In this document: positions 1 to 64,000 of the stretch, one piece after another | How positions within the stretch are numbered: the first letter of the stretch is position 1 | Layout: each line of letters starts with the position of its first letter | The notes under the pieces: model-generated | The model's database searches: none | Seen by the model: the letters and a program-made list of their open reading frames with translations, nothing else | What the model was told of the DNA's origin: nothing | Program-made: the position numbers and the translations under genes | DNA from: Patescibacteria group bacterium | GTDB taxonomy: Bacteria; Patescibacteriota; Microgenomatia; Daviesbacterales; UBA10151 | Length of the DNA: 64,000 bases | Reading direction: 5' to 3' | Assembly (NCBI GenBank): GCA_943356485.1 | Contig: CALRFD010000001.1 | Coordinates: forward strand, 137,716 to 201,715

Positions 1-1556
1 ATGCCGTGGAAGAACATATTTTTAAATGGAATTTGATCGGTAAAATGCAGCGAGAGCATAATCATCCGGGCAATCCAAAGGTATTTAATCTCTCCGGCCG
101 AGATTTCAAAATCCCAGGGGAAATATTTCTCAAATTCTACAGTATTTTCAGGCCAACCTAGTGTGGCCATTGGCCAAAGTCCTGATGAAAACCAGGTATC
201 GAGTAGTTGCTCGTCTTGCACCCAATCCTGCTTCCCACAGCTAGAGCAGTTCTCGGTCGGTTTATTTTGGGAAATTATCACGCCGCGGGAGCTTTTATTT
301 GCCACCTGGTGAGTAGGATTGCAAGATAAGCAGTACCATACCGGAATCTGGTATCCCCACCATAGCGGACGGGAGATGCACCAATCGTGAATATTCTTAA
401 TCCAGTCGGAGATAATTTTCTGATAATTTTTCGGGGCAAAGCTAACCTCGCCAATTCGTTTTAGAGCCTTTTGCGCCAAAGGCTGCATACTCACAAACCA
501 TTCTTCGGAGATAATGGGTTCAACCACTGTCTTACATCTTTCGCAAACTGGTACAGTGTGAGTGTATTCTTCTTCTTTAACCAAAATCCCTTTTTCTCTA
601 AGTTCAGGAAGCATCGCTTCTCTTGCCTCCGCCACTTTCATTCCAGCATACTTGCCGGCAATCTCGGTGAGTCGACCGGTTTTATCTATAACATGAATGA
701 TCGGAAGATTGTGTCTTTTGCCGATTTCGTAATCTACGAAAGAATGACCAGGGGTAACTTTAATCACTCCGGTGCCGAATTTAGGATCAATAGCTTCATC
801 GCCGACTAGCTTCATTTTTCGCATTCCAGTTAACGTTTCGATCTCAAATTCTTTGCCAATATCATTTTTATACCGTTTATCGTTTGGATTAACTGCCATG
901 GCGGTGTCGCCAAATTTAGTTTCTGGTCTGGCTGTAGCTAAAGTGAAAGGGCCGTATTTTAGATAATACAGTTTTTCTTTTCGCTCCTCGTATTCAACCT
1001 CCACATCTTCGATGGCAGTAGCATCTTTGGGGCACCATTGCACAATGTAGGCGCCTTTATAAATTAGATCTTGTTCCCAAAAAGTTTTGAATTCCGTCAG
1101 TACTGCTTTGGCAACTTTGGGATCTAAGGTAAAAACCTCCCTAGACCAGTCAGCAGATAAGCCCATTGTTCTCCAGGTAGCTGAAACTGAGTTGTATGAT
1201 TCTTCTTTAAATTTCCAGGCTCTTTTTAGCCACTCTTCGCGTCCCAGCTTATACTTGGAAGTGCCTTCTTTTTCCAGCAGTTTATTTAACGTGCCTTCGA
1301 ATTGGATTCCGGCATGGTCGACTCCAGGGAGTAGTAAGACATTGAAACCCTGCATTCCCTTAAAACGGGCGATCGCATCCAGTATTGAGTGTTGCATCGC
1401 GTGACCCAAATGCAGCGCCCCGGTCACATTTGGCGGAGGCATTAGTAATGAATAAGGTTTTTTGGAGTCACCAGGGGTTGCTTTAAAATAGTTTTCATCT
1501 TCCCAGAATTTGTACCACTTATTTTCAACTTCTTGTTGGTTATATACCTTGTCCAT
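1..1556 (-). CDS. valS: Valine--tRNA ligase, N-terminal ~518 aa. The start codon is at 1554-1556 and the C-terminus lies beyond the window start.
   Basis: Manual reverse-complement translation gives MDKVYNQQEVENKWYKFWEDENYF...PPNVTGALHLGHAMQHSILDAIARFKGMQG (class I HIGH motif) ...YIVQWCPKDATAIEDVEVEY...TKFGDTAMAVNP, typical of ValRS. Not in the ORF track because it is open-ended. The plus-strand track ORFs 471..1404 are antisense to it. Confidence 0.85.
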   Translation of the reverse strand, partial: MDKVYNQQEVENKWYKFWEDENYFKATPGDSKKPYSLLMPPPNVTGALHLGHAMQHSILDAIARFKGMQGFNVLLLPGVDHAGIQFEGTLNKLLEKEGTSKYKLGREEWLKRAWKFKEESYNSVSATWRTMGLSADWSREVFTLDPKVAKAVLTEFKTFWEQDLIYKGAYIVQWCPKDATAIEDVEVEYEERKEKLYYLKYGPFTLATARPETKFGDTAMAVNPNDKRYKNDIGKEFEIETLTGMRKMKLVGDEAIDPKFGTGVIKVTPGHSFVDYEIGKRHNLPIIHVIDKTGRLTEIAGKYAGMKVAEAREAMLPELREKGILVKEEEYTHTVPVCERCKTVVEPIISEEWFVSMQPLAQKALKRIGEVSFAPKNYQKIISDWIKNIHDWCISRPLWWGYQIPVWYCLSCNPTHQVANKSSRGVIISQNKPTENCSSCGKQDWVQDEQLLDTWFSSGLWPMATLGWPENTVEFEKYFPWDFEISAGEIKYLWIARMIMLSLHFTDQIPFKNMFFHG

Positions 1557-1575
1557 GAGCTTAAGTATATTCAAA

Positions 1576-2739
1576 TTAGTTAGATAGAGCAAGGTTTGGC
1601 TCTGCCTGTAGTTTTAACGGATCAATGGGTTTTTGGAAAAATCCTCTTGAGGCAATCATGGCGGCGTTGTCGGTACAAAGTTCTGGTGGCGGTAGGTGTA
1701 ATTTAACTTTTAACCCTGCCTCGCCGGCAGGCAGGTTTTCACTTTGAATTTTTAACTTGCGAACCAGGAACTGGTTCGCTGCGACGCCACCTGCTATCAT
1801 AATATGCTCAACCTTGTATTTTTGTGCTGCTGCAATAGTCTTTTTAACTAACACGTCAACGATCGCCTGTTCGATTCCGGCTGCCAAATCGCATTTCACC
1901 TCCGAGGAGTCAAAGCCCACCTCGGAGGTGGAGAGTAAATTTGCTACAGCAGTTTTTAACCCGGAAAAAGAAAAATCAAAATCTCTTGAGTTAATCATTG
2001 GACGGGGAAGGTTGAACCTCAAGGCGTCGCCTTGCGAGGCTAATTTAGATATTTCCGGCCCGCCAGGATAAGGCAAACCTAGCAGCCTGGCACATTTATC
2101 AAAACACTCACCTGCTGCATCATCGCGGGTACCACCAAGATATTCATAATTTTGCTCGTCTTTAAATAAAACTAAATCAGTATGACCACCGGAAACCAGC
2201 AGGCCGATGCAGGGAAAGTTAGGTAAGTGACTAGTCGCTAGAGTCAAGAGACTAGGCGTTTTTTTTCTTGACCCTTGACCCTTGACCCTTGACCCTGTCT
2301 CAATCCAATTTGCCCAGAAATGTCCGAGTAAATGATTTACCGGAATTAGTGGCTTATTCCAGGTTAGCGCCAGAGTCTTGGCTGTTTCAACTCCAACTAG
2401 AAGCGACCCGATAAGTCCCGGCCCATAAGTTACTGCAATAGCGTCAATTTTAGAAGCGTAAAGGGGAAAGCGTAAAGCCTGCCTGCCGGCAAGGCAGGGG
2501 GAAAGTTCAGGGAAAGCTTGCTCCAAAGCTTCATTTATGACTGGAATAATGCTTTTGATTTGCTCCCGGGCTGCCTGTTCCGGAATGATCCCGCCGTATT
2601 TAGCCTGCATCTGGGCAGATGAGGCGATAACATTGGATAAAATATGTACCTGCCTGCCGGTAGGCAGGTACGATCCTCGCTTTTCCAGCACTGCCGCTGC
2701 AGTTTCATCACAACTGGTTTCGATGCCTAAAATTATCAT
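1576..2739 (-). CDS. tsaD: tRNA N6-adenosine threonylcarbamoyltransferase TsaD (Kae1/YgjD family). Carries three short in-frame insertions.
   Basis: MIILGIETSCDETAAAVL, LVSGGHTDLV, DDAAGECFDKCARLLGLPYPGGPEISKLA and FSFSGLKTAV match the TsaD core. Extra segments relative to E. coli TsaD coincide with palindromic/SSR DNA (see findings). Confidence 0.9.
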   Translation of the reverse strand: MIILGIETSCDETAAAVLEKRGSYLPTGRQVHILSNVIASSAQMQAKYGGIIPEQAAREQIKSIIPVINEALEQAFPELSPCLAGRQALRFPLYASKIDAIAVTYGPGLIGSLLVGVETAKTLALTWNKPLIPVNHLLGHFWANWIETGSRVKGQGSRKKTPSLLTLATSHLPNFPCIGLLVSGGHTDLVLFKDEQNYEYLGGTRDDAAGECFDKCARLLGLPYPGGPEISKLASQGDALRFNLPRPMINSRDFDFSFSGLKTAVANLLSTSEVGFDSSEVKCDLAAGIEQAIVDVLVKKTIAAAQKYKVEHIMIAGGVAANQFLVRKLKIQSENLPAGEAGLKVKLHLPPPELCTDNAAMIASRGFFQKPIDPLKLQAEPNLALSN

Positions 2740-2850
2740 GTTAATATTCTACCAAATCTAATTGCCAAATATTATTAGTTAATATTGCATTTCCAGTGTA
2801 AATAAGGCGAGGATTGATTAATTAAAGAAAATAGTGTATCCTATAACAAT

Positions 2851-4152
2851 ATGAAACTTGAACAATTAAAGCATTTAATGGAAAGATTTAATCAAGAACC
2901 AGATTTTAGGGAGGCGGTTCGATCTCATAATCCTCATCCCGGGCTTTGGCAAAGGCTTTTGAATCCACCATTAATAGTACCCAGCTATAAAGCAAATTTT
3001 ACTTTAGATCCTATCCAAGCACAAATGCATGGTTTAGAAAAGGATTTTCAGATTGAAGCAGGATCCATAACGGAATTTCCTTTGAGTTCTGCATTGGCTT
3101 TATCAAAATTACCATTCTCTGATGTTAATCGATTAAGGGAAAACGATTTTGGAGTTTGGCCTTCCCTCAGTGAGCCTGACAGAGACCTTTTACGTATAAT
3201 GAATCCGGACTTGGATGGACACTCAATAGATTTTATAATGGGGGGCGTTCATCCTAAGTCTGTGCCTCATATTGAAGATATTGAGTCAAGACAATGGGGC
3301 GCTTTATGGTTTGATCCCCGGCATTTAGCATCTTCTGATACTGCTACTCCTGAGACTAACTTAATTCCAAATATATTTGAAGTGTTATCGGCAGTAGATT
3401 CCTTCCGCGCTCAACAAGGCAAGGATGGGAATCTGTCTCTAAGCTCAAGTAATGAGTGGGTGTTAACTAGCTCTAGGGTACAAGTAGATCTTAAAAAGGA
3501 ATATCGTCAATGGTTAAAAGATAGAGGGTGGTTGGCAGAGTTTTTTCATTCTGCTATTTTAGAAAGATATGTGCCTAATGGGAGTGAAATAAATAATATT
3601 ATTGCTAAAGAAGAAGCCGGAGGTTTCGAGCATAAGAAATCCAGACCTTTGAGGACAAGACTGAATGATGGAAGTAATGTAACGATATTTGAAGATCATG
3701 TTCTGGTTCAAAGAAGAGGAGAAACATTTTATGAGCGTATTTCTGATGATTACATGAGCATTAATACTAAGAAAAATTCTTGGAGTTTGAGAATGGGCAC
3801 ATTGGAGATACAGGATTATACTGACCATACGAGACACTCTTTTAATTTTGATGAGGAGATACTAGATCCGTTAAGGCGATTATTAGGTAGCCATGTAGCA
3901 AAAAGCCTATTTACTACTACACAAGGCATAAATTTATGGGTATGCTTTAGATTAGGTATTAGAGAAGGACTATCAGTTGGAATGTTTGTTCCTAGTACGG
4001 ATGCTATTCCACTTAATGAACATATTTCTATTTCTTTGTTGGATGGAGCTTTTAATGATTTGAAACTTATGGCACCAGCACTTAATCATGTTAGGAAGTA
4101 TGTGCCTCCAGCAATATATCGAGATCAGGATGCACGCAGATTATTGGATTAA
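2851..4152 (+). CDS. Hypothetical protein (433 aa), no recognisable domain.
   Basis: Long ORF with its own AT-rich upstream region containing a GTGTAT box. No motif recognised. Confidence 0.5.
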   Translation: MKLEQLKHLMERFNQEPDFREAVRSHNPHPGLWQRLLNPPLIVPSYKANFTLDPIQAQMHGLEKDFQIEAGSITEFPLSSALALSKLPFSDVNRLRENDFGVWPSLSEPDRDLLRIMNPDLDGHSIDFIMGGVHPKSVPHIEDIESRQWGALWFDPRHLASSDTATPETNLIPNIFEVLSAVDSFRAQQGKDGNLSLSSSNEWVLTSSRVQVDLKKEYRQWLKDRGWLAEFFHSAILERYVPNGSEINNIIAKEEAGGFEHKKSRPLRTRLNDGSNVTIFEDHVLVQRRGETFYERISDDYMSINTKKNSWSLRMGTLEIQDYTDHTRHSFNFDEEILDPLRRLLGSHVAKSLFTTTQGINLWVCFRLGIREGLSVGMFVPSTDAIPLNEHISISLLDGAFNDLKLMAPALNHVRKYVPPAIYRDQDARRLLD

Positions 4153-4236
4153 TGGAATCTCATCACAAGATGTCTCTATACCTAAAATTATCATGGGTGT
4201 ATTGTAGCAAATTAAGTAGTATGGTAAAAATGAACT

Positions 4237-4992
4237 ATGGCAGACCGATTACCCGAGCAAGAAAGTTTAAGCGAGAGAATAGTTAGTTTAGGTCAAGAGT
4301 TTTTAATGTTTGATCCCAGGTTCACAAAAGGAGAATTTAATGAAAGACTTAGTGTGGAGCAATTTAAGGGAGGTAAGATATCACTGGACACAACTGGAGT
4401 TTTGTCTCAAGTGCAGTTTAGTCTAAATTCTTTCCCATCAAGAACAGATAAAAGAGTTTCAATTACCCCTTTCGATCGTGAAATAGGTTATACGATTACA
4501 GAGGAAGACTTTAAATTAGAAGACAGACTTATAAAACACGAGTCAATTAATGGAAAAATTGATGATAGAAGAGCTCCATTACACTTGGAAATTGGGGTAA
4601 CAGAAGCTGGTAAAATTCGATTGCCCCAAGAAATATTATCAGCAGCAAAAGAGTTAAAAGTTCAGCTGCAATTTCCGAACGGACTAATGTTTGAAGCTCA
4701 GCCGGATGAATTATGGTTAAGTAATGGCGAGATAGCATTCAGAAGCTTTTATCCATTAGACACAGGTCCTTTGCCATATGACAGGAAAAGAAATCTCTGG
4801 ATGACTGAGGGATTATATTTATTTGTACCTTCAGATAAAGAGCTGTTAGGCCAAATTAAAGTTAAAATAGTAAAGCGTAAGCAAGGGGAGGATATGGATG
4901 AAGAAATCCCGCCAAAAACTGCCGGGGTTAAAGATAATAATAGCGTTCCGGTTGCATTTAAAGATGCTTTCAAAGATGACCCTGCTTGGTAA
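4237..4992 (+). CDS. Hypothetical protein (251 aa).
   Basis: ORF preceded by the conserved GGGTGTAT...TGGTAAAAAT promoter-like motif, also seen at 6701-6742. Starts MADRLPEQ. Confidence 0.5.
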   Translation: MADRLPEQESLSERIVSLGQEFLMFDPRFTKGEFNERLSVEQFKGGKISLDTTGVLSQVQFSLNSFPSRTDKRVSITPFDREIGYTITEEDFKLEDRLIKHESINGKIDDRRAPLHLEIGVTEAGKIRLPQEILSAAKELKVQLQFPNGLMFEAQPDELWLSNGEIAFRSFYPLDTGPLPYDRKRNLWMTEGLYLFVPSDKELLGQIKVKIVKRKQGEDMDEEIPPKTAGVKDNNSVPVAFKDAFKDDPAW

Positions 4993-5096
4993 TAAAACAT
5001 TCTACCCTTCATCTGACCCAGGCTTCACCCGATCTCTTTTTTGTACTTAGGTAGTCAGGCTGAGTTTTTTAATAGCAATGCCGTATAATTTAGCTA

Positions 5097-5318
5097 ATGA
5101 TATTTATTAAAGAGTTGAATAACGATCAGCTTAACGGATTAGCAAGCTTATGTTTTGATTTAGCCAAAGGGTCTTTTCTGGTGGCACTTTTTCCAACCGT
5201 TGAGATAACCACGAAACCGTTTTTATCATTTATGATGATGCTTATGGGTTTGTTTTTAGGTCTTGTCTTTACTTACATAGCCTTGTTATTATTAAGACTA
5301 AAGGAGGTAGGTAAATGA
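5097..5318 (+). CDS. Small hydrophobic membrane peptide (73 aa; may start internally).
   Basis: Hydrophobic segments LVALFPTV and FLSFMMMLMGLFLGLVFTYIALLLL. The stop overlaps the start of the next peptide (ATGA). Confidence 0.25.
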   Translation: MIFIKELNNDQLNGLASLCFDLAKGSFLVALFPTVEITTKPFLSFMMMLMGLFLGLVFTYIALLLLRLKEVGK

Positions 5319-5440
5319 GCATCGGAGAAATCTTCACACAACTCTATTATAGTGGAATCTTAGCTTTATCCATTATGGCGTTAGCAATTGCGATTATTGT
5401 CTATCCTACTCTGCGCAATAAATCTCAAAAAAAGAGATAA
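5315..5440 (+). CDS. Small membrane peptide (41 aa), MSIGEIFTQLYYSGILALSIMALAIAIIVYPTLRNKSQKKR.
   Basis: Strong SD AGGAGG at 5302-5307, 7 nt before the ATG. One transmembrane helix plus a basic tail. Below the ORF-track length cutoff. Confidence 0.35.
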   Translation: MSIGEIFTQLYYSGILALSIMALAIAIIVYPTLRNKSQKKR

Positions 5441-5510
5441 AAACTATTTCTCCTGTTTGCCTACCTAATATTATCGTGTGTATAAGTCTTGGATTATTTA
5501 ATAATTGCAT

Positions 5511-6692
5511 ATGGCAGGAGCCGGGATTATAATCCAACGTATGCCTGAGCGTAGAGTTGGGGGTTATAATAGAGCTGATAATAAAATAGATCCCAGAGAT
5601 TTTGAGCCTGTTTCTTTGCCTGAAGTCGCTGAACCTCTTAAAAAGCCAGTAGCCCCAAAAAAAACAATAGAGATTGCAGAAGTAATAGATCAGATTAAGA
5701 CAGAGCAGCAGGCATTAGGCCGGTTGAGGGAGTCTGTTACTAAAATGACTGATCCGGATAATAGTATGGCCCGACTTGTCAGCAGGTTGATGTTTGGGAG
5801 TAAAGAACGGGAAGTTAAGGGCGAGGATGGGTTGACGGAAATGCGTCCCTGGACTTTGGCAGACATTTTTGAATTAGACAGGCAAGGTTACCCGGAAAGG
5901 GAAAGAGGAGCCAGAAGAAGCCTCACCCAGGAGACAGTTATTGGTTTACGAGAGCAGCAGGAATTTTTTACTACTGCCGAGCATCCCAGGTTGGCTGAAG
6001 TTGAGGCAGTAATAGATTTTACAACTGCCATTGCAAAGCGGGTTTTAGCCTCAGAGAAATCAATTACAGAGCCATTTACGATTTATGCCTCTGCTACCTA
6101 CGACGAAGCAGAAATGATGGAAATTATCCGCAGGACAATTTTAGAACCAACTTATATGTTAATGGAAGGGCATGCAGAGGGTCCTATCGGGGTAATTCCT
6201 AGCTATGATGAAGACGATGAGTTTTGGGATCCAATGAGTGAAAGGGATCAAAAAGTTAGTTCCCAAATGAAAGATCCAAGAGACTATACAGAGCGGAGGG
6301 AAGTTCAAAAGAGGATAGCTTTAAATAACCCTAAAGGCTATGACAGTGAGAAATGGGAGGAGATTTTAGATAAGGAAGCAATCTATCTTTATCAATATGC
6401 GCTGGTTGCAGCCGGAAGAGATAGCGGAGCGCTGCAAAGAGCAGCCAAGTTTTACGCCAGTTTAACTGATAATGGTCAACCAGTACATTCGAATGAGCAA
6501 TTAGCGCCTCTTAATGTCCGAGTTGAAGAATTAACAAGAATATATGAAGAAATAAAAGGTTTAGAAGGTTTTAGACAACTTTCAGGATGGATTAAACAAA
6601 GGTTTGGTCCGGAGGCTACTTTTCAAACTTTACTGCAAACCCTAAGCCCTGTTGATCTAAATCATCAGCCGGAATTTAACACTGTAATATAA
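5511..6692 (+). CDS. Hypothetical protein (393 aa from the ATG; the track start 5505 is TTG).
   Basis: Start context ATTGCATATGGCAGGA resembles that of the 6748 ORF. No domain recognised. Confidence 0.5.
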   Translation: MAGAGIIIQRMPERRVGGYNRADNKIDPRDFEPVSLPEVAEPLKKPVAPKKTIEIAEVIDQIKTEQQALGRLRESVTKMTDPDNSMARLVSRLMFGSKEREVKGEDGLTEMRPWTLADIFELDRQGYPERERGARRSLTQETVIGLREQQEFFTTAEHPRLAEVEAVIDFTTAIAKRVLASEKSITEPFTIYASATYDEAEMMEIIRRTILEPTYMLMEGHAEGPIGVIPSYDEDDEFWDPMSERDQKVSSQMKDPRDYTERREVQKRIALNNPKGYDSEKWEEILDKEAIYLYQYALVAAGRDSGALQRAAKFYASLTDNGQPVHSNEQLAPLNVRVEELTRIYEEIKGLEGFRQLSGWIKQRFGPEATFQTLLQTLSPVDLNHQPEFNTVI

Positions 6693-6747
6693 TCTAAGCT
6701 GGGTGTATCAGATTGTAATAATTTAATCAGTGTGGTAAAAATATTGC

Positions 6748-7026
6748 ATGGCAGATATTAGTAATACAGAGTTTGGTACTTTGAAAACCGGCACTCCAAC
6801 AAAAGAAGTAGAAGCTATAAAAGGAGGTTTCAGTGAGTTCGCGCAAGAGTATGCAGGTCACCATGGTTTACAAGTTGGTCAAATTATTCCTGAACAATTA
6901 TTTATGGCCGCCTCTGGCAGTTCTAGAGGACGAGATTGTGTTTGGCGTAACCGATTTAGCGCTACAATGGATCCTATCAAAGGGGTTCAGTACTCACATT
7001 TTAAAGTTATCGATAATGATCATTAA
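6748..7026 (+). CDS. Hypothetical small protein (92 aa).
   Basis: Preceded by GGGTGTAT (6701-6708) and TGTGGTAAAAAT (6731-6742) then ATGGCAGAT. Starts MADISNTEFG. Confidence 0.4.
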   Translation: MADISNTEFGTLKTGTPTKEVEAIKGGFSEFAQEYAGHHGLQVGQIIPEQLFMAASGSSRGRDCVWRNRFSATMDPIKGVQYSHFKVIDNDH

Positions 7027-7255
7027 TATCAATGATTTCAACCTCACTATTTCCCCTAATACCAAATACAGCTCGATATTTACGATCGATACGGAAAGAA
7101 TAAATCTTAAAACTCCTCGGTTCTAATATTTCAGTATTTAAAGAGGGGTGTGAGGGATTATTTAAGAAGAGAGTAACCTGTTTGTCAAATTTTTTGACTA
7201 GGCCATGTTTTATAAGGTACTTTTGAAGATCTTCTCTAAGAGGCTTAATGCTCAT
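7007..7255 (-). CDS. Type II toxin, RelE/ParE superfamily.
   Basis: KQVTLFLNNPSHPSLNTEILEPRSFKIYSFRIDRKYRAVFGIRGNSEVEIIDINDH fits the RelE/ParE pattern (NP..P.L..e.L.......S.RI...YR.i). Overlaps the upstream RHH antitoxin ORF by 11 bp. Confidence 0.7.
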   Translation of the reverse strand: MSIKPLREDLQKYLIKHGLVKKFDKQVTLFLNNPSHPSLNTEILEPRSFKIYSFRIDRKYRAVFGIRGNSEVEIIDINDHYR

Positions 7256-7526
7256 AAAAAGAGGATTTACTTAACCCAGAAACCATGTTTTTAATAAACC
7301 TCTCATTATATTTACCGGTCTTTTTAAATCCTTGTTCTATCTCTTCAAGAGGTCGAGGAATAAATTCTTCAAAAATTAATTCTTTAGAACCAAAATACTT
7401 TCTGATTAAACTCCTGACAAATTCAGACCGGGTGGAGAAACCTTCTTTTTTGACCTCAGAGTCAATCTGTTTAGCTATGTGGCTTGGTAAAGAAATAGTA
7501 ATTGTACTCATAAGAATATTTAACAA
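7245..7526 (-). CDS. Ribbon-helix-helix (CopG/ParD-like) antitoxin. May start at the internal MSTITISL.
   Basis: MSTITISLPSHIAKQIDSEVKKEGFSTRSEFVRSLIRKY is a typical RHH N-terminus. Lies immediately upstream of, and overlapping, the RelE-like ORF. Confidence 0.6.
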   Translation of the reverse strand: MLNILMSTITISLPSHIAKQIDSEVKKEGFSTRSEFVRSLIRKYFGSKELIFEEFIPRPLEEIEQGFKKTGKYNERFIKNMVSGLSKSSFYEH

Positions 7527-7558
7527 TAATTCTTAATTTTTGTCAAGATATCGAAAAA

Positions 7559-8119
7559 CTAAACCAGGTTTATCTCAGCCAGGGTGTTATGGGAATGGAA
7601 TCCCTCATTTGCCACAGATTCAAAAAGTTTGATTGAGTTGATATTAATATGATCAAAAGACATAGTCATGATCTTTTCCAGCTCCATTTCCAGCTTGCGG
7701 TCGATAAATATCTGTTCGTTGAGCTTGGCAACAGTGATATGTGGAATAAAACGCCTTTCATCAACCGGCAGGTGCAAAGCACTCAGACCGTCTTTGATAT
7801 ATTCCCTGATTAGTAAAACTTTATCTATATCGCCCTTAACTCCCACCCATAAAACATTAGCATGGTGAATATTGGGAAAGCCGTCAAGATAAGCAGGAGT
7901 CACTTCAAATGGAGAAATATCCAGGACAGAATTTCTAATAATTTCTATTAATTTCTCTTTTAAGTTATCCGGTTGCTCGCCGATAAAGGCTAAGGTCAGG
8001 TGAATTTTATCCAAATCAGTTATTCTGGCTTGAGGGATTAATGTATGCAATTTATCTTGAATAGATTGAAACTGGGGGATATTCTCACTCGGTATTTCCA
8101 GGGCGATAAAGAATCTCAT
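7559..8119 (-). CDS. thpR: RNA 2',3'-cyclic phosphodiesterase / 2'-5' RNA ligase (2H phosphoesterase, LigT/ThpR family).
   Basis: Two H-x-T-x motifs, HLTLAFIG and HITVAKL, in a 186-aa protein. Confidence 0.8.
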   Translation of the reverse strand: MRFFIALEIPSENIPQFQSIQDKLHTLIPQARITDLDKIHLTLAFIGEQPDNLKEKLIEIIRNSVLDISPFEVTPAYLDGFPNIHHANVLWVGVKGDIDKVLLIREYIKDGLSALHLPVDERRFIPHITVAKLNEQIFIDRKLEMELEKIMTMSFDHININSIKLFESVANEGFHSHNTLAEINLV

Positions 8120-8206
8120 AGTCGGATATACATATTATACTCTTACATAAATCCATTGACAAAAAAAGTATATCTAGGTAAAGTGTTGTACACCTGCACC
8201 AAAGTA

Positions 8207-9973
8207 ATGAATAGAGAGTCACCGGAAGGATCCTTTTTAGACAAAATAAACAGAGCAGATTTAAAGAAAGTTATTACTCCAACAACCCCCTTTACCCATC
8301 TTACCACTGAGGTTTATTTGCCAGAGGCTGGACTTTGGGGTAGCGGCGGATTGGGAATTTTAAATGGGGATACAGCAGGGATTGTCAGGAGGCTTGGATT
8401 TTCATACAGGCTATTGACTCTGGCTTACGCCGAGCGCACTTCACAAGAATTAGACGGGTTTCACCAAAGAATCAATCATCAGGCAGTTGCTCCTGAGAGT
8501 CGATTGGTAATAAGAGGCAGTAGTAATATCGGCGCTAATCATGATGAGATAGATCTGGGTGTTCTTGGTTCTAGTGATTATCCGGTTGTTGGATTATATG
8601 AAAATGGTTTGAAAAGTGCCTATTGGGGCAGTAGAGATAGTGACCATAGGTTATATCAGATGGCTGTTTTGGGTTTTGGGGGATATCAAGTTCTCCATCG
8701 GGAAGGAGTTGAACCATCATTTATTAGGTTGGATGAAGCCTCCTCCTCATTGTTTGCTTTAGCTAGACTGGATGGCTATATAAAAAACATACAGGCGCGT
8801 GGTATAGAAATTACCCCGGTAATATTTAACTTTATTTTAAAAGGAGCTAGAAAATCAGTTGGGTATACTAATCACACATTAGTTCCGGCCTCAGTTTCGA
8901 CTTTTGACCAGCGTCAGGTAGAAAGTTATATTTTCCCGAATTTGCAAAGCGATCTAATAAAGGATTGGCTAATAGATATGATGAACCAAACAGGCCGGCT
9001 GGACACCAGTGTTTTGACCTCTACTTTGGCAGGGAAATATAATGGTGTGAGCCAGATGCATGCGGCAATAGCCAGCGGAAGGTTTTACCGCGTTGATGGT
9101 ACACCGGTTAATTTTTCTGCCATCACCAATGGTGTTGATATGCAAAGGTGGACTTATAAAGACCTCTACGATCTTTATAGAGATGGAATTATAGATTGCT
9201 ATGAGTTGCCGGAAGTAGGCTTTGCAGGAAAAATAGAAAATTTGCCGGTTGAAAGACTATATCAAATTAAACAAGAAGCCAAGCAAGAATTGCTGGATTT
9301 TTTGAAAGGGAGAGCAAACCAGTATGAGCAAGCGATTGATATCCCGGGTAACGCAACTGTTGTTTGTTGGGGGAAAAGGATGGCAGATTATAAAAGGCCG
9401 GAATTACTTTTGGAAGATAATGACCGACTAAAGCAGATATTAGTTGAACAGAATATGCACGTACTTATTACCGGTAAGGCGCATGAAGAAGATCATAAGA
9501 TGAGAGGTTTACTACATGATATATTAACCAGGATCAATCAGGATGAAGTACTAAAACAAAGGATGCATTTTGTAGTCGATTATGATACTGCGCTGGCTGA
9601 AAAGTTGGTTGCAGGGGTTGATATCTGGCTGAATGTGCCAGAAGTAGGTAGGGAGGCTTGCGGAACATCTATCTGGAAGGCTTTGGCAAATCTTTCCACA
9701 ATAGTCGCGACAGAAGATGGTGGAATAGCAGATATTAAACCTGCGGTCTATCTGCAGGTGCAAGGTGATAATAGATATGAAGAGGTAAAGTCAATGTATC
9801 AGCAGCTGGAAAATGCCGGCAGAATTACCAGAAACATTCAAAGCTGGGGTAGTCAGGTGAAAAGCCAACTTAGCGCATACTTACCGATTATTGCCGGTGG
9901 GAGAATGATGCAGGATTATTTAAACTTTGCCTTTCCTAGAAAGGCTTTAGCTCCAGACTCATATGCATATTGA
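8207..9973 (+). CDS. Alpha-glucan (glycogen/maltodextrin) phosphorylase, GT35 family, short form.
   Basis: EAGLWGSGGLGILNGD matches the E.GLGNGGLGRLA motif, YTNHTLVPAS matches YTNHT(V/L)LPEALE, and EACGTSIWKALAN matches the PLP-lysine motif EASGTSNMKFALNG. Start moved to the in-frame ATG at 8207; the track ORF 8045 would overlap thpR. Confidence 0.8.
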   Translation: MNRESPEGSFLDKINRADLKKVITPTTPFTHLTTEVYLPEAGLWGSGGLGILNGDTAGIVRRLGFSYRLLTLAYAERTSQELDGFHQRINHQAVAPESRLVIRGSSNIGANHDEIDLGVLGSSDYPVVGLYENGLKSAYWGSRDSDHRLYQMAVLGFGGYQVLHREGVEPSFIRLDEASSSLFALARLDGYIKNIQARGIEITPVIFNFILKGARKSVGYTNHTLVPASVSTFDQRQVESYIFPNLQSDLIKDWLIDMMNQTGRLDTSVLTSTLAGKYNGVSQMHAAIASGRFYRVDGTPVNFSAITNGVDMQRWTYKDLYDLYRDGIIDCYELPEVGFAGKIENLPVERLYQIKQEAKQELLDFLKGRANQYEQAIDIPGNATVVCWGKRMADYKRPELLLEDNDRLKQILVEQNMHVLITGKAHEEDHKMRGLLHDILTRINQDEVLKQRMHFVVDYDTALAEKLVAGVDIWLNVPEVGREACGTSIWKALANLSTIVATEDGGIADIKPAVYLQVQGDNRYEEVKSMYQQLENAGRITRNIQSWGSQVKSQLSAYLPIIAGGRMMQDYLNFAFPRKALAPDSYAY

Positions 9974-10538
9974 ACAAGAAGGAAATACCTTAGCAGGACA
10001 AGTTTGGGAGAAACATGAACTAACACAAAAAGCCTCTTTGGCCAAAGAGGCTTTAGTCAGGTTACTCTCAGAAGAAGTAGTAGATGGTTTAAGGCATTAC
10101 TTTGGAGCTCCACAGCCAGAGTCAGGAGTCTTTTTTGATAAGCAGTTTGGAAATGTTGGTATAACAATTAATCCAGGATTTAAAGTTCCCCAGTCAGAGC
10201 CGGAACTATTTTTTGGCAGACAGTTTAGCCTAGGAAATAATTCAGATTCTCACTGGGAATTTTGCCGTTCTGGCGGATTCCGCCAGGTTATATTTGAAAC
10301 AAACCAGAATACTGCTTTGGGTGACCGGAGTTTAAGGAGGTTTATGATTAGAGGTTCTCATCCTGAAAATAGATCCGGTGAGTGGGAAGTTGAATTTATA
10401 ATCGGAGGATCGGGAATTATGAAAAGAGAAAATAGAGAAGCATTAATTTTTGAGCAGGCAGACGCTTTACTAGTTTTAACTATTTTAGGTGGAATTAAGG
10501 ATCAGCTTGAAAGATTAAAGTTAAATAAAAGAAGATAA
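9963..10538 (+). CDS. Hypothetical protein (191 aa).
   Basis: ORF overlapping the phosphorylase stop by 11 bp. No motif recognised. Confidence 0.4.
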   Translation: MHIEQEGNTLAGQVWEKHELTQKASLAKEALVRLLSEEVVDGLRHYFGAPQPESGVFFDKQFGNVGITINPGFKVPQSEPELFFGRQFSLGNNSDSHWEFCRSGGFRQVIFETNQNTALGDRSLRRFMIRGSHPENRSGEWEVEFIIGGSGIMKRENREALIFEQADALLVLTILGGIKDQLERLKLNKRR

Positions 10539-10559
10539 AGAGCAAGCGAAAGATTAAAT

Positions 10560-10588
10560 TTGACAGAAGATTACATTTTTAGTAAGAT
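10560..10588 (+). promoter_or_regulatory. Sigma70-like promoter TTGACA-17-TAAGAT driving a ~270-nt leader before the PLP enzyme gene.
   Basis: TTGACA at 10560-10565 and TAAGAT at 10583-10588, spacer 17. Confidence 0.5.
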
Positions 10589-10595
10589 TATTTTT

Positions 10596-10865
10596 ATAAT
10601 TAAATATTAATCAAGAGTGATGGCCTCTTTCGCTAAAGCTTCAAAGGCTAAAGGGAGAGATAGAGATTTGGCTCGAAATCATCCAGCAACCCTTCGACTC
10701 GCTGATACTCGCTCAGGGCTATAGCCCTTTGTAAGTTTAGGCAAAGTCGGGATCGGGTGCTACACCCAAACCTTTACCTCGCCTTTGGCGGGCGAAAGGG
10801 AGGATTAGTCCTGAGCGAAGTCGAAGGAAAAAACATGTAACCTCTCTTTCAAGAGAGGTTTTTTA
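10596..10865 (+). promoter_or_regulatory. Structured 5' leader (candidate riboswitch or attenuator, class unassigned). An 18-bp long-range helix encloses several GC hairpins and is followed by a terminator hairpin that also sequesters the SD.
   Basis: CCTTCGACTCGC...CGCTCAGG (10691-10717) pairs with CCTGAGCGAAGTCGAAGG (10810-10827). Internal hairpins are GGGCtataGCCC, GGGTGctaCACCC and CGCCtttGGCG. Terminator CCTCTCTTtcaaGAGAGG + TTTTTT lies at 10841-10864, 1 nt before the ATG at 10866. The region is GC-rich in an AT-rich genome. Confidence 0.5.
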
Positions 10866-12023
10866 ATGGCTATAGAAACAAAAACAAATGTACCATCATT
10901 CATAGATTTAGAAGATGTGCTTGCAGCGCAAGAAGCTAAGAGAAATCACCAAGCCCGGGATTTATATCCCAGAGATGGCAGCCTGGGTCTGTTTTCCTTA
11001 GAGGAGGAAATAGCTACGTATCTATCAGTAAGACGGGGATCGCTACTGCTTTATAATACCGGAATGTCGGCAGTAGTAGATGCGCTTGAGGTAAATAATC
11101 CTACTTTCGGCACAAAAATTGTCAGAGGTGCGCAGCAATACAGTCAGGCAGGCGGCTATATTTCTCAAGATTTAAAACAAAGAGGCGCTAAATCATATTT
11201 AGTTGATGCAGGATCAATTGAAGATCTAGACCATGTTTTAATAAAACATGAACCTGACATAGTATTTTTAGAGACAGTGACAAACGGATCTGAAATGGCG
11301 GTTTTGGATGTAGAACAATTTTTAAAACTGGATTCTTTGGCACGGATCAATCCGGTGATTATCTTAGACCATACCTTACCAACATCTTCTGGAAAACGAT
11401 TATCAGAGATTATTGAAGCCTCGCAAAGAAGAGTTATCGGTGTAGAGAGCGGAACTAAGTTTATCGGTATGAATACGGAAATGAGCGGGATTGCTTATAC
11501 AAATAATGATGAATTGCTGACAAGATTAAAACAAAGACGGCAGAGAACAGGTTCTTTACTCAGTAGCTCTGCCGCTGAAACGATCCAAAGAGTAATGCCT
11601 AGGAATGTTGATGAATATAATAAAAGGAACATTCGTATTTTAAGAAATACATCCAGGTTAGCACAGGCTTGTTACAGTGCAGAGTCAGGGCAGTCAGGTT
11701 TTATTGTTACATATCCAAACCTACCTTCTCATCCTCAGTTTGAGTATGTTAAAACTGCTTATCCAGACGGAGCTGCGCCGGTATTTTTTATCCAGCTTAC
11801 CAATTTTGCTGAAAATGGTCACCATGAATTAACCAGGGCATTGTGGAGGAATGACACCATAAGATTAATGTGTGAGCTGGGGCAAAGTTTCGGGTTTGAT
11901 AAATCTAGAATTTGGCCGGATGATCACGCTCCGGTAGTAAGGGTTAGTGGCGGAACTTATTTGCCCAAAGAAGAGATAGAGTTGGAGAGAGCCTTTTACC
12001 TTGTTTTATCCTCTTTAAAATAA
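10866..12023 (+). CDS. Cys/Met-metabolism PLP-dependent enzyme (cystathionine gamma-synthase / beta-lyase / O-acylhomoserine sulfhydrylase family).
   Basis: NNPTFGT (cf. Y.R..NPT), FLETVTNGS (cf. ETPTNP) and VESGTKFIGM (PLP lysine in the S.TK motif). Length 385 aa. Confidence 0.7.
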   Translation: MAIETKTNVPSFIDLEDVLAAQEAKRNHQARDLYPRDGSLGLFSLEEEIATYLSVRRGSLLLYNTGMSAVVDALEVNNPTFGTKIVRGAQQYSQAGGYISQDLKQRGAKSYLVDAGSIEDLDHVLIKHEPDIVFLETVTNGSEMAVLDVEQFLKLDSLARINPVIILDHTLPTSSGKRLSEIIEASQRRVIGVESGTKFIGMNTEMSGIAYTNNDELLTRLKQRRQRTGSLLSSSAAETIQRVMPRNVDEYNKRNIRILRNTSRLAQACYSAESGQSGFIVTYPNLPSHPQFEYVKTAYPDGAAPVFFIQLTNFAENGHHELTRALWRNDTIRLMCELGQSFGFDKSRIWPDDHAPVVRVSGGTYLPKEEIELERAFYLVLSSLK

Positions 12024-12032
12024 GGAGAAGTT

Positions 12033-14373
<2,341 letters not shown>

Positions 14374-14415
14374 TAAGTATTACTTATACCAAGTAAAGAT
14401 GTCTTTTGCCAAGGG

Positions 14416-17400
14416 TTAAATTGGGGAAGGGGTGGGAATCTCTGTTAAATCAATGCCTCGTGATTTAGCTCTTTCGACTACTTGTTGACCATACTCAGGT
14501 CGATCGACTCTTTTATATCTATCAACTGCTTCTTGATAAGCTTGTCTAGCTTTATCCGGATCTCCCCTTTGTATATAAAGCTCTGCGAGAGCAACATGAC
14601 TGCTGATTGGAAAGTATGGGTCATGTTCTTGACCATCTTCAAACGTCTGGATTGCCTCTTTAATTTGTCCGTTACCTTGATAAAGTCTTGCTAACTGGTA
14701 AGAAGAAACATAATAAGCATCTGGCTCCGAAGTTTTCAATCCCGCATAGATACCAATAAGCTCTGCGCGAATTTGTTTTGCTTTTTCAGTATCTCCACTT
14801 TTTTCGTAGAGCTCACAAATTCTGTAGTAATCAGTTTTCAAATAGCGATTATCACGATCTTTTACCTGTTCTAATAAGGATATTGCCTCATTTATTTTCC
14901 CACTTTTTTCATAAATATCTACCAATTTGAATACATTCGCTGTTCCATATTCTCTTGTCCAAAAACTTTTATCAGTTTCCTCTCCCTGAAGCATAACATT
15001 GTTTGCTTGATCTGCTTGTCCAGCTTTTTCATAAATAGAAGCGAGTTGAACATACCCACCACTTGCCACTTCGGGATTATAGAATTTAGGATCTTTAGTT
15101 TCTGCTTCAAGACTAGTATCAATTGCCTCTGGTAATTTACCAGCTTCTGCGTAAAGATTAACAAGTTGAGAATAAGCTCCAGTGTAGGAAGCCTCCCAGA
15201 ATTTTTGACTTTTAGCCTTTGCTTTCTCACATATTGCAATAGCTTTATCAACTTGATTATTTCTGGCATATAAACTAGCTAATTGCCCATAAACAGGGCC
15301 ATAATTTCGATTCCAAAACAACTCAGGATTAGCTACAGCCACTTCTTCATATAAACTAATTGTTTTTTCATCTTCGCCTCTATAAACTCGAGCTAAAGTA
15401 GTAATATTATTATCTTCTTGGAAAAATATTTCAGGAGAACCAATTCTTACTTCTTCTAACATAGCCACTGCTTGGATTGGATCTTTTTGCTCACCATTTA
15501 AATATAATCCTGAAGCATACTGATAAACGCTTTTAGCGTAAAATCTTTTTTCTTTAGTCTTTATTTCATTGGCAAATTCAACCGCTTTATTTAAAACAGT
15601 AGGATCTTTTTTGCTCTGTTCCAAATAAAGCTCCATCAGTTTCTGGAAAGGAGGAGAATAGTCGGCTGCATCCCAAAATTGTGTTTCTTGAACTTTGCTA
15701 AACTGTTCATATACCTCTATCTTTTTCTCTGTTTGATCATCGTATGATGAAACTATCTCCCATACATTTGATGATTCTGAATAAAAAAGTGTAGGATTTT
15801 CGTTTAGTGCTTGCTCCATTAAAGACAAAGCACGTGCTCTATCTTGTTCAGCCACCTCTCCTGTTTTATTATCTGCTTGATACCTAATGTGTCTTGCTAG
15901 ATCATGAATCTTTTTATAATAGGCCTGTGGATTTTTTGCCTTCGTTTCTTCAAAGATTTGTAAAGCTCTATCAACTTCTCTTTCATATGCATACATTAAA
16001 GCATGGTCAGTACTCATACCTTCCCAATAAAGAGTTGGCCGCTCTTTTTTAGTTCTCTCTAGAAAGGCTAACCCCTCTTCTCTTGGCAATAAACTTGCAT
16101 ATCCGGTATATGCTCTAGTATCGTATGGGCTCATTTCGAGATGTTTTCTAAATAGATAAATACCGACATCTTTATATGCAGCGTTGATAAATTGAGCAGT
16201 ATTATTAGTGAACGAAGAATTAATAAAAAGATAACCATCTTTGTCAGGAGCAGTTATTAAGTGAGGATAGGGAATATTTGCTCTCCATATTTCTTGTTGT
16301 CCTGTATAAGGATTGATTCTAATAATTAAACGTGGAGTTTCTTTTATCTCTTGTAGCTGTTGTGGGTTTGTGATTACTTGAGAGATATTTTCAGTCATAT
16401 ACATAAGAATACGGGCATCTGTAGGGATAAATCGGGAATTAGCTGTAGCTAACTTAGTGTATTTCAATGCAGATTCAACTTCTGGGTCTTTAATGCCAGG
16501 ATTATTTTTTCTAATACGTTCAACCAACTCATCATCAGTTTTATCCTCTAAACCATATCTATTTCCAAAATTTGCATCAATAACTAACTTATTTCCACTA
16601 GGGAGATCACCTTCAAAGCAAACATGACCCTCGGTTCTATTATCCAAGATTTCTTTAACAGAATTTGCCCGTGCATTTACACCTAAATATTTTGATATTG
16701 CCAAAAGCACATTGACTTTACCTGCACAAATAGCATCTTCGTTTTCAAGCACCTCTGTTAAATTGGTGGAACCTTGATGAGGAAAAATACGATCTACCTT
16801 ATTAGCTATAGGAACAAAGAGGGCTTGCATTTGTCTATCTAAATTAGCAAGCCTATCTTTCTTTTCATCTTCACTTAAATCTGAAGCTCGTATTTCTTGA
16901 GCTTGTTGCTGTAAAGTAGAAACTCTTGATTTTGTGCCAACAAGATCTATAGCTTCATCTGTATCAGTCTCTCTATTAAAAGAGCTTTCAATTGCTGGCC
17001 GACACCTTTCTTTAAACTGACCCTCTAATTCCTGGATTTTTTGTTTCTTATCGTCATCTGATAATGAGGAGTTACTGACTTGAGCAATTTCGTCTCTAAG
17101 TTTATTGAAATCTTCGGCAAGACCATCCCTTTCGATTATTTGTGTATATGCAGGGTCTGCTTCTCTTCCCTCTAAACAGGCAGTCAGTTTTCTAAATTTG
17201 CCATTAAGACCAAGCGGGCGTTGCACTCTATCCAACACTCTTACTGCATTGAGGGTAAATGCTGTTTCTAAATATTCATCTATTAAATTATCAGCTAGCG
17301 TTGCTCCTTGGCGAGGTTCTAAGTGAGAAGAAATAAGCCTTACTGCTCTTGGTTCTTGAATCAATTTACCAAGTCTTTGAGCGTAACTCTCATGAGTAGA

Positions 17401-18000
17401 AGAAGTAGGATGCCCATCAGCTCCTCTAACAGTTTTTGTAGTGGGGTTATTTAACCTTACTATGTTGTTTTCTAACAAGTCTTGATAGTAAGTTCTTTCA
17501 GCATCATTACTACAAAGGCTTTGAGCAATTTCGTCTACAGTATGTTCCCATGCATCGATCTTAACTCCAAGTTCAGCAACTTCATTAGTAGGTTCGTGGC
17601 CTAATACACTACTAAAAACTCTAGCTTTGGCAGTGATCTCAGCTAATTTATCAAGTAATTTAGGGTTGTTTCCTAAAAGTTCTTGGACAAAGTGGTCTTG
17701 GTTAGCTACTACCCTTTGCTCAGGTGCAAGCCTAGAAGAATCAGTCATAATACCTTGAGAAGCTTGTTCAAATAAAGAGTGACGTAGTTGTGATGTTAAT
17801 TCTGTAATGCCCAATAAACTAGCAGCTTTAGTTTGTGTTTCAGGGGATAATTTTAAGGTATCATCTTCTGCTATTTTAACCCCTCCCTGTTCTCGAAGGG
17901 TATAGGTCATGCCAAGCGCAGATTTAGCAAATCTGTCCTGTGCAGTCCCACTTATTGATTTTGCAAACTCTTCTGATCCGCCTTCTGTATGTTCTGCCAT
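14416..18000 (-). CDS. Large (1194 aa) protein with a transglutaminase-like Cys-His-Asp core and a C-terminal array of TPR repeats.
   Basis: ICAGKVNVLLAISKYLGVNARA...GHVCFEGDL...LVIDANFG matches the transglutaminase-like C/H/D spacing. The C-terminal ~500 aa consist of repeated W/Y-rich 34-aa units (YYRICELYEKSGDTEKA, YQLARLYQGNGQIKEA). Confidence 0.6.
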   Translation of the reverse strand: MAEHTEGGSEEFAKSISGTAQDRFAKSALGMTYTLREQGGVKIAEDDTLKLSPETQTKAASLLGITELTSQLRHSLFEQASQGIMTDSSRLAPEQRVVANQDHFVQELLGNNPKLLDKLAEITAKARVFSSVLGHEPTNEVAELGVKIDAWEHTVDEIAQSLCSNDAERTYYQDLLENNIVRLNNPTTKTVRGADGHPTSSTHESYAQRLGKLIQEPRAVRLISSHLEPRQGATLADNLIDEYLETAFTLNAVRVLDRVQRPLGLNGKFRKLTACLEGREADPAYTQIIERDGLAEDFNKLRDEIAQVSNSSLSDDDKKQKIQELEGQFKERCRPAIESSFNRETDTDEAIDLVGTKSRVSTLQQQAQEIRASDLSEDEKKDRLANLDRQMQALFVPIANKVDRIFPHQGSTNLTEVLENEDAICAGKVNVLLAISKYLGVNARANSVKEILDNRTEGHVCFEGDLPSGNKLVIDANFGNRYGLEDKTDDELVERIRKNNPGIKDPEVESALKYTKLATANSRFIPTDARILMYMTENISQVITNPQQLQEIKETPRLIIRINPYTGQQEIWRANIPYPHLITAPDKDGYLFINSSFTNNTAQFINAAYKDVGIYLFRKHLEMSPYDTRAYTGYASLLPREEGLAFLERTKKERPTLYWEGMSTDHALMYAYEREVDRALQIFEETKAKNPQAYYKKIHDLARHIRYQADNKTGEVAEQDRARALSLMEQALNENPTLFYSESSNVWEIVSSYDDQTEKKIEVYEQFSKVQETQFWDAADYSPPFQKLMELYLEQSKKDPTVLNKAVEFANEIKTKEKRFYAKSVYQYASGLYLNGEQKDPIQAVAMLEEVRIGSPEIFFQEDNNITTLARVYRGEDEKTISLYEEVAVANPELFWNRNYGPVYGQLASLYARNNQVDKAIAICEKAKAKSQKFWEASYTGAYSQLVNLYAEAGKLPEAIDTSLEAETKDPKFYNPEVASGGYVQLASIYEKAGQADQANNVMLQGEETDKSFWTREYGTANVFKLVDIYEKSGKINEAISLLEQVKDRDNRYLKTDYYRICELYEKSGDTEKAKQIRAELIGIYAGLKTSEPDAYYVSSYQLARLYQGNGQIKEAIQTFEDGQEHDPYFPISSHVALAELYIQRGDPDKARQAYQEAVDRYKRVDRPEYGQQVVERAKSRGIDLTEIPTPSPI

Positions 18001-18210
18001 GCTGTATCAGTGTATCAAAAAGACATTATTATCCCAAAATATTTTACTTTTTATGAAAGCAATATAAGGTTTTAACTCGCAGGATGAAGCAGTTGATACT
18101 TATTAAGGAATATAATTTAACCTAAGGATAGGCATGGATAAATTCCCTTCAAGCTTTTGGCCTGCTAGGCCAAAGCGCTTCAGGATTCTACTACAGCTGA
18201 TATAATCAGG

Positions 18211-18777
18211 GTGATGAAGATAGTTTTGATCAGACATTCAAAATCTCTGGTTAATCCAGATATTTCCATAACCAGCTGGGGACTATCTGCAGAAGGTATG
18301 ATACTTGCCAAAAAGTTAAATTCTCTCCCGCAGATTAAAACGATCCAGGTAGTTTATTCAAGTTTACAACCTAAAGCACTGGAGACGGCAGTTTTGGCCA
18401 CCAAAAACCTGGATATTCCCATAAAAACGGATGATGGGCTGACTGAATCCACCTCTTTTACAAATAAGTTTGTCAGTTTAAAAGAACTTGAAGAAAATAC
18501 CAGGAAATATTATGCAGAAAAAACTTGCAGTATTAACGGCGGTGAAACTTTTAAAGAGGCGCAGGAGCGTTTCGCAAAAGCTCTAGAAGATATTGTCAAA
18601 AAAGAACAGGGTAAGGAAAATATTGGCATTGTTTCCCATGGAAATATTCTGGCCGGATTTGTCAGTCAAATGACTTCTGAGGATCCACTTGAGATTGTGC
18701 AAAAAATACGTCAACCGGATGTGGCTGTGTTTGATTGGGAGACAAAACAGTTTGTTAGGGGGTTTGGGGAGGTATAG
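18211..18777 (+). CDS. Histidine phosphatase superfamily protein (phosphoglycerate mutase/SixA-like).
   Basis: N-terminal LIRHSKS (RHG-type catalytic His) and IVSHGNIL near the C-terminus. Confidence 0.6.
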   Translation: MMKIVLIRHSKSLVNPDISITSWGLSAEGMILAKKLNSLPQIKTIQVVYSSLQPKALETAVLATKNLDIPIKTDDGLTESTSFTNKFVSLKELEENTRKYYAEKTCSINGGETFKEAQERFAKALEDIVKKEQGKENIGIVSHGNILAGFVSQMTSEDPLEIVQKIRQPDVAVFDWETKQFVRGFGEV

Positions 18778-18840
18778 AGATGGTTCAAAAAAGGAGAGGT
18801 GCGAAGCTAATCCAAATGGAAGGTGGCAGCTTTAAGAGAA

Positions 18841-19782
18841 TTATTTCTTAAGAGATTCAATAAATTTTTCTAAGTCAATTTTATCAATCCTAATAAATTT
18901 TCCTCCAAGTTTAACTGCTTTTAAATCTCCACGCCTTACATACCTTCTCACACTCTCTGGATCAACCTGCAAAAGCTTTGCTACCTCATCTGTTGTGTAA
19001 AAACGTTGATCCAAAGCTGGCTCTTCTGCACTTACTCTTCCTGGCTCAACTGTCTCAAGATAAATATCCAAAGATCTATCTACTGCTTCAAGCATTAAAT
19101 CATAATAATCAACTAGATCATTTTTTGTCTGGCCTTTTTCTAGGGAGTTAATATATTCACTGCGATCTTCTTTGCGAATGATAGCTGAAGGGAAACCAGC
19201 TTGCATCAGAAGTAAATTTAGTAATAATCGTGCAGTTCTCCCATTGCCATCAACAAAAGGATGAATACTAACTAATTTATAATGAGCATCGATAGCAATT
19301 TTAACAGGATGATCAGAATTATCACTTTGTAACCAGGCAATAAATTCATCCATTAATTCCGGTACTTTTAGAGGATTAGGTAAAATTGTTTCTGAACCTC
19401 GTAGACGCACGGCCACGGTTCGGTATCTGCCTTTGTTTATATCATCAATTTTATTTAAGATAATGCTATGGATATCCAAGATATCTTTTGCAGTTAATTC
19501 TTGTCTTTTTTTGTTAACGAGGGTTTGAATATAGTCAAAAGCTTTTGCATGATTAATTGCTTCTTGATGCTCTGTTAAGCTTTTACCTTTAACAGTAATA
19601 CCTTCTTCCACCACCATGGCTGTTTCTTGGCGTGTTAAAGTATTGCCTTCTATAGCATTTGAGGTATAGGTTAGTTCTATCCGGAACCATTCTTCGAGGT
19701 TTTTAATAAGCTCATTTTGGAGTGGTTTGTAGCTATCTAGGTGTTGTTTTTTAGCTTGTAACTTAAGTAATTTATTATCCAT
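18841..19782 (-). CDS. Fic-family protein (AMPylase/phosphocholine-transferase fold) with a C-terminal excisionase/MerR-type HTH.
   Basis: Fic motif HPFVDGNGRTARLL. The C-terminus YTTDEVAKLLQVDPESVRRYVRRGDLKAVKLGGKFIRIDKIDLEKF resembles excisionase-family DNA-binding HTH. Confidence 0.85.
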   Translation of the reverse strand: MDNKLLKLQAKKQHLDSYKPLQNELIKNLEEWFRIELTYTSNAIEGNTLTRQETAMVVEEGITVKGKSLTEHQEAINHAKAFDYIQTLVNKKRQELTAKDILDIHSIILNKIDDINKGRYRTVAVRLRGSETILPNPLKVPELMDEFIAWLQSDNSDHPVKIAIDAHYKLVSIHPFVDGNGRTARLLLNLLLMQAGFPSAIIRKEDRSEYINSLEKGQTKNDLVDYYDLMLEAVDRSLDIYLETVEPGRVSAEEPALDQRFYTTDEVAKLLQVDPESVRRYVRRGDLKAVKLGGKFIRIDKIDLEKFIESLKK

Positions 19783-20010
19783 ACAAGGCTATTTTATACT
19801 ACACAAAGCAATAAGTCAATAGCCATATGTATTATAGAGTAGTATTAATTGTCTAATCGTTCTTATACACCATAGGCGAAAAATAGGCGATTTGTAGTCG
19901 ATTGTCAATGACGATACTTAGTCTAATGGTCATTATGTTCTGGATGATTACAGAATAATTCTTCACCTGTTTGCTTTTTCTGCAAGATTTCCGAAACAAC
20001 TAAACTCGGT

Positions 20011-21810
20011 TTATCCGCCAGTCCCCACCAAATACACTGCCTGCCAGGGTTTATAAAACGACTTCCAAACCTCTTTGGCAATTATTTCCCCATTTCTCGT
20101 AACAGTTCTGGTGAAACTAACATCTGCTCCTCTGGCCGCAAAGTCTACCTGTTTAACTACTCCGCGGGGAAGGGTGGGATCATCTTGTCTTAGATCCGGC
20201 GGTGCAGGGGTAATATTTGTCACCACAGGGGTTGTTAAATTAACAATCCGGTTATCAGGTGCGCCGTAGAGATCAACAAATAAAGTACTGCCATAAGCAT
20301 AGGCCTGGATTAAAATATAATGCTCAGTGTCATTTTTAAATTGAAAATCAACTGATGGGTAAAAAACCGTGGCGTCCAGTCCGGGCGGAAAACCTTGTTC
20401 GTAGTAACCAACCCGGTAAGCATGGGCTACTCTTTTTACAACCGGCAGCCCGGCGTTTAAAACAGCCCGAAAAAGGGTGGTGGAATCCTGACAAACTCCA
20501 CCGCCATCATCTAAAACCGTTCTGCCTTCTTTAATAACATAGGCCTGTTTGAATCCGGTGGCGCCGGAGATGTCTCCCACAGTTTGATTGAAAGAAAAAA
20601 TTTCTCCTGGTGGAATAAGTGTGCCATTTATCTTTGCGGCAGTTAAATTAACATTATAAATTCTATTTGGAATTGATCCAGCAAAGTTGGAAATACCTCT
20701 GCCTAAAAGTTCTTTTATCCCTAAATTATTGACATCAGCTGTTTTGACTTTAGGCTGGACGATATTAACCGGCAGCGCAATTGTTTTGGAGGAGTTATTG
20801 TCAATGGCGCTTAATAAAAGCGGGTAAGTTTTTTCAATATCCAGTTCTTGTCCCTCTGCAGAAGGCCTAAAAGCGCTGACTCTTTTTGTCTGGTCGTTAA
20901 ATTCAAACAAGCCTTCCTGGACTTTTTGGTCTATCTCGGATGCGATCTTTTTAAGATAGGTATTAGTTTGAGTCTTACTTAGCAAAGAGTTATTACTGGT
21001 TTCTAAATCCAAAAGGGTGAGAAGCTGTTTTGCATCCAGGATCCAGACTTTTTCTTCAAAGGTTAATTTTATTGGTTCTTTAATGACATTTTCCAAAGCA
21101 GTCTTTGCTTTTTCGGCCTCATCATTAGTGATTTTTGGCTGAATAATTTTAAGCGGCAGCTGTTGGATTTTAATGTTGGTTTGTAAAAATTTAACCAGAT
21201 TATTTTTCAAAGCCTCCTTGTCTAAACTGGATCCGTCTACCCCGGGTTTAATTTGAATACGGGCAGAGTTAGTTGCATCAGCAGTTGGAGTTTCGTCAAA
21301 AGTAATCTCCGCATTTTGATAAGGTTGGTTAATAACAGTAGAGATTTCTTCAAGTTGTTTATCCAAAGCCAGTTTAATATTCGGATAGATTCTGGTTGGA
21401 GAGAAAATATTTAATAGTTGTTTTTGGATTTTTTCCAAAAAAGAATCAGGGTGCTGGGCTTTAAACGTGTCATAGACTTTTGTATAATCTATTTGAGCAG
21501 ATGAAGTGGCTAGATCAATGGTAAAAATTTGGCTGGAGGAGCTGGCCTCTGCTTTTGAAAACTGCAGCTTTTCCTTTGTTCTTTTATTAAATTTAGCCTC
21601 AAAAGCTCTTATTGCTTCCTCCTCTGTTAGTAAAGAAACATTACTGTCACCAATAAAGGTAAATAAAGAAAATTTATCAAGCAGGATCAGCGGATAACTT
21701 AAAAGCATTAACAGCAGTAAAGTCAAAAAAAGAATAATCGGTAAAAAATTTACCTTAAAAAATTGTATAAGATGTTTTTCCTTCTTTTTAACTTTACCCA
21801 TCGGCGACAT
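20011..21810 (-). CDS. VanW-family membrane-anchored protein.
   Basis: N-terminal transmembrane helix. The C-terminal GGGVCQDSTTLFRAVLNAGLPVVKRVAHAY matches the VanW signature GGGVCQ.STTLY.A.L.AGL. Confidence 0.65.
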   Translation of the reverse strand: MSPMGKVKKKEKHLIQFFKVNFLPIILFLTLLLLMLLSYPLILLDKFSLFTFIGDSNVSLLTEEEAIRAFEAKFNKRTKEKLQFSKAEASSSSQIFTIDLATSSAQIDYTKVYDTFKAQHPDSFLEKIQKQLLNIFSPTRIYPNIKLALDKQLEEISTVINQPYQNAEITFDETPTADATNSARIQIKPGVDGSSLDKEALKNNLVKFLQTNIKIQQLPLKIIQPKITNDEAEKAKTALENVIKEPIKLTFEEKVWILDAKQLLTLLDLETSNNSLLSKTQTNTYLKKIASEIDQKVQEGLFEFNDQTKRVSAFRPSAEGQELDIEKTYPLLLSAIDNNSSKTIALPVNIVQPKVKTADVNNLGIKELLGRGISNFAGSIPNRIYNVNLTAAKINGTLIPPGEIFSFNQTVGDISGATGFKQAYVIKEGRTVLDDGGGVCQDSTTLFRAVLNAGLPVVKRVAHAYRVGYYEQGFPPGLDATVFYPSVDFQFKNDTEHYILIQAYAYGSTLFVDLYGAPDNRIVNLTTPVVTNITPAPPDLRQDDPTLPRGVVKQVDFAARGADVSFTRTVTRNGEIIAKEVWKSFYKPWQAVYLVGTGG

Positions 21811-21830
21811 TGTAGTCTTTTGCGGTATAA

Positions 21831-23171
21831 TTGAAAATACTTATGAAAAAAGTAATAATTGTTGTGTTAAGTTTAAGTGTAGTTTTCGGATTTATTTTCT
21901 GGAAATTTGGTCCAAAGATTTCGCTTTTTAATAAACCAAAAGCCCCGGATCGGATAACTTTAACTTATTGGGGTCTTTGGGAAGATGATAATTTGATCAA
22001 ACCGGTGATTGCCCAGTATCAAAAAGAAAACCCCAATATAACAATAAATTACATTAAATCTTCTTCAATAAATTATCGAACCAGGGTGCAGGCGCAAATT
22101 AAAGACGGGGTGGGGCCGGATGTTTTTAGAATCCATAACAGTTGGCTGGGAATGTTTTTAAAAGATAGTAGTCTTTCATCAGCTCCCGGCGATATCTTTT
22201 CAGTCGCAGATTACAAAAGTTTGTTTTATCCGGTTGCTTTTGATAGTTTTGTTAAAGACAGTCAAATATATGCCGCTCCGATGGAGATAGACGGACTGGC
22301 TCTTTTTTATAATGAAGAGATGTTAAATGCAGTTGGCGGAACCCCGCCGAAAAATTGGCAGGATTTTATTGATTTGGCTGTGAAGATGACTGTGAAAGAT
22401 CAATCAGGGGTTAAAACCGCCGGGGCGGCAATGGGAGCAACTGGAAACGTTGATCATTGGTCTGATATCTTGGGACTGCTTTTACTTCAGCAGCCGGGGG
22501 TTGATCTAACCAATGTCGCTACTCCGGCAGTGGCTGAGATTATAAAATTTTACACCGGATTTATCACTGATCCAAAAAGAAAAACCTGGGATAAAAATTT
22601 GCCTTCCTCGACAGAGATGTTTGCTACCAATCGCTTAGGTTTTTATTTTGCCCCTTCCTGGAGAGCGCATGATTTAAGGATCAGTAATCCTAATTTAAAA
22701 TTTAAAGTTATTCCAGTTCCGCAATTACCGGGCAAGCAGGTTGCCTGGGCTAGCTTTTGGGGCGAGGCAGTATCCAGCAAAAGTCAAAATCCAATCGAAG
22801 CCTGGAAGTTTGTGAAATATTTAACCTCGCAACAGACGGAAAGGCTAGCTTATCAGCAAGCCGCACAGATCAGGCTTTTTGGCGAGCCATATTCTTTAAC
22901 TGCCCTGACCCCGGAGATTGCCTCTGATCCGATTGTTGGGGCGTTTGTTGCGCAAGGTCCGGTGTATAAATTTTGGTATTTGGCTTCCAATACGCTGGAT
23001 AATGGCATCAACGATGAGATGATTAAATACTGGGAAGATGGGATTAATGCCACTCTGGCAGGAGTTGATTCGATGACTGCTTTACAAACAGTAAATCAGG
23101 GGGTAAAGCAGGTAATAGAAAAGTATACAAAACCAACTATACAGGCATCTCCTAAACAAGGAATTAATTGA
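21831..23171 (+). CDS. ABC transporter extracellular solute-binding protein (family 1, sugar-type).
   Basis: Signal/transmembrane anchor, then ITLTYWGLWEDDN...YQKENPNITINY typical of SBP_bac_1. No cognate permease nearby. Confidence 0.65.
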   Translation: MKILMKKVIIVVLSLSVVFGFIFWKFGPKISLFNKPKAPDRITLTYWGLWEDDNLIKPVIAQYQKENPNITINYIKSSSINYRTRVQAQIKDGVGPDVFRIHNSWLGMFLKDSSLSSAPGDIFSVADYKSLFYPVAFDSFVKDSQIYAAPMEIDGLALFYNEEMLNAVGGTPPKNWQDFIDLAVKMTVKDQSGVKTAGAAMGATGNVDHWSDILGLLLLQQPGVDLTNVATPAVAEIIKFYTGFITDPKRKTWDKNLPSSTEMFATNRLGFYFAPSWRAHDLRISNPNLKFKVIPVPQLPGKQVAWASFWGEAVSSKSQNPIEAWKFVKYLTSQQTERLAYQQAAQIRLFGEPYSLTALTPEIASDPIVGAFVAQGPVYKFWYLASNTLDNGINDEMIKYWEDGINATLAGVDSMTALQTVNQGVKQVIEKYTKPTIQASPKQGIN

Positions 23172-23177
23172 GTCTCT

Positions 23178-23243
23178 TCCCACCCTTCGGGTGGTTTAGC
23201 CCACCTTGCCGGTGAGGCAGACTTCGCACCTATTCTTTTTTGG
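23178..23243 (+). repeat. Copy A of a ~66-bp two-hairpin + U-tract element, about 90% identical to 59471-59536.
   Basis: CCACCCttcgGGTGG (UUCG tetraloop hairpin), TTGCCggtgaGGCAG hairpin, then CTTTTTTGG. Confidence 0.7.
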
Positions 23244-23436
23244 GAAATAGGATAGAAAACTATCTCACCTTGGGGGTCTTAGACTCTTAAGGGAGAGCCG
23301 ATTCGGCTGAGCTCATGGCCTAAGCCCTCAGGCTCAGACTCAAGTGAGGTGTAGAATACCTGCCGGCAGGCAAGATACAATCATGCGAACTGATTGTATC
23401 AAGCACGGAATAACATTTTGAAATAAGCTCTAAATT

Positions 23437-24225
23437 CTAATTGGTAGAAGAGATCTTTTTCCAAGCGTTATCATCAGTGCTATGCCTATAAACTCTGGTT
23501 TTTTTATCAAGTCCAGGCAATAAACTATATGCTTTGGTTTTAAGTCTTACAGAAAGCCCCTCATGATTTTCTATATATTGTTTTATTCTTCTATTATGGG
23601 CATGTGGAGCAATATAAAGAGTTTCTGAATCAGGTGATTCCTGTGCTGACTGAATAAGTGCTTTTGCTGTGATGAGCCTTCTTGCATTGTTCAGATCTAT
23701 AAAAAGTGACTCATATTTAGAAGGATAGTTAGACTCATTTAGATATGTTCCCGTGAATGTATAACAAGCAGCTAAGGCGAGAAAAGATGATAAATATAGT
23801 GCGTAGTGTGATGACAATATTAGACTACTGCCTAAAATACATGGTCCGAACCACATTCTTAGCGAGAAATTATAAAGTTCATAAAGAGGTTTATTTGCAA
23901 TATCTGTAATCGCAACATCTTTCTTGTAACGGACTGCAAGGGAGGCTACTTCGTTAAAGAAACTATTTATTCCAGAATAATCGCCAACTTCTTGCGCTAA
24001 CCTACCTATAAATCTCGAATTATAAGCTGTTGTTTCCAACTCAGGTGGAAAATATTCGACAAACACCAAAGAGCTATTTTGTATTTGAGATGCTATCTCT
24101 GGCCAGGGATTCTGGGTAGGTGTTTTGTTAGGCATATGGTCACAAGAGAGGAGGTGTATATTACTTGAGCCGAATTTTATTGTATCTAGATTTAAGGCAT
24201 ACGGATCTTGAGCTAATTCTGTCAT
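23437..24225 (-). CDS. Hypothetical protein (262 aa).
   Basis: ORF only; hydrophobic middle segment. Confidence 0.4.
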   Translation of the reverse strand: MTELAQDPYALNLDTIKFGSSNIHLLSCDHMPNKTPTQNPWPEIASQIQNSSLVFVEYFPPELETTAYNSRFIGRLAQEVGDYSGINSFFNEVASLAVRYKKDVAITDIANKPLYELYNFSLRMWFGPCILGSSLILSSHYALYLSSFLALAACYTFTGTYLNESNYPSKYESLFIDLNNARRLITAKALIQSAQESPDSETLYIAPHAHNRRIKQYIENHEGLSVRLKTKAYSLLPGLDKKTRVYRHSTDDNAWKKISSTN

Positions 24226-24324
24226 AGCCAGCGATTATATATCAGGTCGCTTAAAATATCAAACTATAAGGTTATTAAAATAATCCACTTTCCCTCCCCC
24301 CCCAGACTCTCTTTTCCCGCTAGC

Positions 24325-25467
24325 TCATTCAGAAGCAAATAAACTCATGAGCTTTTTAAAAGCGGCATCTGTTCTACTAAATGGGCTCTCAATTATAGGG
24401 ATGCCCTGAGGGTAATACTTATAGTTAGGGTGATATGTCATTTGTTGTAGGAAAGGGTTGGTGACTGAATGAGTTAAAAAGAATCCAGATAATTCCCCAG
24501 GAGTAAAAATAGCTACCTCTAATTTTGGAACCTGTATTGAACGATCAAATTCCAGGTATGGAGTATTTGTAATCTCAATTCTTTGTACTGAAGACTGCCT
24601 AAAACCTGTTAGCGTTAATTTCTCTCTTTCTTGCTTATTACTATCCCACACTCTCCCTCTTTCAAAACGTGTAGCTTGTCTTTCGGCCAGTAAGCGAACA
24701 ACCTCTAATTTTAGCGCATTCAGACTTGGAGCACTCCTTTTATCAAGTTCCATTGCAGTAGGTAAGGCTCTCCATAACTGGCGTGCAAGCCTGGCTATTG
24801 GTGGCATATTGTACCTATCTAATATAGGTAACTCTGCCAGAAGAGAAGGATAGCTGTCCCAATTAAAACCGATCTCTTCTGCATTAGGCTTACCCATTTC
24901 TTTTTTTGGAGCGCTTAAGTATTTAACTAGCTCATATCCAGCCGCGATAAATCGAGCTCTTTCCATATATAAAAGGCGTTGGGGATTCTGATTTTGTGTT
25001 CCAATATAAAGACGGATTGCATCACTTTGATTTCCTGAAGAAGGAGTACAAGTAATACTAAGATCAAGATTAGGCTCGCCTGTTGTTCTAAATCGCAGCG
25101 TAGGATCTAACTGCAGCTTGTTTTGTGTCTTTGAACCAGGCCAAAAAGTTAATTTTACCTTTCTCCCGGATCGAAGTCCTTGCAAATTTTCACTCAGATT
25201 AACTGCCTCTATTCCTGTATCTGGGTTAACTTCCTCTGACTTATTGAGATCAAATTGTTTATATAATAATTGCGCAAGAAAGTCTCCTGTGCTTTCTCTT
25301 TGCTCTCTAGTAATTGGTAGAGGTAAGCCTTGGAATCTTGATACAATAGCCGAATTTAAATCATAACATATCCCTCTCAAATCTCTTTGAGCTTGAGATA
25401 AACCGTGATATGCGCTATTTGCTAGCGGTCCTATTAAATAATGCGCTGCTTCTCTTGGATAAGCCAT
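24325..25467 (-). CDS. Hypothetical protein (380 aa).
   Basis: ORF only. Confidence 0.4.
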   Translation of the reverse strand: MAYPREAAHYLIGPLANSAYHGLSQAQRDLRGICYDLNSAIVSRFQGLPLPITREQRESTGDFLAQLLYKQFDLNKSEEVNPDTGIEAVNLSENLQGLRSGRKVKLTFWPGSKTQNKLQLDPTLRFRTTGEPNLDLSITCTPSSGNQSDAIRLYIGTQNQNPQRLLYMERARFIAAGYELVKYLSAPKKEMGKPNAEEIGFNWDSYPSLLAELPILDRYNMPPIARLARQLWRALPTAMELDKRSAPSLNALKLEVVRLLAERQATRFERGRVWDSNKQEREKLTLTGFRQSSVQRIEITNTPYLEFDRSIQVPKLEVAIFTPGELSGFFLTHSVTNPFLQQMTYHPNYKYYPQGIPIIESPFSRTDAAFKKLMSLFASE

Positions 25468-25578
25468 ATTATTTCTACGATCAAATGATACGTTATTATA
25501 TAGTTGTTCTACTTATTTATCAAGGTACTACCACTTCACCTAAAGACCTGAATAAAAGCTTGTCTTTTGTAACTCGAT

Positions 25579-26223
25579 ATGCTAATTTGGCGGCAGAAGA
25601 AAAAAATGAGTGGATTTATTGAAGGAAGTCCAGAAATATTTTTAGCAACTTTTGCTGAGAAAATTCAACACAGCAGACCCTTGTTTGATACACTTAAAAA
25701 ATTTAGTGATCCCATAACTTATAGAGCTTCCGTGAGGACATCTTTATGGACAGAGGGCTCGCCTGATTTTGTACTAATCGCCAGACCTAAGGATCCAAAA
25801 GTTAGCGATTTAAGGATAAGACTTCATCCGGATTTACTGGGGCCTAAGATGGAAATGTTAGTTGAAGATCTAAAACAACCTATCAATAAAACTTGTCTGG
25901 AATTACAGTTAGGATGGGACAATATCGGTTCTCCTGATACAAAAACTGGCGGCTGGAAAAAAGATTTTATAGCTAGTTTAGAAATCCCAAACCTCAACAC
26001 ATTATCTGTGCAAGGAGAGTGGATCTTAAGAGTTAGTAGATATTTTCTTAAGGCTAGTAAGGAATATCTTAAAGAAACTGATCCTCAAGCGAGAGCCCAA
26101 ACATTAGAGCAGTTAGACGAAGAATTAGATTTGGCCAGCAGGCGATGTTTAGCGGTATTAAAGGAAAGAGGTTTTGCATATCCTTCGGTACCTTCAGCAA
26201 CTGAATATCTCACCAGGGGATAA
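25579..26223 (+). CDS. Hypothetical protein (214 aa).
   Basis: ORF only; divergent from the 24325..25467 ORF. Confidence 0.4.
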   Translation: MLIWRQKKKMSGFIEGSPEIFLATFAEKIQHSRPLFDTLKKFSDPITYRASVRTSLWTEGSPDFVLIARPKDPKVSDLRIRLHPDLLGPKMEMLVEDLKQPINKTCLELQLGWDNIGSPDTKTGGWKKDFIASLEIPNLNTLSVQGEWILRVSRYFLKASKEYLKETDPQARAQTLEQLDEELDLASRRCLAVLKERGFAYPSVPSATEYLTRG

Positions 26224-26318
26224 ATGACTAACTACCAACCCCAGGGGTTGAATAGCTTTGAACCCAAGGATTTCTTGAACAAAAACAAGATAGAATTTTC
26301 CGACCCTACAGGAGACCC

Positions 26319-26347
26319 TTGACATAAAACCTTTAAAAAAGTAAAGT
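26319..26347 (+). promoter_or_regulatory. Sigma70-like promoter TTGACA-17-TAAAGT, giving a near-leaderless transcript for the acyl-CoA synthetase gene.
   Basis: TTGACA at 26319-26324 and TAAAGT at 26342-26347; ATG at 26359. Confidence 0.45.
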
Positions 26348-26358
26348 ATTTAAGCTAG

Positions 26359-27918
26359 ATGTTAACTCCAGAATTGTTAAACATTCCTGCTGCAATTTGT
26401 CCTGATCGCAGCGCGGTCATTTTTGAAGGTTCCCACCAATCTTTTGCCCAGTTAGATCAACGTTCTTCAAAATTAGCAGAATCACTCTTGCGCCAGGGTA
26501 TAAAATACGGAGATAGAGTGGCGATGCTGGAAGTAAATACTCCAAAAGTAGTTGAAGCTTATTTTGCCTGCGCCAAAATTGGGGCTGCTTTTGTTCCGCT
26601 GGATTTCCGGGCCAGGCAGGATGAGCTTAAATATAGATTAGAAGATTCAGGTGCGCAAGCTATTTTTTTGGGTGAGAGATATCTTCCTATGGCTGCTGCC
26701 TTAGGATCGAATAGAAAAATTATCTCCCTGGTCGCAGCTGCTAATCCTGAGATGTTAGGGATAGATAGCCTAATTGAAAATGGCAGAGAAGATAATCTTC
26801 CGGATACACCGGGTGATGAATCAGACATGAGCGTTTTAATGTATACCTCGGGCACAACAGGTGTTGCTAAAGGGGTGATGCTTTCCCATCAAAGTTTTAC
26901 GGAGTATTCGTTAAATAATGTTGATCCGGCAGATCCGGAAAAGCAAGAAAGTAATATTTTAACAGTGCCGCTTTTCCATATTGCCGGGATGCAGGCTATG
27001 ATGGCAGCGGTTTGGGGTGGTAGAACTTCAGTGCTGCAAAGACAATTTGAGCCGGTGGAGTGGATGAGGTTGGTGCAAGAGCACCGGGTTGACCGGGCGA
27101 TGATGGTGCCAACCATGCTTAAGATGTTAATGGATCATGCTGATTTTTCAAAGTATGACTTAGACAGTTTAAAAGTTATCACCTACGGTGCTGCTCCAAT
27201 GCCTTTTGAGGTGATAAAAAAAGCAATTGAACTATTTCCAAGCGCAGGTTTTATCAATGCTTTTGGCCAGACAGAATCCGGGGCTACTATCACCATGCTT
27301 GGGGTGGAGGATCATAAATTAGTGGGTTCCCCCGAAGAAGTTGCCAAAAAGTTGAAAAGATTAAGCTCAGCCGGCAAGGCTTTGCCTGGTGTAGAAATCA
27401 GGATTAAGGATCCGGATGGAAAAGATCAACCTGTATTTGAAAACGGTGAGATAGTGGTCAGGACGAAAAGAGCTATGAAAGGATATCTGGGAAAGCAGGA
27501 GGCAACTGCGGAGACAATTGATCCGGAAGGTTTTTTGCATACAGGAGATGCAGGTTATCTGGATGAAGAAGGTTATCTGTTTATCTCCGGTCGGATGAGG
27601 GATACGATCAAAAGAGGGGGAGAGTTTGTTCCACCGGCAGAGGTAGAGGATACTTTGATGTCTCATCCCTCTATTGCCGATGCAGCGATTATCGGTGTGC
27701 CTGATGATACCTGGGGTGAGACGATCAGGGCAGTAGTAGTGCTAAATCCCGGACAAAGCGTGACTTTAGAGGAGTTACGCAGCTTTGGCAGACAAAGAAT
27801 GGCAACGTATAAACTGCCGGACTCTTTGGTTATAGTTGATGAATTGCCAAGAAATCCAATGGGAAAAGTGCTAAAAGCTGAGCTTAAAAAAGTATACGGT
27901 CAAGCAGGAGGCAAATGA
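26359..27918 (+). CDS. AMP-dependent synthetase/ligase (acyl-CoA synthetase family).
   Basis: AMP-binding motif YTSGTTGVAKGVMLSH, plus TGDAGYLDEEGYLFISGR and the C-terminal K in PRNPMGKVLK. Confidence 0.85.
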   Translation: MLTPELLNIPAAICPDRSAVIFEGSHQSFAQLDQRSSKLAESLLRQGIKYGDRVAMLEVNTPKVVEAYFACAKIGAAFVPLDFRARQDELKYRLEDSGAQAIFLGERYLPMAAALGSNRKIISLVAAANPEMLGIDSLIENGREDNLPDTPGDESDMSVLMYTSGTTGVAKGVMLSHQSFTEYSLNNVDPADPEKQESNILTVPLFHIAGMQAMMAAVWGGRTSVLQRQFEPVEWMRLVQEHRVDRAMMVPTMLKMLMDHADFSKYDLDSLKVITYGAAPMPFEVIKKAIELFPSAGFINAFGQTESGATITMLGVEDHKLVGSPEEVAKKLKRLSSAGKALPGVEIRIKDPDGKDQPVFENGEIVVRTKRAMKGYLGKQEATAETIDPEGFLHTGDAGYLDEEGYLFISGRMRDTIKRGGEFVPPAEVEDTLMSHPSIADAAIIGVPDDTWGETIRAVVVLNPGQSVTLEELRSFGRQRMATYKLPDSLVIVDELPRNPMGKVLKAELKKVYGQAGGK

Positions 27919-27922
27919 ATTT

Positions 27923-28102
27923 ATGGCAGAAAGATTAGAAAATATAGGTTCTCGTTTTAAAGATGCTGTACAGAGATTTGGTTCTGAGGATGCTTTAGCA
28001 AAGCATCTGCGTTCTTTACCGGAAGCAGTTGCACTAAGAAAGACACATGCTCAGGAGAGGCGTAATATAGGAGAAGAATTAAAGAGGCTTGGTCTTAAGT
28101 GA
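27923..28102 (+). CDS. Possible small ORF (59 aa), MAERLENIGSRFKDAVQRF...
   Basis: Fills the gap between the acyl-CoA synthetase and murB exactly. Below the track cutoff. No homology recognised. Confidence 0.2.
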   Translation: MAERLENIGSRFKDAVQRFGSEDALAKHLRSLPEAVALRKTHAQERRNIGEELKRLGLK

Positions 28103-29026
28103 TCAAATTTTTGGCAGGTTAATTAACTGCACTTCCGGCTCGAGGGTAATCCCAAATTTTTCTTTAACCAACTCTGCATATTTTTTGGCTAATTTATAAA
28201 AATCTTCGGCAGTACCCCTACCTTTATTAATAAATAAATTGGCATGATACGGGGCGATCTCAATATCACCCAGAGTTGCGCCTTTGGCGCCTACACTTTC
28301 CAACAAGGATCCGGCAGGTAGTTTCCCGTAGACAATCTTATCTTTTAACTTTTCGGCAATCTCCTGCGGTAAGGTGCTGGCAACTATGTTTTTGAAAAAA
28401 GACCCCGGACATTTAATCCCCGTTGGATATTTTACAAGTCTTTTTTCCAAAATTTCCTGGGACTGAGTACTAAGTAACTCTTCGGTTGAGGGTTCTAATT
28501 CAAAAGATATTTCAAGAATAGTGTAGTGATTTTTTTTAAATTCTGAGTACCTGTAATCAAAGGAGCATTCATCCCTGGTGAAGTTTTCTTCATTGTTGCC
28601 ATTGAAGGCTGTAATTTGTATCAGATGCTCAGAGATGGTTTGGCCATACGCTCCGGCGTTGCCATAAACTGCACCGCCGACGGTACCTGGGATACCGCTT
28701 AAATTTTGTAATCCGGAAAGCCCAAGCTGGATTGAATAGTTGATCAAATCCTTAAGGATCGTACCGGATTTTACTTTTAAAATATTTCCCTCCTGCTGGA
28801 TTCCAGAAAATTTATTTTGAATGATTAATTTATTAACGCCGCTATCTGAAATCAGTAGATTACTTCCGCCGCCAACAACTAAAAATTCTAAATTATTATC
28901 CCGGGCAAATTTTATTGCCTCAATTAATTCATCCAAATTTTCAACAGCCACAAATTTTTTGGCTGATCCGCCAATCTTTAGGGTTGTAATATTTGCCAAG
29001 GAATAGTTATTTTTAATATCTAACAT
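28103..29026 (-). CDS. murB: UDP-N-acetylenolpyruvoylglucosamine reductase MurB.
   Basis: FAD-binding PCMH segment FLVVGGGSNLLISDSG, then GIPGTVGGAVYGNAGAYG. The start was taken at the internal MLDIKNN to avoid overlap with the upstream gene; the track ORF extends to 29116. Confidence 0.8.
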   Translation of the reverse strand: MLDIKNNYSLANITTLKIGGSAKKFVAVENLDELIEAIKFARDNNLEFLVVGGGSNLLISDSGVNKLIIQNKFSGIQQEGNILKVKSGTILKDLINYSIQLGLSGLQNLSGIPGTVGGAVYGNAGAYGQTISEHLIQITAFNGNNEENFTRDECSFDYRYSEFKKNHYTILEISFELEPSTEELLSTQSQEILEKRLVKYPTGIKCPGSFFKNIVASTLPQEIAEKLKDKIVYGKLPAGSLLESVGAKGATLGDIEIAPYHANLFINKGRGTAEDFYKLAKKYAELVKEKFGITLEPEVQLINLPKI

Positions 29027-29030
29027 ATAG

Positions 29031-29675
29031 TCATCCTGAAAAACCGTTAGAACTGTCAGCCAGATGAGAGATATCGTTCCAGGTAATAAGTTTCCAATCG
29101 TTATCTTTATATTCACAAAGGGTTAAGCCGCTGGTCTCAAGAAAAAAGAATTTATATGCCCTTAACAAAACACTGGCTGTTAGCTTTTCACCCAACATCA
29201 TTGTTAAAACAACTGCCTGTATAAAAACCATGTGTGTTACAACCAGCACCTGTTGCTGTTTAAGGGACTGAAGGTAAGTTATAAAGACAAAAGCTCTTTT
29301 TCTCAAATCATAAAAATTTTCTTCATCAGAAAAATGCCAGTTAGGTAAATGAAAATGTTTATCAAGTTGTTTTTTTATTTTTATAATGTCCGGATCGTAT
29401 CTGTTTTTTCCGGAGATTTCTGTGGGTCTTCTGATCTCTACAGCTAAGTCGTTATAGATGACTTTTTTGTTTAAATTTTTGTTTATAATATTCGTTGTCT
29501 GAACAGTTCTTTTATATGGACTGGAAATAATCAGTTCAATAGGCAAAGTTTTTATTCTTTTCCCGGCGAATTTTGCCTGTTGCATACCTTTATCGGTTAA
29601 GGGAGCCTCAGGGTAAGAATATAAATGGTTGGCATTATGCACTCCTTCCCCGTGTCTAACAAAATAAACTTTCAT
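29031..29675 (-). CDS. Histidine phosphatase superfamily protein (second paralogue).
   Basis: MKVYFVRHGEGVHN (RHG motif) and LVVTHMVFIQAV. Confidence 0.65.
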   Translation of the reverse strand: MKVYFVRHGEGVHNANHLYSYPEAPLTDKGMQQAKFAGKRIKTLPIELIISSPYKRTVQTTNIINKNLNKKVIYNDLAVEIRRPTEISGKNRYDPDIIKIKKQLDKHFHLPNWHFSDEENFYDLRKRAFVFITYLQSLKQQQVLVVTHMVFIQAVVLTMMLGEKLTASVLLRAYKFFFLETSGLTLCEYKDNDWKLITWNDISHLADSSNGFSG

Positions 29676-29750
29676 GAGGGTTATTATACCTCTTTTTAGG
29701 ATTGGTGATTATACAATGCAGAAAATCTTAAGTTATGCTAAATTAGCCTC

Positions 29751-30611
29751 ATGGAAAAAGCAATTTTAAAAACTCTGATCTATGCAAATATCTTTGCCTA
29801 TCCCTTAAAAGGGTATGAAGTTTACAAATGGCTGGTTAAAAAGCCAACAACCCTTCTGCAGGTAGAGGCAGGTTTAAATAGACTGATAAAAAAAAGAAAG
29901 GTGGAATTTTTTAAAGGATATTATTTTTTGTCAAAGGAAAAATCGATAGTTCTAAAAAGAATCAGACGGGAAAAATATTCAAAAACTTTATATAAAAAAG
30001 CAATATTGTTTGCCCAAATTTTGAAAATAATTCCCTGGATAAAGTTGGTGGGAATCTCCGGTGGATTGGCGCTAAACGATGCAGATAAAAAAGATGATGT
30101 TGATTTATTTATCATAACTGCGGGCAGTAGACTTTGGTTATCCAGGCTTTTGGCAATTTTAATACTTGATCTTTTTAGGATCAGGAGAAAGGCAGGAATG
30201 AGTCGGAAAGATACTAAAGGTAAAGTTTGTTTAAATACTGTTATTGATGAAGGCTTTTTAGAACAAAAATTTAAAGATCTGTTTATTGCCCATGAAGTTT
30301 TACAGATGAAAGTTATCTGGCAAAGAGAGGGGATTTATTCCAGGTATTTAAATGATAATGATTGGGCGTTTAATTTTTTGCCAAACTGGACTTCCAGGAT
30401 AAAATATTTAAAAGCCAGACTTGATGAAGGATCTAATTTTTTTAATATTGTGGAAAGATTAGCCAAAAAATTACAAATAAAAATTATGCAAAAGCCAAAT
30501 GGATTAGAAAGAATAGAAGAGGGCGGTTTATACTTTTATCCAAATGACTACCGGGCGCAAATATTAAAGTTATATAATCAAAGAACTAAAAGATTTTCTA
30601 GCACCACTTGA
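29751..30611 (+). CDS. Hypothetical protein with a possible minimal nucleotidyltransferase (Pol-beta-like) motif.
   Basis: LVGISGGLALNDADKKDDVDLFIIT matches the GS-x(9-13)-DxD pattern. Confidence 0.35.
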   Translation: MEKAILKTLIYANIFAYPLKGYEVYKWLVKKPTTLLQVEAGLNRLIKKRKVEFFKGYYFLSKEKSIVLKRIRREKYSKTLYKKAILFAQILKIIPWIKLVGISGGLALNDADKKDDVDLFIITAGSRLWLSRLLAILILDLFRIRRKAGMSRKDTKGKVCLNTVIDEGFLEQKFKDLFIAHEVLQMKVIWQREGIYSRYLNDNDWAFNFLPNWTSRIKYLKARLDEGSNFFNIVERLAKKLQIKIMQKPNGLERIEEGGLYFYPNDYRAQILKLYNQRTKRFSSTT

Positions 30612-30637
30612 CAAGGTTTGCTAATGTTTGGTATAAC
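30608..30637 (+). promoter_or_regulatory. Sigma70-like promoter TTGACA-18-TATAAC upstream of groES.
   Basis: TTGACA at 30608-30613 and TATAAC at 30632-30637. No CIRCE inverted repeat seen. Confidence 0.45.
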
Positions 30638-30670
30638 TCATCACACGAACCTGCCTCAGTCTTTTTTCAT

Positions 30671-30994
30671 ATGTCAAAAGTCGATAAAAAAATAGTTTCT
30701 AAGGTTAGTATTAAGCCCCTGATGGGCTATGTATTAGTTGATCCCTCCGGTGCAGATACTAAAACTGCCTCCGGGATATATCTTCCGGAATCAGCTCAAG
30801 AAAAACCAGCCCAGGGAATAGTTCTATCAGTTGGGGAAGAGATGGTATTTGATAATGGCAAAACGCTAAAATCTCCGGTTAGGGCTGGCGATAAAGTGGT
30901 CTATAAAAAATGGGGCGGGGATGAGATAAAAGTTGATGGGAAAGAGTTAAAGTTAGTAAAATTCGACGACTTAATGGCAATTTTGGAGAACTAA
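30671..30994 (+). CDS. groES: Co-chaperonin GroES (Cpn10).
   Basis: IKPLMGYVLVDP...ASGIYLPESAQEKPAQGIVLSVGEE...AGDKVVYKKWGG. The track ORF begins at TTG 30608; the first ATG is at 30671. Confidence 0.9.
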   Translation: MSKVDKKIVSKVSIKPLMGYVLVDPSGADTKTASGIYLPESAQEKPAQGIVLSVGEEMVFDNGKTLKSPVRAGDKVVYKKWGGDEIKVDGKELKLVKFDDLMAILEN

Positions 30995-30995
30995 T

Positions 30996-32931
<1,936 letters not shown>

Positions 32932-32938
32932 CTTGCCA

Positions 32939-33592
32939 TTAACCGAATATAGCTTGAAAGGCTTTTGCAAAGCCTCTTAAAAAAGAAGGCCTTGGCCGGT
33001 ATACTTTTGGCTCCCAGTTGTTAGTAAATATATACTTGGTAAGGAGTATCGGAGTATCTTCTGATAATTTATCTACAGATGAAATATCTTGTTCTTGTAA
33101 TGAAAAATGCCGGTAAATTACCCGGTAAATTGGCTCTTGCAGCACTACAACTTTTTGATAAACATTTCCTGTGTGTTCGACCTCCCTGTATTCCTTTATT
33201 AAGCCGAGTAGTATGAGCCGGTCTTCAGGTTCTTGTCCAAGCTGTGCGGATCCTTTATCAAAAAGTGCAACGTCTGTTTCTGCATCAATAGTAGGTATCT
33301 TATCTGGTCTGATCCTTTGTCTGGTCAGGCTTTCAACAAAACTATGAATGGGGCTAAACTTTTTTTTATCCGGTAAGGGTAAGGCATCTGTTGCAGAAGC
33401 TTTTATAAATTCATTAGCTTCCCGGAAGATGCTTTCTAATCTGGGGTTATTAAATCTTTGTGATCTAAATCCTTTTAAATTTAAGGTTCCATTCCGATTA
33501 ATTATTAGGTTACCTAAATCTTTATTATCAGAAGCTGATGCAGACCAGCCTGACTGTGTTTCGGTTATAAAAATAGATTTGAACTCAGCCAT
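32939..33592 (-). CDS. Hypothetical protein (217 aa).
   Basis: ORF only. Confidence 0.4.
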   Translation of the reverse strand: MAEFKSIFITETQSGWSASASDNKDLGNLIINRNGTLNLKGFRSQRFNNPRLESIFREANEFIKASATDALPLPDKKKFSPIHSFVESLTRQRIRPDKIPTIDAETDVALFDKGSAQLGQEPEDRLILLGLIKEYREVEHTGNVYQKVVVLQEPIYRVIYRHFSLQEQDISSVDKLSEDTPILLTKYIFTNNWEPKVYRPRPSFLRGFAKAFQAIFG

Positions 33593-33651
33593 TGGTGGAT
33601 TCTAGCAAAAAGTCTTACTCGTAGCAACCTTAATCTGCTACAATTAGTTTA

Positions 33652-34245
33652 ATGGCTAAGTTTCACTACCGTGAATCTCCAACAGAGAAACAAAAAACGG
33701 CTTTTAAAAAATACTTATCAGAAGATGAGGAGCTGGTTTTAGTCACAGGATTATCAAGTGCTTATTTAAGAAACAAATTCGTCATATATTTGTTTTTTCC
33801 AGGACTATTATTTTTTAGTATTGGTCTGGGACTAGGTTGGCTTTTAAGTCTGGGGAAAGTTTGGGCGTTAAGTTTAGGTTTGATTGGTTTGAGTCTAGCT
33901 ACAATTTTAAAAACAATGCATCTGCATCACTCAAATAGATATTTATTAACAACCAGAAGAATAGTCATAAAAAAGGGGCTGCTATCAGTCAAACTTACTG
34001 CCGCGCTGTACGATAAAATTACCCACCTGGAGGTTGATCAATCTTTTATAGACAGGTTACTTCTGCATCATGGAACAATAATTATTAATACTGCCGGGTT
34101 AAACAAAGGAGAGATTAACTTATCATATGTAGACTATCCGCTAGAGCTGAAGAATCTATTGGAAAGGTTAATAAATCGCGAAAGAGAACAGTTTGGTTTA
34201 AGGGGAGCGACCTTAACCGAAGTAGAAGGTGAAATTATTTCTTAA
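33652..34245 (+). CDS. Membrane protein with a bacterial PH domain (bPH_2, YdbS/YdbT-like).
   Basis: Two transmembrane helices, then TTRRIVIKKGLLSVKLTAALYDKITHLEVDQSFIDRLL. Confidence 0.55.
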   Translation: MAKFHYRESPTEKQKTAFKKYLSEDEELVLVTGLSSAYLRNKFVIYLFFPGLLFFSIGLGLGWLLSLGKVWALSLGLIGLSLATILKTMHLHHSNRYLLTTRRIVIKKGLLSVKLTAALYDKITHLEVDQSFIDRLLLHHGTIIINTAGLNKGEINLSYVDYPLELKNLLERLINREREQFGLRGATLTEVEGEIIS

Positions 34246-34936
34246 CGATAGTTGTCGCAGTAGGCATGTCCGGAAGTGTTGGGAGCAGTCCTAAAGGGTC
34301 GATGTATACTCCATTATGTGTAATCTCTAAGTGGGTATGTGGGCCGGAAGTGTGTCCGGTTAAGCCTACTTCCCCCAGAGTATTATCGGTTGTTAGCTTA
34401 TCTCCTTTTTTTACATAAATTTTACCTAAATGAGCGTACTTGGAAGTAAAATTATTTTGATGAGACAGTGTTACATAATTCCCCAGGCCAAAAATATCAA
34501 AACCCGCATCAATTACCTCCCCGTCTATAATCGGATGGATCGGCATGCCCAGTCCTGAGGCGATATCAATACCAGGATGCCAGGTGGAAAATCTGGTAGA
34601 CAAATAACCGGGATGAGGAAGCGCTAAAGGTTTACTGAAAGATGCAGATATAACTTCAGCTTTTTGCTCTTTGCTTTGGGCAAAAACAAAGGATTTTTTT
34701 ATAGGAGGGACTCCTAATGTCGGGTAATACCCTAAAAGGGAGAAAGAAATAATAAATACCAAAGTAAGCCATCGAAACCATCTGACTGGAACCACAGGCT
34801 TAATTTTAAAAAGTCTATAATTTTGGGCGACCCGTTTAAAGACTTTCCTAGGCAGAAGGTTTTTAAACTGATTTTTCAAACCAGAGCCCCAATTTATTGT
34901 TGGGGCGGATGTAAATTCTAGCAAAATTAAGCTCAA
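34235..34936 (-). CDS. M23-family metallopeptidase (LytM-like).
   Basis: HPGIDIASGLGMPIHPIIDGEV...GNYVTLSHQNNFTSKYAHL...GLTGHTSGPHTHLEI (HxxxD and HxH motifs). Confidence 0.8.
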   Translation of the reverse strand: MSLILLEFTSAPTINWGSGLKNQFKNLLPRKVFKRVAQNYRLFKIKPVVPVRWFRWLTLVFIISFSLLGYYPTLGVPPIKKSFVFAQSKEQKAEVISASFSKPLALPHPGYLSTRFSTWHPGIDIASGLGMPIHPIIDGEVIDAGFDIFGLGNYVTLSHQNNFTSKYAHLGKIYVKKGDKLTTDNTLGEVGLTGHTSGPHTHLEITHNGVYIDPLGLLPTLPDMPTATTIVKK

Positions 34937-35000
34937 AAGTCAAAAATCCAAAGGTTAGAAGATTCTCCTTGCCAGTGTATAATGTATCCAGCTACCTCTT

Positions 35001-35816
35001 ATGAAAAAAACACTGACCTGGATTTTAATTTTGCTAAGTATTGTTGTTTTAATAATCAGGTTTAGCTCCTCTGCAGAGGAGCTGCTGTTTGGGATAAAAC
35101 AAAAAAGTGGAATTTCAGTTTTGTCTACTCCTGAAGATGCAACAGTATCTTTAGATGGGAAAGATGTCGGTAAAACGCCCTATGAGGATAAAAATTTAGC
35201 TGTTAAGGAATATTCTATTAAAATTGAAAAAGACAAATCAGTTTGGCAAGCCAAACTAAACCTGATTGCCGGTACAGTGGCTGTAATAAACAGGGATCTC
35301 TCCCCGGATGAAGCCTCATCAGCAGGCGAGATCTTAACTTTGAAAAAAGGTACGGGGATAACTGTTGTTTCCAGCCCTGCAGATGTAAATGTAGAGATAG
35401 ATGGTAAGTCTCTTGGTAAAACACCCAATACTTTTGATATCAAGCCAGGTGAGCATACAATTATATTAAGCCATATTAACTTTCAAAATAGAAGCATAAA
35501 AGCAAAATTACCGGAAGGCTTTAATTTAACTGTCTCCTCTGATCTAGCCATTTCTGAAGCTGATTTAACCACCATTTCGACTCCGGTTATTACTCAAACC
35601 CCGGAAGTTATAGTCAAAAATACTCCCACAGGATTCTTAAGGGTTAGAGATAAAGCCTCGCTCAGTGGTAAGGAAATTGCCCAGGTAAAGGTGGGTGAGG
35701 CATTAATCCTCCTGGAAGAGCTAGGATCCTGGGATCGGGTCAGATTGTCAAATAATACAGAAGGTTTTGTTTCAAGCAGCTATGTTGAAAAGAAAAATAC
35801 TCAAGCCCCTAAATAG
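35001..35816 (+). CDS. Secreted protein with two PEGA domains and a C-terminal SH3b domain.
   Basis: VLSTPEDATVSLDGKDVGKTPYE and VVSSPADVNVEIDGKSLGKTP (PEGA motifs); GFLRVRDKASLSGKEIAQVKVGEALILLEELGSWDRVRL (SH3b). Confidence 0.6.
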   Translation: MKKTLTWILILLSIVVLIIRFSSSAEELLFGIKQKSGISVLSTPEDATVSLDGKDVGKTPYEDKNLAVKEYSIKIEKDKSVWQAKLNLIAGTVAVINRDLSPDEASSAGEILTLKKGTGITVVSSPADVNVEIDGKSLGKTPNTFDIKPGEHTIILSHINFQNRSIKAKLPEGFNLTVSSDLAISEADLTTISTPVITQTPEVIVKNTPTGFLRVRDKASLSGKEIAQVKVGEALILLEELGSWDRVRLSNNTEGFVSSSYVEKKNTQAPK

Positions 35817-36733
35817 TAGATAATTCCAATGACCATTAAAATATAGATAATAGCAGATGAAAGCAAAGGTTTGTCTGATAATAAAACCCGCTCCGGTGAC
35901 TCGCCTTCTTTTTTCTCATAAATAATATACAGATATCTCATAACAGCGTAGATAACAATCGGTACCGTGGCCATTAAATATTTGACCTCTTTAAAAGGCA
36001 GTTCAAATCCGCCTAAGAAAGAAGACAGAACATGTCTGGCCTGGATCGGCGGCTGCAGAAAAGCAAAAAAAGCATAGGAAAGCCAGGTAGCTGTGGCAAA
36101 CATGGCAGTTAAGATATCTAAAAGATTTTCCGGATAATGCAGTAGGGTTTCCCGGTGGGCAGAGGCTTTTCCTTCCATTAAGGTTCTCTCAGAACGTCTT
36201 TTCCCGATTGCCAAAAACAGAGCAAAAGAGGTGATGGAAAGTAAAAACCAGACGTTTAAATGAGCATCAATTGCCCAAACTCCCCCATAAACTCGGAGGA
36301 CAAACCCGGCGGCAATTACTAAAACATCGATTAAGATCAACTGTTTAAGATAGGAGGAATATAGCAGTTGCATAATTAAATATGTTAAGGAAGCAAAGAA
36401 AAATGCAGGAGATAATTTATAAGCAAAAGGTAGGAAAACTACAATAAGGGAAAGTGCTAAACCGACTGCCAATGGAACAGGAACTATACCGGAGGCGATC
36501 GGCCTTTTTTTCTTGAAGGGATGAAGTTTGTCCCGTTCAATATCGAAAACGTCATTTAAAAGATAAGTAGCAGATGAAAAGATGCAAAAAAGCAAAAAAG
36601 CCTCGGTTGCTTTTAATTGATTTATTAAGTCAAATAAAGTTCCGGAAAAAATTAACGCCGCATATACAGCGAAATTTTTTATCCATTGTCTGGGTCTGAG
36701 TGCTTTAAGAATTCCCCAAAAAAGTTTAACCAT
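35801..36733 (-). CDS. UbiA-family prenyltransferase (polyprenyl-phosphate transferase-like).
   Basis: LRPRQWIKNF N-terminus, NDVFDIERDKLHP (NDxxDxxxD) and multiple transmembrane helices. The 5' end overlaps the upstream GT4 gene by 55 nt. Confidence 0.8.
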   Translation of the reverse strand: MVKLFWGILKALRPRQWIKNFAVYAALIFSGTLFDLINQLKATEAFLLFCIFSSATYLLNDVFDIERDKLHPFKKKRPIASGIVPVPLAVGLALSLIVVFLPFAYKLSPAFFFASLTYLIMQLLYSSYLKQLILIDVLVIAAGFVLRVYGGVWAIDAHLNVWFLLSITSFALFLAIGKRRSERTLMEGKASAHRETLLHYPENLLDILTAMFATATWLSYAFFAFLQPPIQARHVLSSFLGGFELPFKEVKYLMATVPIVIYAVMRYLYIIYEKKEGESPERVLLSDKPLLSSAIIYILMVIGIIYYLGA

Positions 36734-37764
36734 AATATTGTACCAAGTATTATTATCGCAACTAATATTGCCGCAAATAATTTTCCTGAAGAGGATAAAC
36801 TTAATGCTGCTGCACCCAGAATAACACTTCCTAAAATGTAAAACAAGGCTATTTGACGATGAGAAAATCCTTTCTCCAACAGTTTATGGTGCAGATGTCC
36901 CCTGTCACCCCAAACAGGGGATTTACCCTGGAGGATTCTGCGGAAAAAAGTATAAGCAAAATCAGTGGCCGGAATTAAAAGAACTAACCCAGCTGTAGCC
37001 AGTTTTGCCCCTGAAAGAATCGAAAGGGTGGCAATCATAAACCCTAAGATAGTTGATCCGGAAAATCCCGGAAAAATTTTTGCCGGATACCAATTAAAAA
37101 TTAAAAGGGCAAAAGAAGAAGCGGATGTGATAAAAGCAATTTTTGCCACATTTATCTGCTGTGGATCATGGAATAAATTAATCTTCAAAGATAAGATTCC
37201 TAAAATAAAAGCAGCAACTGTGACAATGCCCGGCATCTGCCCGTCAACGCCTTTAGACCAATTAATCATATTCATCACCCAGACAATCCAAATCACTGCC
37301 AGGATATCAGCTAAAATAATTATCTGATGAAATCCAAATAGATTAAACTGCAGACTTAAGTTATTAAGTTGGATGATGCCTCCTAAAGGGTTGGTTACAA
37401 AGTCGATGCCAATGCCGGATAAAACAACAGCCGAACTTGCCAAGAACTGACTGACTAGCCTTAAATATGGAGATAAGTTTTTATACCTGTCGTCCAGAAG
37501 GCCGACTACTAGTAGAATAATTAGGGCAACTAATATTCCAAAGATATGTTTGCTTAAGGGCAAAAAAAGTAAAATAGGAAGTACAATCCCTGCAAAGTTA
37601 GCCAATCCTCCAGCTCTGGGTACAGTTCTTACTTGAGTATGGGCAGGGTGCGGTCTTAACTTTGGATTATCAACTAAATTATATTTTTTTGCCAGCTTAA
37701 TTGTTAAAGGGATAGCAGCAATTGTTGTAATGAAGGAAACAAGAGCTGGAATTAATAAATCCAT
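36679..37764 (-). CDS. Glycosyltransferase family 4, polyprenyl-phosphate sugar-1-phosphate transferase (MraY/WecA family).
   Basis: YNLVDNPKLRPHPAHTQVRTVPRAGGLA (cf. D.P..RK.H..P.P..GG) and about 10 transmembrane helices. Confidence 0.8.
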   Translation of the reverse strand: MDLLIPALVSFITTIAAIPLTIKLAKKYNLVDNPKLRPHPAHTQVRTVPRAGGLANFAGIVLPILLFLPLSKHIFGILVALIILLVVGLLDDRYKNLSPYLRLVSQFLASSAVVLSGIGIDFVTNPLGGIIQLNNLSLQFNLFGFHQIIILADILAVIWIVWVMNMINWSKGVDGQMPGIVTVAAFILGILSLKINLFHDPQQINVAKIAFITSASSFALLIFNWYPAKIFPGFSGSTILGFMIATLSILSGAKLATAGLVLLIPATDFAYTFFRRILQGKSPVWGDRGHLHHKLLEKGFSHRQIALFYILGSVILGAAALSLSSSGKLFAAILVAIIILGTILWLNFFGEFLKHSDPDNG

Positions 37765-37769
37765 GTTAG

Positions 37770-38135
37770 TTAAATAAAAATTAAAACTATTTTAATAAAA
37801 GTTACAGCTAAAAGGATGCCGATTATTAACGGACTGATAAGGAGAACCCTCTTAAAAAAATATTGAGAAGGATGAAGCTGCCAGGAAATACTTAAGTTTA
37901 AAAGTGAGATTAAGGCGATACTTAAAGGTAACACAAAAAACTGCTGATGGTTAGCAAGCTGTTGGTTGCCCCATGAAAGAGAATAAAATAAGGGCATCTT
38001 AGCAGGCAGGAATTTGAAAAAAATTAAGATGGTTATCATAATGAGTAAAGCAATTAACAGCGATGATAAGTTAATCCATAAATAGATTTTACTTAAATCC
38101 TTTTTGCCGTTTATGTCATTTTTCAAATTTGTCAT
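37770..38135 (-). CDS. Small integral membrane protein (121 aa).
   Basis: Four hydrophobic helices. Lies between two glycosyltransferase genes. Confidence 0.4.
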   Translation of the reverse strand: MTNLKNDINGKKDLSKIYLWINLSSLLIALLIMITILIFFKFLPAKMPLFYSLSWGNQQLANHQQFFVLPLSIALISLLNLSISWQLHPSQYFFKRVLLISPLIIGILLAVTFIKIVLIFI

Positions 38136-38138
38136 AAG

Positions 38139-39914
38139 TTATGCTTTTTCTAAAAGCCGTGATTTGTTAGTTACCCTAAATTCCAATTTCTTACCAAACA
38201 TCAAAGATGTCTGGGCATCAATTGCCGGGAATGATGAAATGGTCACTAAAATTATCGGCAGTAATATCCACTGAAGGTAGGACCAGATCCTTCTAAATAA
38301 AGACCAATTTGCAGGTCTTTTGGGGGCAGTTTTTTCATGGACATATATTGTTGCAAAAAGTCCTAAAAATGCTGCTGATAAAATCCAGGAAGATATTATT
38401 GGTAAATTTACCGATAAGACTGAGGCTTTAAAGTTCGGGTTAACCAATGGGATAAATAAACTTCCAAATGTTACAAATATAGCCAAAAATCCCCATTTTA
38501 GATCACCCCAGATTTTAAAAAGTACCCGATCTGTTTTATCCCAAAATTCTATATCCTGGGTAAAATATTTTCTAACTATAAAAGGGATATGTTCAACTCC
38601 GTAAGCCCATCTTTTAATCTGCAAATATTGATTCTGAAAGGTTTTTAAAAGTGTGGCGTCCTGGACTGCGTCTGCAGATATGGGTAAAAAATGAGGTATA
38701 ACTTTATAATCACCATTAAAATGATAATATGCCTTCCAATAAAAACCTGAATCATCGTTTACCTTATCGGGGATCCAAAGGCCAATGTCGAGTAGCCCTT
38801 TTAGGCTCAGAGACATCGATGAGTAATTTATATATTTATCAGACCCAACCAGCTCGGCCATCTGCCAAAAAGATGTGCCGGTTGCCATCAGACGCATCGG
38901 TGTAGGGGTTTGCCAATAATTGTTATGATATAAAAATACTCCGGTAAAGGTACGCTTATCCCTCTCCTCAATTGGAGTTGATAAGTATTTATGTAAAGCC
39001 CCGGCTAAAAATTGCGGGTGTATACAAAAATCTGCGTCCAGTGTGGTTACAAAAACATCTTCAGTTTTTATCTTCTTTTCTTTCAAGCTGCTAACTAAAT
39101 GCTTTACCATCCAGTTTTTATTTGACCCTTGACCGGGAACTTCTCCTTCCAATCCGTAAGGATGGGTAGTGATAAATACTGCGCCAATTTTTTTCTCAAT
39201 AGTTTTTAAGAAAGCTTTTGTCTCCTCAATTTTTTTAGGGTCGTCTCTTTCTTCAAAGCCGACAGCTAAAAAAATCTTCTGTTTAGGAAAATCGGAATTG
39301 ATGATGGCGTTAAAGGTTGGCTTAAGAATATATAGAGCTTCTTTGTAGGTCGGAAGAAGGATGATTTGATAGTAGTTATCCCAATTGTCCGGGTAATCTT
39401 TTTTCAAAAGATTTAACCAATTTTGTTGCCTTGCCCAATCCATCTTTTTGTAGCCGATAATGATTAATGCCCCAATTTTTAAGGCATTAAGCAGCCAGTA
39501 AACATCTGCTATCAGGATTAAATAAGCAACTGCATAAGGTAAGGTAAATGAAAGCCAGATAGGAGAAGTCAGGGCGATCCAGGTCATTGCCCCGGGGAGA
39601 ATTTCCAAAAATCTCTCAAAACCATTCTCGTGTTTTAAGACAAATTCTTTTTCGTAAGTCTTAAATAAGATAAACCGCTGGGAAAGTAGATGATGAATAA
39701 TCAATCCTATGCCGGAGCCAATTAAAAAAAATCCAAGCAAAACATTAACCCCTCCGTAAAATAAAAGGTTTCCGGAAAAGCCAAAAAAAGTTCCAGCAAT
39801 TATCAGGATAAATCCGAGAAGACTATAGCGGATTTTCTTGATTAAAGTTTGAAAAATTGTAGACAGGTAGAAGAAAGAGAGCATGCCGATGAAAAACATT
39901 AAGATAATTCGCAT
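38139..39914 (-). CDS. Processive GT2-family beta-glycosyltransferase (cellulose/chitin-synthase-like) with flanking transmembrane domains.
   Basis: LAVGFEERDD, TTLDADFCIHPQFL (DxD), QIKRWAYGVEH (QxxRW) and transmembrane helices at both ends. Confidence 0.8.
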   Translation of the reverse strand: MRIILMFFIGMLSFFYLSTIFQTLIKKIRYSLLGFILIIAGTFFGFSGNLLFYGGVNVLLGFFLIGSGIGLIIHHLLSQRFILFKTYEKEFVLKHENGFERFLEILPGAMTWIALTSPIWLSFTLPYAVAYLILIADVYWLLNALKIGALIIIGYKKMDWARQQNWLNLLKKDYPDNWDNYYQIILLPTYKEALYILKPTFNAIINSDFPKQKIFLAVGFEERDDPKKIEETKAFLKTIEKKIGAVFITTHPYGLEGEVPGQGSNKNWMVKHLVSSLKEKKIKTEDVFVTTLDADFCIHPQFLAGALHKYLSTPIEERDKRTFTGVFLYHNNYWQTPTPMRLMATGTSFWQMAELVGSDKYINYSSMSLSLKGLLDIGLWIPDKVNDDSGFYWKAYYHFNGDYKVIPHFLPISADAVQDATLLKTFQNQYLQIKRWAYGVEHIPFIVRKYFTQDIEFWDKTDRVLFKIWGDLKWGFLAIFVTFGSLFIPLVNPNFKASVLSVNLPIISSWILSAAFLGLFATIYVHEKTAPKRPANWSLFRRIWSYLQWILLPIILVTISSFPAIDAQTSLMFGKKLEFRVTNKSRLLEKA

Positions 39915-39936
39915 AACTTAACTTTAAGTTTACCCA

Positions 39937-39959
39937 GTTGAAGCTAAGAAAGCAACTAA
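39937..39959 (+). repeat. 23-bp direct repeat GTTGAAGCTAAGAAAGCAACTAA, left copy.
   Basis: Exact second copy at 42291-42313. Confidence 0.8.
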
Positions 39960-39989
39960 CCTGGATTTACTCTTTGTTATAATAAAAAG

Positions 39990-41543
39990 ATGGATGGAGT
40001 TAGTAGAGAGGTAGAGTTAATAAATGTAGTGCCAGAAGCAGAAGCTTTTAATGTGAGTAAATACGAGAGCATGTCTAATCTTATGGATAGATTCAAAAAT
40101 ATTTTTACGGATAGTAGTGCGCGAAATTTTTTAGGAGACGTTCGGGAAAATAGAGAAATATTAAGTGAATCTTTAAAACATGACCAATATGTGCTACCAA
40201 CCCTTCAAATTATCAGAACAATTCAAAGAGCTGGAAATAATGATCGTTTACATGAACAGATGTATGAGTTTAGAAAACTTGGTCACGAGTTATTAGCTGA
40301 TAACTTATTGGGTATTGATCAGGCAGTACAAAGATTAAATGATCCATCTTGCCTGCAACTTGCAATGAAGTTAGTAGCTAATAGGTTCACAGAAAGAATA
40401 TATTTTAAAGAAGATTTTCCTTCAGAAGGGATAGGCTTTCTTATTAGACACTTTGAAGAAGGACTAAGAATAAACGGTAACTTTGTTGATTTAGAAGCTC
40501 AGGGTAGAACCTCGTTTCCTATAAACTATCAGTATCTAGCTTGTTGTCTGTTTGAAAGTATGGATGTTAGTCAACAAGATAAAGCAATACAAATGTTAAA
40601 ACATGCAGTTGAGAGTCCTGACATCAAATTGTCTGCTCTAAGCATTATAAGTGGTTTAATAGGTGATGATAAAACTCCCAGCAAGGTACAAACTGAGATA
40701 CGAACGGGTCTAATAGATCCAATGATGGAAAAGTTTGGTCTTGATTATGATAAGTTATTAAAGTCATGGTCAATGATTGGTAATGGAAGATCAGATACTT
40801 ATTTTTATACGCGGGTTAATCTAAATGAAATATTTTCTTTGGAAGAGTCCCACCCAGGAATTTGTAAAGTTTTAATGAATGAATTTGGCATAAGTAATTT
40901 TAACCGTTACCCAAAGGAATTATTAATAGATATGTACGAGCAAAGGGATAATTCAAATATTCCCTATGGTTTAATGCTATATCCAAAAGCAGATCATAAC
41001 GGCGCTTTTTATCCCATTAAAGGATTAATCGGTGAATTTTACCAGCAATTAAAGGGATTGGGGTATGGTATGCGTATATATGAAACTGGGAGTAAAAACG
41101 AGATAGCCAGGGCATTTATAAGTTCAAAAAAACGCTACGGCTTAGATAATAAGCCGGCTTTTGTAATTCTGGCAGGTCATGGAAATCCTAACTCAATTGT
41201 CTTTGGTGAGATTCAAAATGGAGGCATTGTAATAGATAAAAAAAATGCAAGAAGTATAATAAGTCAAGCTGATTTTGAAGGAAAAGGAGTTAAAAGAATT
41301 GGTGAGTTTATCGCAGATAATGCAAATATTGTCCTTATTTCCTGTTCAACAGGGGTTGTTGGAGGAATAGCGCAGAAAATTTCTGATACTTACTCTGGAG
41401 TTGTAGTTACTGCACCTGAAGTTGATACTAACCTAAGCGGTTTGGAAGTTACAAGAGATGATCAGGGTGCGTTAAAGTTTACAGTTTCATACCACTCTGG
41501 TGACACTAAATTCTTTACCGACGGTAAAAATATTCAGTCCTGA
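39990..41543 (+). CDS. Hypothetical 517-aa protein. The C-terminal region has a His/Cys dyad arranged like caspase/CHAT-type peptidases (inference).
   Basis: FVILAGHGNPNSIVFG...(~53 aa)...NIVLISCSTG. A hydrophobic strand then HG, and a hydrophobic strand then SC, resemble the catalytic dyad of clan CD peptidases. The N-terminal 350 aa are unassigned. Confidence 0.4.
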   Translation: MDGVSREVELINVVPEAEAFNVSKYESMSNLMDRFKNIFTDSSARNFLGDVRENREILSESLKHDQYVLPTLQIIRTIQRAGNNDRLHEQMYEFRKLGHELLADNLLGIDQAVQRLNDPSCLQLAMKLVANRFTERIYFKEDFPSEGIGFLIRHFEEGLRINGNFVDLEAQGRTSFPINYQYLACCLFESMDVSQQDKAIQMLKHAVESPDIKLSALSIISGLIGDDKTPSKVQTEIRTGLIDPMMEKFGLDYDKLLKSWSMIGNGRSDTYFYTRVNLNEIFSLEESHPGICKVLMNEFGISNFNRYPKELLIDMYEQRDNSNIPYGLMLYPKADHNGAFYPIKGLIGEFYQQLKGLGYGMRIYETGSKNEIARAFISSKKRYGLDNKPAFVILAGHGNPNSIVFGEIQNGGIVIDKKNARSIISQADFEGKGVKRIGEFIADNANIVLISCSTGVVGGIAQKISDTYSGVVVTAPEVDTNLSGLEVTRDDQGALKFTVSYHSGDTKFFTDGKNIQS

Positions 41544-41622
41544 TGGTTTTCTTTTACTTACCAATCAAACATTATTGTTTGACTATTGACAGATTATACA
41601 AAAACAATATAATTGTATTATT

Positions 41623-41913
41623 ATGCAAAGGATTATTGTTCAGGTTCCTATGACGAGAGAGTTAAAAGATAAAGCAGAGATTATTTCCGCTGACTTAGGA
41701 TTTTCTTCTTTACAAGAAACTATTAGAGTGCTTTTAACCAAGCTTTCCAAAAAAGAGTTTAGTCTAAGAGTAGAAGAAGAGCAGGAACAGCCAAGTCAAT
41801 ATTTACTTTCTGCAATGAAAAAGGCAAGAGCAAACAGAAAGACGGGCAAAGCATCTCCTGTTTTTGATAATGCCAAAGACGCACTTAAATTTTTAGATGA
41901 ACAAGGTATATGA
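41623..41913 (+). CDS. Putative RHH/RelB-like antitoxin.
   Basis: IIVQVPMTRELKDKAEIISADLGFSSLQETIRVLL. Stop overlaps the start of the downstream RelE/ParE gene (ATGA). Confidence 0.5.
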   Translation: MQRIIVQVPMTRELKDKAEIISADLGFSSLQETIRVLLTKLSKKEFSLRVEEEQEQPSQYLLSAMKKARANRKTGKASPVFDNAKDALKFLDEQGI

Positions 41914-42197
41914 AAATTCAGTATGATCCTGATTTTCTCAAAATTCTTAAAAAAGCAGATGTAAGAATCCGTAAGAGTTTAAGAATAAGAATAGAAATAT
42001 TTTTAAAAAATCCCTCTGATCCAAAACTTAATAATCATAGGCTTAAAGATGAATATGCAGGATATCGGAGCATAGATATTACTGCAGATTATCGTGTAAT
42101 TTATGAGGAGATAAATGAAGGCAATGAATCAATTGCCTATTTTTTATTCATTGGTAGGCATGAATTACTTTACGGTCATCTAAAGAAGATTAGTTAG
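41910..42197 (+). CDS. Type II toxin, RelE/ParE superfamily (second copy).
   Basis: FLKNPSDPKLNNHRLKDEYAGYRSIDITADYRVIYEE, paralogous to the 7007..7255 toxin. Confidence 0.7.
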   Translation: MKIQYDPDFLKILKKADVRIRKSLRIRIEIFLKNPSDPKLNNHRLKDEYAGYRSIDITADYRVIYEEINEGNESIAYFLFIGRHELLYGHLKKIS

Positions 42198-42290
42198 GTA
42201 TAAAGTTTGCCATAACTTTTCCTTTTTGGATTCCTTATTGTATATTGGCATAATTATAGATTAATAGTATTATGGTATAAGAATTATACT

Positions 42291-42313
42291 GTTGAAGCTA
42301 AGAAAGCAACTAA
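42291..42313 (+). repeat. 23-bp direct repeat GTTGAAGCTAAGAAAGCAACTAA, right copy.
   Basis: Exact match to 39937-39959. Confidence 0.8.
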
Positions 42314-42355
42314 GGGGAGTTTTTAGTTAGCCAGTGAGCTTAAACACCTTTTTCA

Positions 42356-42952
42356 TCAGTTTGATTGTACCCACCGAAAGTAAGTCTTTTTATCCTGTTG
42401 GTGTTCAATATAACCTTCAGGTTTAAATTGTGCAGTTTCTAGGGTAACAACGCCACTGTAAAGAGTATATTTTGTATTTAATCCCGGATATCCGCCAGAT
42501 TGCCGCATCTCTTCTTTCTTGCTGCCAAGTTGTACTACGTCGTCTGCAATATCTGTAATCCCTAATTCTTCTAAACAAGCCCGCTTGATATTTGCTAAGA
42601 TATTTTCATCTCCTGGTTTTAACTTTTCCGATAAAGATCCGCCTAGATTTCTTTTTCTCTGCCTTCCGTCTGTAAATTCCTGATGATCTTCATAAAGGTG
42701 AAATTCAATACCGCTATGAAGGTCTTGGTACTTAACATCCACAATTACAACTCTAATCTCTCTTAGTAACTGCCCATTTTCCTCTTTAGTAAGTATACTT
42801 TCTCTGTTAAGCAGTTCAGTTGCGAGGTGTCTGATCGTCCTGGCGCTGCCTTTTCCCCATAAAGCTAGATCAATACCCGCAAGAGTTAATTGCTGACGTA
42901 GCGCAAATTCTTTATCAGATAATACTCTTTCAGATACAGATAATTTTTCCAT
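42356..42952 (-). CDS. Hypothetical protein (198 aa).
   Basis: ORF only. Its start overlaps/abuts the upstream ORF 42954..43811. Confidence 0.4.
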   Translation of the reverse strand: MEKLSVSERVLSDKEFALRQQLTLAGIDLALWGKGSARTIRHLATELLNRESILTKEENGQLLREIRVVIVDVKYQDLHSGIEFHLYEDHQEFTDGRQRKRNLGGSLSEKLKPGDENILANIKRACLEELGITDIADDVVQLGSKKEEMRQSGGYPGLNTKYTLYSGVVTLETAQFKPEGYIEHQQDKKTYFRWVQSN

Positions 42953-42953
42953 T

Positions 42954-43811
42954 TTAATCTGATGGGTCTTTTTCCATTAATTTGACCTGCCACAGTTTTG
43001 AATCAGTTTTAGTTTTACTAATAGATAAATAGAATCTTTGACCGGTTTTTGTATATTCAAAAGTAACTATTTGATTATTAATATCGGGTAACTTATCTGA
43101 TAATACCCATTCCTCTGGTTTGTCACTATCTCTTTCAGTCAGGAAAATAGAGATCTTTGGGACTATGTTGCCTTCTGAATCCTTGAAAGTATTAAACCTG
43201 ATGTTGGTAATAGTAGAAGTGTTATCATTGACTTTCCAATTAAGGCCTCTTCCAGCCTCGATTACAAACGGGCTTTGCAGACCGTTTTGTTCTGTATACT
43301 TAAGATTAGGATAGTTTGGTTCGCGAAAAATTCTCCAGCCGGTTGCGGATACAGTCGAGGGCTTTAATCCCAAAGTATGATTTTTCTCAAAATCGATAGC
43401 GGCATTTTTATCTGCCTCTTTTCTTTGCTGCTGACTTACTCTGGAGGCCTCTTCTCTAGCTGCGCTGGCTTCCGGACTGGTATAATCATTTATCCCAAAT
43501 CCGATTGTAGTCCCAAGATAAGCCCCTGCGATAATTGCTGCTAGAACTTTAAGTTTAGCTTTAACGTTTCTTCTGACTATGAGGACTCTGGTTCTTTTTA
43601 ATTCCAGCTCAAACTCTCTTAATCTGGCGAATTGCTCTTGTGTATCCAGAGTGTGTTTTATTGCCTGGTCATAACCTTTTGGATAGCCAGGATCTTGTTT
43701 AATAGCCTGTAATACTCTTCTGGTGGCTTGGATATCTTCTATAGAGACCCTAGCGACAAACGTCTCCTTTTTTTCTAAAAAATTTATTTCTTTTGGTTCT
43801 CTATCAGCCAT
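42954..43811 (-). CDS. Hypothetical single-pass membrane protein (285 aa).
   Basis: Transmembrane helix LKVLAAIIAGAYLGTTIGFGI. The extracytoplasmic C-terminal domain is unassigned. Confidence 0.4.
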   Translation of the reverse strand: MADREPKEINFLEKKETFVARVSIEDIQATRRVLQAIKQDPGYPKGYDQAIKHTLDTQEQFARLREFELELKRTRVLIVRRNVKAKLKVLAAIIAGAYLGTTIGFGINDYTSPEASAAREEASRVSQQQRKEADKNAAIDFEKNHTLGLKPSTVSATGWRIFREPNYPNLKYTEQNGLQSPFVIEAGRGLNWKVNDNTSTITNIRFNTFKDSEGNIVPKISIFLTERDSDKPEEWVLSDKLPDINNQIVTFEYTKTGQRFYLSISKTKTDSKLWQVKLMEKDPSD

Positions 43812-43901
43812 TGGCGTATTATAAGTATGTAATGAGCTAAAGTCAAACTATGGGGTTATCACAATTTGACTTATTAGTCCCATAAGAATATAATCCCCTG
43901 C

Positions 43902-45221
43902 ATGGTTGAAGCAAGTAGGGATTATAAACCAATAGATTTACTCGCTACGTTAGGAGAACCCTTTAAAGGAGAACTTAATGACTCCCCTGATGCATTTCAA
44001 ATGGTTGAGGCTGCGAAATGGACGATGAGGAATGTAGCAAGAAGGGTTGTTGGAAGGGAAAGATTAGCCTCGCAAACTTTACTTGCTCTTTTAACCAGAG
44101 AGCACCAGCTAATTTTTTCAAGAACAGGGACAGCTAAGTCTTTATATGCAGAGACTGTTTTCAGTCAATTTACCGCAGAAACTTTTTCAATACAATTCAC
44201 GACTGGAACTACTGAAGAGGCGGTTGTAGGAGCTTATGATTTAAATAAATTTAGGGAGGGCACTATTTGGCACAATACTGAAAAATCTTTAGTTACTGCT
44301 GATTTTGCATTTTTGGATGAATTCATGGATGCAAATGATATGGTACTGCGGTCAATCTTAGGGATTTTAAATGAAAGAAAATTTTCCAAAGGAAAACAAT
44401 TTGAGCAAGCCAGGCTTCATAGCGCTATAGCTACCACCAATTATGTCAGAAGGTCAGAGATGTCAGAGGCAGTACTTGACAGGTTTCTTTTCCAAGCCAG
44501 GATTAACCCTGAAACAAGTCCGTTGGATCAGCTTTTGATTGATAGGGTTTATTCTCTGCAAAACGGGAGAGTTAGTAAACCTGAAAATCCGGTACCGCTA
44601 GACGTTTTAAAGGAGCTGTCAAAGATGGTTAAGGGTGAGGGGGATACTAATATTAGTGCTTCACACTCTCTACTTTTTTTAAAAAATCAACTAATTAAAA
44701 ATTATATCGATATGTTGTTTGACCAAAGACGTGAGCAAAATCAAAATGCGGAAAAACTTTATATTAGCCCGAGGAAATTGGCAAAAGCCAGGGATGTTTT
44801 AAATGCCTCAGCCATACTGCAAGGCAGGTTTGATGCATCCGTGGAAGATCTACCTGCATTAAGGTTTATTTTAACAACTATTTCAGGGAGCGAAGAGGAT
44901 GGTGATTCGGAGGAGGAAATTTTTTATCAGGCTTTAGATTATACGCTGACTTCTTTTAGCCGGGAAGATCTTAATGATGTTGAAAAAATTATGTTTACCT
45001 ATGAATATTATGAGGCTTATAAAGACGGTAAGTTAGTTGAAGCAGTCAAAGCCAATCTTCCTGGTATATTTAGAATAGTGATGAGCCTTTTCGGTATTGT
45101 ATCCTGGCAGGATGTTAATAAGGAAGTATTTTTGCAAACCCTTCAGGCTATGAAAATTAAGAGTCCTGCAGTAGTGCAACTTAGGGATAACCTGAAAGAT
45201 AAGATTATCAAATATGGCTAA
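43902..45221 (+). CDS. MoxR-family AAA+ ATPase, RavA-like, with a degenerate Walker A.
   Basis: [18 protein letters not shown] aligns to RavA [45 protein letters not shown] aligns to [36 protein letters not shown] aligns to EALYDRMLI. Confidence 0.7.
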   Translation: [439 protein letters not shown]

Positions 45222-46578
45222 AGAGAGAGAAAGTTCAGTCAGAGGAGTAAATGAAAATTTGTCGGATTTTTATAAATCCTGGGGAGCATTTGATATCTTT
45301 GAGAAAACGCTGGATCAGCTACCTCCGGACTGGTTAAAAATCTTAAACATTGCCAGAAATCTACTAGACGGGAAAAGAATTCCTGGAGTCAACCTTCCTT
45401 CAACTGTCATGGCTCTGGTAGAGAAGGATCAGGAAATAGTTTTTGAAAAAAGATATATGACCAGAAAATGGCAGCAAAAATCCATCCTACCAGCCACCAG
45501 CATTGATGTTAAAAATCTGGAAGATTTATCTCAATTGCCTAAAGTATTGCCAGCCCACCTCCTGCTGCAGGGCGAAGCGCCGGAAATCTTTGCTTATCGG
45601 GCTCTGACTCATTCTCTACCAATAGCCGAGATGCAAAAACCAAGAGCAATAACAGAAGAAAAATCAGAAACCTTGATGGAACTTGTACCAAAGGCAAGAG
45701 AAAGAACTTCTATGCGGCAAAGAGTCTATGCTTTAATGGATGTTTCTCTCTCAATGAAATCTAATTACAAATTAATCTTTTCCAAAGCTGTCATGTTGGC
45801 TTATTTGGCAAAAGCCCACGAGGAAGGATCAGAGGTTTATTTCCGAGCTTTTGCCGGCAGTGTCGGGGATCTGGTAGCCTGCATCTCTCCTGAGGATTTT
45901 CCTGCTTTGGCAAAGAGGATCTTAGGATACAGGGTCTATCATGGTACTGATATTAGGTATGCTCTCACAACTGCAGTTGAAGATATTTCTAGGATGGAGA
46001 GATTAACTGACAGTAGAAGAGCTAAAACTGAGGTTTTGCTAATATCAGATGGTGAAAGCTATACCCCTATACCCCTGATGCCTAAAAATATAGCTTTGCA
46101 TACCCTGCATTTAGTCGGAGGAGGCGAGGAGTTTATATTAGATAAAGAGTTAAGGCAAATGAGTAACACTTACACCAGGATAGATACAGGAAATTTAATG
46201 CTGCCAAGTATTTCAGAGGAGGCTTGGTTTATGTTTGAGGAGATTGAGAGGCTGGAAGATCAAACAAAAGGTCTGACAGATTCAGAGATGAAATACGATA
46301 GAAGACTGCAGCAAAGAGTTGAAGCTATAAGAAAGCATACAGAAGCATATAGAAAAATCGATTCCAGCGAGAAAGTTAGGGAAAATGCCGGCAGAGCGCA
46401 AAAACTGCATGATAAAGTTTCCTTAGAAAAAGCAGAGGAAAGATTAAAGAAAAAATTAGAATTAATAAGGTATTTTATAAAAAAACTTATGCAAAAAATT
46501 AAGTCTTTCCGATTGCCTAAATTTGACAGAAAGAAAGTATTAGCCGGGAGTTTATTTGATTTTAGAATAAAGGACTAG
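45214..46578 (+). CDS. von Willebrand factor A (vWA) domain protein, ViaA-like partner of the MoxR ATPase.
   Basis: MIDAS motif in RVYALMDVSLSM (DxSxS), then a Thr and LLISDGES. Overlaps the MoxR gene by 8 nt (coupled). Confidence 0.65.
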   Translation: MAKERESSVRGVNENLSDFYKSWGAFDIFEKTLDQLPPDWLKILNIARNLLDGKRIPGVNLPSTVMALVEKDQEIVFEKRYMTRKWQQKSILPATSIDVKNLEDLSQLPKVLPAHLLLQGEAPEIFAYRALTHSLPIAEMQKPRAITEEKSETLMELVPKARERTSMRQRVYALMDVSLSMKSNYKLIFSKAVMLAYLAKAHEEGSEVYFRAFAGSVGDLVACISPEDFPALAKRILGYRVYHGTDIRYALTTAVEDISRMERLTDSRRAKTEVLLISDGESYTPIPLMPKNIALHTLHLVGGGEEFILDKELRQMSNTYTRIDTGNLMLPSISEEAWFMFEEIERLEDQTKGLTDSEMKYDRRLQQRVEAIRKHTEAYRKIDSSEKVRENAGRAQKLHDKVSLEKAEERLKKKLELIRYFIKKLMQKIKSFRLPKFDRKKVLAGSLFDFRIKD

Positions 46579-47521
46579 GATTACCTATTACCTTAACATT
46601 ATTTGTAGTTTGATTTGCTACTTCTTCCAAAGTTATTCCTTTTAACTCTGCAATCAGCCTTGCAATTTCTAAAACTGCAGATGGTTCGTTTCTCTGCCCC
46701 CGTTTGGATTGGAGAGGTAGGAAGGGGCAATCAGTCTCCAGGCAAATTTTATCCAAAGGCAGAATTTTAACAGCCTCTCTTAAGTATTCATTTTTAGGAT
46801 AGGTTAGAGTTCCTCCAAATGACACTAAAACATTAGACATTTTGAGTATTTGGTGAGTGGTTCTGGTCAAACCACTGTAGCAGTGGAAAATAGCCGGGTA
46901 ATCACCTATTAAATTTAACGTTTCATCCCAGGCTTCGCAGTTTTCTGGATTTTTAGAGCGGTCATCCCGGCAGTGAACTATTAAAGGTAAGTCTAGCTTT
47001 TTAGCCAGATCAATCTGGGCTTGAAAAAGTCTTCTTTGTAGCTCTTTTTCGTGATTGTGAGAAAGTTTACCGGTTCGACTGAGCTCACCGTCGAAGTCCT
47101 GAACTTGTTTCAGGGTGGCAATCTCTGTTTCTCTAAAGTAATAATCCAGCCCGCATTCCCCAACAGCGATAACCTTTTTCGGATTTTCTCTATAAATTTT
47201 TTCCAGTTGAGTAATGTCTTCGTTGACATTTTTGCAACGATCGTCGTATTTTTGTCCAGGTAAGGAATAATTTATAGCCTCATGCGGGTGAATACCGATT
47301 GTTGAATAAACCTTCAATCCTGGAATGTCTGACAGTTTACCGGTTCGACTGAGCTCACCGCCGAAGTCCTGAGCTTGTCGAAGGGCTTTTTTCGATGATT
47401 CAATATCTACCCCAACATTTATAATGGTAGTTACACTGGCATCAAGAGATCGTTTTATAACTTCATCAAAATCCGGTTTAAAACTGTCCCAATATAAATG
47501 GGCATGGGTGTCTATCAGCAT
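46562..47521 (-). CDS. tatD: TatD-family metal-dependent deoxyribonuclease. Carries two in-frame ~48-bp repeat insertions.
   Basis: MLIDTHAHLYW, GIHPHEA, AVGECGLDYY, LIVHCRDD and the C-terminal DCPFLPL. Duplicated inserts encode QDFGGELSRTGKLS and QDFDGELSRTGKLS. Confidence 0.85.
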   Translation of the reverse strand: MLIDTHAHLYWDSFKPDFDEVIKRSLDASVTTIINVGVDIESSKKALRQAQDFGGELSRTGKLSDIPGLKVYSTIGIHPHEAINYSLPGQKYDDRCKNVNEDITQLEKIYRENPKKVIAVGECGLDYYFRETEIATLKQVQDFDGELSRTGKLSHNHEKELQRRLFQAQIDLAKKLDLPLIVHCRDDRSKNPENCEAWDETLNLIGDYPAIFHCYSGLTRTTHQILKMSNVLVSFGGTLTYPKNEYLREAVKILPLDKICLETDCPFLPLQSKRGQRNEPSAVLEIARLIAELKGITLEEVANQTTNNVKVIGNPSPLF

Positions 47522-47612
47522 GCATTAATTATACACTTGTAAGAATAAATACAATTTTCTTGTAATTATCAATACTATATGTTATATACCATGATGCAAT
47601 TTAATTGAGTTA

Positions 47613-48302
47613 ATGACTAATATGAAACTAGCAGAAAGATTGTTAAAAATTTGGCAGCCAGGCGACTTTAAGCAGATTTTTGAAAAATTTTCCAATAAAA
47701 AGGAATTTATGGTCAAAAAGGGCACGGTTTTATTTAATGAAGGGCAGCCACTGGATAGGATCTTTTTCATAAAATCTGGTTTTGTTAAGTTATACCGTCT
47801 TTCAGAAGAAGGTCGGGAATCGATAATTTATCTATATGGTGCAGGACAGATTCTGGGGATAAGGGCGCTTACTTCTGAGGATGAATGTGCCAGGCATTTT
47901 GCAGAAGCAATAACTGATCTTGAAGTAGTAAGCATCACCCGCGGCGAATACCTTGAAGCTGTAGCAGAAAATCCTGAATATTTATTGGATCTTTTGCATG
48001 TTTTTATAGACAGATTAAATTATACAGAGAAAAAATTGACCGGATTTATTTTGACTGATACTGTGGCCAGAGTTGCCTTTTTCCTGTCAGATTGCGCCAC
48101 CCGTTTTGGGATCAGTAAAAAAGACACGGTGGAGTTGCCGATAGAATTAACCCATCAAAGAATAGCGGAGTTTGTGGGTTCTTTTAGGGAAACTGTCACT
48201 TTAGCAGTTCAAAAATTAGAACAGATGGGCATTATTAACATCAAAAAAAGTAAAGTAGCTATCCTGGATTTAAAAAAACTGCACAAGCTCGCCGGATTGT
48301 AA
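47613..48302 (+). CDS. Crp/Fnr-family transcriptional regulator (cNMP-binding + HTH).
   Basis: TVLFNEGQPLDRIFFIKSGFVKLYRLSEEGRE (cNMP fold) and the C-terminal HTH QRIAEFVGSFRETVTLAVQKLEQMGII. Confidence 0.8.
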   Translation: MTNMKLAERLLKIWQPGDFKQIFEKFSNKKEFMVKKGTVLFNEGQPLDRIFFIKSGFVKLYRLSEEGRESIIYLYGAGQILGIRALTSEDECARHFAEAITDLEVVSITRGEYLEAVAENPEYLLDLLHVFIDRLNYTEKKLTGFILTDTVARVAFFLSDCATRFGISKKDTVELPIELTHQRIAEFVGSFRETVTLAVQKLEQMGIINIKKSKVAILDLKKLHKLAGL

Positions 48303-48527
48303 GAAAGACTACTATTAAAAAGTAGTTACTACTACTGAACTAACCCCTTCTTTAAGGTTTAATGGTTTCATGATTACATTTATTTTTGCCAATATTTATC
48401 AAGCGATATCCTTACTTTTACGCCTGTATCCAGGTGAAGATTCCAAGACTTCTTCGACAGAGGAGATTAATCAGTTAAGACAGTACAGGTCTTTTCTAAA
48501 AAAATACGAACAGGAGAATAAAGAATA

Positions 48528-49892
48528 ATGTCAGTAACTGTTGAAACAATCGGATCAGAAGATTTATACAGAATGAGAAAAAGCCATCGGGTAGTAGTAA
48601 CCGGCATGGGTGCTGTTACTCCTTTAGGGCTTAATGTAGAGGATACCTGGCAAAACCTTATTGCCGGAAAATCAGGTATTCAAAGAATCAGTACCAGTGA
48701 TTGGGAAGGCAAAGTGGATGCAAAAAACAGCGAGGTTGATATTGCCGGTTTGGTTATGGGTTTTGATGCTTCAAAGTATATCCCAAGAAAAGAATTAAAC
48801 AGGATGCACAGATCAGCACAATTTTCTATTGTAGCTGGTCGAGAAGCTCTAATACAGGCTGGTTTATTTGATGCTTCAACAAAAATGGAAAAAGGTGCGA
48901 CTCCTCTTACAGGGGTAAGTCCTGAAGCATTTGGCGCGATTTTAGGAACTGGTATTGGAGGAGGTTCTGAAATAGCGGATATAGAAGATGTTATCCGGGA
49001 TAGAGGTGACTCGCGTGTTAGTCCTTTTGCCATGTTACTGCTTTTACCAGAAAGGGTAAGTACTGTTCCGAGTATGTGGCTTAGCTGTCAAGCTGAAGTA
49101 GGAGAGAAGACTGCTGCTTGTGCTTCCGGTGCGCAAGCAATTGCAGATGCATATAGAGTTTTAGAACGGGGAGAAGCAGATGTGATGTTAGCAGGTGGCA
49201 GTGAGGCAGCGGTTCATCGGGTAGCTCTATCCTCTTTTAATAATATGCATGCTTTAAATAATATAAGTAATGATAACCCAAAAGGAGCCAGTAGCCCTTT
49301 TGATCAAAAAGCCGCTGGCTTTGTGATGGGAGAGGGAGCAGGAGTACTTTGCTTAGAAACCTTAGAGCATGCATTAGGTAGAGGGGCAAATATTTTGGCA
49401 GAATTAGTAGGTTATAGTAATACAGCTGATGCTCATCATGACACAGCTCCCTTGCAGGCAGGGGCAGAGAGAGCTATCAGGAATGCCTTAGCTATGGCAG
49501 AGATTGATCCAAGTCAGGTTGACTATATTAATGCTCATGGTACTTCTACTCCTACTAATGATCCAAACGAACTGAAAGCTTTTAGAGCTGTTTTTGAAGA
49601 TAGCCTAGATGATATTTCAATCAGCTCTACTAAATCAGCCACAGGTCATTTACTGGGAGCAGGCGGAGGGATAGAAGCAGTTTTTTCTATCCAGGCTATC
49701 CTGGAAGGGATAGTGCCGCCAACGCTTAATTTACAAAATCCAATTAAAGAAGGTGAGGGATTAAATCTGGTACCTTTAGCCGCACAAAAAAGAGAAGTTA
49801 ATATAGCTATGTCTGATTCGCTTGGATTTGGCGGACTAAATTCAGTCTTAATTTTCAGAAGATTTCAGAAAAGTTATCAAGAGGTAGTCTAA
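48528..49892 (+). CDS. fabF: 3-oxoacyl-ACP synthase II (KAS II).
   Basis: VVVTGMGAVTPLG, active Cys in ACASGAQAIADA, and His residues in INAHGTSTPTND and KSATGHLLGAGG. Confidence 0.9.
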   Translation: MSVTVETIGSEDLYRMRKSHRVVVTGMGAVTPLGLNVEDTWQNLIAGKSGIQRISTSDWEGKVDAKNSEVDIAGLVMGFDASKYIPRKELNRMHRSAQFSIVAGREALIQAGLFDASTKMEKGATPLTGVSPEAFGAILGTGIGGGSEIADIEDVIRDRGDSRVSPFAMLLLLPERVSTVPSMWLSCQAEVGEKTAACASGAQAIADAYRVLERGEADVMLAGGSEAAVHRVALSSFNNMHALNNISNDNPKGASSPFDQKAAGFVMGEGAGVLCLETLEHALGRGANILAELVGYSNTADAHHDTAPLQAGAERAIRNALAMAEIDPSQVDYINAHGTSTPTNDPNELKAFRAVFEDSLDDISISSTKSATGHLLGAGGGIEAVFSIQAILEGIVPPTLNLQNPIKEGEGLNLVPLAAQKREVNIAMSDSLGFGGLNSVLIFRRFQKSYQEVV

Positions 49893-49898
49893 AAAATT

Positions 49899-50648
49899 AT
49901 GCCAACATTGGAATTAGAAGGAAAAGTAGCAATAGTAACAGGTGGAACAAGGAGTATTGGCAGGGCTATAACAGACAAGCTTTTAGAACATGGGGTCAAA
50001 GTTGCCTTTAATTCCCTTAATCCGGATGGTGAAGAGGGGAAACAGTTAGTAGAAGAGCATGGGGAGAATGTGTTGTGGGTTCCGGGAGATATTTCCAGTC
50101 CTGAAACAGGTTCAGATTTGGTTAAGAAAACAATTGATAAGTTTGGCAGGGTTGATATCTTAGTTAATAATGCTGGAATTAACAGGGATACGTTATTAAT
50201 GAGGATGAGTGATGAAAAGTGGGATGAGGTTTTACAAGCTAATCTTTATGGCTCAATGAGGGTGACCAGGGCAGCTCTCCGGCCAATGCTAAGACAAGTT
50301 GAGGGCGGTTCTATTATTTTTATATCATCAGTAGCCGCGCGCGGTAATCCGGGACAAGCAAATTATGCCGCTTCAAAAGGAGGGGTGGAAGCATTTATGA
50401 GGGTTGTGGCTTTGGAGGGAGCAAGCCGTAATGTCAGGGCAAACGCGATAGCTCCTGGTCCGGTAGAAGAAACAGATATGCTGAATAATCTTAAACCGGA
50501 GCAAAGAGAAGCCCTTATAAATATGGTTCCTATGAGAAGAGCCATAAGAAGGGTGGAAGTTGCAAATACTGTTTTGTTTTTAGCCTCTAATCTGTCTTCC
50601 GGGATTACCGGACAGGTTATAAATGTAGATGGGGGGATGATTAGATAA
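49899..50648 (+). CDS. fabG: 3-oxoacyl-ACP reductase (SDR).
   Basis: VAIVTGGTRSIGRAI, NNAGI, YAASKGG (YxxxK) and IAPGPVET. Confidence 0.85.
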   Translation: MPTLELEGKVAIVTGGTRSIGRAITDKLLEHGVKVAFNSLNPDGEEGKQLVEEHGENVLWVPGDISSPETGSDLVKKTIDKFGRVDILVNNAGINRDTLLMRMSDEKWDEVLQANLYGSMRVTRAALRPMLRQVEGGSIIFISSVAARGNPGQANYAASKGGVEAFMRVVALEGASRNVRANAIAPGPVEETDMLNNLKPEQREALINMVPMRRAIRRVEVANTVLFLASNLSSGITGQVINVDGGMIR

Positions 50649-50650
50649 AT

Positions 50651-51916
50651 ATGGCTGAGCGGCCGATAGCTGTTATAACAGGAACTTCCAGGGATGTGGG
50701 GAGATATGTCTCTATTGGGTTAGCCCAGGCAGGTTATGATATTTTAGGCGTTTATAGAAATCCCCAACATGACCAGGATCAAGCAGACGTTATAAAGGAA
50801 GTTAAAGGTCATAAAGCCAGGATGGTTGCAGTCAGGGCAGACCTTTTAGATGAGGCTACGCCAGATTTAGTATTAGCAAAATTAGAGGATTTTGGGGGTA
50901 AAGTTAGCGCTTTTATTGATAATGCTGCCGGAGGGTATGGCTTAACTAAAGAGGAGGCAAGAGAGATAAATGTTGCTGCTCCGCAGAGATTAATGGATAA
51001 GCTAAGGAATAACTTAACGCCTGATGCGGCGGTAGTTTTTAACACCAGCATTCCTGCCCATTTATTTCACACCCTGCAAGCAGACGATATGGCATTAATG
51101 GGAGATTATGATTTCGTTGCCCGGAGTAAAAACGAAAGAGAAAGGATGCTAAGGTCAGAATTTGTTGGAGATGGACAAAGACTGGCGGTAGTAGTAGGTA
51201 ATGGGTTGGATGGCAGTTTTGTAACCAGGCTTTTGAAGGGGAAAAATAAGTCTTTTGTTAGCCGGATGTTGAGCCTTTCAGATACAGATTATTTCCCGAC
51301 AGTGATGGATATGGCAACTGCTGTGGTTAAGGTAGTAAGAGGCAACTATCCAACAGGACACACAGAATATGTAGGGATTGCGCCCCAACATCAGCTTTAT
51401 CCTTCCAGACCTTTGGGATCTAGTCTAATTGACGCTCCGCAAATGAGGGAAGGGTCGATTTTATCCAGAGAGGAAATTTATAATATTATCCCCCACCGCT
51501 GGCCGTTTATGTTTATTGGAGGAGTTTCGGAGGTTGAATATGGTAAAAGAGCTGTTGGTTCATTGGTAGACTTAACTAATCCTGATATTAATTGGACTGG
51601 CGGACATTTTCCAGACTATCCTTTGGTTCCAGGGGTAATTACTCAAGAAGCTTTGCAGCAGTTGGGGGCTTTGGTTGTTTTAGGTATGACTGAGCATAGA
51701 GGTATGACTGCTGTTTTAACAGGAGTTGATCAGATGCGTTTTTTAAGGCAGATTCTTCCAGGGGATAATATAAGATTGGAGGTTGAAGGCATGGACATTA
51801 CTGAAGAGAAAAGAAGGATTACAGGTATGGGTCATGTGCGGGCTTTAAATCACTTAGGTAAAGTAGCAGTAGAGGGTAGGGTGTCATTTGCGCTTATTAA
51901 TCCGGCTAAAAAATAA
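50651..51916 (+). CDS. Fusion protein: N-terminal SDR domain with a FabI-type Y-x6-K motif (putative enoyl-ACP reductase), plus a C-terminal FabZ-type hotdog 3-hydroxyacyl-ACP dehydratase.
   Basis: N-terminus IAVITGTSRDVGRYVSIGLAQAGY and YDFVARSK (cf. FabI YNVMGLAK). C-terminus IIPHRWPFMFIGGV...NWTGGHFPDYPLVPGVITQEALQQ (cf. FabZ LPHRYPFLLVD...FFQGHFP..PIMPGVL). Confidence 0.65.
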   Translation: MAERPIAVITGTSRDVGRYVSIGLAQAGYDILGVYRNPQHDQDQADVIKEVKGHKARMVAVRADLLDEATPDLVLAKLEDFGGKVSAFIDNAAGGYGLTKEEAREINVAAPQRLMDKLRNNLTPDAAVVFNTSIPAHLFHTLQADDMALMGDYDFVARSKNERERMLRSEFVGDGQRLAVVVGNGLDGSFVTRLLKGKNKSFVSRMLSLSDTDYFPTVMDMATAVVKVVRGNYPTGHTEYVGIAPQHQLYPSRPLGSSLIDAPQMREGSILSREEIYNIIPHRWPFMFIGGVSEVEYGKRAVGSLVDLTNPDINWTGGHFPDYPLVPGVITQEALQQLGALVVLGMTEHRGMTAVLTGVDQMRFLRQILPGDNIRLEVEGMDITEEKRRITGMGHVRALNHLGKVAVEGRVSFALINPAKK

Positions 51917-51976
51917 TATGAATATGATCTTGTTTTTTAAAAATTTAAATGTTAATGTCTGCTAAATTATAAAAAT

Positions 51977-53332
51977 ATGCCATCTACACCAGAAACATCA
52001 AAAGAAAAACGTTCATCCCTTTCCAGAGGTTTAGAAAAAGCAGCTAATCTAATAGACGCAGCTTCGGATAGATATGGGAAACCTACTGATAGAGAGATTG
52101 TAGAGAGGCTTTTGCAAAGAGGTATTAATACTGTTGTCAGCGTTCCCTGTTCTATAACTCAAACTATCGCCGCAGAGTGGCATGATCTGTCAAAAAAAGG
52201 ACAGATGCGTTTAATCAATACAGTAAATGAACATAGTGTAGTTGGGATAGCTGCCGGGGTTTGGTTTGGAACAGGCGAAGTGCCTCTTATACATATGCAG
52301 AATTCCGGAGTAACTAATTCTGCAGATGGTTTGATTTCTTTCGCTAAGGTTTATAAAATCCCGATACTGGAGATGGTTACCTGGCGGGGTAATGATTTAA
52401 CAGATGACAGTGAACCACACCAAGAGATAGGTAATATGACTGATGATTTAACGAAGTTACTGGCAGGTAAAGAGAATAACTTTGGGATGAAAGATGGCAG
52501 GGGGTTTATGCGAAGAATGGATGAGGCAATCAGGATGGCTCAGATGGGCGGAAGAAGCGTCATTAGACTTTCCCCTGCTGCTTTTAGAAAGAGCTACCCT
52601 ATGTCGCTCCCGGTTGATTTAGAGGAAGAAACTGAAGATAAAATTTTGGCTAGAAGAGAGAGAATTAAAGAAAGTAAAGGTAGTAATATTGGCGAGGTTC
52701 TTCGAAGATATAGGGTTTCCAGGGGAGAAGCCATGGCTGAGATTGTTCATCAACACCCTGATGCGGCGATTTTATTTGCTAATGGTTTTAACGCCAGGGA
52801 AGCTCAAGGAAGAAATACAATAGACCGGGAAGGTAATTTTTACAACGCCGGCTATATGGGTGGCACACTGGCTATTGGTTGGGGAATTGCCAAAGCAAAT
52901 CCTGATATAAAGGTGGTGGTTGTGGATGGTGATCAAAATGCCATGATGGGTAAGATGCATGAACATTTTGGAGATGGGGATTATCCGGATAACTTGAGTT
53001 GGTATATTTTAGATAACAGAATAGGCGCATCCGTTGGAACTTCAAAAAGCCTTAAGCTACCCTGGTGGTATTATGACGTAGCTCGTGTTATAAGGACTGT
53101 TCCTGATGAACCAGGCTCATTTAAGCTGCCTCGGGTAAAAGAGCAGGGAAAGTATTTTGATAAAGAGGCAGCTAAACAGCTGGCAAGAGCAAAAGAGATG
53201 GGTCCTTTACCTGTGCTAACATTGATGTTCCGCGACTGGATTGCAAAACAAACACAGGTTAATATAAGAGCCAATGTATCCAATAATGTTGCTGAGGTGT
53301 TAAGAGTTAATTCAGCTATGTTAGAAGCTTAA
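51977..53332 (+). CDS. Thiamine-diphosphate-dependent decarboxylase (sulfopyruvate/phosphonopyruvate-decarboxylase-like, fused alpha/beta halves).
   Basis: N-terminal half VVSVPCSITQTIAAEW...NEHSVVGIAAGVWFGTGEVPLIHMQNSGVTNSADGL (cf. ComD/Ppd). C-terminal half GGTLAIGWGIAKANPDIKVVVVDGDQNAMM (TPP-binding GDG-type motif). Confidence 0.6.
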   Translation: MPSTPETSKEKRSSLSRGLEKAANLIDAASDRYGKPTDREIVERLLQRGINTVVSVPCSITQTIAAEWHDLSKKGQMRLINTVNEHSVVGIAAGVWFGTGEVPLIHMQNSGVTNSADGLISFAKVYKIPILEMVTWRGNDLTDDSEPHQEIGNMTDDLTKLLAGKENNFGMKDGRGFMRRMDEAIRMAQMGGRSVIRLSPAAFRKSYPMSLPVDLEEETEDKILARRERIKESKGSNIGEVLRRYRVSRGEAMAEIVHQHPDAAILFANGFNAREAQGRNTIDREGNFYNAGYMGGTLAIGWGIAKANPDIKVVVVDGDQNAMMGKMHEHFGDGDYPDNLSWYILDNRIGASVGTSKSLKLPWWYYDVARVIRTVPDEPGSFKLPRVKEQGKYFDKEAAKQLARAKEMGPLPVLTLMFRDWIAKQTQVNIRANVSNNVAEVLRVNSAMLEA

Positions 53333-53334
53333 GT

Positions 53335-53937
53335 TTATAATCCCAAAATAGTCATAAACCTAAAATCATTTTCTTTTTTATCTTCCGCTCTTCTGTGAGA
53401 GAAATAATCCTCACTTTCATATGTGCAAATTCTAGGATTCCCGATATTTTTTTCTAAAACCCCACAATCAGTTAATTGTTTTTCTGCTTTCTTCCAAATG
53501 TCCATTCTGTAGCAGCAAGGACCAATAGAAGGTCCAAGTTTAACAATTAGATCTTTTGGGTCTGATTTAAAAAATTTAGCCATTTTTTCAATAACTTTTT
53601 TGATTATTCCTTTCTTCAGTCCTTTGAACCCGGCATGTATTAAGCCGATCGCCTTATTTTTAGGATCGTAAAACCCAATTTGATGGCAATCAGCGGCTTT
53701 AATCATGAGATAAAGTTTAGGTCTATTGGTAATTAATCCATCTGCTCTGTTGATTTTAACGGTTGGCTGATCAATCTTAATGATTCTATTACCATGTATT
53801 TGTTTTAATTCAATGATATTTTTGTAATCAATACCAAGTTTTTTGGAAAACTTTTTCTGGTTATTTAAAGCAGTAGTGGGATCTCCGCAAAAAATTGACA
53901 TATTCCCGTCTGAGGTTTTGGAAGTGATAAAGATCAT
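53335..53937 (-). CDS. pgeF: PgeF/YfiH-family (DUF152, laccase-domain) purine nucleoside enzyme.
   Basis: ADGLITNRP, AADCHQIGFYDP and LIHAGFKGLKKG. Confidence 0.7.
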   Translation of the reverse strand: MIFITSKTSDGNMSIFCGDPTTALNNQKKFSKKLGIDYKNIIELKQIHGNRIIKIDQPTVKINRADGLITNRPKLYLMIKAADCHQIGFYDPKNKAIGLIHAGFKGLKKGIIKKVIEKMAKFFKSDPKDLIVKLGPSIGPCCYRMDIWKKAEKQLTDCGVLEKNIGNPRICTYESEDYFSHRRAEDKKENDFRFMTILGL

Positions 53938-54512
53938 AAAGCTAGAAAACGCAGCAGGACTGCCACACTTCGGTCTTCACCGATACGAGAGTTTAAACAC
54001 ATCTTTTTAGCGTCATTAAAACTCACCCAATTTAGCTTTATATTTTCACCCAGTTCAAGTCTTTGTCCATCCGGGTGGTTATGGAATTTTGTAACGATAA
54101 AATAGTATATATCCCAAACCACAGTTGTCCCGCAATTAGACAGCGCAAAAAGCTTGATTTTTTCCACCTCTAAGCCTACTTCTTCCAAAGCCTCTTTTTT
54201 CGCAGCAGCCATAGCTTTCTTTGCAATATCTACTTTATTTTTTAATAACTGGTTATATTCTTCTAAAGTATCTACAACTTTTCCTCCGGGAAGTCTGATA
54301 TCCCATTTTTTGATGTCTGTCCGGTACTCTTTGGTTAAAAGAATTTTATGATCACGAGAGATAATAATTAGTCTGGTGCCAGGGGAGCGGCGGGCAAACT
54401 CCACAGTAAATTCTTTGTCGCCAGCCTGCATTTTTTGTTGAACTATTTCAATAAGTTTGCCCTTGAATATTACAACTTCCTGACCTTTAGGTTTTGGTAA
54501 TGATTTATTCAT
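53934..54512 (-). CDS. NUDIX hydrolase.
   Basis: LPGGKV...(insert)...EALEEVGLEVE, a Nudix box with an internal insertion. Overlaps neighbouring genes by 4 nt on both sides. Confidence 0.6.
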   Translation of the reverse strand: MNKSLPKPKGQEVVIFKGKLIEIVQQKMQAGDKEFTVEFARRSPGTRLIIISRDHKILLTKEYRTDIKKWDIRLPGGKVVDTLEEYNQLLKNKVDIAKKAMAAAKKEALEEVGLEVEKIKLFALSNCGTTVVWDIYYFIVTKFHNHPDGQRLELGENIKLNWVSFNDAKKMCLNSRIGEDRSVAVLLRFLAL

Positions 54513-55915
54513 ATTCTAGGAAAAAGTGGAGCTTGTGATTTTATTTCCCCTGAGAATTGTTTTAAGATTTTCTCAGCAGTTTCCGGCATAAATGGCTGCA
54601 GGTTATATCCAATTGCCTGAATTTTTTTAACAAGATCTTCTAAAACTTCTTTGGCTTTTTGACCTTCCAGCTCCCATGGCTTTTCCAAATTTACTTTTTT
54701 ATCAGCCTCTGATATTAATTGCCAAATAACAGCAATAGCTTCATTAAATTTAAACTCCCCCAGGTATTTTTCCAAATCCGTACACCAGACATTAGAACCA
54801 GTAACCCCTGATAATTTATTTTGCTCACAAAGTTTGGCAACTCTGGCAACTAGATTCCCCAACCCGTTTGATAAATTGGCAATGTAGCTTTCATGGATTC
54901 GCTCAACAGTTACATCACTATCCTCGAAGGTATTTAAATCATGGGCTATAAAAAACCTGAGGGCATCTGTTCCATATTTATTTACCAGCTCAAATGGATC
55001 AATCACATTTCCTAAGCTTTTACTCATTTTTTGGCCGGCATTGGTGATGAATCCATGAATGATAATTTGTTTGGAACAAGGTAGACCGGCTGACATTAAC
55101 ATAGCCTGCCACATCGCGGATTGCTGTCTTAAATTATCTTTGCCGGCCATTTGCACCACAGGCCAATATTCTTCAAAATTTTTCTCATCATTAGGCCAAC
55201 CTAATGTTGAGATATAACTAACAAGAGCATCAAACCAAACATAAGAAACATGATCCGAATCATTAAACACAGCTACACCCCAAGGTAATTTTTCCTTAAG
55301 CCTGGAGATACTAAAATCCTGCAAGCCGGAAGAAACAAATTCTTTAATTTCTTTTAAGCGAAAATCTGGTAATACAAATTGGGGATTTTTTTCATATAAA
55401 TCCAGCAGTGGCTGCTGGTATTTTGAAAATTTGAAGAAGTAATTTTCTTCCTCAATAGTTTCTATTTCCAAGTTTGGATGTATGGGGCATTTATTATCCG
55501 TTAATTCTGAGTCTGTTCTTTCTAACTCACAGCCAATGCAGTATTTTATTTTATAGTTTTTTTTGTAGATGTCATCATTTTCAAGGCATCTTTTCCAAAA
55601 TTCCTGGGCAGCCTTTTTATGTTGAGTGCTGCTGGTTCTTAAGAAATTTGTATAGCTTAAATTTAAAGACTCCTTTAAGGAATTAAACTTAGCAGCATAT
55701 TCATCGACGTAAGATTGAGGATCTTTATTTTGAGCGAGAGCCGCCCGGTAGATCTTTATCCCATGCTCATCAGTGCCGGTATTAAAAACTACCTCATTAC
55801 CCAGTAACCTATGGTATCTGGCAATAATATCTGCCTGAACTATCTCCATCGCAAAACCTAAATGTGGCTCTGCATTAACATAAGGTAGTGTTGTAGTAAT
55901 GTAGTATTTATTCAT
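54509..55915 (-). CDS. metG: Methionine--tRNA ligase (short form).
   Basis: ITTTLPYVNAEPHLGFAMEIVQADIIARYHRLLG (HIGH-region), zinc-knuckle CxxC...CPIH, and KMSKSLGN. Confidence 0.9.
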   Translation of the reverse strand: MNKYYITTTLPYVNAEPHLGFAMEIVQADIIARYHRLLGNEVVFNTGTDEHGIKIYRAALAQNKDPQSYVDEYAAKFNSLKESLNLSYTNFLRTSSTQHKKAAQEFWKRCLENDDIYKKNYKIKYCIGCELERTDSELTDNKCPIHPNLEIETIEEENYFFKFSKYQQPLLDLYEKNPQFVLPDFRLKEIKEFVSSGLQDFSISRLKEKLPWGVAVFNDSDHVSYVWFDALVSYISTLGWPNDEKNFEEYWPVVQMAGKDNLRQQSAMWQAMLMSAGLPCSKQIIIHGFITNAGQKMSKSLGNVIDPFELVNKYGTDALRFFIAHDLNTFEDSDVTVERIHESYIANLSNGLGNLVARVAKLCEQNKLSGVTGSNVWCTDLEKYLGEFKFNEAIAVIWQLISEADKKVNLEKPWELEGQKAKEVLEDLVKKIQAIGYNLQPFMPETAEKILKQFSGEIKSQAPLFPRI

Positions 55916-55919
55916 TTGA

Positions 55920-56291
55920 TTATCTTCTAAGTTTTGTCAGTTTAGGGATTTTTGATAAATTAGTCAAATCTCTTTTCTTATTTTTCTTAAAGTAGCTTAT
56001 TAAAAGTCCGATAGAGATTATAATTAATCCTCCGGAAACTAAATTTAAGGAATGCAGAGCCTGTATTATTAATATAAAAATTAAGCCTAAAGCGATTGAT
56101 CCGGAAATAAAGACATTCTTTAAAAAAATATTTAAACTAAAAGTAATGGCAAGAAAAAGGGGGATAAAAAAACTGAAGAGCTGGTTTAGATTTGCCTGGG
56201 TTATATTCTCAGGGTAGGGTACCTGTAAGATTACATAAATAAAAATACCCCAGAAAGTTAAACTGGGGAATAGTTTTAAAAAAAGCTTCAT
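55920..56291 (-). CDS. Small integral membrane protein (123 aa).
   Basis: Three or four hydrophobic helices. Confidence 0.35.
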   Translation of the reverse strand: MKLFLKLFPSLTFWGIFIYVILQVPYPENITQANLNQLFSFFIPLFLAITFSLNIFLKNVFISGSIALGLIFILIIQALHSLNLVSGGLIIISIGLLISYFKKNKKRDLTNLSKIPKLTKLRR

Positions 56292-56351
56292 TAAGTTAAG
56301 TATAGTTTACCTCTCGGTAGTGAAGCAAATAATGGTAAAATACCGAATGTA

Positions 56352-57521
56352 ATGGCTACCCCAACTATTTTGATTTGTCCAAACTGCAAAAAAGAAATCT
56401 CTGTTGATGAAGCGCTAAAGGGTCAACTTGAAGATCAGATAAAAGCACATCTTCGGGATGAGTATAACCAAAAGTGGGTTGAAGAAAAAAAGAAACTCAC
56501 CCAGTCTGTTGAAGAAAGTATTAAAAAAGAATTACTTGAGCAGTCAAAAAGAGAAAAAGAAGGATTAGAGGAGCAAATAGAAAAACAAAAAAAAGAGAAT
56601 GATGAATTTCGACAAAATGAACTTGAACTCCGTAAAAAAACCCGGGAGTTGGAAGAAAAAGAAAAAAATCTGGAACTGGAAAAGCAAAGACAGATAGATG
56701 AAGAACGTAAAAAGATTCAGGAAAAAACAGAGACAGAAGTTTCAGAGAAATTTCACTTAAAAGAAAAAGAGTATGAACAACAGATGGAGGCCATGAAAAA
56801 GTCTTTGGAAGAGGCTCAAAGAAAAGCGTCTCAAGGATCACAGCAACTGCAGGGTGAAGTGCTGGAATTGGAGCTGGAAGAAATATTAAAACGGGAATTT
56901 CCGGTAGATGAAATTCTGCCGGTTGGAAAAGGTATAAGGGGAGCAGATATTGTACAAAGAGTATTTAATAAATCAGGTAAACACACTGGTACGATTGTTT
57001 GGGAGAGTAAACGTACCAAGGGTTGGGAAAAAAAGTGGGTGGAGGATTTAAAGGTAAATATGCTCTCGTCTAAGGGAGATGTGGCAGTTTTAGTATCAAT
57101 GACTTTACCGGAAGAGATTAAGGCCTTTGGTTTTAAAGACGGAATATATGTTTCCAGTTTTGAATGTTTCCTGTCGGTTGCGTTTTTACTTAGAAAATCC
57201 ATTATTGATCACCACGCAGTTAAGCAGTCAGTGGTGGGGAAAAACGAAAAAATGGAGATGGTATACAACTACTTTTTAAGCCCGGAGTTTCAGCAAAGAG
57301 TATCAGCCATAGCCGAGGCCTTTACAGCGATGAAGGCAGATTTAGATACCGAAAAAAGAGTGTTTGCCAAACTTTGGGCGAAGCGGGAAAAAGAAATTGA
57401 AAAAGTGATTCTTAATACCTCCTCTCTGCACGGTGAACTGCACGGCCTGATTGGCGATGCATTGCCAAAAATAACAGCACTGGAAACAGATGCTTTGTTG
57501 TCAGAAATTAATGAGGTTTAG
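56352..57521 (+). CDS. DUF2130-like protein: N-terminal zinc-ribbon (CPNC), long charged coiled-coil, and a C-terminal restriction-endonuclease-like domain.
   Basis: ICPNCKKEI, then an ~150-aa E/K-rich coiled coil, then GKGIRGADIVQRVFNKSGKHTGTIVWESKRTKGWEKKWVEDLK...AVLVSMTLP. Domain assignment is from memory of the DUF2130 architecture. Confidence 0.45.
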   Translation: MATPTILICPNCKKEISVDEALKGQLEDQIKAHLRDEYNQKWVEEKKKLTQSVEESIKKELLEQSKREKEGLEEQIEKQKKENDEFRQNELELRKKTRELEEKEKNLELEKQRQIDEERKKIQEKTETEVSEKFHLKEKEYEQQMEAMKKSLEEAQRKASQGSQQLQGEVLELELEEILKREFPVDEILPVGKGIRGADIVQRVFNKSGKHTGTIVWESKRTKGWEKKWVEDLKVNMLSSKGDVAVLVSMTLPEEIKAFGFKDGIYVSSFECFLSVAFLLRKSIIDHHAVKQSVVGKNEKMEMVYNYFLSPEFQQRVSAIAEAFTAMKADLDTEKRVFAKLWAKREKEIEKVILNTSSLHGELHGLIGDALPKITALETDALLSEINEV

Positions 57522-57687
57522 CTTGTCATAGCAATCTAATCGCCAATAATCGTCCGTTATTTTTTCGAACCATCAGTTCGATTAGCTTGTCATAAAGCCC
57601 TAATCATCACAAATCGACCGTTCGTAAATCTATGCAAATCTAGGTATTTCGTGCCTAAAATCATTATAACCGTCGGTTAACCGTGGG

Positions 57688-58200
57688 TTGCACCTTTCTC
57701 CAAAAATTTATACAATAAAACCAATGCCTCAGGACACAGGTTCGATACATTCAGATACCGCCAAACGCGAGCCGCGCGGCGAGCACGGAGAGTTTGCGCG
57801 CACCCATATCGTAGCGCAAAATACACCCAGCCTACCCTCCCGCATATGGGATTATTTGTCCAAAATAAGTCTTAAAAAGCTCATTACTACCATGGGTCTA
57901 ATCTCCATAATTGCCACCAACGGGCTATCACTTACTTTAATCGAGCGACTTTTCCCTCATTCCTCACCCATTTTCCATCGTCAAGTGGCTCACCAGGGGA
58001 TCTTAAACACATCTGGAGGAGGGATTTATACTCTCACATTGACGGATAATTCGGTGTATACTTTGAATCTTAAGCCGTCTGGTAATCTAAAAAATTTGAA
58101 AAACCTAAACGAAGTCGTAGTCCGAGGCAATCTAACTTTCACTCCATATCTCATCGACAATGCCGAAATCTACCCAGTAAATATCTCCACTACTGATTGA
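57688..58200 (+). CDS. Doubtful ORF. The track start is TTG; the 5' part spans a GC-rich patch; a 101-aa product from the ATG at ~57892 is possible.
   Basis: No SD. The N-terminal segment encoded by GC-rich DNA (57760-57830) is atypical for this genome. Confidence 0.25.
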   Translation: MHLSPKIYTIKPMPQDTGSIHSDTAKREPRGEHGEFARTHIVAQNTPSLPSRIWDYLSKISLKKLITTMGLISIIATNGLSLTLIERLFPHSSPIFHRQVAHQGILNTSGGGIYTLTLTDNSVYTLNLKPSGNLKNLKNLNEVVVRGNLTFTPYLIDNAEIYPVNISTTD

Positions 58201-58231
58201 ACCAGTTTTGCACATCTGCTTTTGTCAGAGT

Positions 58232-59395
58232 CTATTTCCTAAATAATGCGACATAATCCTTCATCTCAAATAGCCTATTCCTAGAATAGCCTGTTTTTTC
58301 CTGTAGAATATCTAAGCCCGTAAGATCTGATACAAGATCACTTGCGGCTTTAAAACTTACACCCAGAACTTTACTCACATTATTTACACTTACGATAGGT
58401 TGAGAGAATAGATATATCAGCAACTGTCTTGCTTTTGGAACTTTTCTTCCTAAGGTAGTAATTTTATTATCATATTGCTCACGAAGAGTAATAATATTCT
58501 CGAATTTTTGTTTCCCCTTATTACTAGTCACTACAACTCCTTCAAGAAAGAAACGAACCCACCCTTCGAGATTATTCTTCTGTCTGACTTCATCAAGGGT
58601 CTCGTAATATGATTGACGATATTCCTCAAAATAGTCAGAAATATACAAAACTGGTTTAGTAAGGAAGCCACGCTCTATTAGTTGTAAAGTGATAAGTAGC
58701 CGACCGATGCGGCCATTTCCATCGAGAAATGGATGAATAGTTTCAAATTGATAATGCATAATAGCTATTTTTATCAGTATTGGTATATTTAACGAAGAAT
58801 TATGCCAAAATTTTTCCCAATCAGAAAGCAATCCTGCAACTTCTGTGTGTTGAGGGGGGACGTAATGAGCTGTACGAATAGAAGAACCTCCAATCCAGTT
58901 TTGGCTTGTGCGAATTTCACCAGGTAATTTATGCTTACCTCGAACGCTAGTTAGAAGACGAGAGTGAGTGTCTTTTATGAGCCTTACCGAGACTGGTAAT
59001 CTTTTAAGTTCTTCAACAGACCAGTTCATGGCATTGATATAATTTCTAACCTCTCGCCAATCGTCACGACGCTCAGGATCTATTTCGTCTTCTGGGAGCA
59101 ATACCTCATCTATTTCTGTACGGGTGCCCTCAATTCTGGAGGAGCTTACAGCTTCTGATTTAACATGCATCTGAATGAAATAATCAATATCAGGTACGAG
59201 CCTTGAATACGCATTCAATTCACCAAGTAGGCGTGTCGCCTCTTCTAAAAGTGTAATAGTGGATTGGTCATTAGCTATAAATGGCCTATTGATACCAGAC
59301 GGCAGAAAACTGGTATACTCAGCATCCATGCCGACAAGTATTTTTTGATTTGTTCCTGCAGTAAAGTCTTTCATACTGTAAATATAACACATCAT
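58232..59395 (-). CDS. Fic-family protein (second copy).
   Basis: Fic motif HPFLDGNGRIGRLLITLQL in a 387-aa protein. Confidence 0.8.
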   Translation of the reverse strand: MMCYIYSMKDFTAGTNQKILVGMDAEYTSFLPSGINRPFIANDQSTITLLEEATRLLGELNAYSRLVPDIDYFIQMHVKSEAVSSSRIEGTRTEIDEVLLPEDEIDPERRDDWREVRNYINAMNWSVEELKRLPVSVRLIKDTHSRLLTSVRGKHKLPGEIRTSQNWIGGSSIRTAHYVPPQHTEVAGLLSDWEKFWHNSSLNIPILIKIAIMHYQFETIHPFLDGNGRIGRLLITLQLIERGFLTKPVLYISDYFEEYRQSYYETLDEVRQKNNLEGWVRFFLEGVVVTSNKGKQKFENIITLREQYDNKITTLGRKVPKARQLLIYLFSQPIVSVNNVSKVLGVSFKAASDLVSDLTGLDILQEKTGYSRNRLFEMKDYVALFRK

Positions 59396-59470
59396 ATTTT
59401 ACTTTGCAAGTATAAAGTAAAATAAGGATTTCTATATTATAGATCACAAACGCCGATAATTTCCCAAATT

Positions 59471-59536
59471 TTCCACCCTTCGGGTGGATTAGCCCGCCTT
59501 GCCGTCGAGGCAGGCTTTGCACCTTTCCTTTTTTGA
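59471..59536 (+). repeat. Copy B of the ~66-bp two-hairpin + U-tract element, followed by a CCACCTCC...GGATTAGGTAG box at 59542-59573.
   Basis: CCACCCttcgGGTGG, TTGCCgtcgaGGCAG, CCTTTTTTG. About 90% identical to 23178-23243. Confidence 0.7.
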
Positions 59537-59581
59537 AATTATTCCACCTCCAAAGGGGATTAGGTAGGCACAGTTGACGTC

Positions 59582-59608
59582 TTGACTTCGGGTTGTTTTC
59601 GGTATAAT
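59582..59608 (+). promoter_or_regulatory. Sigma70-like promoter TTGACT-15-TATAAT upstream of the Bro-N gene.
   Basis: TTGACT at 59582-59587 and TATAAT at 59603-59608; ATG at 59617. Confidence 0.5.
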
Positions 59609-59616
59609 GTAATCGT

Positions 59617-60132
59617 ATGGATGCTAAAGTTGCATTATTTGAAAACCAACGAATTCGTAGAGTTTGGCATAACAACGAGTGGTGGCTTTCTGTGGTTGAT
59701 GTTTGTAAAGCATTGACTGGTAGTCCTGATTCCGGGTCATATTGGAGAAAATTAAAACAAAGATTAAAGGAAGAAGGAAGTGAAGTCGTGACATTTTGTC
59801 ACGGGTTGAAGTTAGAAGCACCTGACGGAAAATTACGTGAAACTGATTGTGCTAATATAGGGAGTTTTGATTTAAAAGTTGATGAATATAAAGATTTAAA
59901 AGGTTTGGATAAAGAAAATTTACGTGATCATATGAATGATATTGAATTAATTTTGACAATGTTAGCAGAAGCAACTACAACTAAAATTCATAAAGGCAGA
60001 GATTCACAAGGTTTCCCAAAGCTTAAAAAAGATGCCAAAGATGGTGGTGGTGTTGCAGGAAGGACACGTAAAGATATTGAGCAAGTAAGTGGTAAAAAAG
60101 TTATAAGTACTAAAAATTATTTACTAAAATAA
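59617..60132 (+). CDS. Bro-N (phage antirepressor N-terminal) domain protein.
   Basis: LFENQRIRRVWHNNEWWLSVVDVCKALTGSPDSGSYWRKLKQRL matches the Bro-N pattern. Confidence 0.6.
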   Translation: MDAKVALFENQRIRRVWHNNEWWLSVVDVCKALTGSPDSGSYWRKLKQRLKEEGSEVVTFCHGLKLEAPDGKLRETDCANIGSFDLKVDEYKDLKGLDKENLRDHMNDIELILTMLAEATTTKIHKGRDSQGFPKLKKDAKDGGGVAGRTRKDIEQVSGKKVISTKNYLLK

Positions 60133-60201
60133 ATTCATTCAAGAACAATTAGACGAAGTATTCATACCTAATTATTATCCCAAGTAGATTATAATCAACT
60201 C

Positions 60202-60843
60202 ATGAGTTTTCCACAGTATTTGTATAGGTTTTTTAATCAAAAAGATCATAGAGATCAGTTTATTCAAGGATTAATTCGATTTGGGAGATTAGAGGCATAT
60301 AAAGAAATCGAAGATGAACAAAGGAAAGATAAAGATGAGGGAGATCCAAGAGGAAAATATAAAACAGATAAACAAATTTATCTCAAAATAAGCAATCAAA
60401 CAGGAAAGGTAGTAGAGCATGGAATTAAGTTAGGAGATATTAATATATCAGGATATAGTCCAAATAATTTCTTTATTGTTTCGGCAACAGACGAGAAAGT
60501 TAATGTAGAAAAGATATCAGAAAAATTTGGTAAGTATGTAGTAAAAATTAACAATCCTCAGAAATTGCTTGATTTATTAAATAAAAACCGTAAATTCCCT
60601 TGGAGCGTAGGCAAGATTGTATTAGAGCGAGTGAAATATGATAAGGATAATTATTTAGAGATAGAAGAAAGTAATCCTCATTTACCATTTGGCTACTATT
60701 ATGCTCAAAAACCCCAAATGTTTTCTGATGAAATGGAGTGGAGATTTGTGTTAATAGGAAGTGGTATTGATGAGCTGGAAGATAAATTTGTAGTTATAGA
60801 GATAGGTTCTATAGAGAATATAATTACCCGTATAGATTTATGA
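60202..60843 (+). CDS. Hypothetical protein (213 aa).
   Basis: ORF only. Confidence 0.4.
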   Translation: MSFPQYLYRFFNQKDHRDQFIQGLIRFGRLEAYKEIEDEQRKDKDEGDPRGKYKTDKQIYLKISNQTGKVVEHGIKLGDINISGYSPNNFFIVSATDEKVNVEKISEKFGKYVVKINNPQKLLDLLNKNRKFPWSVGKIVLERVKYDKDNYLEIEESNPHLPFGYYYAQKPQMFSDEMEWRFVLIGSGIDELEDKFVVIEIGSIENIITRIDL

Positions 60844-60869
60844 TTAGACACACATAGAAATAGACGTCT

Positions 60870-61220
60870 CTATCTTTTTTCCCCAGATATTGTAGCTACT
60901 CTCTCCATAAGCCTCTGATTCTCTTCCAGTTGTGTCTTATAATCCTTTAAAAGGACATTTCTTTCTTCAAGTCTTTGTGAATAATCTTGATAGGCAGCGT
61001 TATTTATTTGAAATAAACTAACTATCATTTGTACAAAGGCTATAAAAACTACTACAACTACACCGCCCGTAATCCAACTAATATCTCTAAATTTATCACT
61101 TAATCTTTTTTCTGAATACTCACTAGACTGTCTTACGCTCTCAGTGATAACTGCCAATTCTTGTATAGTAAATTGATTAGTCTGTTCTTGAGGAGTATTT
61201 TGTCTTCTTGGTGGTGTCAT
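60870..61220 (-). CDS. Hypothetical membrane/coiled-coil protein (116 aa).
   Basis: Transmembrane helix GGVVVVVFIAFVQMIVSLF, then a coiled coil. Confidence 0.35.
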   Translation of the reverse strand: MTPPRRQNTPQEQTNQFTIQELAVITESVRQSSEYSEKRLSDKFRDISWITGGVVVVVFIAFVQMIVSLFQINNAAYQDYSQRLEERNVLLKDYKTQLEENQRLMERVATISGEKR

Positions 61221-61441
61221 TTGTAAACTCCTATAATTTCATTTATTCCACCAGGTTGTTCTACAACTGAAAAATCCTTACCCATAAATAGGGTAAAATC
61301 AATACCGGCAAAAGATACTCCTCGCGTAAATCTCACGCCCGGCCCAAATTCTACTCCACCCACCCGTATTCTAACTAAAGGCTCAACGCCGCCATCAAAA
61401 TTGATTTTAAATAGTTGATTGAAGTTCTTTTTTACTGGCAT
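61217..61441 (-). CDS. Hypothetical small protein (74 aa).
   Basis: ORF overlapping the downstream gene by 4 nt. Confidence 0.3.
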   Translation of the reverse strand: MPVKKNFNQLFKINFDGGVEPLVRIRVGGVEFGPGVRFTRGVSFAGIDFTLFMGKDFSVVEQPGGINEIIGVYK

Positions 61442-61498
61442 ATACGAATACTTAACCTGAAACTAATTCTAACAGATATATAATTAATCTTATAGCTA

Positions 61499-61597
61499 GA
61501 ATAATTCCTTTATTTGAACTTTTAAGACTTTAGCTATTTTTTCAATAGTTTCTAGAGAAGAGGACTTTCTTCCTTGCTCAATTTGGCCTAATTGCAT
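61499..61597 (-). pseudogene. Truncated XRE-family HTH repressor fragment (32 codons: MQLGQIEQGRKSSSLETIEKIAKVLKVQIKELF).
   Basis: Matches only the C-terminal half of a Cro/C1-type HTH (...IERGKRNPSLETLLKIAKALGV..ELF). There is an in-frame stop immediately upstream of the Met. Confidence 0.35.
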
Positions 61598-61601
61598 TTG
61601 A

Positions 61602-61859
61602 TTATTTGTACTTCTTTACGGTAATTTTATATGGATTAACTGTTCCTGTTTTGCCTGTGTATGGATTGTAATTTCCTTTTGTTGAAAAGTTATCAATTTT
61701 TGTTTTATTTGGAGAGGATTTAAAATGAGGGGCAACATATGTGCCTTTTTTCGTAACGTATCCTTTGACGCGAGTAGCAGCGCTGACAGAAGATACGTTA
61801 ATAACGAAGATTGAAACAGTTAATAAAAAAGCTACAAAAATACTAAATATTTTTCTCAC
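61602..61859 (-). CDS. Small secreted protein (85 aa) with a signal peptide.
   Basis: MRKIFSIFVAFLLTVSIFVINVSSVSA, then a K/Y/T/G-rich mature region. Confidence 0.35.
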   Translation of the reverse strand: MRKIFSIFVAFLLTVSIFVINVSSVSAATRVKGYVTKKGTYVAPHFKSSPNKTKIDNFSTKGNYNPYTGKTGTVNPYKITVKKYK

Positions 61860-61926
61860 GAGCCAATTGTATCTAATATGATTAATTTAAACAATCTCGC
61901 ATTTCAAGTGGTATAATGTCGGTATT

Positions 61927-62250
61927 ATGACACACAAGAATATATCATTGCGCTGTATTACTTATCAAGAAAAAGATGGCTCTTTTACAGGGGTTTGTCT
62001 TGATTTGGACATCGTGGAAGAGGGACATATTAGCTTAGAAGAGGCAGTTCTAAGCATTAACGATGCTATTTTATCTCATTTTCAAGCTGCTGCGAAGTTG
62101 GATTTTCCCAAAGAGTTGGTCACTAGATTAGCGCCAAAAGAGTATTGGAACAAACTAAAAGAAGTTACCCAAGAAAACCCATCTCACAAAAAGTTTGAGC
62201 CGTTCCAATTTTTTACCAGACAATTTACTCCTGGTTTGATGTATGCCTAA
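61927..62250 (+). CDS. hicB: HicB-family antitoxin.
   Basis: LRCITYQEKDGSFTGVCLDLDIVEEGHISLEEAVLSINDAILSHFQAA fits the HicB N-terminal fold pattern. Overlaps the downstream HicA gene by 8 nt. Confidence 0.55.
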   Translation: MTHKNISLRCITYQEKDGSFTGVCLDLDIVEEGHISLEEAVLSINDAILSHFQAAAKLDFPKELVTRLAPKEYWNKLKEVTQENPSHKKFEPFQFFTRQFTPGLMYA

Positions 62251-62488
62251 ATATAAACCTCTTAAATATCGTGATGTGGTCACTATTCTAAAAAATCTAG
62301 GTTTTATTCAAGAAAGCGGTACTGGTTCTTCACACCAAACATGGGTTCTAAAAAGAAACGGCATGAGTTTTGCTGTAACGGTTGCTTTTCATGGAAATAA
62401 TCAGGAATTTAGGCCGGGTACTTTAGGATCAATGATTCGCCAAAGCGGATTTACAAAAGAAGAATTTTATAAAGCTCTCAAAAACTAA
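62243..62488 (+). CDS. hicA: HicA-family toxin (mRNA interferase).
   Basis: KYRDVVTILKNLGFIQESGTGSSHQTWVLKRNGMSFAVTVAFHGNNQEFRPGTLGSMIRQSGFTKEEF matches the HicA/YcfA pattern (..GSH..F......TVP.H...L..GTL..I...G). Confidence 0.65.
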   Translation: MPKYKPLKYRDVVTILKNLGFIQESGTGSSHQTWVLKRNGMSFAVTVAFHGNNQEFRPGTLGSMIRQSGFTKEEFYKALKN

Positions 62489-62500
62489 AATATCACACTC

Positions 62501-62532
62501 CCCACCTCCGAAGCGGATTAGGTAGAGACACA
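62501..62532 (+). repeat. CCACCTCCGAAGCGGATTAGGTAGAGACACA box, related to 59542-59573.
   Basis: About 80% identical to CCACCTCCAAAGGGGATTAGGTAGGCACAG. Both lie about 45-90 nt upstream of a gene start. Confidence 0.5.
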
Positions 62533-62588
62533 TTGGATAAGGCTCACGTTTAATCCGTGACTTAAGTTATAATTGGGCAAAGAATATT

Positions 62589-64000
62589 ATGAATAATGAT
62601 AATTTTCAATCAGCTTATAAAATTTTAAACCCCGCTCAAAAAGATGCTGTAGACAGCATCGAAGGTCCGGTGATGGTAATTGCCGGGCCGGGTACTGGCA
62701 AAACCCAAATACTCACACTTCGCATTGCCAATATTCTACTAAAAACTCAGGTTAATCCGGAAAATATTTTAGCTTTAACTTTTTCCGAAAGCGCAAGTTT
62801 TCAAATGCGTGAAAGGCTTTCGAAAATAATTGGTACAAGTGCTTTTAAAGTAGATATTTCTACCTTCCATTCTTTTGCAAATGAAATTATTAAAAATTAT
62901 CCGGATGAATTTTCCAACCTTTTATCTTCAGAAAATATTACTGAAACAGAACAGATAGAGTTAATAGAAAAATTAATTGAATCAATAACTTTAAAAGTGT
63001 TACGTCCGTACGGCGATCCGCTGTACTATTTAAAAGATATTCTAAGTGCAATTAATGATTTGAAAAAAGAGGGTATTACTTCGGAAAAGTTGGTAAAGGC
63101 TATAAATAAACAAAAAGCAGATTTTGATTTGATAGAAGATTTATACCATGAAAAAGGAAGGTATAAAGGTGAGATGAAGGGCAAATATCAGGATCTAAAA
63201 AAGGATATAGAAAAGTCAGAAGAGTTTTCATTGGTTTTTGAAAATTACGAAAAGGCTTTAGTTAAAGAAAGAAAATATGATTTCAATGATATGTTGCTTG
63301 AAGTTATAAAAGCTCTTGAATTCAATAAATCTTTATTACTTAGGATACAAGAAAAATATCACTATATTCTAATTGATGAACATCAGGATACCAATGCTGC
63401 CCAAAACAAACTAGTTGAACTCATTGCGTCATTTTATGATATACCGAACTTATTTGTGGTGGGTGATGAAAAACAGTCAATATACAGATTCCAGGTGGCA
63501 TCTCTTGAGAATTTTTTATATTTTAAAAATTTATATCCGCAAGCAAGATTAATAAATTTAGAAACAAATTACCGTTCGCACCAACTGATTTTGGACGCCT
63601 CTCAAAGCATGATAGAAAAAAATATTTCTGCAAATATTTTACCCCAAAAAAACTTACTTGCAGACAGTAGCTTTAAAGGAGAAAAGATTAATCTGGTACA
63701 ACTTTCAGATTTTCATCTGGAATATGAATATATTGCCAAAAATATATCAGAGAAAATTAAAGCGGGTGAAAACCCTTCATCAATAGCAGTTCTTGCAAGA
63801 AGAAATATGGATTTATCTCCCCTTGTGTCAGTACTCACGAGACATGGAATTAAATCTGTCATTGCCTCAGATCAGGATGTATTGGCTGATCTGCAAGTAC
63901 AAAAATTAATCATGTTGTTGGAATCAATCAATAATCCCTTTGATGAGGTGTTATTAATTCGGGCAATGCACATAGATTTTTTAAATATTGATCCATTTGA
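62589..64000 (+). CDS. UvrD/PcrA-family (SF1) DNA helicase, N-terminal ~470 aa; continues beyond the window end.
   Basis: Manual translation gives MNNDNFQSAYKILNPAQKDAVDSIEGPVMVIAGPGTGKTQILTLRIANILL...ILALTFSESASFQMRERL...TFHSFANEII (motifs I, Ia, II). Not in the ORF track because it is open-ended. Confidence 0.8.
   Translation, partial: MNNDNFQSAYKILNPAQKDAVDSIEGPVMVIAGPGTGKTQILTLRIANILLKTQVNPENILALTFSESASFQMRERLSKIIGTSAFKVDISTFHSFANEIIKNYPDEFSNLLSSENITETEQIELIEKLIESITLKVLRPYGDPLYYLKDILSAINDLKKEGITSEKLVKAINKQKADFDLIEDLYHEKGRYKGEMKGKYQDLKKDIEKSEEFSLVFENYEKALVKERKYDFNDMLLEVIKALEFNKSLLLRIQEKYHYILIDEHQDTNAAQNKLVELIASFYDIPNLFVVGDEKQSIYRFQVASLENFLYFKNLYPQARLINLETNYRSHQLILDASQSMIEKNISANILPQKNLLADSSFKGEKINLVQLSDFHLEYEYIAKNISEKIKAGENPSSIAVLARRNMDLSPLVSVLTRHGIKSVIASDQDVLADLQVQKLIMLLESINNPFDEVLLIRAMHIDFLNIDPF

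What the first reader, a model, noticed from the sequence alone, without database searches (positions are those of the whole stretch)
2478..2668. Family of CTGCCGGCAGG-core palindromes inserted in frame into housekeeping genes, like Rickettsia palindromic elements
Near-identical palindromes occur at four places: CCTGCCTGCCGGCAAGGCAGG (2478-2498) and CCTGCCTGCCGGTAGGCAGG (2649-2668) inside tsaD, CCCTGCCTGCCGGCAGGCAGGC (13631-13652) inside the PfkB kinase, and ACCTGCCGGCAGGCA (23358-23372) in an intergenic region. In the two genes they sit exactly where the protein has extra residues relative to canonical homologues (tsaD YLPTGRQV and LSPCLAGRQALRFPLY; kinase GLPAGRQG) and they preserve the reading frame. 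Because the sequence is palindromic, it encodes L-P-A-G-R-Q in either orientation. This looks like a selfish palindromic element that tolerates insertion into coding sequence.
Basis: partly seen in the sequence, partly recalled or inferred. Interest (0 to 1): 0.65.

Follow-up and report, generated by a model that had tools for sequence, protein, structure and literature searches.

The report
Tiny palindrome inserted in-frame into genes
A 20-base GC-rich perfect palindrome has been inserted repeatedly into this Candidatus Daviesbacteria genome, adding seven amino acids to surface loops of housekeeping enzymes, and the same 20 bases occur in many bacterial phyla and phage contigs, so it behaves like an extremely small mobile DNA element with no known mobilising machinery.

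Summary
The window is a Candidatus Daviesbacteria (Patescibacteria/CPR) genome with about 39% GC. It carries seven copies of a palindrome with core (CCTG)2CC·GG(CAGG)2.

- **Copies:** three in tsaD, one in a PfkB/adenosine-kinase gene, three intergenic.
- **Coding copies:** each adds exactly 21 nt (7 codons), is read in the L-P-A-G-R-Q frame, and lies in a predicted loop. Each is absent from all or nearly all aligned orthologues and from solved homologues.
- **Nesting:** the kinase copy sits in the loop of an older hairpin insertion. Two intergenic copies sit in a host repeat that has an empty third copy in the same genome.
- **Distribution:** the 20-21-mer occurs at more than 170 non-redundant sites with unrelated flanks. 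These span Patescibacteria, Bacteroidota (including cultured isolates), Omnitrophota, Planctomycetota, Proteobacteria-labelled MAGs, Elusimicrobia and phage contigs. Some lie in frame in FtsK, AlaRS, RmlB and DNA ligase.
- **Specificity:** composition-matched control palindromes are about 50-fold rarer.
- **Mobilisation:** I found no transposase, no target-site duplication and no target motif.

Best reading: a non-autonomous, sequence-specific micro-palindromic selfish element. It works like Rickettsia palindromic elements but is not a member of that family. The way it moves is unknown.

The parts
1576..2739 (-). tsaD gene (387 aa), host of three palindrome copies and one other hairpin insert
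   Evidence: PF00814 and TsaD names among hits; solved TsaD homologues at E about 1e-69
2649..2668 (.). Palindrome copy, tsaD site 1: CCTGCCTGCCGGTAGGCAGG, one mismatch to the 20-mer, inside a 26-nt palindrome at 2646-2671. Peptide YLPTGRQ.
   Evidence: Net 21-nt insertion relative to P0002. Beta-hairpin turn at residues 22-29, pLDDT below 50 for residues 24-26.
2456..2498 (.). tsaD site 2: 21-mer palindrome (2478-2498, one extra T/A) plus a 22-nt tail (2456-2477) homologous to the tail of the intergenic repeat. Peptide PCLAGRQALRFPLY.
   Evidence: nhmmer match to the intergenic repeat profile, E=0.017. Alignment A3.
1715..1735 (.). Palindrome copy, tsaD site 3: 21-mer CCTGCCTCGCCGGCAGGCAGG with an internal extra base. 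Peptide LPAGEAG.
   Evidence: P0002 reads AAG TTA where the query reads AA[21-mer]G TTA. Coil at residues 335-345.
2224..2298 (-). A different hairpin-type in-frame insert in the tsaD mid loop (residues about 148-172; (GGGTCAA)n arm and partial complement), shared with several orthologues
   Evidence: pLDDT below 50 for residues 150-170. Unaligned in solved TsaD.
13354..14373 (-). PfkB-family (adenosine-kinase-like) gene, 339 aa
   Evidence: PF00294. Closest solved homologue is M. tuberculosis adenosine kinase, E=6e-60.
13632..13651 (.). Perfect 20-mer CCTGCCTGCCGGCAGGCAGG. Net 21 nt (20-mer plus one G) inserted in the loop of an older hairpin. Peptide LPAGRQG.
   Evidence: pLDDT below 50 for residues 232-254, between strands 225-229 and 259-262.
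13612..13666 (.). Outer host hairpin (element Y): arms CACCTCGGGGG (13612-13622) and CCCCCGAGGTG (13656-13666). Present without the palindrome in orthologue P0130, where the loop is in the opposite orientation.
   Evidence: RNA fold -45.1 kcal/mol, z=-3.3.
13595..13605 (.). Relic arm of a third hairpin family (element X, CACCTTCCAGG/CCTGGAAGGTG). X is complete in the PfkB of P0125 and in the TsaD of P0028.
23180..23245 (+). Intergenic host repeat downstream of the solute-binding-protein gene: hairpin A (23180-23194), a diverged palindrome (hairpin B, 23200-23221), then CTTCGCACC and a T-run
23358..23372 (.). Short version of the palindrome (ACCTGCCGGCAGGCA, one CCTG unit per arm), intergenic
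59473..59537 (+). Second copy of the intergenic host repeat: hairpin A (59473-59487), a diverged palindrome (hairpin B, 59493-59514), then CTTTGCACC and a T-run
   Evidence: 87% identity over 63 nt to the 23180 copy
18784..18827 (-). Third copy of the host repeat lacking hairpin B (GGATTAG^CTTCGCACC). This is an empty site in the same genome.

Best explanation
The palindromes are copies of a non-autonomous, sequence-specific micro-palindromic insertion element. Its unit is the 20-nt perfect palindrome CCTGCCTGCCGGCAGGCAGG, which as a single strand forms a 7-8 bp GC stem with a CCGG-centred loop.

**Shown here**
- Copies appear at sites that are empty in orthologues and, for the intergenic repeat, empty elsewhere in the same genome.
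- Flanks are unrelated between copies.
- Copies sit inside the loops of other hairpin repeats.
- In genes the net gain is always 21 nt. It comes from the 20-mer plus one flanking base, or from a 21-mer with one extra base next to the central GCCGGC. The frame is therefore kept.
- The palindrome has no stop codon in any frame. In the commonest frame it reads L-P-A-G-R-Q, a Pro/Gly-rich hydrophilic peptide, in a surface loop.

**Inferred**
- The element inserts more or less anywhere, with some bias to hairpin loops and repeat-rich DNA. Selection then removes all coding insertions except in-frame ones in tolerant loops.
- Because only this exact sequence is common, and neither a compensated nor composition-matched variants are, a trans-acting factor probably recognises the dyad-symmetric sequence. 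Phages are plausible carriers between phyla.

**Most speculative step**
- Insertion may proceed through a single-stranded hairpin or a blunt self-annealed duplex entering single-stranded or broken DNA at hairpin loops. That would fit the lack of target-site duplication.
For: **Copy number and host genome**
- Seven copies lie in 64 kb, against 0.35 expected.
- Only one true copy is found in 628 kb of control loci.

**Empty versus filled sites**
- DNA-level comparisons show filled and empty sites with net +21 nt.
- An empty copy of the intergenic host repeat lies in the same genome.

**Position in proteins**
- Orthologue and solved-structure alignments have gaps at the inserts.
- The inserts fall in predicted loops.

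**Distribution**
- 54 viral loci carry it.
- Control palindromes give 0, 1 and 0 viral hits; a compensated variant gives 1; a three-unit version gives 0.
- In-frame copies occur in FtsK, DNA ligase, RmlB, AlaRS and glycosyltransferases of other lineages. They lie at insertions relative to solved homologues.

**Context of insertion sites**
- Copies are nested in other palindromic repeats and in copies of the palindrome itself.
- Flanking inverted repeats of 7 nt or more occur at 12% of sites versus 3% of controls. A stem arm abuts the palindrome at 9.2% of sites versus 3.5% of controls.

**Signs of selection in coding DNA**
- Copies are depleted in coding DNA: about 23% lie in long open frames, against about 88% coding density in this window.
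- 21-mers are enriched among coding copies: 10 of 26 versus 19 of 98 for 20-mers.

**Conservation of the insert DNA**
- The insert shared with P0028 keeps 7 of 7 codons identical. Gene-wide, only 44% of codons for shared residues are identical.
Against: - No strain-level presence/absence polymorphism was available. The nearest relatives found are about 61-71% identical in protein sequence.
- No mobilising gene was found among 64 window ORFs or among 150 ORFs next to copies elsewhere.
- There is no target-site duplication above control levels and no flanking motif; the only signal is a shortage of A at the first outward base. No known transposition chemistry fits these features.
- Translation of the inserts is inferred from frame preservation, not observed.
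Confidence: 0.72

Rival explanations
1. The palindrome is a functional cis-element kept by selection, for example a binding site of a homodimeric protein, a restriction-modification or methylation-related site built around GCCGGC, or an RNA or DNA hairpin that affects transcription or mRNA stability. On this view the coding copies are co-opted or tolerated instances.
For: - The exact sequence matters, not only the fold.
- The DNA of the shared TsaD insert is more conserved than synonymous sites around it.
- Some intergenic copies lie just downstream of genes in a hairpin-plus-T-run repeat.
Against: - Copies sit at unrelated, non-orthologous places, including inside enzyme cores, tRNA fragments, other repeats and copies of the palindrome itself.
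- No positional rule relative to genes emerged.
- No regulator is known to be shared by Patescibacteria, Bacteroidota, Planctomycetota and phages (own knowledge).
- Most orthologous sites are empty.
Confidence: 0.1
2. The palindromes arise repeatedly on the spot by a mutational process, such as template switching or slippage at (CCTG)n/(CAGG)n or at quasi-palindromes. No element moves.
For: - The core is built from CCTG/CAGG units, and one-unit and two-unit versions both exist.
- Copies are enriched next to hairpin stems and direct repeats.
- The loop of the host hairpin in PfkB is inverted relative to P0130, which shows that hairpin-driven rearrangement happens here.
Against: - The same 20 bases appear at more than 170 sites whose flanks hold no CCTG repeats or templates.
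- A three-unit version and a compensated variant are essentially absent.
- The inserted sequence is not derived from the local flanks.
Confidence: 0.06
3. The extra residues are ancestral, lineage-specific protein loops, and the palindromic DNA is incidental.
For: Variable loops at the same positions exist in many CPR TsaD and PfkB orthologues.
Against: - The same DNA occurs in non-coding DNA and in unrelated genes and phyla.
- Orthologues carry different, unrelated inserts or none at these positions.
- Rare GC-rich codons are identical between lineages whose synonymous sites are otherwise near saturation.
Confidence: 0.02
4. The hairpins are removed from the RNA or bypassed during translation, so they never reach the protein. 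The analogy is intervening sequences in CPR rRNA or the byp elements of Magnusiomyces mitochondria.
For: - The hairpins are very stable in RNA: -45 kcal/mol for the nested PfkB hairpin.
- Patescibacteria are reported to carry introns widely, in a preprint abstract listed by the literature search (doi 10.1101/2025.07.03.662931).
- A phage tRNA-Met carries the palindrome as an extra arm.
Against: - All four coding copies add exactly 7 codons, and 21-mers are enriched in coding DNA. Neither would be needed if the segment were excised or bypassed.
- There are no stop codons or frameshifts.
Confidence: 0.04

Closest known systems
Rickettsia palindromic elements (RPE; Ogata et al. 2000, own knowledge; mentioned in papers listed)
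   Same: Palindromic selfish repeats found both between genes and in frame inside housekeeping genes. They add a peptide segment at positions compatible with the fold and are absent from orthologues.
   Different: RPEs are about 100-150 bp, AT-rich consensus families confined to Rickettsia. This unit is a 20-22 nt GC-rich perfect palindrome in an AT-rich CPR genome. It is shared across phyla and phage contigs and is nested in the loops of other hairpins.
Small dispersed repeats (SDR) of Nostoc/Anabaena (Elhai et al. 2008, Genome Res 18:1484; citation seen, content from own knowledge, paper not held)
   Same: Very small hairpin-forming dispersed repeats (21-27 nt) inferred to be mobile. They are found nested inside larger conserved host repeats, with no associated gene.
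   Different: SDRs are cyanobacterial and family-specific and, as far as I recall, mainly non-coding. This element has one sharply defined sequence, is spread over many phyla, and inserts repeatedly in frame in enzymes. Sequence relatedness could not be tested.
REP / REPIN elements mobilised by RAYT (Y1 HUH) transposases (PMC3116915, PMC3733652)
   Same: Short (20-40 nt) GC-rich palindromes, multi-copy, non-autonomous, with no target-site duplication.
   Different: REPs carry a conserved GTAG or CGTC head, are extragenic and species-specific, often occur as inverted doublets, and flank their RAYT gene. None of these features was found here.
GC clusters and double-hairpin elements of fungal mitochondria (PMC4478555 for yeast GC clusters; Allomyces DHEs and Neurospora PstI palindromes from own knowledge)
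   Same: GC-rich palindromic mini-elements spreading in an AT-rich genome. They merge and nest into each other, their transposition mechanism is unresolved, and horizontal exchange is reported.
   Different: They are organellar, usually 30-60 nt or longer, and have putative AG/TAG target duplications. Here the host is a bacterial chromosome, the unit is 20 nt, and no duplication is seen.
Intragenic MITEs of Coxiella burnetii and enterobacterial RU/ERIC elements (PMC5896051, PMC2759123; titles and abstracts only)
   Same: Small non-autonomous repeats that occur inside genes and contribute peptide segments.
   Different: Those are 100-170 bp or longer elements with terminal inverted repeats, restricted to their host clades.

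Membership tests
Rickettsia palindromic elements (RPE) | Belongs to an RPE consensus family of about 100-150 bp | tested here: not met
   The unit is 20-22 nt and the net insertion is 21 nt.
Rickettsia palindromic elements (RPE) | Palindromic and able to form a hairpin | tested here: met
   Perfect 20-nt palindrome; stable folds
Rickettsia palindromic elements (RPE) | In-frame insertion in ORFs at surface positions, absent from orthologues | tested here: met
Rickettsia palindromic elements (RPE) | Restricted to Rickettsia | tested here: not met
   The host is Candidatus Daviesbacteria. The same palindrome occurs in at least 8 phyla.
REP/REPIN-RAYT | Short (20-40 nt) multi-copy palindrome | tested here: met
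REP/REPIN-RAYT | Conserved GTAG or CGTC tetranucleotide at one end | tested here: not met
   Flank logo of 346 flanks: only the first outward base is biased (A 8%), and no tetranucleotide is conserved
REP/REPIN-RAYT | Extragenic location | tested here: not met
   4 of 7 window copies, and about 23% of copies elsewhere, lie inside ORFs
REP/REPIN-RAYT | Cognate RAYT (Y1 transposase) gene, typically flanked by REPs | tested here: inconclusive
   None among 64 window ORFs or 150 ORFs adjacent to copies in other genomes. Whole genomes could not be searched.
Cyanobacterial small dispersed repeats (SDR) | Hairpin-forming dispersed repeat of about 21-27 nt | tested here: met
   20-22 nt palindrome
Cyanobacterial small dispersed repeats (SDR) | Found nested inside larger conserved host repeats, with filled and empty versions | tested here: met
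   PfkB outer hairpin; intergenic host repeat with an empty copy; other palindromic repeats in L060, L111, L113 and L115
Cyanobacterial small dispersed repeats (SDR) | Sequence belongs to SDR1-8 and occurs in cyanobacteria | not testable with these tools
   The paper and its sequences are not held. No record title among the 120 genome loci names a cyanobacterium.
MITE | Terminal inverted repeats around an internal segment, about 50-500 bp | tested here: not met
   The whole unit is two 10-nt arms with no internal segment
MITE | Target-site duplication of fixed length | tested here: not met
   The distribution of duplication lengths equals the control apart from 3 sites with 7-nt repeats
Mitochondrial GC clusters | GC-rich palindromic cluster in an AT-rich genome that nests into other clusters | tested here: met
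   Palindrome 80% GC in a 39% GC window; nesting
Mitochondrial GC clusters | Organellar location and AG/TAG target duplication | tested here: not met
   Bacterial chromosome; no duplication

The most novel reading that the evidence does not exclude
This would be the smallest sequence-specific mobile DNA so far: a bare 20-nt palindrome that spreads within and between bacterial phyla, possibly carried by phages. A widespread but unidentified machinery that recognises this exact dyad-symmetric sequence would move it, inserting it preferentially at hairpin loops. The element would be one of several such micro-elements that continually create new surface loops in CPR proteins.
Probability: 0.35. 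Interest if true: 0.85.

Novelty: new variant of a known kind. Interest (0 to 1): 0.7.

Why it matters
Selfish palindromes tolerated inside genes are known mainly from Rickettsia, and very small mobile repeats mainly from cyanobacteria.

Here a single 20-nt sequence does both. It is also shared by distant phyla and phage contigs, with no transposase, no target duplication and no target motif. If it is truly mobile, it sets a new lower size limit for mobile DNA. It also points to an unknown sequence-specific insertion machinery that phylogenetic profiling could find, and cultured Bacteroidota that carry the element could be used to test candidates.

It also gives a concrete DNA-level explanation for the many odd, variable loops in CPR housekeeping proteins. 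These loops affect annotation, alignment and structure prediction for those organisms.

Tried and rejected
**Searches that found nothing**
- Rfam and tRNA scans of the window found nothing.
- A Pfam scan of all 64 window ORFs found no transposase, integrase, HUH or HNH domain.
- A Pfam scan of 150 ORFs next to copies in other genomes found only unrelated housekeeping families.
- A metagenome scan with TsaD aimed at strain-level relatives returned nothing closer than 61% identity. It was reused as a control set.
- Literature searches found no description of this palindrome, of the peptide LPAGRQ, or of in-frame palindromic elements in CPR.

**Ideas tested and dropped**
- Target-site duplication and target motif: none beyond a shortage of A at the first flanking base. 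CTTTG next to the element is only about 3-fold enriched.
- 'Inserted into functional tRNA genes': four of the cases are truncated or duplicated tRNA 5' fragments, three of them next to intact tRNAs, and the fifth (L105) is cut by the end of the stored stretch. Only one phage tRNA-Met looks whole.
- Sequencing-adapter or assembly artefact: rejected. The copies are in frame and include mutated variants. They are reproduced in a second assembly and occur in cultured isolates.
- Homology of the whole PfkB insert to the two-hairpin intergenic repeat: my first impression. I revised it when orthologue DNA showed that the outer hairpin is a separate older element.
Full report
**Observation**

The window has about 39% GC. 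The core CTGCCGGCAGG with at most one mismatch gives 8 strand-matches at 4 loci, where 0.35 are expected and no shuffle reaches 8.

A fuzzy search found three more copies. The first is a third copy in tsaD at 1715-1735, CCTGCCTCGCCGGCAGGCAGG, encoding NLPAGEAGL. The other two are diverged intergenic copies at 23200-23221 and 59493-59514.

An independently assembled ENA contig (L260) matches window 1222-4036 with two SNPs elsewhere. It carries all three tsaD palindromes, so they are not assembly artefacts.

**Host and genes**

TsaD and PfkB homologues carry names such as Candidatus Daviesbacteria, Microgenomates and Patescibacteria. The ORF at 1576-2739 (-) is TsaD: PF00814, with solved TsaD structures at E about 1e-69. 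The ORF at 13354-14373 (-) is a PfkB kinase whose closest solved relative is M. tuberculosis adenosine kinase.

**The palindromes are insertions**

In the 28-sequence TsaD alignment:
- The segment YLPTGRQ is absent from all 27 orthologues.
- PAGEAGL is absent from nearly all.
- The third copy lies in a hypervariable loop.

In PfkB, about 10 of 25 orthologues have an empty site (IQTKDQ-T). Others carry unrelated inserts there.

At the DNA level:
- **TsaD site 1:** P0002 reads GGA TGC ATA CAA. The query reads GGA TCG T[ACCTGCCTACCGGCAGGCAGG]TA CAT, a gain of 21 nt.
- **TsaD site 3:** P0002 reads AAG TTA. The query reads AA[CCTGCCTGCCGGCGAGGCAGG]G TTA, also 21 nt.
- **PfkB:** the 20-mer plus one G lies inside the 12-nt loop of an older hairpin (arms CACCTCGGGGG and CCCCCGAGGTG). 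Orthologue P0130 has this hairpin without the palindrome.

All four coding copies therefore add exactly seven codons. All are read in the frame CTG CCT GCC GGC AGG CAG.

Solved homologues show gaps at the same places. AlphaFold models place the inserts as follows:
- TsaD residues 22-29: a beta-hairpin turn, with pLDDT below 50 for residues 24-26.
- TsaD residues 79-86: coil.
- TsaD residues 335-345: coil.
- PfkB residues 232-254: pLDDT below 50, between two strands.

**An empty site in the same genome**

The two diverged intergenic copies lie in a 63-nt repeat (87% identity between the two). The repeat is hairpin A (CCACCCTTCGGGTGG), then the palindrome, then CTT(C/T)GCACC and a T-run.

A third copy of this repeat at 18784-18827 (-) lacks the palindrome and reads GGATTAG^CTTCGCACC.

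The tsaD site 2 insert matches the palindrome plus the tail of this repeat (nhmmer E=0.017).

**The same 20-mer in other organisms**

By record title they are distributed as follows:

| Group (as named in the records) | Loci |
|---|---|
| Patescibacteria, many classes | about 35 |
| Bacteroidota | about 37 |
| Omnitrophota | 9 |
| Planctomycetota/PVC | 8 |
| Gammaproteobacteria-labelled MAGs | about 12 |
| Delta-type lineages, Thermodesulfovibrionales, Elusimicrobia, Chloroflexi | smaller numbers |

The Bacteroidota include cultured Winogradskyella echinorum, Flagellimonas yonaguniensis, Longitalea luteola, Flavivirga sp., Aquiflexum lacus, Agriterribacter humi and Aestuariivivens sediminis. 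Taxon names are those of the records and were not verified.

Most of these loci have 31-48% GC. There a given 20-mer of this composition is expected far less than once in the whole collection (my calculation). Flanks are unrelated between loci.

IMG/VR holds 54 loci with the palindrome. Three composition-matched palindromes with the same GCCGGC centre gave 0, 1 and 0 loci. A compensated variant (CCCGCC...GGCGGG) gave 1, and a three-unit version gave 0. The excess therefore belongs to this exact sequence, not to stable hairpins in general.

By contrast, 628 kb of control loci contain a single true copy. These loci are TsaD neighbourhoods of diverse bacteria plus five Daviesbacteria-related loci. 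The single copy is the shared TsaD site 1 insert of P0028. The source genome is thus unusually rich in copies.

**Contexts elsewhere**

- About 23% of copies lie in long open frames, well below normal coding density.
- Among the copies in long open frames, the LPAGRQ frame is the commonest (15 of 29).
- 21-mers are over-represented in coding DNA: 10 of 26, versus 19 of 98 for 20-mers.
- Host ORFs include FtsK, ATP-dependent DNA ligase, an RmlB-type dehydratase, AlaRS and glycosyltransferases.
- In RmlB and AlaRS the palindrome peptide falls in an insertion relative to solved homologues.
- Copies sit in loops of other GC-rich palindromic repeats (L060, L111, L113, L115) and inside copies of the palindrome itself (L023, L026, L034, L052). 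They also sit within short tandem or direct repeats.
- Five copies lie at the D-loop/D-stem junction of tRNA 5' fragments. Four of these are truncated or duplicated fragments, three of them next to intact tRNAs. The fifth (L105) is cut by the end of the stored stretch.
- One copy forms a long variable arm in a phage tRNA-Met that ARAGORN still calls.
- Flanking inverted repeats of 7 nt or more occur at 12% of sites against 3% of controls. Direct repeats of 7 nt or more occur at 18% against 4%. A stem arm abuts the palindrome at 9.2% of sites against 3.5% of controls.
- There is no target-site duplication above control. There is no flanking motif apart from a shortage of A at the first outward base.

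**No mobilising gene**

None of the 64 window ORFs has a transposase, integrase, HUH or HNH domain. The 150 ORFs adjacent to copies in other genomes hit 153 unrelated families. The element is therefore non-autonomous. Whatever moves it is encoded elsewhere.

**Conservation of the insert DNA**

P0028 (74% identity over aligned residues in my pairwise alignment; 65% in the database search) carries the palindrome at the same nucleotide position as the query. Seven of seven codons for shared residues in and beside the insert are identical.

Gene-wide, only 44% of such codons are identical, and third-position identity is 0.42.

An ancient insert evolving only as protein-coding sequence would not look like this. 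Three explanations remain open: independent recent insertion at a hot spot, gene conversion from other copies, or selection on the hairpin.

**Interpretation**

The evidence fits a selfish, non-autonomous micro-palindromic element. In coding DNA, only net in-frame insertions in tolerant loops survive.

The palindrome has no stop codon in any frame, and its symmetric frame gives LPAGRQ on either strand. That explains why it is tolerated in genes.

How it moves is not shown. The following point to a sequence-specific trans-acting factor and to entry into single-stranded or broken DNA at hairpins, but this is inference:
- the sharp sequence specificity;
- the dyad symmetry;
- the absence of duplication;
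- the bias to hairpin loops.

Rival explanations are listed with their tests. They are a functional binding site, formation on the spot by template switching, ancestral loops, and removal from RNA.

**Comparison with known elements**

The element works like Rickettsia palindromic elements, but it fails their length and host criteria.

It resembles REPs in size. It lacks the GTAG/CGTC head and the extragenic restriction, and no RAYT gene was found in the DNA I could search.

The closest in size and nesting are the cyanobacterial small dispersed repeats (Elhai 2008; cited, content from my own knowledge). Mitochondrial GC clusters are also close (PMC4478555).

Eight literature searches found no description of this palindrome, its peptide or CPR in-frame palindromes. 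The library does not hold most subscription-journal papers.

I rate it a new variant of a known kind.

Noticed in passing
window 2224-2298 (tsaD residues about 148-172): A different in-frame hairpin-type insert: a (GGGTCAA)n arm, an A-run, then a partial complement. Peptide ETGSRVKGQGSRKKTPSLLTLATSHLP. It is shared in diverged form with P0002, P0005, P0006 and P0008. It is disordered in the model and unaligned in solved TsaD.
   Followed up: partly
window 13595-13666; L121, L122, L178: Two further hairpin families insert in frame in Daviesbacteria genes. Element X is CACCTTCCAGG-loop-CCTGGAAGGTG; it gives 'PDSPSRSQGPPGRW' in many PfkB orthologues and 'SHLPGARAHLEGV' in the TsaD of P0028. Element Y has the same loop but different, still complementary, arms. 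The loop of Y is inverted in the window relative to P0130.
   Followed up: partly
Alignment A1 (TsaD orthologues), columns about 85-130, 190-225, 330-375, 440-480: CPR TsaD orthologues carry other recurrent insert peptides at the same hot spots: SNLYPPSSKHHLPSST, SRLPRPFGARNDK / SAPRNDNF, IPAKAGI / DPDIRRDD. These probably come from other dispersed repeat families. Their DNA was not examined.
   Followed up: no
L018 4020-4090, L047 2113-2160, L037 3617-3680, L105 46-137, L169 about 490-560: The palindrome sits at the D-loop/D-stem junction of tRNA 5' fragments in five unrelated contigs. In three of them (L018, L047, L037) an intact tRNA follows within 300 nt. In L047 the first 32 nt of tRNA-Lys are duplicated.
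   Followed up: partly
L157 2239-2330: A phage-contig tRNA-Met of 92 nt, called by ARAGORN, carries the 20-mer (2284-2303) at the variable-arm position. It may be a functional tRNA with an acquired long extra arm.
   Followed up: partly
window 13652-13660, 23222-23230, 59515-59523, 2470-2477; L062, L076, L078, L088; L181 6703-6732: CTTTG(C)AC-like sequence lies directly 3' of the palindrome in several unrelated hosts. CTTTG is about 3-fold enriched over control. This could be a weak target preference or an extended subfamily. L181 has a diverged copy (CTTGCCTCGCCGGCAGGCGGG + TTTGAC) in frame in another CPR TsaD at a fourth variable site.
   Followed up: partly
window 10029-10054 and 35064-35083: Two other perfect palindromes lie inside ORFs. 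AAAGCCTCTTTGGCCAAAGAGGCTTT (26 nt) is in ORF 9963-10538. AGCTCCTCTGCAGAGGAGCT (20 nt) is in the PEGA/SH3 protein at 35001-35816.
   Followed up: no
L012, L020 and three other loci: A second perfect palindrome with core CCGCCAGCTGGCGG (for example TCCGCCAGCTGGCGGA) recurs in 5 unrelated loci from different lineages. It may be another cross-phylum micro-palindrome.
   Followed up: no
window 23172-23436: This 265-nt intergenic region between convergent genes is packed with hairpins. The fold of 23255-23400 is -57 kcal/mol (z=-3.8) and includes a CACCTTGGGGG arm resembling element Y.
   Followed up: partly
window 46562-47521 and 30608-30994: The TatD DNase matches a 253-position Pfam profile over residues 3-310, which implies about 55 extra residues. 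GroES has a 34-residue N-terminal extension. These may be further insertions of the same general kind.
   Followed up: no
L261 (= window 59633-62314): The independent ENA assembly breaks its contig about 90 nt downstream of the 59473-59537 repeat. This is consistent with that repeat being multi-copy in the genome.
   Followed up: no

Follow-up and report, generated by a model that had tools for sequence, protein, structure and literature searches.

The window, by which the whole 64-kb stretch of DNA analysed here is meant, contains a block of four plus-strand genes (ORF1 to ORF4) that lies between the divergently oriented housekeeping gene tsaD and a convergent group of toxin-antitoxin and LigT genes (Table 1). 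The first-pass annotation had listed the four uncharacterised ORFs as encoding 433, 251, 393 and 92 aa, each behind its own copy of one promoter and start-codon context. The ORFs themselves are real and coding-like, their coordinates are confirmed, and their codon usage is host-like in the annotated frame only. The RelE/RHH module and 2H phosphoesterase named as neighbours are likewise present, the former as a sub-cut-off ParE/RelE-like gene beside RHH_1 and the latter as LigT by Pfam; the 3' end of ORF4 overlaps the ParE-like gene by 20 nt. The first of the two small hydrophobic ORFs preceding ORF3 has a TATAAT of its own at 5084-5089, with 7 nt between it and the ATG. One contig each from Logan and ENA matches the window (100% over 1901-5631 and 99.93% over 1222-4036, respectively), so that an assembly artefact is excluded.

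Table 1. Genes, gene remnants and predicted promoter modules of the tsaD-ORF4 region (coordinates of the window).
Feature	Position	Strand	Description
tsaD, resident	1576-2739	-	387 aa; Pfam TsaD E=2.3e-82
M1, tsaD-ORF1 spacer	2740-2850		predicted resident leaderless tsaD promoter and probable ORF1 promoter
ORF1	2851-4152	+	433 aa; orphan; cargo closest to tsaD
tsaD' stub	4153-4194	-	codons 1-12 at 4159-4194, then IPLIQ and stop
M2, back-to-back two-way promoter	4195-4236		between stub and ORF2; predicted
ORF2	4237-4992	+	251 aa; small conserved family with invariant ITPF, FP and DTGPLP motifs
Two small hydrophobic ORFs	5097-5440	+	73 aa (5097-5318) and 41 aa (5315-5440); gene calls in L001, codon usage
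M3, decayed tsaD'' stub	5450-5483	-	GATAATATTAGGTA at 5462-5475
ORF3 promoter, probable	5505-5540	+	TTGCAT 5505-5510, N17, TATAAT 5528-5533, N7, ATG 5541
ORF3	5541-6692	+	383 aa from ATG 5541; 393 aa if ATG 5511 (5511-6692); mostly helical
M4, copy of M2 two-way promoter	6701-6747		without tsaD coding stub; predicted
ORF4	6748-7026	+	92 aa; orphan
ParE/RelE-like toxin	7007-7255	-	below Pfam cut-off
RHH antitoxin (RHH_1)	7245-7526	-	Pfam
LigT 2H phosphoesterase	7559-8119	-	Pfam

Family and structure analyses did not place the four products. No match to ORF1-4 was found in Pfam, PHROGs, PADLOC or NCBIfam, ORF1 has no match in the PDB, and the AF2 model of ORF3 is poor (pLDDT 49.6). In a search of 5.8 billion proteins the sole match to ORF1 was ORF1 itself, and neither ORF1 nor ORF4 has a credible homologue anywhere; the only matches to ORF4, all to repetitive giant proteins, were judged spurious. 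ORF3 has two homologues (49% and 28% identity), which begin MSERR and MAERK behind TATAAT-N7-ATG. Since both start at the equivalent of M11, the true start of ORF3 is probably ATG 5541. When compared with one another, the four proteins are mutually unrelated and differ in size, and the homologues of ORF2 and ORF3 in other genomes occur in unrelated contexts and never together. A co-regulated gene set, as had been proposed, is therefore not supported, all the more as the -10 elements and start codons follow the housekeeping style of the genome.

That style accounts for much of the apparent promoter sharing. The extended -10 and the first-codon context had been read as signs of a duplicated cassette, and yet the former, like the ATGGC(A/T)GA start and the close spacing of -10 and ATG, is a generic trait of this genome (38% GC): TAnn[AT]T lies 3-12 nt upstream of the ATG in 23 of 61 genes, and at least nine other genes start with ATGGC. 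A housekeeping promoter of this kind is what the first-pass annotation had named as speaking against its reading, and for the -10 and start context it is what was found. By sequence, ORF2, ORF3, ORF4, the first small ORF, tsaD and the tsaD' stub all fit a leaderless class, defined by a TGnTAnnnT-like -10 ending approximately 6-8 nt before the start and by the lack of a Shine-Dalgarno sequence; promoter activity and leaderless starts are predicted on this basis.

The likeness upstream of ORF2 and ORF4 goes further. Both regions contain GGGTGTAT ... TGGTAAAAAT ... ATGGCAGA (4195-4244 and 6701-6755) and are 75% identical over 44 ungapped nt (44/58 gapped columns, 76%). This pair heads the 1830 promoter pairs of the window with a score of 36, the next reaching 32, and with either M2 or M4 as query the other module is the best non-self, non-tsaD match (score 36; the background peaks at 28-29). 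As a search for the paired motifs GGGTGTAT and TGGTAAAAAT confirmed, the combination is confined to ORF2 and ORF4, with no further instance in the 64-kb window. Of the promoter said to be common to four genes, then, the ORF2/ORF4 part is clear, ORF3 retains a decayed trace only, and ORF1 drops out. ORF1 has no TGGTAAAAAT, and its GTGTAT sits within its own -10 region; its probable promoter, judged from motifs and spacing, is TTGATT (2814-2819), N17, TATCCT (2837-2842), N8, ATG. Similarly, the ATTGCATATGGCAGGA that had been taken as the shared box at ORF3 is most likely the -35 hexamer of that gene plus spacer.

The module upstream of ORF2 is joined to a remnant of tsaD. Starting 1-6 nt past the ORF1 stop codon, the tsaD' stub encodes MIILGIETSCDE, which is identical to the first 12 residues of TsaD (12/12; E=8e-5 in a within-window search; the resident N-terminus is MIILGIETSCDETAAAV), and homology fades over codons 13-14. 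The stub differs from the resident gene at 7 nt (DNA identity ~80%), and all seven differences are synonymous, a pattern that did not arise once when 7 changes were placed at random 200,000 times. It thus stems from another functional tsaD allele, having diverged within a working gene of another lineage. Both the synonymous-only changes and the ATACACCC leader point to this origin; real tsaD genes with this leader, in full TAYAAT-ACACCC-ATG (TAYAATACACCCATG), are found on four metagenome contigs. Homology to the resident gene runs on through the -10, which is TGGTAGAAT in the resident (2746-2754, minus strand, 6 nt from the ATG) and TGCTACAAT in the stub. The 57-nt M1-M2 alignment spans the -10 and tsaD codons 1-12, and DNA identity across the stub region is 75% over 60 nt. 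M1 and the M2 stub share 15 nt without a mismatch (CCTAAAATTATCATG); this block is matched at 13/15 positions in M3 and is absent from M4.

M2 has the architecture of two interlocked promoters. Its minus strand reads TTTACC (4223-4228), N16, TGcTACAAT (4201-4209), ACACCC and the stub ATG, so that the predicted leaderless promoter of the stub is TGCTACAAT-ACACCC-ATG, with N6 from TGCTACAAT to the ATG. Its plus strand has TTGTAG (4202-4207), N17, TGGTAAAAAT (4222-4231) and 5 nt before ATG 4237. Read on the opposite strand, the GGGTGTAT box (4195-4202) is ATACACCC, the end of the stub -10 hexamer plus spacer. M4 repeats this design, with TTTACC (6734-6739), N16 and TACAAT (6712-6717) on the minus strand and TTGTAA (6713-6718), N17, TGGTAAAAAT (6733-6742) and 5 nt before ATG 6748 on the plus strand; in both modules the minus-strand TTTACC-N16-TACAAT is interlocked with the plus-strand promoter. 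Because no gene lies where the minus-strand promoter of M4 could drive it, this half is probably a relic. In M3, 13 of the 14 bases of GATAATATTAGGTA are those of tsaD codons 1-5, with ATACAC preceding and the ATG lost. Allowing at most one mismatch, this 14-mer occurs only at 2724-2737, 4179-4192 and 5462-5475, always on the minus strand; within the window M3 aligns best with M2, though by a marginal score (27 vs 25, background 25-28). The idea of a duplicated promoter cassette therefore holds insofar as a module was copied, but the module is not a dedicated one: what was copied is the compact divergent promoter that belongs to tsaD, in two cases with part of the tsaD coding start still joined to it.

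On balance, we favour the view that the look-alike promoters are leftovers of the tsaD start together with copies of its two-way promoter, displaced by serial foreign insertions. Resident tsaD is the conserved anchor gene of such an array, at full length and accompanied by stubs in the same orientation at 4159-4194 and 5462-5475 (both minus strand). In this lineage tsaD would be leaderless and would have a back-to-back promoter of ~45 bp in common with its divergent neighbour. Foreign DNA from related lineages would have recombined at tsaD more than once, each incoming piece contributing a tsaD segment as homologous anchor, its own tsaD 5' end, a two-way promoter and a neighbour gene. The far-side join would be non-homologous, formed perhaps by homology-facilitated illegitimate recombination, perhaps by a circularised fragment entering through a single crossover. 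Every event would have shifted the earlier tsaD 5' stub, promoter and cargo downstream, where the right-hand half of the displaced promoter may still drive the cargo gene. Retention of these halves would explain why the regions upstream of ORF2 and ORF4, and vestigially ORF3, are alike. The mechanism and the order of events are those that we infer from the arrangement.

Scars resembling those at tsaD are present at two loci found via homologues of ORF2 and ORF3. At one (L082), an ORF2 homologue, a Bro-N gene and a pyrG 3' stub come in that order after pyrG; the stub matches at 12/16 aa, with most DNA differences synonymous. At the other (L087), a VapB/PIN pair lies between two diverged copies of an ORF3-type promoter. 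Nevertheless, several points do not sit easily with displacement. No close relative was found, the best TsaD match having 46-48% identity, nor were intermediate arrangements or a donor, and the contigs retrieved for the locus were only near-identical ones of the same strain. Additionally, stubs start no more than ~10 nt past a cargo stop in three cases (4152 to 4153, 5440 to ~5445, and 6316 to ~6322 at the pyrG locus), a tidiness not expected of random illegitimate joins unless the junctions were trimmed by subsequent deletion. Finally, M4 is closer to M2 than M3 is, a misfit with a simple order in which older modules lie further from tsaD; possibly, M2 and M4 are two repeats flanking a single 2.5-kb insert.

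The tidy junctions would suit site-specific integration, in which a trans-acting enzyme would insert small circular cassettes that lack a recombinase into an att site that overlaps the start of tsaD. With each cassette would come a new 5' end and promoter for tsaD, in the manner of pseudo-SCC elements at rlmH or integron cassettes. The stub directly follows the cargo stop at all three junctions, stub lengths are alike (~40-60 nt), the conservation of CCTAAAATTATCATG could mark a core, and the units (1.3-1.9 kb) have no mobility gene. We nonetheless regard this explanation as unlikely: a crude motif screen of the 64-kb window gave no recombinase signature, the cargo and the TA/LigT neighbours match no recombinase-like family, comparable scars at other targets (the pyrG 3' end and the ORF3 promoter) argue against a single att site, and no conserved palindromic core was seen, M4 lacking even the putative one. 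It is a little more doubtful still that a trans-acting, possibly unrecognised mechanism inserts single-gene cassettes at the exact termini of housekeeping genes in small genomes of this probably Patescibacteria-like type. Its targets would include the tsaD 5' end, the pyrG 3' end and the ORF3 promoter, each cassette supplying a replacement gene end and a ready leaderless promoter, and, if true, it would amount to an integron-like system without an integron integrase or attC sites.

The original suggestion, a promoter cassette duplicated onto four genes and kept for their co-expression as a mobile promoter or regulon, draws on the ORF2/ORF4 match being the best in the window and on the restriction of the motif pair to these two genes. 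It has become improbable, since the copied unit holds tsaD coding sequence and an opposite-facing promoter of no use to the cargo, the module is absent at ORF1 and decayed at ORF3, the genes are neither related to each other nor linked in other genomes, and the -10 and start context are generic. Mobile promoters are defined by at least 80% identity over 50-100 nt upstream of non-homologous genes (PMC3488235, Matus-Garcia et al. 2012). Similar upstream regions before non-homologous genes of one genome are found here too, but the 75% over 44 nt falls below that threshold, and the copies can be traced back to the promoter and coding start of tsaD. That generic leaderless promoters of sigma-70 type look alike by chance, the genome being AT-rich, is very improbable as a general account. 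Promoter-like matches are no commoner than in shuffled sequence, generic pairs score 27-32 and M3 is within that range; however, a 12-residue tsaD stub beside tsaD, the 14-mer result for M3 and the first rank of the M2-M4 pair, both in the same 4-kb block, all speak against it, and for M1/M2 chance is refuted. Had the tsaD 5' end, its promoter and the neighbour been duplicated in tandem on the spot and the copies then diverged, direct repeats in the same orientation would be spaced at about gene length, as observed, and yet such a history is scarcely credible: an unused, decaying stub would gain mostly non-synonymous-type changes, whereas 7/7 are synonymous, and the cargo proteins are unlike in size and without similarity.

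Tandem elements at a gene end are known from SCC and pseudo-SCC arrays at rlmH/orfX and from islands at tRNA 3' ends. The tsaD region resembles these in its proposed serial insertions next to a single conserved gene, with a degenerate copy of the gene end bounding each insert, and, as in SCC/pseudo-SCC arrays, there are units without their own recombinase. In contrast to SCC elements and tRNA islands, no recombinase (64-kb window, cargo, flanks) or defined att core was found, the units are single genes, and the site concerned is a promoter-bearing 5' end. Integron cassette arrays have an adjacent intI and attI and promoterless cassettes ending in a palindromic attC. Here, no recombinase motif appeared in a crude screen of the window proteins, the neighbours being TsaD, ParE-like, RHH and LigT; unlike integron cassettes, the genes each have their own predicted -10, 6-8 nt from the ATG, and the repeats are tsaD-derived rather than attC-like. 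Published bidirectional promoters are characterised by overlapping -10 elements, whereas in M2 and M4 it is the predicted -35 that overlaps the opposite -10, with start codons 43-48 nt apart. They are similar in that M2 and M4, too, are predicted to act both ways from one short region, as two reports describe for short pseudo-symmetrical regions engaging RNA polymerase in both directions (PMC12825309, PMC10268837).

A parallel in layout is provided by the orphan arrays of T6SS effector-immunity, Rhs and CDI systems, which are ascribed to homology-facilitated illegitimate recombination (PMC5361080, where Rhs C-terminal displacement is also cited). There, as at tsaD, a conserved segment serves as the anchor, incoming modules push the old end and its companion downstream, and same-orientation stubs and orphaned genes remain whose sequences point to other lineages. 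At tsaD, however, the displaced piece comes from a housekeeping gene and comprises its 5' end and promoter instead of a 3' toxin end, and the companions are unrelated, uncharacterised genes instead of immunity genes. Moreover, the tsaD stubs carry a predicted two-way promoter that, as proposed above, may keep the orphaned gene expressed.

The four uncharacterised genes of the cargo, ORF1 to ORF4, are probably real genes, since their codon usage is host-like in the annotated frame only, at a level similar to tsaD and LigT. Misassembly does not explain the locus, because two further assemblies carry it at 99.9-100% identity. A foreign base composition of the block was considered, but its 35-45% GC is not diagnostic in a window of 38% GC. 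No Rfam families or tRNAs were found in the window.

Gene arrangement around the ORF1-4 block
Feature	Position	Strand
leuS-like gene	left end of window	minus
tsaD	1576-2739	minus
ORF1	2851-4152	plus
ORF2	4237-4992	plus
Two small hydrophobic ORFs	5097-5440	plus
ORF3	5511/5541-6692	plus
ORF4	6748-7026	plus
ParE-like/RHH pair, then LigT	right of ORF4	minus

None of the four products has a match in Pfam, PHROGs, PADLOC, NCBIfam or any PDB sequence, and ORF1 has none among 5.8 billion proteins. For ORF4, only repetitive giant proteins (multi-kinase, Calx-beta) were matched, and these were judged to be spurious. ORF2 belongs to a family of 15 members with the invariant motifs ITPF, FP and DTGPLP, and its AF2 model is confident (pLDDT 81.5, pTM 0.76), with no fold match in PDB or BFVD. 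In contigs of higher GC, its distant homologues stably adjoin genes for PhoU and M29 peptidase. Given this conservation, and the stable or unrelated neighbourhoods of the homologues, ORF2 is an ordinary conserved protein without assigned function and not a mobility gene. ORF3 has two homologues, and its AF2 model is unreliable (pLDDT 49.6). The homologues of ORF2 and ORF3 lie in unrelated neighbourhoods and are never co-located, and the cargo genes do not form a set. Paralogy among the four was also rejected, as they are mutually unrelated and a shared FDPR hexapeptide is not significant. Similarly, a viral origin was dismissed (no ORF2-family locus in IMG/VR, sub-threshold PHROGs matches only, and the BFVD result for ORF2), as was a defence system, given the PADLOC result.

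The first-pass annotation had described near-identical promoter and start-codon contexts upstream of all four genes, and had read these as a duplicated cassette for co-regulation. The observation is confirmed in part, and its interpretation is partly supported. The likeness holds between ORF2 and ORF4, whose upstream regions are 75% identical over 44 ungapped nt, or match in 44 of 58 gapped columns that include GGGTGTAT and ATGGCAGA. No other of the 1830 pairings between the upstream regions of 61 genes scores as high (36, next 32), and the modules before ORF2 (M2, 4195-4236) and ORF4 (M4, 6701-6747) are each other's best match in the window outside tsaD itself, with a background of up to 28-29. 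ORF1 does not share the module: its upstream region is without TGGTAAAAAT, and its GTGTAT lies inside the gene's own -10 region (TTGATT-N17-TATCCT-N8-ATG). Neither the extended -10 nor the start context is a special mark of the block. A TAnn[AT]T hexamer stands 3-12 nt before the ATG in 23 of 61 genes, many of them TGGTATAAT-like, which suggests that an extended -10 with little or no leader is the usual housekeeping style of this genome, and ATGGC(A/T)GA starts are common in window genes. The two ORF3 homologues start at the position that matches residue 11 of ORF3 (MSERR, MAERK), downstream of TATAAT-N7-ATG, and the window reads TTGCAT(5505-5510)-N17-TATAAT(5528-5533)-N7-ATG(5541); this indicates that ATTGCATATGGCAGGA, previously taken for a start-codon context, is most likely a -35 hexamer with its spacer. 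Second among the promoter pairs of the window is that of the ORF1 upstream region (2811-2840) and 47541-47650(-), upstream of the gene at 46562-47521 (AGGATTGATTAATTAAAGAAAATAGTGTAT versus AGTATTGATAATTACAAGAAAATTGTAT).

Between ORF1 and ORF2 lies a displaced piece of the tsaD 5' end: 4159-4194(-) encodes MIILGIETSCDE, exactly residues 1-12 of the neighbouring tsaD. This stub is the sole clear gene-end stub in the window, as determined by a scan with the terminal 24 residues of the 59 genes called. Of its 36 nucleotides, 7 differ from those of the resident tsaD, all of them synonymously, whereas random placement of seven changes kept the peptide in 0 of 200,000 trials. The synonymous-only differences argue that the stub diverged inside a functional tsaD of another lineage and was not decaying in place, and it appears to have split from its parent tsaD only recently. 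The homology extends upstream through the promoter, with TGGTAGAAT-attaac-ATG at the resident gene and TGCTACAAT-acaccc-ATG at the stub. On the opposite strand, the GGGTGTAT box of the first-pass annotation reads ATACACCC, composed of the final two bases of the stub -10 hexamer and the 6-nt spacer. A metagenome scan for ATACACCC ahead of a degenerate tsaD start returned four contigs, in each of which a full-length tsaD is preceded by TAYAATACACCCATG, which points to a genuine tsaD promoter configuration.

These four contigs are L088 (7296-7312), L089, L090 and L091 (one of 43% GC, three of 66% GC). All have TAYAAT-ACACCC-ATG at tsaD, and the spacing and spacer sequence of this putative leaderless promoter are the same across these very different genomes. 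In the window, the stub keeps a seemingly intact leaderless promoter (TGCTACAAT-N6-ATG) and a 17-codon ORF (MIILGIETSCDEIPLIQ*) at 4141-4209(-). This ORF is convergent into the final ORF1 codons, and the predicted promoter, if active, would yield antisense RNA to the ORF1 3' end.

The modules M2 and M4 also carry a minus-strand promoter, TTTACC-N16-TACAAT, found by promoter scan at 4228-4201 and 6739-6712 (promoters and leaderless starts are read from sequence throughout). In both, the plus-strand -35 (TTGTAG and TTGTAA, respectively) overlaps the minus-strand -10, and the minus-strand -35 and plus-strand -10 (GGTAAA) are reverse complements of each other; with elements interlocked in this way, each module is predicted to be a compact back-to-back promoter. 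The leftward half of M2 still points at the tsaD stub and that of M4 only at the ORF3 3' end, and the latter arrangement is as would be expected for a relic of a tsaD-type divergent promoter. A decayed third copy (M3) lies upstream of ORF3 (ATACAC-ac-GATAATATTAGGTA) and is marginal on alignment score alone. With at most one mismatch, the 14-mer GATAATTTTAGGTA is found at only three sites when both strands (128 kb) are counted, namely the tsaD start and two stubs, all on the minus strand. M2 is closer in likeness to M4 than to M3, and M2 and M4 may flank a single 2.5-kb insertion.

Overall, the locus is best read as a recombination scar array, of a known kind in a new form, and sequential displacement at tsaD is its most economical reading. 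Incoming DNA of a related lineage would pair via tsaD, and perhaps leuS, and would carry in that lineage's tsaD 5' end, its two-way promoter and the gene next to it. The far side of the incoming piece would be joined non-homologously, and the previous stub, promoter and gene would thereby be moved downstream; the same topology would also arise if a circularised fragment had entered by a single crossover. The model applied here to tsaD is the sequential displacement model, by homology-facilitated illegitimate recombination, that was proposed for arrays of orphan immunity genes and toxin tips at T6SS and Rhs loci (PMC5361080). Close relatives were sought via TsaD in genome contigs, where universal TsaD motifs swamped the scan and the best match (46-48% identity) was without synteny, and exact-protein look-ups with ORF1 and TsaD returned the same strain only.

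Comparable scars are present at two loci from other sources. In L082, pyrG is directly followed by the closest ORF2 homologue and a Bro-N gene, after which the pyrG C-terminus occurs a second time. The two copies (4425-4474 and 6322-6385; PYPIFMGFVGAAAKIK versus PHPLFMGFVEAASKIK) have many synonymous differences, and the displaced one has its own stop codon and is followed by the next gene's promoter, so that this scar is at a 3' end. In L087 (12-50, 840-865), a VapB/PIN pair is flanked on one side by a remnant closely similar to the window's ORF3 promoter (GCATGGCAGGAGCAGGC...) and on the other by an ORF3 homologue, whose own TATAAT-N7-ATG promoter is a different allele from the remnant. From these cases, insertion at a gene terminus between diverged copies of that terminus appears to recur in these low-GC genomes. 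Additionally, the 10-mer ATACACCCAT, which is also present in the tsaD stub leader, is found just 5' of the vapB -35 in L087 (64-73); that ATACACCC there marks another tsaD stub is suggested by this shared 10-mer, but is not demonstrable.

The main rival to sequential displacement is that a trans-acting enzyme integrated cassettes site-specifically. This would suit the 15-nt identical block and the way in which junctions follow stop codons very closely, but is the weaker explanation because neither Pfam nor a crude motif screen of the window gave a recombinase signal and the targets in L082 and L087 differ. That all differences in the stub are synonymous speaks against in-place duplication. 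Pure chance is excluded for the likeness between the tsaD-ORF1 spacer (M1) and M2, and is unlikely for that between M2 and M4. Finally, a co-regulated promoter cassette, as initially proposed, is not supported as a purpose, given that the cargo genes are unrelated and that the ORF2/ORF4 similarity falls short of the published mobile-promoter criterion (PMC3488235).

If displacement is the correct reading, then the locus would be a compact record of a small-genome bacterium gaining and keeping lineage-specific genes, with essential-gene homology as an entry route for foreign DNA. A displaced gene start would leave a putatively working promoter, from which the orphaned neighbour would remain expressed, and this would give 'mobile promoters' a concrete origin. 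It would also offer a simple screen, in which housekeeping N- and C-terminal peptides are searched against nearby DNA. For annotation, the lesson is that look-alike promoters do not necessarily imply a regulon. The general interest is modest, although the locus also yields the ORF2 family, with a confident model and no PDB or BFVD fold match.

Several repeats were observed in the window. A GC-rich perfect or near-perfect palindrome, CCTGCC(T)GCCGGCAGGCAGG, occurs inside tsaD (1715-1735, 2478-2498 and 2649-2668) and at 13632-13651 and 23359-23370. Each of the three tsaD copies falls at an in-frame insertion when compared with the L088 TsaD, and they resemble Rickettsia palindromic elements, small palindromes that enter coding genes in frame. 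Within its coding sequence, tsaD also has three to four tandem copies of CTTGACC (2270-2296), in a region inserted relative to other TsaD proteins. A 66-nt repeat (23177-23242 and 59470-59535; 86% identity), with the hairpin CCACCCTTCGGGTGG and a T-run at its end, is probably a dispersed terminator-like or miniature element. A 63-nt direct repeat (47053-47115 and 47323-47385; 86% identity, 270 nt apart) lies within the gene at 46562-47521, and a 30-nt repeat (TTACCCAGTTGAAGCTAAGAAAGCAACTAA; 39930-39959 and 42284-42313; 90% identity) has its two copies 2.3 kb apart, each in or near an intergenic region. Small accessory-looking genes were recognised by eye from N-terminal sequence at 41623-42197, 58232-60132 and 61927-62488; these include a second RHH/RelE-like pair, a HicB/HicA-like pair, and a Fic-like gene adjoining a Bro-N-like protein (MDAKVALFENQRIRRVWHNNEWW...).

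Follow-up and report, generated by a model that had tools for sequence, protein, structure and literature searches.

The closest described relatives of the leader considered here are the SAM-I (S-box) riboswitches of Rfam family RF00162, exemplified by B. subtilis yitJ and T. tengcongensis metF, with which it shares a four-way junction of helices P1-P4, the J1/2 sequence AAGAG, a P3 core of the form GCAAC...GGUGC, a pseudoknot between the P2 loop and J3/4, tandem A-U pairs in P1, and a terminator/antiterminator arrangement that makes use of the 3' strands of P1 and P4 in the control of methionine/SAM genes. In SAM-I a K-turn has been reported as needed for the pseudoknot between L2 and J3/4 (PMC3064774). 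SAM-IV (RF00634) and SAM-I/IV (RF01725) belong to the same clan and have the same ligand core, and they resemble the present leader further in having a hairpin after the P1 3' strand, at the P5 position; in SAM-IV the loop of P3 pairs with the 3' tail to form the pseudoknot PK-2 (PMC6890682).

The leader lies 5' of a gene for a PLP enzyme of the Cys/Met-metabolism family, in a SAM-cycle neighbourhood and with a terminator/antiterminator platform, within a 64-kb stretch of DNA (referred to throughout as the window, by which the whole of the stretch analysed is meant). It is very probable that 10606-10809 forms a SAM-I-class (S-box) aptamer with such a platform controlling the PLP gene that starts at 10866, the response to the ligand being predicted. 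A preliminary description of this DNA had already recognised the leader as a riboswitch or attenuator with a terminator, placed before a Cys/Met-family gene and close to the genes of the SAM cycle, and that much is upheld as a prediction; its exclusion of SAM-I, however, is not upheld, in view of the match to a covariance model of the family, of covariation and of the Rfam scores of relatives. The earlier reader found no fit to SAM-I because approximately 36, 60 and 19 nt have been inserted into P2, P3 and P4, respectively. Both the class and the mechanism are of course already textbook material, and the points worth noting are rather a blind spot in annotation, the replacement of a K-turn and the colonisation of a riboswitch by a mini-element. 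The features of the locus are collected in Table 1.

Table 1 Features of the leader and the adjacent genes (positions are those of the window).
Feature	Position	Strand	Basis or remark
Sigma-70-type promoter, TTGACA-17-TAAGAT	TTGACA 10560-10565, TAAGAT 10583-10588	+	10/12 consensus positions
P1 5' strand, AUUAAUC	10606-10612, pairs with 10803-10809	+	R1 alignment, unconstrained fold, family covariation
J1/2, AAGAG(U), invariant SAM-I junction	10613-10618 (AAGAG 10613-10617)	+	Model alignment
P2 arm	10619-10683	+	R1 local insertion of 55 nt, fold, K-turn table
P2a	10619-10623 with 10679-10683	+	
Inserted P2 hairpin	10624-10660	+	
P2b	10663-10665 with 10672-10674	+	
P2 loop, AUUUGG	10666-10671	+	
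Pseudoknot 5' strand, UUGG, in P2 loop	10668-10671, pairs with CCAA 10766-10769 in J3/4	+	Family covariation
P3 arm	10685-10761	+	R1 alignment, fold
P3 core, AGCA-A-CCC with GGGUGCU	10685-10692 with 10755-10761	+	
P3 extension, irregular hairpin of ~60 nt	10693-10754	+	R1 insertion of 57 nt, fold
Antisense copy of dispersed element in P3	10691-10716	+	
J3/4, ACACCCAAA, with pseudoknot 3' strand 10766-10769	10762-10770	+	Model alignment, covariation
P4	10771-10800 (10771-10775 with 10796-10800)	+	R1 alignment, fold
Inserted P4 hairpin, 6 bp, CUCGCC-UUU-GGCGGG	10778-10792	+	R1 local insertion of 22 nt, fold
Antiterminator strand, AAAGGGAGG (P4 3' strand, J4/1, first base of P1 3')	10795-10803	+	Complement of CCUCUCUUU at 10841-10849, 9 bp
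P1 3' strand, GAUUAGU	10803-10809	+	R1 alignment, covariation, fold
Tail hairpin/element, UCCUGAGCGAAGUCGAAGGA; antiterminator apex; sense copy of dispersed 18-nt element; 3' arm of long-range helix	10809-10828	+	
Intrinsic terminator, 9-10 bp stem, UCAA loop, U6	10839-10864 (stem 10839-10860, U6 10859-10864)	+	-11.8 kcal/mol
Regulated gene, Cys/Met-metabolism PLP enzyme, CGS/CGL-like, 385 aa	10866-12023	+	PF01053, E = 7.6e-21
ahcY, convergent with PLP gene	12033-13289	-	

The promoter originally proposed for this leader is indeed present, with its two hexamers 17 nt apart; a comparably placed TTGACA-16/18-TAnnnT promoter occurs in 35 of 37 relatives, and transcription would be expected to start at about 10595. 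It was also correctly observed that the leader is GC-rich, since it forms a local peak (GC 0.49-0.51, compared with 0.24-0.33 immediately upstream and some 0.40 in the genes on either side). Taken as a whole, the plus strand of the leader folds more stably than shuffled sequences (z = -3.8). The minus strand also folds well (z = -5.1), and an RNA transcribed from that strand was considered and rejected, given that the family model described below matches the plus strand only and that every relative is co-oriented with its downstream gene. A degraded coding sequence, which the preliminary description had named as a result that would count against it, was likewise rejected: no ORF of at least 40 aa overlaps 10539-10865, and conservation tracks base pairs rather than codons. 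No repeat of the leader was found elsewhere in the 64-kb window.

The product of the gene thought to be regulated is a weak member of PF01053 that scores far below every NCBIfam equivalog cut-off, and by sequence it is no more than a distant relative of the CGS, CGL and OAH-sulfhydrylase families. Its start codon at 10866 agrees with the N-termini of homologues, there being a VPSF motif at residues 9-13. A search with the protein gave 57 relatives, those named being from CPR lineages (Daviesbacteria, Levybacteria and Saccharimonadales), together with one weak match in Micrarchaeota. Beyond the PLP gene and on the opposite strand lie ahcY, adjacent as had been noted, and alongside it a gene for a pfkB-family kinase.

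Identifying the aptamer by means of existing models proved not to be possible for the window directly. Rfam gave no match at gathering thresholds anywhere in the 64 kb, and a search of 10500-10900 at E ≤ 10 returned only chance matches driven by the terminator (PyrR, Phe_leader and a scaRNA), with RF00162 not reported; the copy in the window falls short of the RF00162 gathering threshold, which is 44.4 bits, and is also unmatched by RF01725. The Rfam search that the preliminary description had suggested therefore leaves the window itself unassigned, but it does assign relatives of it to RF00162 or RF01725. Leaders upstream of the PLP relatives on CPR contigs carry the same blocks of sequence as does the window, namely and in order AUCAAGAG-UGRURG, UUGGCUCG, CCAGCAACC, GGUGCUAMACCCAA, GGGAGGAUU, and CCUCUCUU...GAGAGG followed by a U-tract. 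Against RF00162, two insertion-bearing relatives reach 31.6 bits (L003, E = 2e-5) and 30.1 bits (L004, E = 6e-5), below the threshold of 44.4. Scanning metagenome contigs with a specific pattern yielded 36 loci, which together with the protein-anchored loci make up 38 unique leaders. (An unspecific pattern, TTGGCTCGN{5,35}CAGCAACC, applied to a genome collection gave mostly chance matches; among the matches listed, only L105 and L122, both from non-CPR MAGs, are SAM-I.)

Within this family, the insertion-free leaders L142, L153, L159, L164 and L165 pass the RF00162 threshold (44.7-48.9 bits), while three further simple leaders (L150, L158 and L163) pass, and score best with, the SAM-I/IV model RF01725 (44.6-48.6 bits). 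Insertion-bearing leaders (L126, L141, L146, L156, L157, L172 and L174) all fall below the Rfam threshold, and the copy in the window carries the highest insertion load in the family. An alignment of 21 insertion-free members from which the window was left out (A1) allowed RNAalifold to recover P2a, P2b, P3 and P4 unaided, with compensatory changes, and a covariance model (R1) was built from 21 simple leaders, again without the window, with the SAM-I secondary structure imposed. R1 gives a single match in the whole of the 64 kb, at 10604-10811 on the plus strand, which covers model positions 1-107 of 107 with a score of 48.7 bits and E ~1e-12; the local insertions in P2, P3 and P4 that this alignment requires are those given in Table 1.

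Covariation was assessed in a model alignment of 42 sequences to which the pseudoknot had been added. Standard pairs make up 95.8% of the cells, as against at most 52% when partners are slid; changes occur on both sides in 12 of the 28 pairs, and the observed covariation score was reached by none of 500 shuffles. The covariation extends across P1-P4 and the pseudoknot between the P2 loop and J3/4, where 29 sequences have UA at one pair, 5 have CG and none has it broken, so that the analysis of homologous leaders proposed at the outset does find helices that covary. As regards the conserved core, the window matches 37 of the 44 columns that show at least 95% conservation in the family, while the seven mismatching columns are alignment gaps inside the P2 insertion, of which five match when aligned by hand and two are K-turn positions; apart from the K-turn, no conserved position of the core is altered in the window. 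The intact SAM-I core nucleotides, which we take to be the SAM contacts of the 2GIS structure, comprise AAGAG in J1/2 (a column that is invariant in the family), the GCAAC/GGUGC core of P3 and the tandem A-U pairs in P1. Both the R1 alignment and the unconstrained fold place P1, P2, P3 and P4 in the canonical order of the four-way junction, and for a transcript ending at 10809 the unconstrained MFE structure is that of the SAM-I junction, at -68.7 kcal/mol. The genes that follow copies of the leader include MetK (L145), the MetE-like Meth_synt_2 (L150 and L174), MTHFR (L142) and, at many loci, the PLP enzyme; several small unknown ORFs also follow them. Covariation and the Rfam scores of the simpler relatives thus support membership of the leader in a CPR family with the SAM-I four-way junction, a pseudoknot linking the P2 loop to J3/4, and an invariant core.

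Some details of the earlier picture change once the leader is read in this way. Each of the four inner hairpins then reported exists as complementarity, but GGGTGctaCACCC does not form one in the fold that is conserved: its GGGUGC serves as the P3 3' strand, and its CACCCAA makes up J3/4, the pseudoknot strand included. The sequence ATCAAGAG, which had been singled out as resembling a SAM-I P1 strand, truly is the strand comprising P1 and J1/2, although it lies at 10610-10617 and not at 10612. The extended P3 arm has homologues in L157 and L172, and in all three cases it folds locally into a long hairpin closed by the conserved P3 core.

In P2 the canonical K-turn, a G.A/A.G tandem with a 3-nt bulge, is missing from the window. 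The site has AUA on its 5' side and GAAA(U) on its 3' side, with a hairpin of 36 nt inserted, whereas the canonical bulged-strand G-A and an A at 1n occur jointly in 33 of the other 39 CPR-family rows that the K-turn table lists. Insertion of a hairpin between P2a and P2b creates a three-way junction in the window and also in L004 and L174, and the K-turn tandem is absent from all three. Given that the K-turn is reported as required for the pseudoknot, the three-way junction in the window represents a real structural departure.

The account previously given of the terminator stands, there being a 9-bp stem at 10839-10860 and a tract of six U, then one A, then the ATG at 10866. A terminator hairpin with a U-tract is found in all 38 family members, a conservation that is partly circular for L140-L175 because the pattern used to search for these required GAGAGGTTTT; among the 38 it is kept in all eight of the protein-anchored relatives, the loci of which were found independently of the DNA pattern. 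Pairing of at least 6 bp between the antiterminator sequence (A)AGGGAGG and the 5' arm of the terminator, CCUCUC(UU), is likewise present in 38 of 38. It is also the case, as had been claimed, that the only SD-like sequence (GAGAGG, 10853-10858, 7 nt upstream of the ATG) is overlapped by the terminator, within the 3' arm of which it falls. Since SD use is seemingly rare in the window (by a crude count, SD-like motifs accompany 5 of 42 long ORFs), the part of the proposal that concerns SD sequestration is weak.

The layout is that of classical S-box logic, and the steps of control can be modelled as follows. When SAM is bound, AAAGGGAGG (10795-10803) would be held by P1 and P4, leaving the terminator (10840-10859 and U6) able to form, so that transcription would stop 1-2 nt before the start codon; the terminator hairpin might in addition bury the only SD-like sequence. 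When SAM is absent, AAAGGGAGG would pair instead with CCUCUCUUU (10841-10849) in an antiterminator capped by the tail hairpin, polymerase would read through, and GAGAGG might in consequence be freed.

The 18-mer CCUGAGCGAAGUCGAAGG, which directly follows P1, replaces in the window copy the native tail hairpin of the relatives. In L151, L164, L166, L172 and L175 the corresponding site is taken by the same unit, the central loop of which varies; the tail hairpins of other members are unrelated to it. In L157 the 5' arm of P3 matches the tail of the window copy exactly, as its reverse complement. The element has four matches in the 64-kb window as against 0.21 expected, copies outside riboswitches occur in both orientations (L003, L131, L133, L136, L164 and L175), and the window's TatD gene contains two copies in frame that are insertions relative to solved TatD structures. 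Covariation between C-G and U-A in the central loop suggests that the hairpin is under selection.

This same 18-mer is the 3' arm of the long-range helix of 18 bp that the preliminary description had taken to close the structure. The complementarity itself is real: 10691-10699 pairs with 10819-10827 and 10709-10717 with 10810-10818, a perfect 9+9 bp with a 9-nt bulge, and the pairing is part of the MFE fold of the full leader, with a duplex energy of -36.7 kcal/mol (z = -6.3 against shuffles). As functional architecture, however, it does not hold up. Complementarity between P3 and the tail stands out only in the window and in L172 (-23.4 kcal/mol, z = -4.3) and is at background in the other 36 of 38 members, so that the helix is not a conserved part of the architecture; moreover, by taking C10691 and C10692 from the P3 core and by crossing P1 it excludes the aptamer. 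A PK-2 like that of SAM-IV was rejected for the family on the same background level; the internal P4, which SAM-IV lacks, is present. The 18-bp complementarity arises because the P3 extension carries an antisense copy of the tail element, and in all likelihood the long-range helix was not designed as such but came about incidentally, one element having been inserted twice.

There is nevertheless a question of what the helix might do once present. Calculated energies are -99.0 kcal/mol for the fold with the long-range helix, -80.9 kcal/mol for aptamer plus terminator and -85.8 kcal/mol for the antiterminator fold, these being nearest-neighbour values that leave out the pseudoknot, tertiary contacts and the energy of the ligand; as they favour the long-range helix, the aptamer could at equilibrium be unfolded. 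The 3' arm of the helix is transcribed only after the SAM-I junction can fold unaided, and the tail is made only some 30 nt before the terminator. One might suppose that the helix acts as a built-in anti-aptamer or lock, such that the transcribed tail invades P3 and unfolds the aptamer to give a third state or an irreversible OFF, a mobile element having thereby been domesticated into the platform. This seems unlikely, even though the helix gives the most stable calculated fold, by some 13-18 kcal/mol, its pairing is perfect, L172 too has an antisense element in P3 and a sense one in its tail, and the topology of a P3 strand pairing with the 3' tail recalls PK-2 of SAM-IV (PMC6890682). The members in which the pairing is absent include five that have the tail element with a plain P3, as well as L157, in which an antisense P3 arm is accompanied by a tail of another kind; the helix offers no covariation that could be assessed, and on a rough estimate the co-occurrence of two copies of the element is not significant (2/3 vs 6/38). 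Furthermore, the helix removes two G-C pairs from the P3 core, unlike the loop pairing in PK-2, and because the terminator still forms in the predicted fold it would give a constitutive OFF only. A more elaborate version, in which the 18-nt mini-element colonised the riboswitch twice (antisense in P3 and sense at the antiterminator apex) and the resulting 18-bp pairing was co-opted as a resetting or locking anti-aptamer strand, must be regarded as quite unlikely; were it true, insertions of mobile elements would be seen to rewire riboswitch logic, alongside the replacement of a K-turn by a three-way junction in a SAM-I aptamer.

Whether the copy in the window still functions as a switch is a related issue. 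Three insertions together with the tail element, the disappearance of the K-turn tandem from a position where it is reported as required for pseudoknot formation (PMC3064774), and a more stable competing fold could all be signs of a decaying or inactive copy, the ligand control of which is disabled, leaving a leader that is a constitutive terminator or attenuator or is merely tolerated. This is considered rather improbable, since nothing else in the conserved core has been lost, both strands of the pseudoknot, the A-U pairs of P1 and the terminator with its antiterminator are preserved, and the insertions are confined to apical or peripheral positions that SAM-I tolerates; the bend of the K-turn could presumably be imposed by a three-way junction. 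The P2 insert is, moreover, identical in L004 and near-identical in L174 despite differing downstream genes (in L004 a PLP protein with 56% identity, behind an intervening small ORF, and in L174 a metE-like gene), which argues for selection on the insert. It is very improbable indeed that the leader represents a riboswitch class of its own, or that its SAM-I-like fold has been re-specified to respond to SAH, methionine or homocysteine: the failure of Rfam to match anything in the window and the SAH-cycle neighbours (ahcY and the pfkB-family kinase) might be read in that way, but the binding core does not differ in sequence from that of relatives scoring above the SAM-I threshold, no core substitution sets the window copy apart, and family copies precede metK, metE-like and MTHFR genes, which is the classic S-box regulon. 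Lacking both a score above the Rfam threshold and a canonical K-turn, the aptamer is best regarded as a variant of SAM-I, neither a new class nor a plain member of the old one.

More generally, annotation by covariance models misses riboswitches that have lineage-specific insertions in peripheral loops. Here, three insertions would bring a SAM-I aptamer down from some 45-49 bits to a level at which nothing is reported, and further cases of this kind may exist in CPR genomes, where the annotation of regulatory RNA is poor; among the papers of the library searched, none deals with SAM riboswitches in CPR/Patescibacteria. The family also points to SAM-responsive control of a very divergent PLP enzyme of the CGS/CGL family and of several families of small unknown ORFs in CPR, and this assignment makes the enzyme and the small ORF proteins candidates for a part in methionine/SAM metabolism. 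Lastly, the swap of a K-turn for a three-way junction and the pairing derived from the element amount to natural experiments on how much change of scaffold the SAM-I aptamer tolerates.

Set beside known systems, the dispersed unit (an 18-20 nt GC-rich hairpin, CCTGAG-N-TCGAAGG) resembles REP/MITE-like repeats in occurring in both orientations, between genes, in RNA loops and, in frame, within genes, and on many CPR contigs; it is much shorter than typical MITEs, and its status as a dispersed repeat is judged from its copies, orientations and contexts. With respect to SAM-I itself, the window copy differs in scoring below Rfam's reporting level, in having a three-way junction with a 36-nt hairpin for the K-turn, in its P3 of about 77 nt and its P4 with an extra hairpin, in a start codon only 1 nt after the terminator U-tract, and in its host, which is CPR/Microgenomates-like. 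As for SAM-IV and SAM-I/IV, the family departs from both in keeping the internal P4 of SAM-I and the division of P2 into P2a and P2b with PK-1. A strand of P3 in the window can pair with the 3' tail, as in PK-2 of SAM-IV, but the strand concerned belongs to the stem of P3, so that such pairing would break P3 rather than cap it.

Outside the Candidate Phyla Radiation (CPR), SAM-I (S-box) riboswitch matches of 55.6 and 48.7 bits lie on a pair of MAG contigs (L105, 3010-3204, and L122, 2227-2333) whose labels read Gammaproteobacteria and Pseudomonadales. Since the first of these still matches despite an insertion of about 95 nt in its P3 arm, it shows that RF00162 tolerates one long insertion there. 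In the riboswitch of the window the P2 arm carries an extra hairpin, and this insert (10624-10660) is 100% identical to its counterpart in CPR locus L004 (2295-2331), whereas the PLP-enzyme proteins encoded at these two loci share only 56% identity. Its arms, CCUCUUUC and GGGAGAG, are similar to those of the terminator and could pair with terminator or antiterminator strands.

Directly 3' of the SAM riboswitch on CPR contigs there are also small proteins of 100-150 aa, belonging to at least three families and lacking any Pfam match, which are candidates for SAM- or methionine-related functions as yet undescribed. At L003, 16 nt from the 5' end of the riboswitch occur a second time (ATCAAGAGTGGTAGAT, 2972-2990) directly upstream of the PLP gene, while the full riboswitch is found 650 nt further upstream, ahead of a 153-aa ORF; this arrangement suggests either that the small ORF was inserted between riboswitch and PLP gene or that a partial duplication took place.

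As to translation starts, an SD-like motif precedes the first start codon in only 5 of the 42 long ORFs of the window (a crude count on provisional starts), and many have instead a TATAAT-like box 5-10 nt 5' of the start, which suggests that leaderless mRNAs are frequent in the window. At the 3' edge of the riboswitch, the sequence (A)RUGG that immediately follows the terminator U-tract (window 10865-10869) is kept in many family members, even those whose proper SD and start codon sit 15-40 nt downstream, and in some it begins a 4-codon mini-ORF (e.g. AUGAUUAAAAAUUAA in L141).

Features by locus and position (window or contig-locus coordinates)
Feature	Locus	Position	Remark
Small-protein ORF, first after riboswitch	L003	2498-2959	
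Small-protein ORF, first after riboswitch	L004	2485-2898	
Small-protein ORFs, first after riboswitch	L141, L148, L156, L154, L157, L165		
Example starts, SD/TATAAT-like pattern	window	39990, 43902, 60202	plus strand; several more on minus
GC-rich unit	window	47053-47115; 47323-47385	inside minus-strand ORF 46562-47521 (TatD-family hydrolase gene)
CCTGAG-N-TCGAAGG unit, non-riboswitch	L003	6893-6931	
Same	L131	5311-5326	
Same	L133	1770-1807	
Same	L136	1294-1309	within TsaD coding region
Same	L164	13572-13588	
Same	L175	4467-4500	

The two copies of a GC-rich unit (…GGTTCGACTGAGCTCACCGYCGAAGTCCTGARCTTGT…) in the TatD gene are 86% identical to each other and both in frame, encoding the peptides LRQAQDFGGELSRTGKLS and LKQVQDFDGELSRTGKLS; they are insertions relative to solved TatD structures, the protein having 319 aa as against about 260. 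Other GC-rich hairpin-type repeats in the window are a 66-nt direct pair, 86% identical (23177-23242 and 59470-59535), and a 31-nt inverted pair, CCTGCCTCGCCGGCAGGCAGG (1709-1739 and 2474-2504).

The TatD-gene unit has the motif CCTGAG…TCGAAGG in common with the riboswitch tail. Outside riboswitches, the CCTGAG-N-TCGAAGG hairpin unit is found on CPR contigs in both orientations, some copies having nested hairpins in the central loop, and it looks like a dispersed, REP/MITE-like mini-element.

Follow-up and report, generated by a model that had tools for sequence, protein, structure and literature searches.

The exact 23-bp direct repeat in the analysed stretch of DNA (64 kb, hereafter the window) is best read as an ordinary insertion scar, which leaves no ground for listing it among new mobile elements or regulatory boxes. 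We consider it probable, at roughly 0.6, that the repeats are a piece of the promoter of a core glycosyltransferase gene, GT2, which was duplicated as target when a foreign cassette inserted at a hot spot. It is the comparative alignment of GT2 upstream regions that resolves the "mystery" repeat as a duplicated core promoter.

The repeat and the bracketed segment

The 23-mer GTTGAAGCTAAGAAAGCAACTAA was found in exact copies on the plus strand at 39937-39959 and 42291-42313 (23/23 identical), as an earlier note on this DNA had stated, and the 64-kb window holds no further copy on either strand with up to three mismatches. In a dinucleotide-shuffle control for the 23-mer, 0/100 shuffles gave any match. 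When flanks are included, 27/30 positions are identical (39930-39959 vs 42284-42313); the 4/7 matches outside the 23-mer could reflect a longer original duplication or chance. The copy-1 junction recurs in the independent assembly L019 and the copy-2 junction in L023 and L024, and misassembly is unlikely since both junctions are found in independent assemblies. Folded as single-stranded DNA, the repeat showed no notable structure, with z values of -1.2 and -0.6 relative to its shuffles. Two candidates for additional copies were rejected: a possible decayed third copy, where the island meets tatD, did not rise above background, and a match at 46318-46337 inside the vWA gene (18/18 with a 2-nt gap) was borderline, with 1/20 shuffled windows scoring as high, and was taken as chance.

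Exactly three ORFs of 517, 96 and 95 aa lie between the copies, in line with the initial description of one 517-aa gene and a toxin-antitoxin (TA) pair bracketed by the repeats. The features of the GT2 upstream region and of the cassette are as follows.

38139..39914, minus strand: GT2 glycosyltransferase gene, 591 aa, a core gene with its ATG at 39914
39927..39932, minus strand: second hexamer TAAACT of the GT2 block, separated from TTGCTT by 17 nt and from the ATG by 12 nt, with TA..(A)..T conserved in alignment A2
39937..39959, minus strand: repeat copy 1, exact match, reading TTAGTTGCTTTCTTAGCTTCAAC on this strand, with the TTGCTT hexamer (39955-39950) and 13 nt of spacer
39960..42290, plus strand: cassette between the repeats, 2,331 bp, GC 0.332, GC3 0.20-0.26
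39990..41543, plus strand: 517-aa gene, with TGTTATAAT at 39975-39983, 6 nt before ATG
41566-41581, just upstream of the TA promoter: inverted repeat CAAACA-TTAT-TGTTTG, read from the sequence, a candidate operator
41586..41613, plus strand: consensus promoter of the TA operon, TTGACA-16-TATAAT, 12/12 match in the consensus scan
41623..41913, plus strand: 96-aa putative antitoxin, assigned by position, with a 4-nt overlap between its stop and the start of the toxin gene
41910..42197, plus strand: 95-aa toxin of the RelE/ParE superfamily (YafQ/RelE-like), above the curated cut-offs of Pfam and NCBIfam
42283..42288, minus strand: TATAAT hexamer, 15 nt after the TTGCTT of copy 2, read from the sequence
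42291..42313, minus strand: repeat copy 2, TTGCTT hexamer and spacer, between the toxin stop (42197) and the stop of the 198-aa gene (42356), two convergent genes

Copy 1 and the conserved block upstream of GT2

Homologues of GT2, which some sources name glycosyltransferase family 2, are 75-87% identical across Daviesbacteria. In about 45 Daviesbacteria relatives tatD lies directly upstream of GT2, with a gap of 12-113 bp in most, and the relatives have in common an upstream block composed of TTGCTT, 17 nt, TAAACT or TACACT, about 12 nt and the ATG. Alignment A2, comprising the GT2 upstream regions of 15 relatives together with copy 1, shows TTGCTTT to be invariant, with a TA.A.T hexamer 17 nt downstream, and places copy 1 in register with this conserved block; one relative (L030) has 22/23 bases of the repeat. 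Several positions of the 23-mer vary among relatives, though the two copies are identical here. The block is kept even where the end of tatD is up to 1.3 kb away and is therefore not conserved as tatD coding sequence. Since the 23-mer, read on the minus strand, corresponds to TTGCTT and 13 spacer bases of the block, copy 1 would represent the native GT2 promoter. The conserved block as a whole can be regarded as a putative promoter, judging from its conservation and its sigma-70 likeness; in the consensus scan TTGCTT matches TTGACA at 3/6 positions. The suggestion that the repeat could be a duplicated regulatory site is thus borne out insofar as the 23-mer is a piece of a promoter-like block. 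A generic box at many promoters, the scenario named in the earlier note as contradicting its proposal, was seen neither in the window nor in searches of GTDB representative genomes, viral contigs and JGI metagenome contigs.

Copy 2, judged by its sequence, appears to be an orphan duplicate of this piece of the GT2 promoter, and its outer flanks have no similarity to the promoter block of the relatives. Together, the TTGCTT of copy 2 and the TATAAT hexamer next to it would form a promoter-like hybrid, putatively directed antisense into both TA genes and the 517-aa gene. This hybrid is absent from the list of the consensus scan because TTGCTT matches only 3/6 positions of TTGACA and its spacer is shorter than the 16 nt required.

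The lineage-specific island and the tatD-GT2 junction

The cassette is the GT2-proximal part of an island extending from 39960 to about 46590 (6.6 kb), which is missing from all relatives with tatD-GT2 synteny; none of its seven proteins is encoded by any of the roughly 45 relatives with tatD-GT2. The remaining part and its edge comprise the following features.

42314..46590, no strand assigned: rest of the lineage-specific island, with the 198-aa, 285-aa, bpMoxR and vWA genes
42356-42952, minus strand: 198-aa gene
42954-43811, minus strand: gene of the 285-aa membrane protein
43902-45221, plus strand: bpMoxR, E-value 6.6e-32
45214-46578, plus strand: vWA, VWA_CoxE at 25.7 bits, just below the cut-off of 26.4
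46562..47521, minus strand: tatD, TIGR00010 with E-value 8e-57 and 192.5 bits, just under the curated cut-off of 206, adjoining GT2 in relatives

The right edge of the island lies inside the last codons of tatD, whose tail departs from that of the relatives after ..NNVKVI. The rest of the island has a GC content of 0.384 and the flanking genes a GC3 of 0.29-0.37, and the shift in composition towards the cassette coincides exactly with the repeats. As originally proposed, the repeats do delimit an inserted cassette that carries a toxin gene. Terminal inverted repeats were not found at the cassette ends, and a Pfam search of the seven ORFs of the island and of 20 ORFs around it gave no family of recombinases or transposases. 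Searches of a phage collection with the 517-aa protein and of a plasmid collection with the cassette DNA gave no match to the cassette, the window yielded neither Rfam nor tRNA hits, and PADLOC had no match for the seven island proteins. No empty-site variant was recovered: when the 517-aa and 198-aa proteins were looked up as exact sequences, only contigs of the same arrangement came back.

The tatD-GT2 junction in Daviesbacteria is a recurrent insertion hot spot. Six loci of relatives carry inserts of 45-110 bp and eight carry gene inserts of 0.8-1.3 kb. Among these, L057 and L040 hold a two-gene, toxin-antitoxin-like cassette with 98-bp direct repeats of the tatD 3' end (77% identical), which indicates that cassette insertion with target duplication occurred there independently. 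Other inserts at the junction thus have a different repeat (the 98 bp of tatD) or none, and no common core. Duplication is no general rule, since in L020 a MazEF-like cassette inserted at another place, between UbiA and PEGA, is not bordered by repeats.

Gene content of cassette and island

The 517-aa protein is composed of a helical-repeat region (approximately residues 20-300, ARM/HEAT-like) and a caspase-like region (approximately 320-517, clan CD). In the predicted model, the C-terminal domain has the caspase-like alpha/beta fold of clan CD. H397-G398 follows a hydrophobic strand (391-395), and S451-C452 is placed such that C452 follows strand 446-450; both H397 and C452 are invariant in 40 aligned family members, making them a candidate catalytic His/Cys pair in the order of clan CD peptidases. 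D335, directly behind the first strand, is invariant as well and suggests, by analogy with metacaspases and gingipains, that the putative peptidase would favour basic residues. The idea of a caspase- or CHAT-like product is therefore supported by the fold of the predicted model and by the invariant dyad. The check proposed for the product of 39990..41543 gave a divided answer, with structure prediction returning the caspase-like fold and profile searches returning no curated family: there was no Pfam match even at an E-value of 10 and no meaningful NCBIfam match, a PDB profile search gave helical repeats only, and membership by sequence was found for none of C14, CHAT, C11, C13, C25, C50, C80 and DUF4347. 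The family is large: 3,320 or more sequence clusters (50% identity) match it, and its named homologues all belong to lineages of the candidate phyla radiation (CPR). In six family contexts the neighbours are mostly housekeeping genes, which speaks for a putative protease with a cellular role more than for an effector of defence.

For the bracketed TA module, the assignment of a RelE-type toxin held, the 95-aa product passing the cut-offs of Pfam ParE_toxin (27.1 bits vs 23) and of NCBIfam RelE_StbE (RelE/StbE, 33.3 vs 27.9), with additional weak matches to the structures of HP0892, HP0894 and YafQ. For its 96-aa putative antitoxin, searches of Pfam, NCBIfam, PADLOC and the PDB sequences gave nothing, so the RHH type named in the earlier note is putative.

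The 198-aa protein was considered as a Nudix protein on account of a partial Nudix-like box seen by eye, an assignment that we dropped, as searches of Pfam and of PDB sequences gave no match. Homologues of the 285-aa, MoxR and vWA proteins occur together again in L099 and L100, where the conserved third partner of MoxR-vWA is the homologue of the 285-aa protein. The proposed tie between a caspase-like effector and the MoxR/vWA pair was not recovered in either direction: MoxR/vWA genes are found in 0/6 of the 517-aa family contexts, and a member of the 517-aa family in 0/2 of the MoxR-vWA contexts (L099, L100). In the window itself, the 198-aa gene and repeat copy 2 separate the 517-aa gene from the MoxR-vWA module. 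The cassette genes are probably not one functional unit with this module.

Discussion

We propose a model in which extra DNA would gather at the tatD-GT2 junction, just upstream of the GT2 block, giving the 6.6-kb island in this lineage. The GT2-proximal part of this island would be a separate, AT-richer cassette of 2.33 kb, carrying the caspase-fold protein and a TA pair with its own promoter, and its insertion into the GT2 promoter would have duplicated 23 bp of target. The duplication would likely have arisen either by fill-in of staggered breaks or through one crossover at this short homology. Copy 1, which has kept its old second hexamer and its connection to the GT2 start, would maintain GT2 expression, and copy 2 would be a by-product, fused to a cassette-borne TATAAT and directed antisense into the cassette. 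The 23-bp direct repeats would in addition permit precise loss of the cassette, restoring one promoter. Since no genome with the MoxR-vWA part and without the cassette was found, we infer the order of these events. A length of 23 bp exceeds that of the usual transposon target duplication; no responsible enzyme can be named for the duplication.

An alternative we regard as unlikely would make the 23-mer an att-like core, with the recombinase encoded elsewhere and the cassette a non-autonomous element that targets the GT2 promoter and excises as a circle. Exact direct repeats around a compositionally distinct, TA-bearing cassette would be expected from such an element, and the recurrence of insertions at the tatD-GT2 junction fits as well. 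However, within the 64 kb inspected neither the island nor 20 neighbouring ORFs encode a recombinase, the other inserts at the junction carry the 98-bp tatD repeat (L057) or none in place of a shared core, and the repeat folds into nothing notable, so that nothing found here points to the site-specific, att-type recombination first considered for this locus. The 23-mer has 0 matches in JGI metagenome contigs. A 20-mer of it matched once among GTDB representative genomes and 10 times among viral contigs. Each of these matches lies inside coding sequence (VEAKKAT), in four unrelated genes with dissimilar flanks, one of them bacterial and the other three representing phage gene families, and they are coding coincidences. 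That a stretch of the repeat can coincide in this way would also be the one point in favour of a chance match, which, like an assembly artefact, we consider almost negligible, given that none of the shuffles matched, that a conserved element in relatives is the orthologue of copy 1 and that both junctions are present in separate assemblies.

It is also conceivable, and in our view quite unlikely, that copy 2 has been retained as a functional promoter, giving antisense RNA over the cassette genes or read-through to GT2 and thereby dampening or coupling expression. The arrangement TTGCTT-15 nt-TATAAT on the minus strand (42309-42283) would allow for this, as would the fact that the copies are still identical at 23 bases where relatives differ at several. 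However, a recent event explains the identity equally well, the 15-nt spacer is short, and there is no conserved comparator. This possibility addresses retention of copy 2 and not its origin, and is compatible with duplication of the GT2 promoter piece upon insertion. Very unlikely, finally, is a wider reading in which the junction would be a dedicated, integron-like capture platform without recognisable integrase, sometimes duplicating its target, combined with a new CPR-wide clan CD family that has a helical-repeat sensor domain. Integron cassettes do share with this locus a promoter-proximal array of unrelated cassettes, including a TA pair, with repeated sequence between them. At this locus, by contrast, an integrase and an attC-like folded site are both lacking, and the repeat, made of host promoter sequence, occurs just twice. 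If the junction were such a capture site, unrelated cassettes (TA pairs, conflict-type modules, enzymes) would be added serially upstream of a fixed promoter.

Insertion of a foreign cassette with duplication of the GT2 promoter piece has its closest parallels in small genomic islets that bear type II TA genes and are flanked by duplicated target, which likewise consist of a short foreign segment of RelE/ParE type in a variable spot between core genes, flanked by direct repeats of host sequence. Here, in contrast to those islets, there is no integrase, tRNA target or transposase, the target is part of a promoter, and an additional 517-aa gene is present. Integrase-mediated elements have the same identical direct repeats at both ends, but the cassette has no recombinase nearby and its repeat no shared core elsewhere; from transposons and IS elements it differs by the lack of inverted repeats at its ends and of a transposase in the island ORFs. 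With the clan CD families (C14, CHAT, C11 clostripain, C25 gingipains, C50 separase, C80 MARTX CPD) and DUF4347, the 517-aa protein shares the predicted fold and the His-Gly and Ser-Cys motifs, while this putative peptidase stands outside the curated families and carries an N-terminal ARM/HEAT-like fusion. The rest of the island resembles the MoxR-vWA ternary conflict systems (PMC7159879) in its bpMoxR ATPase with the ..GTAKS variant of Walker A, followed by vWA, and in a membrane-spanning third component (285 aa). Among those systems, caspase-like domains occur as fusions with the VMAP or vWA component, and a conventional effector is lacking from the beta-propeller class (Kaur et al. 2020, PMC7159879). 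The island vWA, in turn, has no match to a beta-propeller or other extra domain, and the caspase-fold gene is separate here, would lie in a separate later insertion and is unlinked elsewhere.

For a cassette to insert and duplicate its target is nothing out of the ordinary. The repeatedly hit junction in Daviesbacteria is a natural place for studying the gain of accessory genes in small genomes, and the caspase-fold family, unnamed, large and without a match in the family libraries searched, is worth keeping.

Results and discussion

The repeat pair and the cassette between its copies

The 23-mer GTTGAAGCTAAGAAAGCAACTAA occurs exactly on the forward strand at 39937-39959 (copy 1) and 42291-42313 (copy 2), while a third copy with up to three mismatches is absent from both strands of the 64-kb window and 100 shuffles yielded 0 matches. 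The earlier observation of a unique exact pair bracketing a 517-aa gene and a toxin-antitoxin pair is thereby confirmed. Including flanks, the copies agree at 27/30 positions, and both repeat junctions are present in independent assemblies. Three ORFs lie in the 2,331 bp between the repeats, hereafter the cassette; the list also gives the promoter-like sites, that of GT2 lying outside the cassette:

39915-39932, promoter-like TAAACT preceding GT2 (591-aa glycosyltransferase gene)
39975-39989, promoter-like TGTTATAAT preceding the 517-aa gene
39990-41543, 517-aa ORF
41608-41622, promoter-like TATAAT preceding the antitoxin gene
41623-41913, 96-aa ORF
41910-42197, 95-aa ORF

The 95-aa product clears the curated thresholds of both Pfam ParE_toxin and NCBIfam RelE/StbE. 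The 96-aa product, without a match in any family or structure library searched, is a putative antitoxin on the basis of its position, its 4-nt overlap with the toxin gene and its promoter, a perfect TTGACA-16-TATAAT at 41586-41613. All three promoter-like sites end merely 6-12 nt ahead of the start codon, which suggests leaderless or nearly leaderless mRNAs for the 517-aa gene, the antitoxin gene and GT2.

The cassette is part of a seven-gene island (39960 to ~46590), which continues with genes for a 198-aa, a 285-aa, a bpMoxR and a vWA protein. The stretch between the repeats has a GC content of 0.332, compared with 0.384 across the remainder of the island and 0.383 across the window; the three cassette genes have a GC3 of 0.20-0.26, and neighbouring genes one of 0.29-0.37. 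The compositional change coincides with the repeats, making the cassette a separate layer of the island.

The repeat as a duplicated piece of a predicted host promoter

Homologues of the 591-aa protein, named glycosyltransferase family 2 by some sources, share 75-87% identity, with named organisms belonging to Candidatus Daviesbacteria or Microgenomates. GT2 directly follows tatD in two looked-up relatives and 43/68 metagenome loci (~45 in all), and the gene order beyond it (121-aa gene, GT4 gene, UbiA and more) matches the window from 38135 down to ~33650. In the window, ~6.6 kb separates tatD (46562-47521) from the GT2 start at 39914, and none of the seven island proteins has a homologue in any of the ~45 tatD-GT2 loci. 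Since the tatD protein departs from its relatives just in the last few residues, the island is taken to end on the right near 46590.

Wherever a relative's sequence covered the 110 nt ahead of GT2, we extracted this region, and we aligned 15 of these regions with both window copies. All share a block with consensus ATTTGCTTTCTGAGGCTnAAnnAnGTAAACTTAA, followed by ~10 nt and the ATG, in which an invariant TTGCTTT is followed by a 17-nt spacer and a TA.A.T hexamer. This block contains the tatD stop codon in many relatives. TatD coding is nevertheless ruled out as the cause of its conservation, because the block is equally conserved where tatD ends 80-1,280 bp farther upstream (L020, L030, L034, L036, L039, L045, L046, L051, L057, L063). 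From position and form, the block is predicted to be the GT2 promoter.

On the minus strand the window 23-mer reads TTAGTTGCTTTCTTAGCTTCAAC, i.e. the TTGCTT hexamer and 13 spacer bases of this block; the same place in L030 reads TTATTTGCTTTCTTAGCTTCAA. Copy 1 runs on into TGGG-TAAACT-12 nt-ATG, precisely the continuation seen in relatives, and can thus be considered the predicted native GT2 promoter. Copy 2 follows the 3' flank of the 198-aa gene and runs on into AGTATAATTC..., unrelated to relatives. The repeat is therefore a duplicated piece of the predicted host promoter, not a sequence imported by a mobile element, which supports the earlier proposal of a duplicated regulatory site.

Alternative readings and recurrent insertion at the junction

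The exact repeats had also been taken as possible att-like sites of site-specific recombination. This reading is not supported: recombinase and transposase families are absent from the seven island and 20 flanking ORFs, the cassette ends carry no terminal inverted repeats, and the repeat shows no notable folding as single-stranded DNA. It is further weakened by L057 and L040, where a two-gene cassette (74 aa and 138 aa) lies between tatD and GT2. In size and arrangement this cassette is toxin-antitoxin-like, and 98 bp of the tatD 3' end are directly repeated on its two sides (75/98 identity; 9075-9172 and 9860-9957 in L057, the same in L040), the downstream copy being a decayed pseudo-fragment with in-frame stops. 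Insertion with target duplication has thus occurred independently at this junction, and the duplication of a different segment argues against a single fixed recombination core. A generic regulatory box is argued against as well. Within the source genome the count of two copies covers the 64-kb window, beyond which more may exist. The 23-mer has 0 occurrences in JGI metagenome contigs, and its 20-mer core is found elsewhere in coding sequence only, in one bacterial gene and three phage gene families (L008-L018), always in frame as VEAKKAT, so that exact-word matches of this AT-rich, coding-like 20-mer can be coincidences. Within the vWA gene (46318-46337, minus strand), TGCTTTCTTATAGCTTCAAC matches 18/18 repeat bases with a 2-nt insertion; as 1/20 shuffled windows scored equally high, this is probably chance. 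Scans of the window for tRNA genes and Rfam families were negative.

Inserts are present just 5' of the conserved GT2 block in many relatives. Six loci (L020, L051, L030, L028, L041, L045) carry GC-rich palindromic inserts of 45-110 bp at the junction, five (L034, L036, L039, L061, L063) carry ~1.2 kb encoding a 362-410-aa product with a CxxxCxxC motif, radical-SAM-like by eye, and L046 carries 1.0 kb with one 308-aa gene; flanking repeats of at least 12 nt were found at none of the latter six. At another site, between the genes for UbiA and a PEGA-domain protein, L020 has a PemK/MazE-type (MazEF-like) pair (9418-9980) without flanking direct repeat; the two surrounding genes overlap each other in L021 and in the window.

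Other repeats and variable stretches were also observed. TatD (minus strand; 319 aa vs 281-283 aa in relatives with called genes) contains a 63-nt GC-rich element twice, at 47053-47115 and 47323-47385 (86% identical, 270 nt apart), each adding 13-15 residues in frame (..DFGGELSRTGKLS..) at sites gapped in relatives. A 66-nt GC-rich repeat (23177-23242 and 59470-59535; 86% identical, 36 kb apart) and the palindromic 20-mer CCTGCCTGCCGGCAGGCAGG, present four times (2478, 2649, 13632, 23355), resemble small palindromic elements in dispersed positions and are similar to the short GC-rich inserts at the tatD-GT2 junction of relatives. A second stretch differing from relatives (47613-54512), between tatD and the methionyl-tRNA synthetase gene, encodes a Crp-type regulator, ketoacyl synthase, short-chain reductase, FabA-like fusion, TPP enzyme, Cu-oxidase_4 protein and NUDIX protein; in L020 and L021 the synthetase gene adjoins tatD or is one gene off.

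The 517-aa family and the MoxR-vWA module

A word-indexed search returned 43 homologues of the 517-aa protein, none with a Pfam domain on record; the few with named organisms are all CPR (Daviesbacteria, Pacebacteria, Adlerbacteria, Staskawiczbacteria). Among 1.84 billion cluster representatives, a profile search found 3,320 that match with E <= 1e-3, of which 1,195 reach E <= 1e-30. Invariant in 40 aligned members are R306, Y307, D335, G338, H397, G398, S451, C452, G455 and P476. The AlphaFold2 model is confident (pLDDT 88.9, pTM 0.86), all-helical over residues ~20-300 and of alternating strands and helices over 320-517, with strand 391-395 leading to H397 and strand 446-450 to C452. The caspase-like fold of the model and the invariant His/Cys pair bear out the fold proposed previously. 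Because sequence methods link the protein to no curated peptidase family, we describe its fold as clan-CD-like and its His/Cys pair as conserved, and we infer peptidase activity. By analogy with metacaspases and gingipains, the invariant Asp335, placed just past the first strand, may indicate that basic residues are preferred.

The earlier note had further likened the locus to conflict systems with a caspase-like effector beside MoxR and vWA proteins. Such a MoxR-linked effector is not supported. MoxR homologues 52-59% identical to that of the window lie in two other Microgenomates loci, with a vWA homologue next and a divergent homologue of the 285-aa membrane protein ahead, and both lack homologues of the 198-aa, 517-aa and toxin-antitoxin proteins. 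This three-gene module of a ~290-aa membrane protein, divergent from bpMoxR, and then a ~455-aa vWA protein recurs in Microgenomates:

window 42954-46578, three-gene module
L099 6013-9728, three-gene module
L100 6185-9917, three-gene module

Conversely, 0/6 contexts examined for 517-family members contain MoxR, vWA or a toxin-antitoxin pair; the neighbours there include NUDIX and PGK; Fic, DUF87 ATPase and relaxase; dNK and dUTPase; RuvA and S20; and NUDIX, Fmt and Def. In L007 (1682-9848), the 40% identical member P0004 adjoins a Fic protein, a DUF87/TraG-like ATPase and a Replic_Relax protein, a mobile-element-like setting that differs from the housekeeping contexts of other members. The window MoxR Walker A motif SRTGTAKS is close to the GXXXTAKS variant of the beta-propeller and FtsH ternary systems, and the Pfam bpMoxR model refers to the beta-propeller class; the vWA protein gave no sign of a beta-propeller. 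According to Kaur et al. 2020 (PMC7159879), caspase-like domains occur as fusions to the VMAP or vWA component, and the beta-propeller class lacks conventional effectors. The proximity of the 517-aa gene to MoxR/vWA is best explained as two unrelated insertions at one hot spot.

Proposed history

In its simplest form, the history of the locus comprises two steps. An island ending in the 198-aa gene would have sat directly upstream of the GT2 promoter, and the 2,331-bp cassette would then have entered this promoter between the spacer and the second hexamer, duplicating 23 bp by its own insertion. Since an intermediate genome was not found, the order of these steps is one we infer. Copy 1 would drive GT2, and copy 2 would be a by-product, from which antisense transcription may run into the cassette. 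Through the repeats the cassette could be lost precisely, and the toxin-antitoxin pair may stabilise it against such an event. The repeat itself is probably an ordinary insertion scar, and the 517-aa family is the more interesting by-product.
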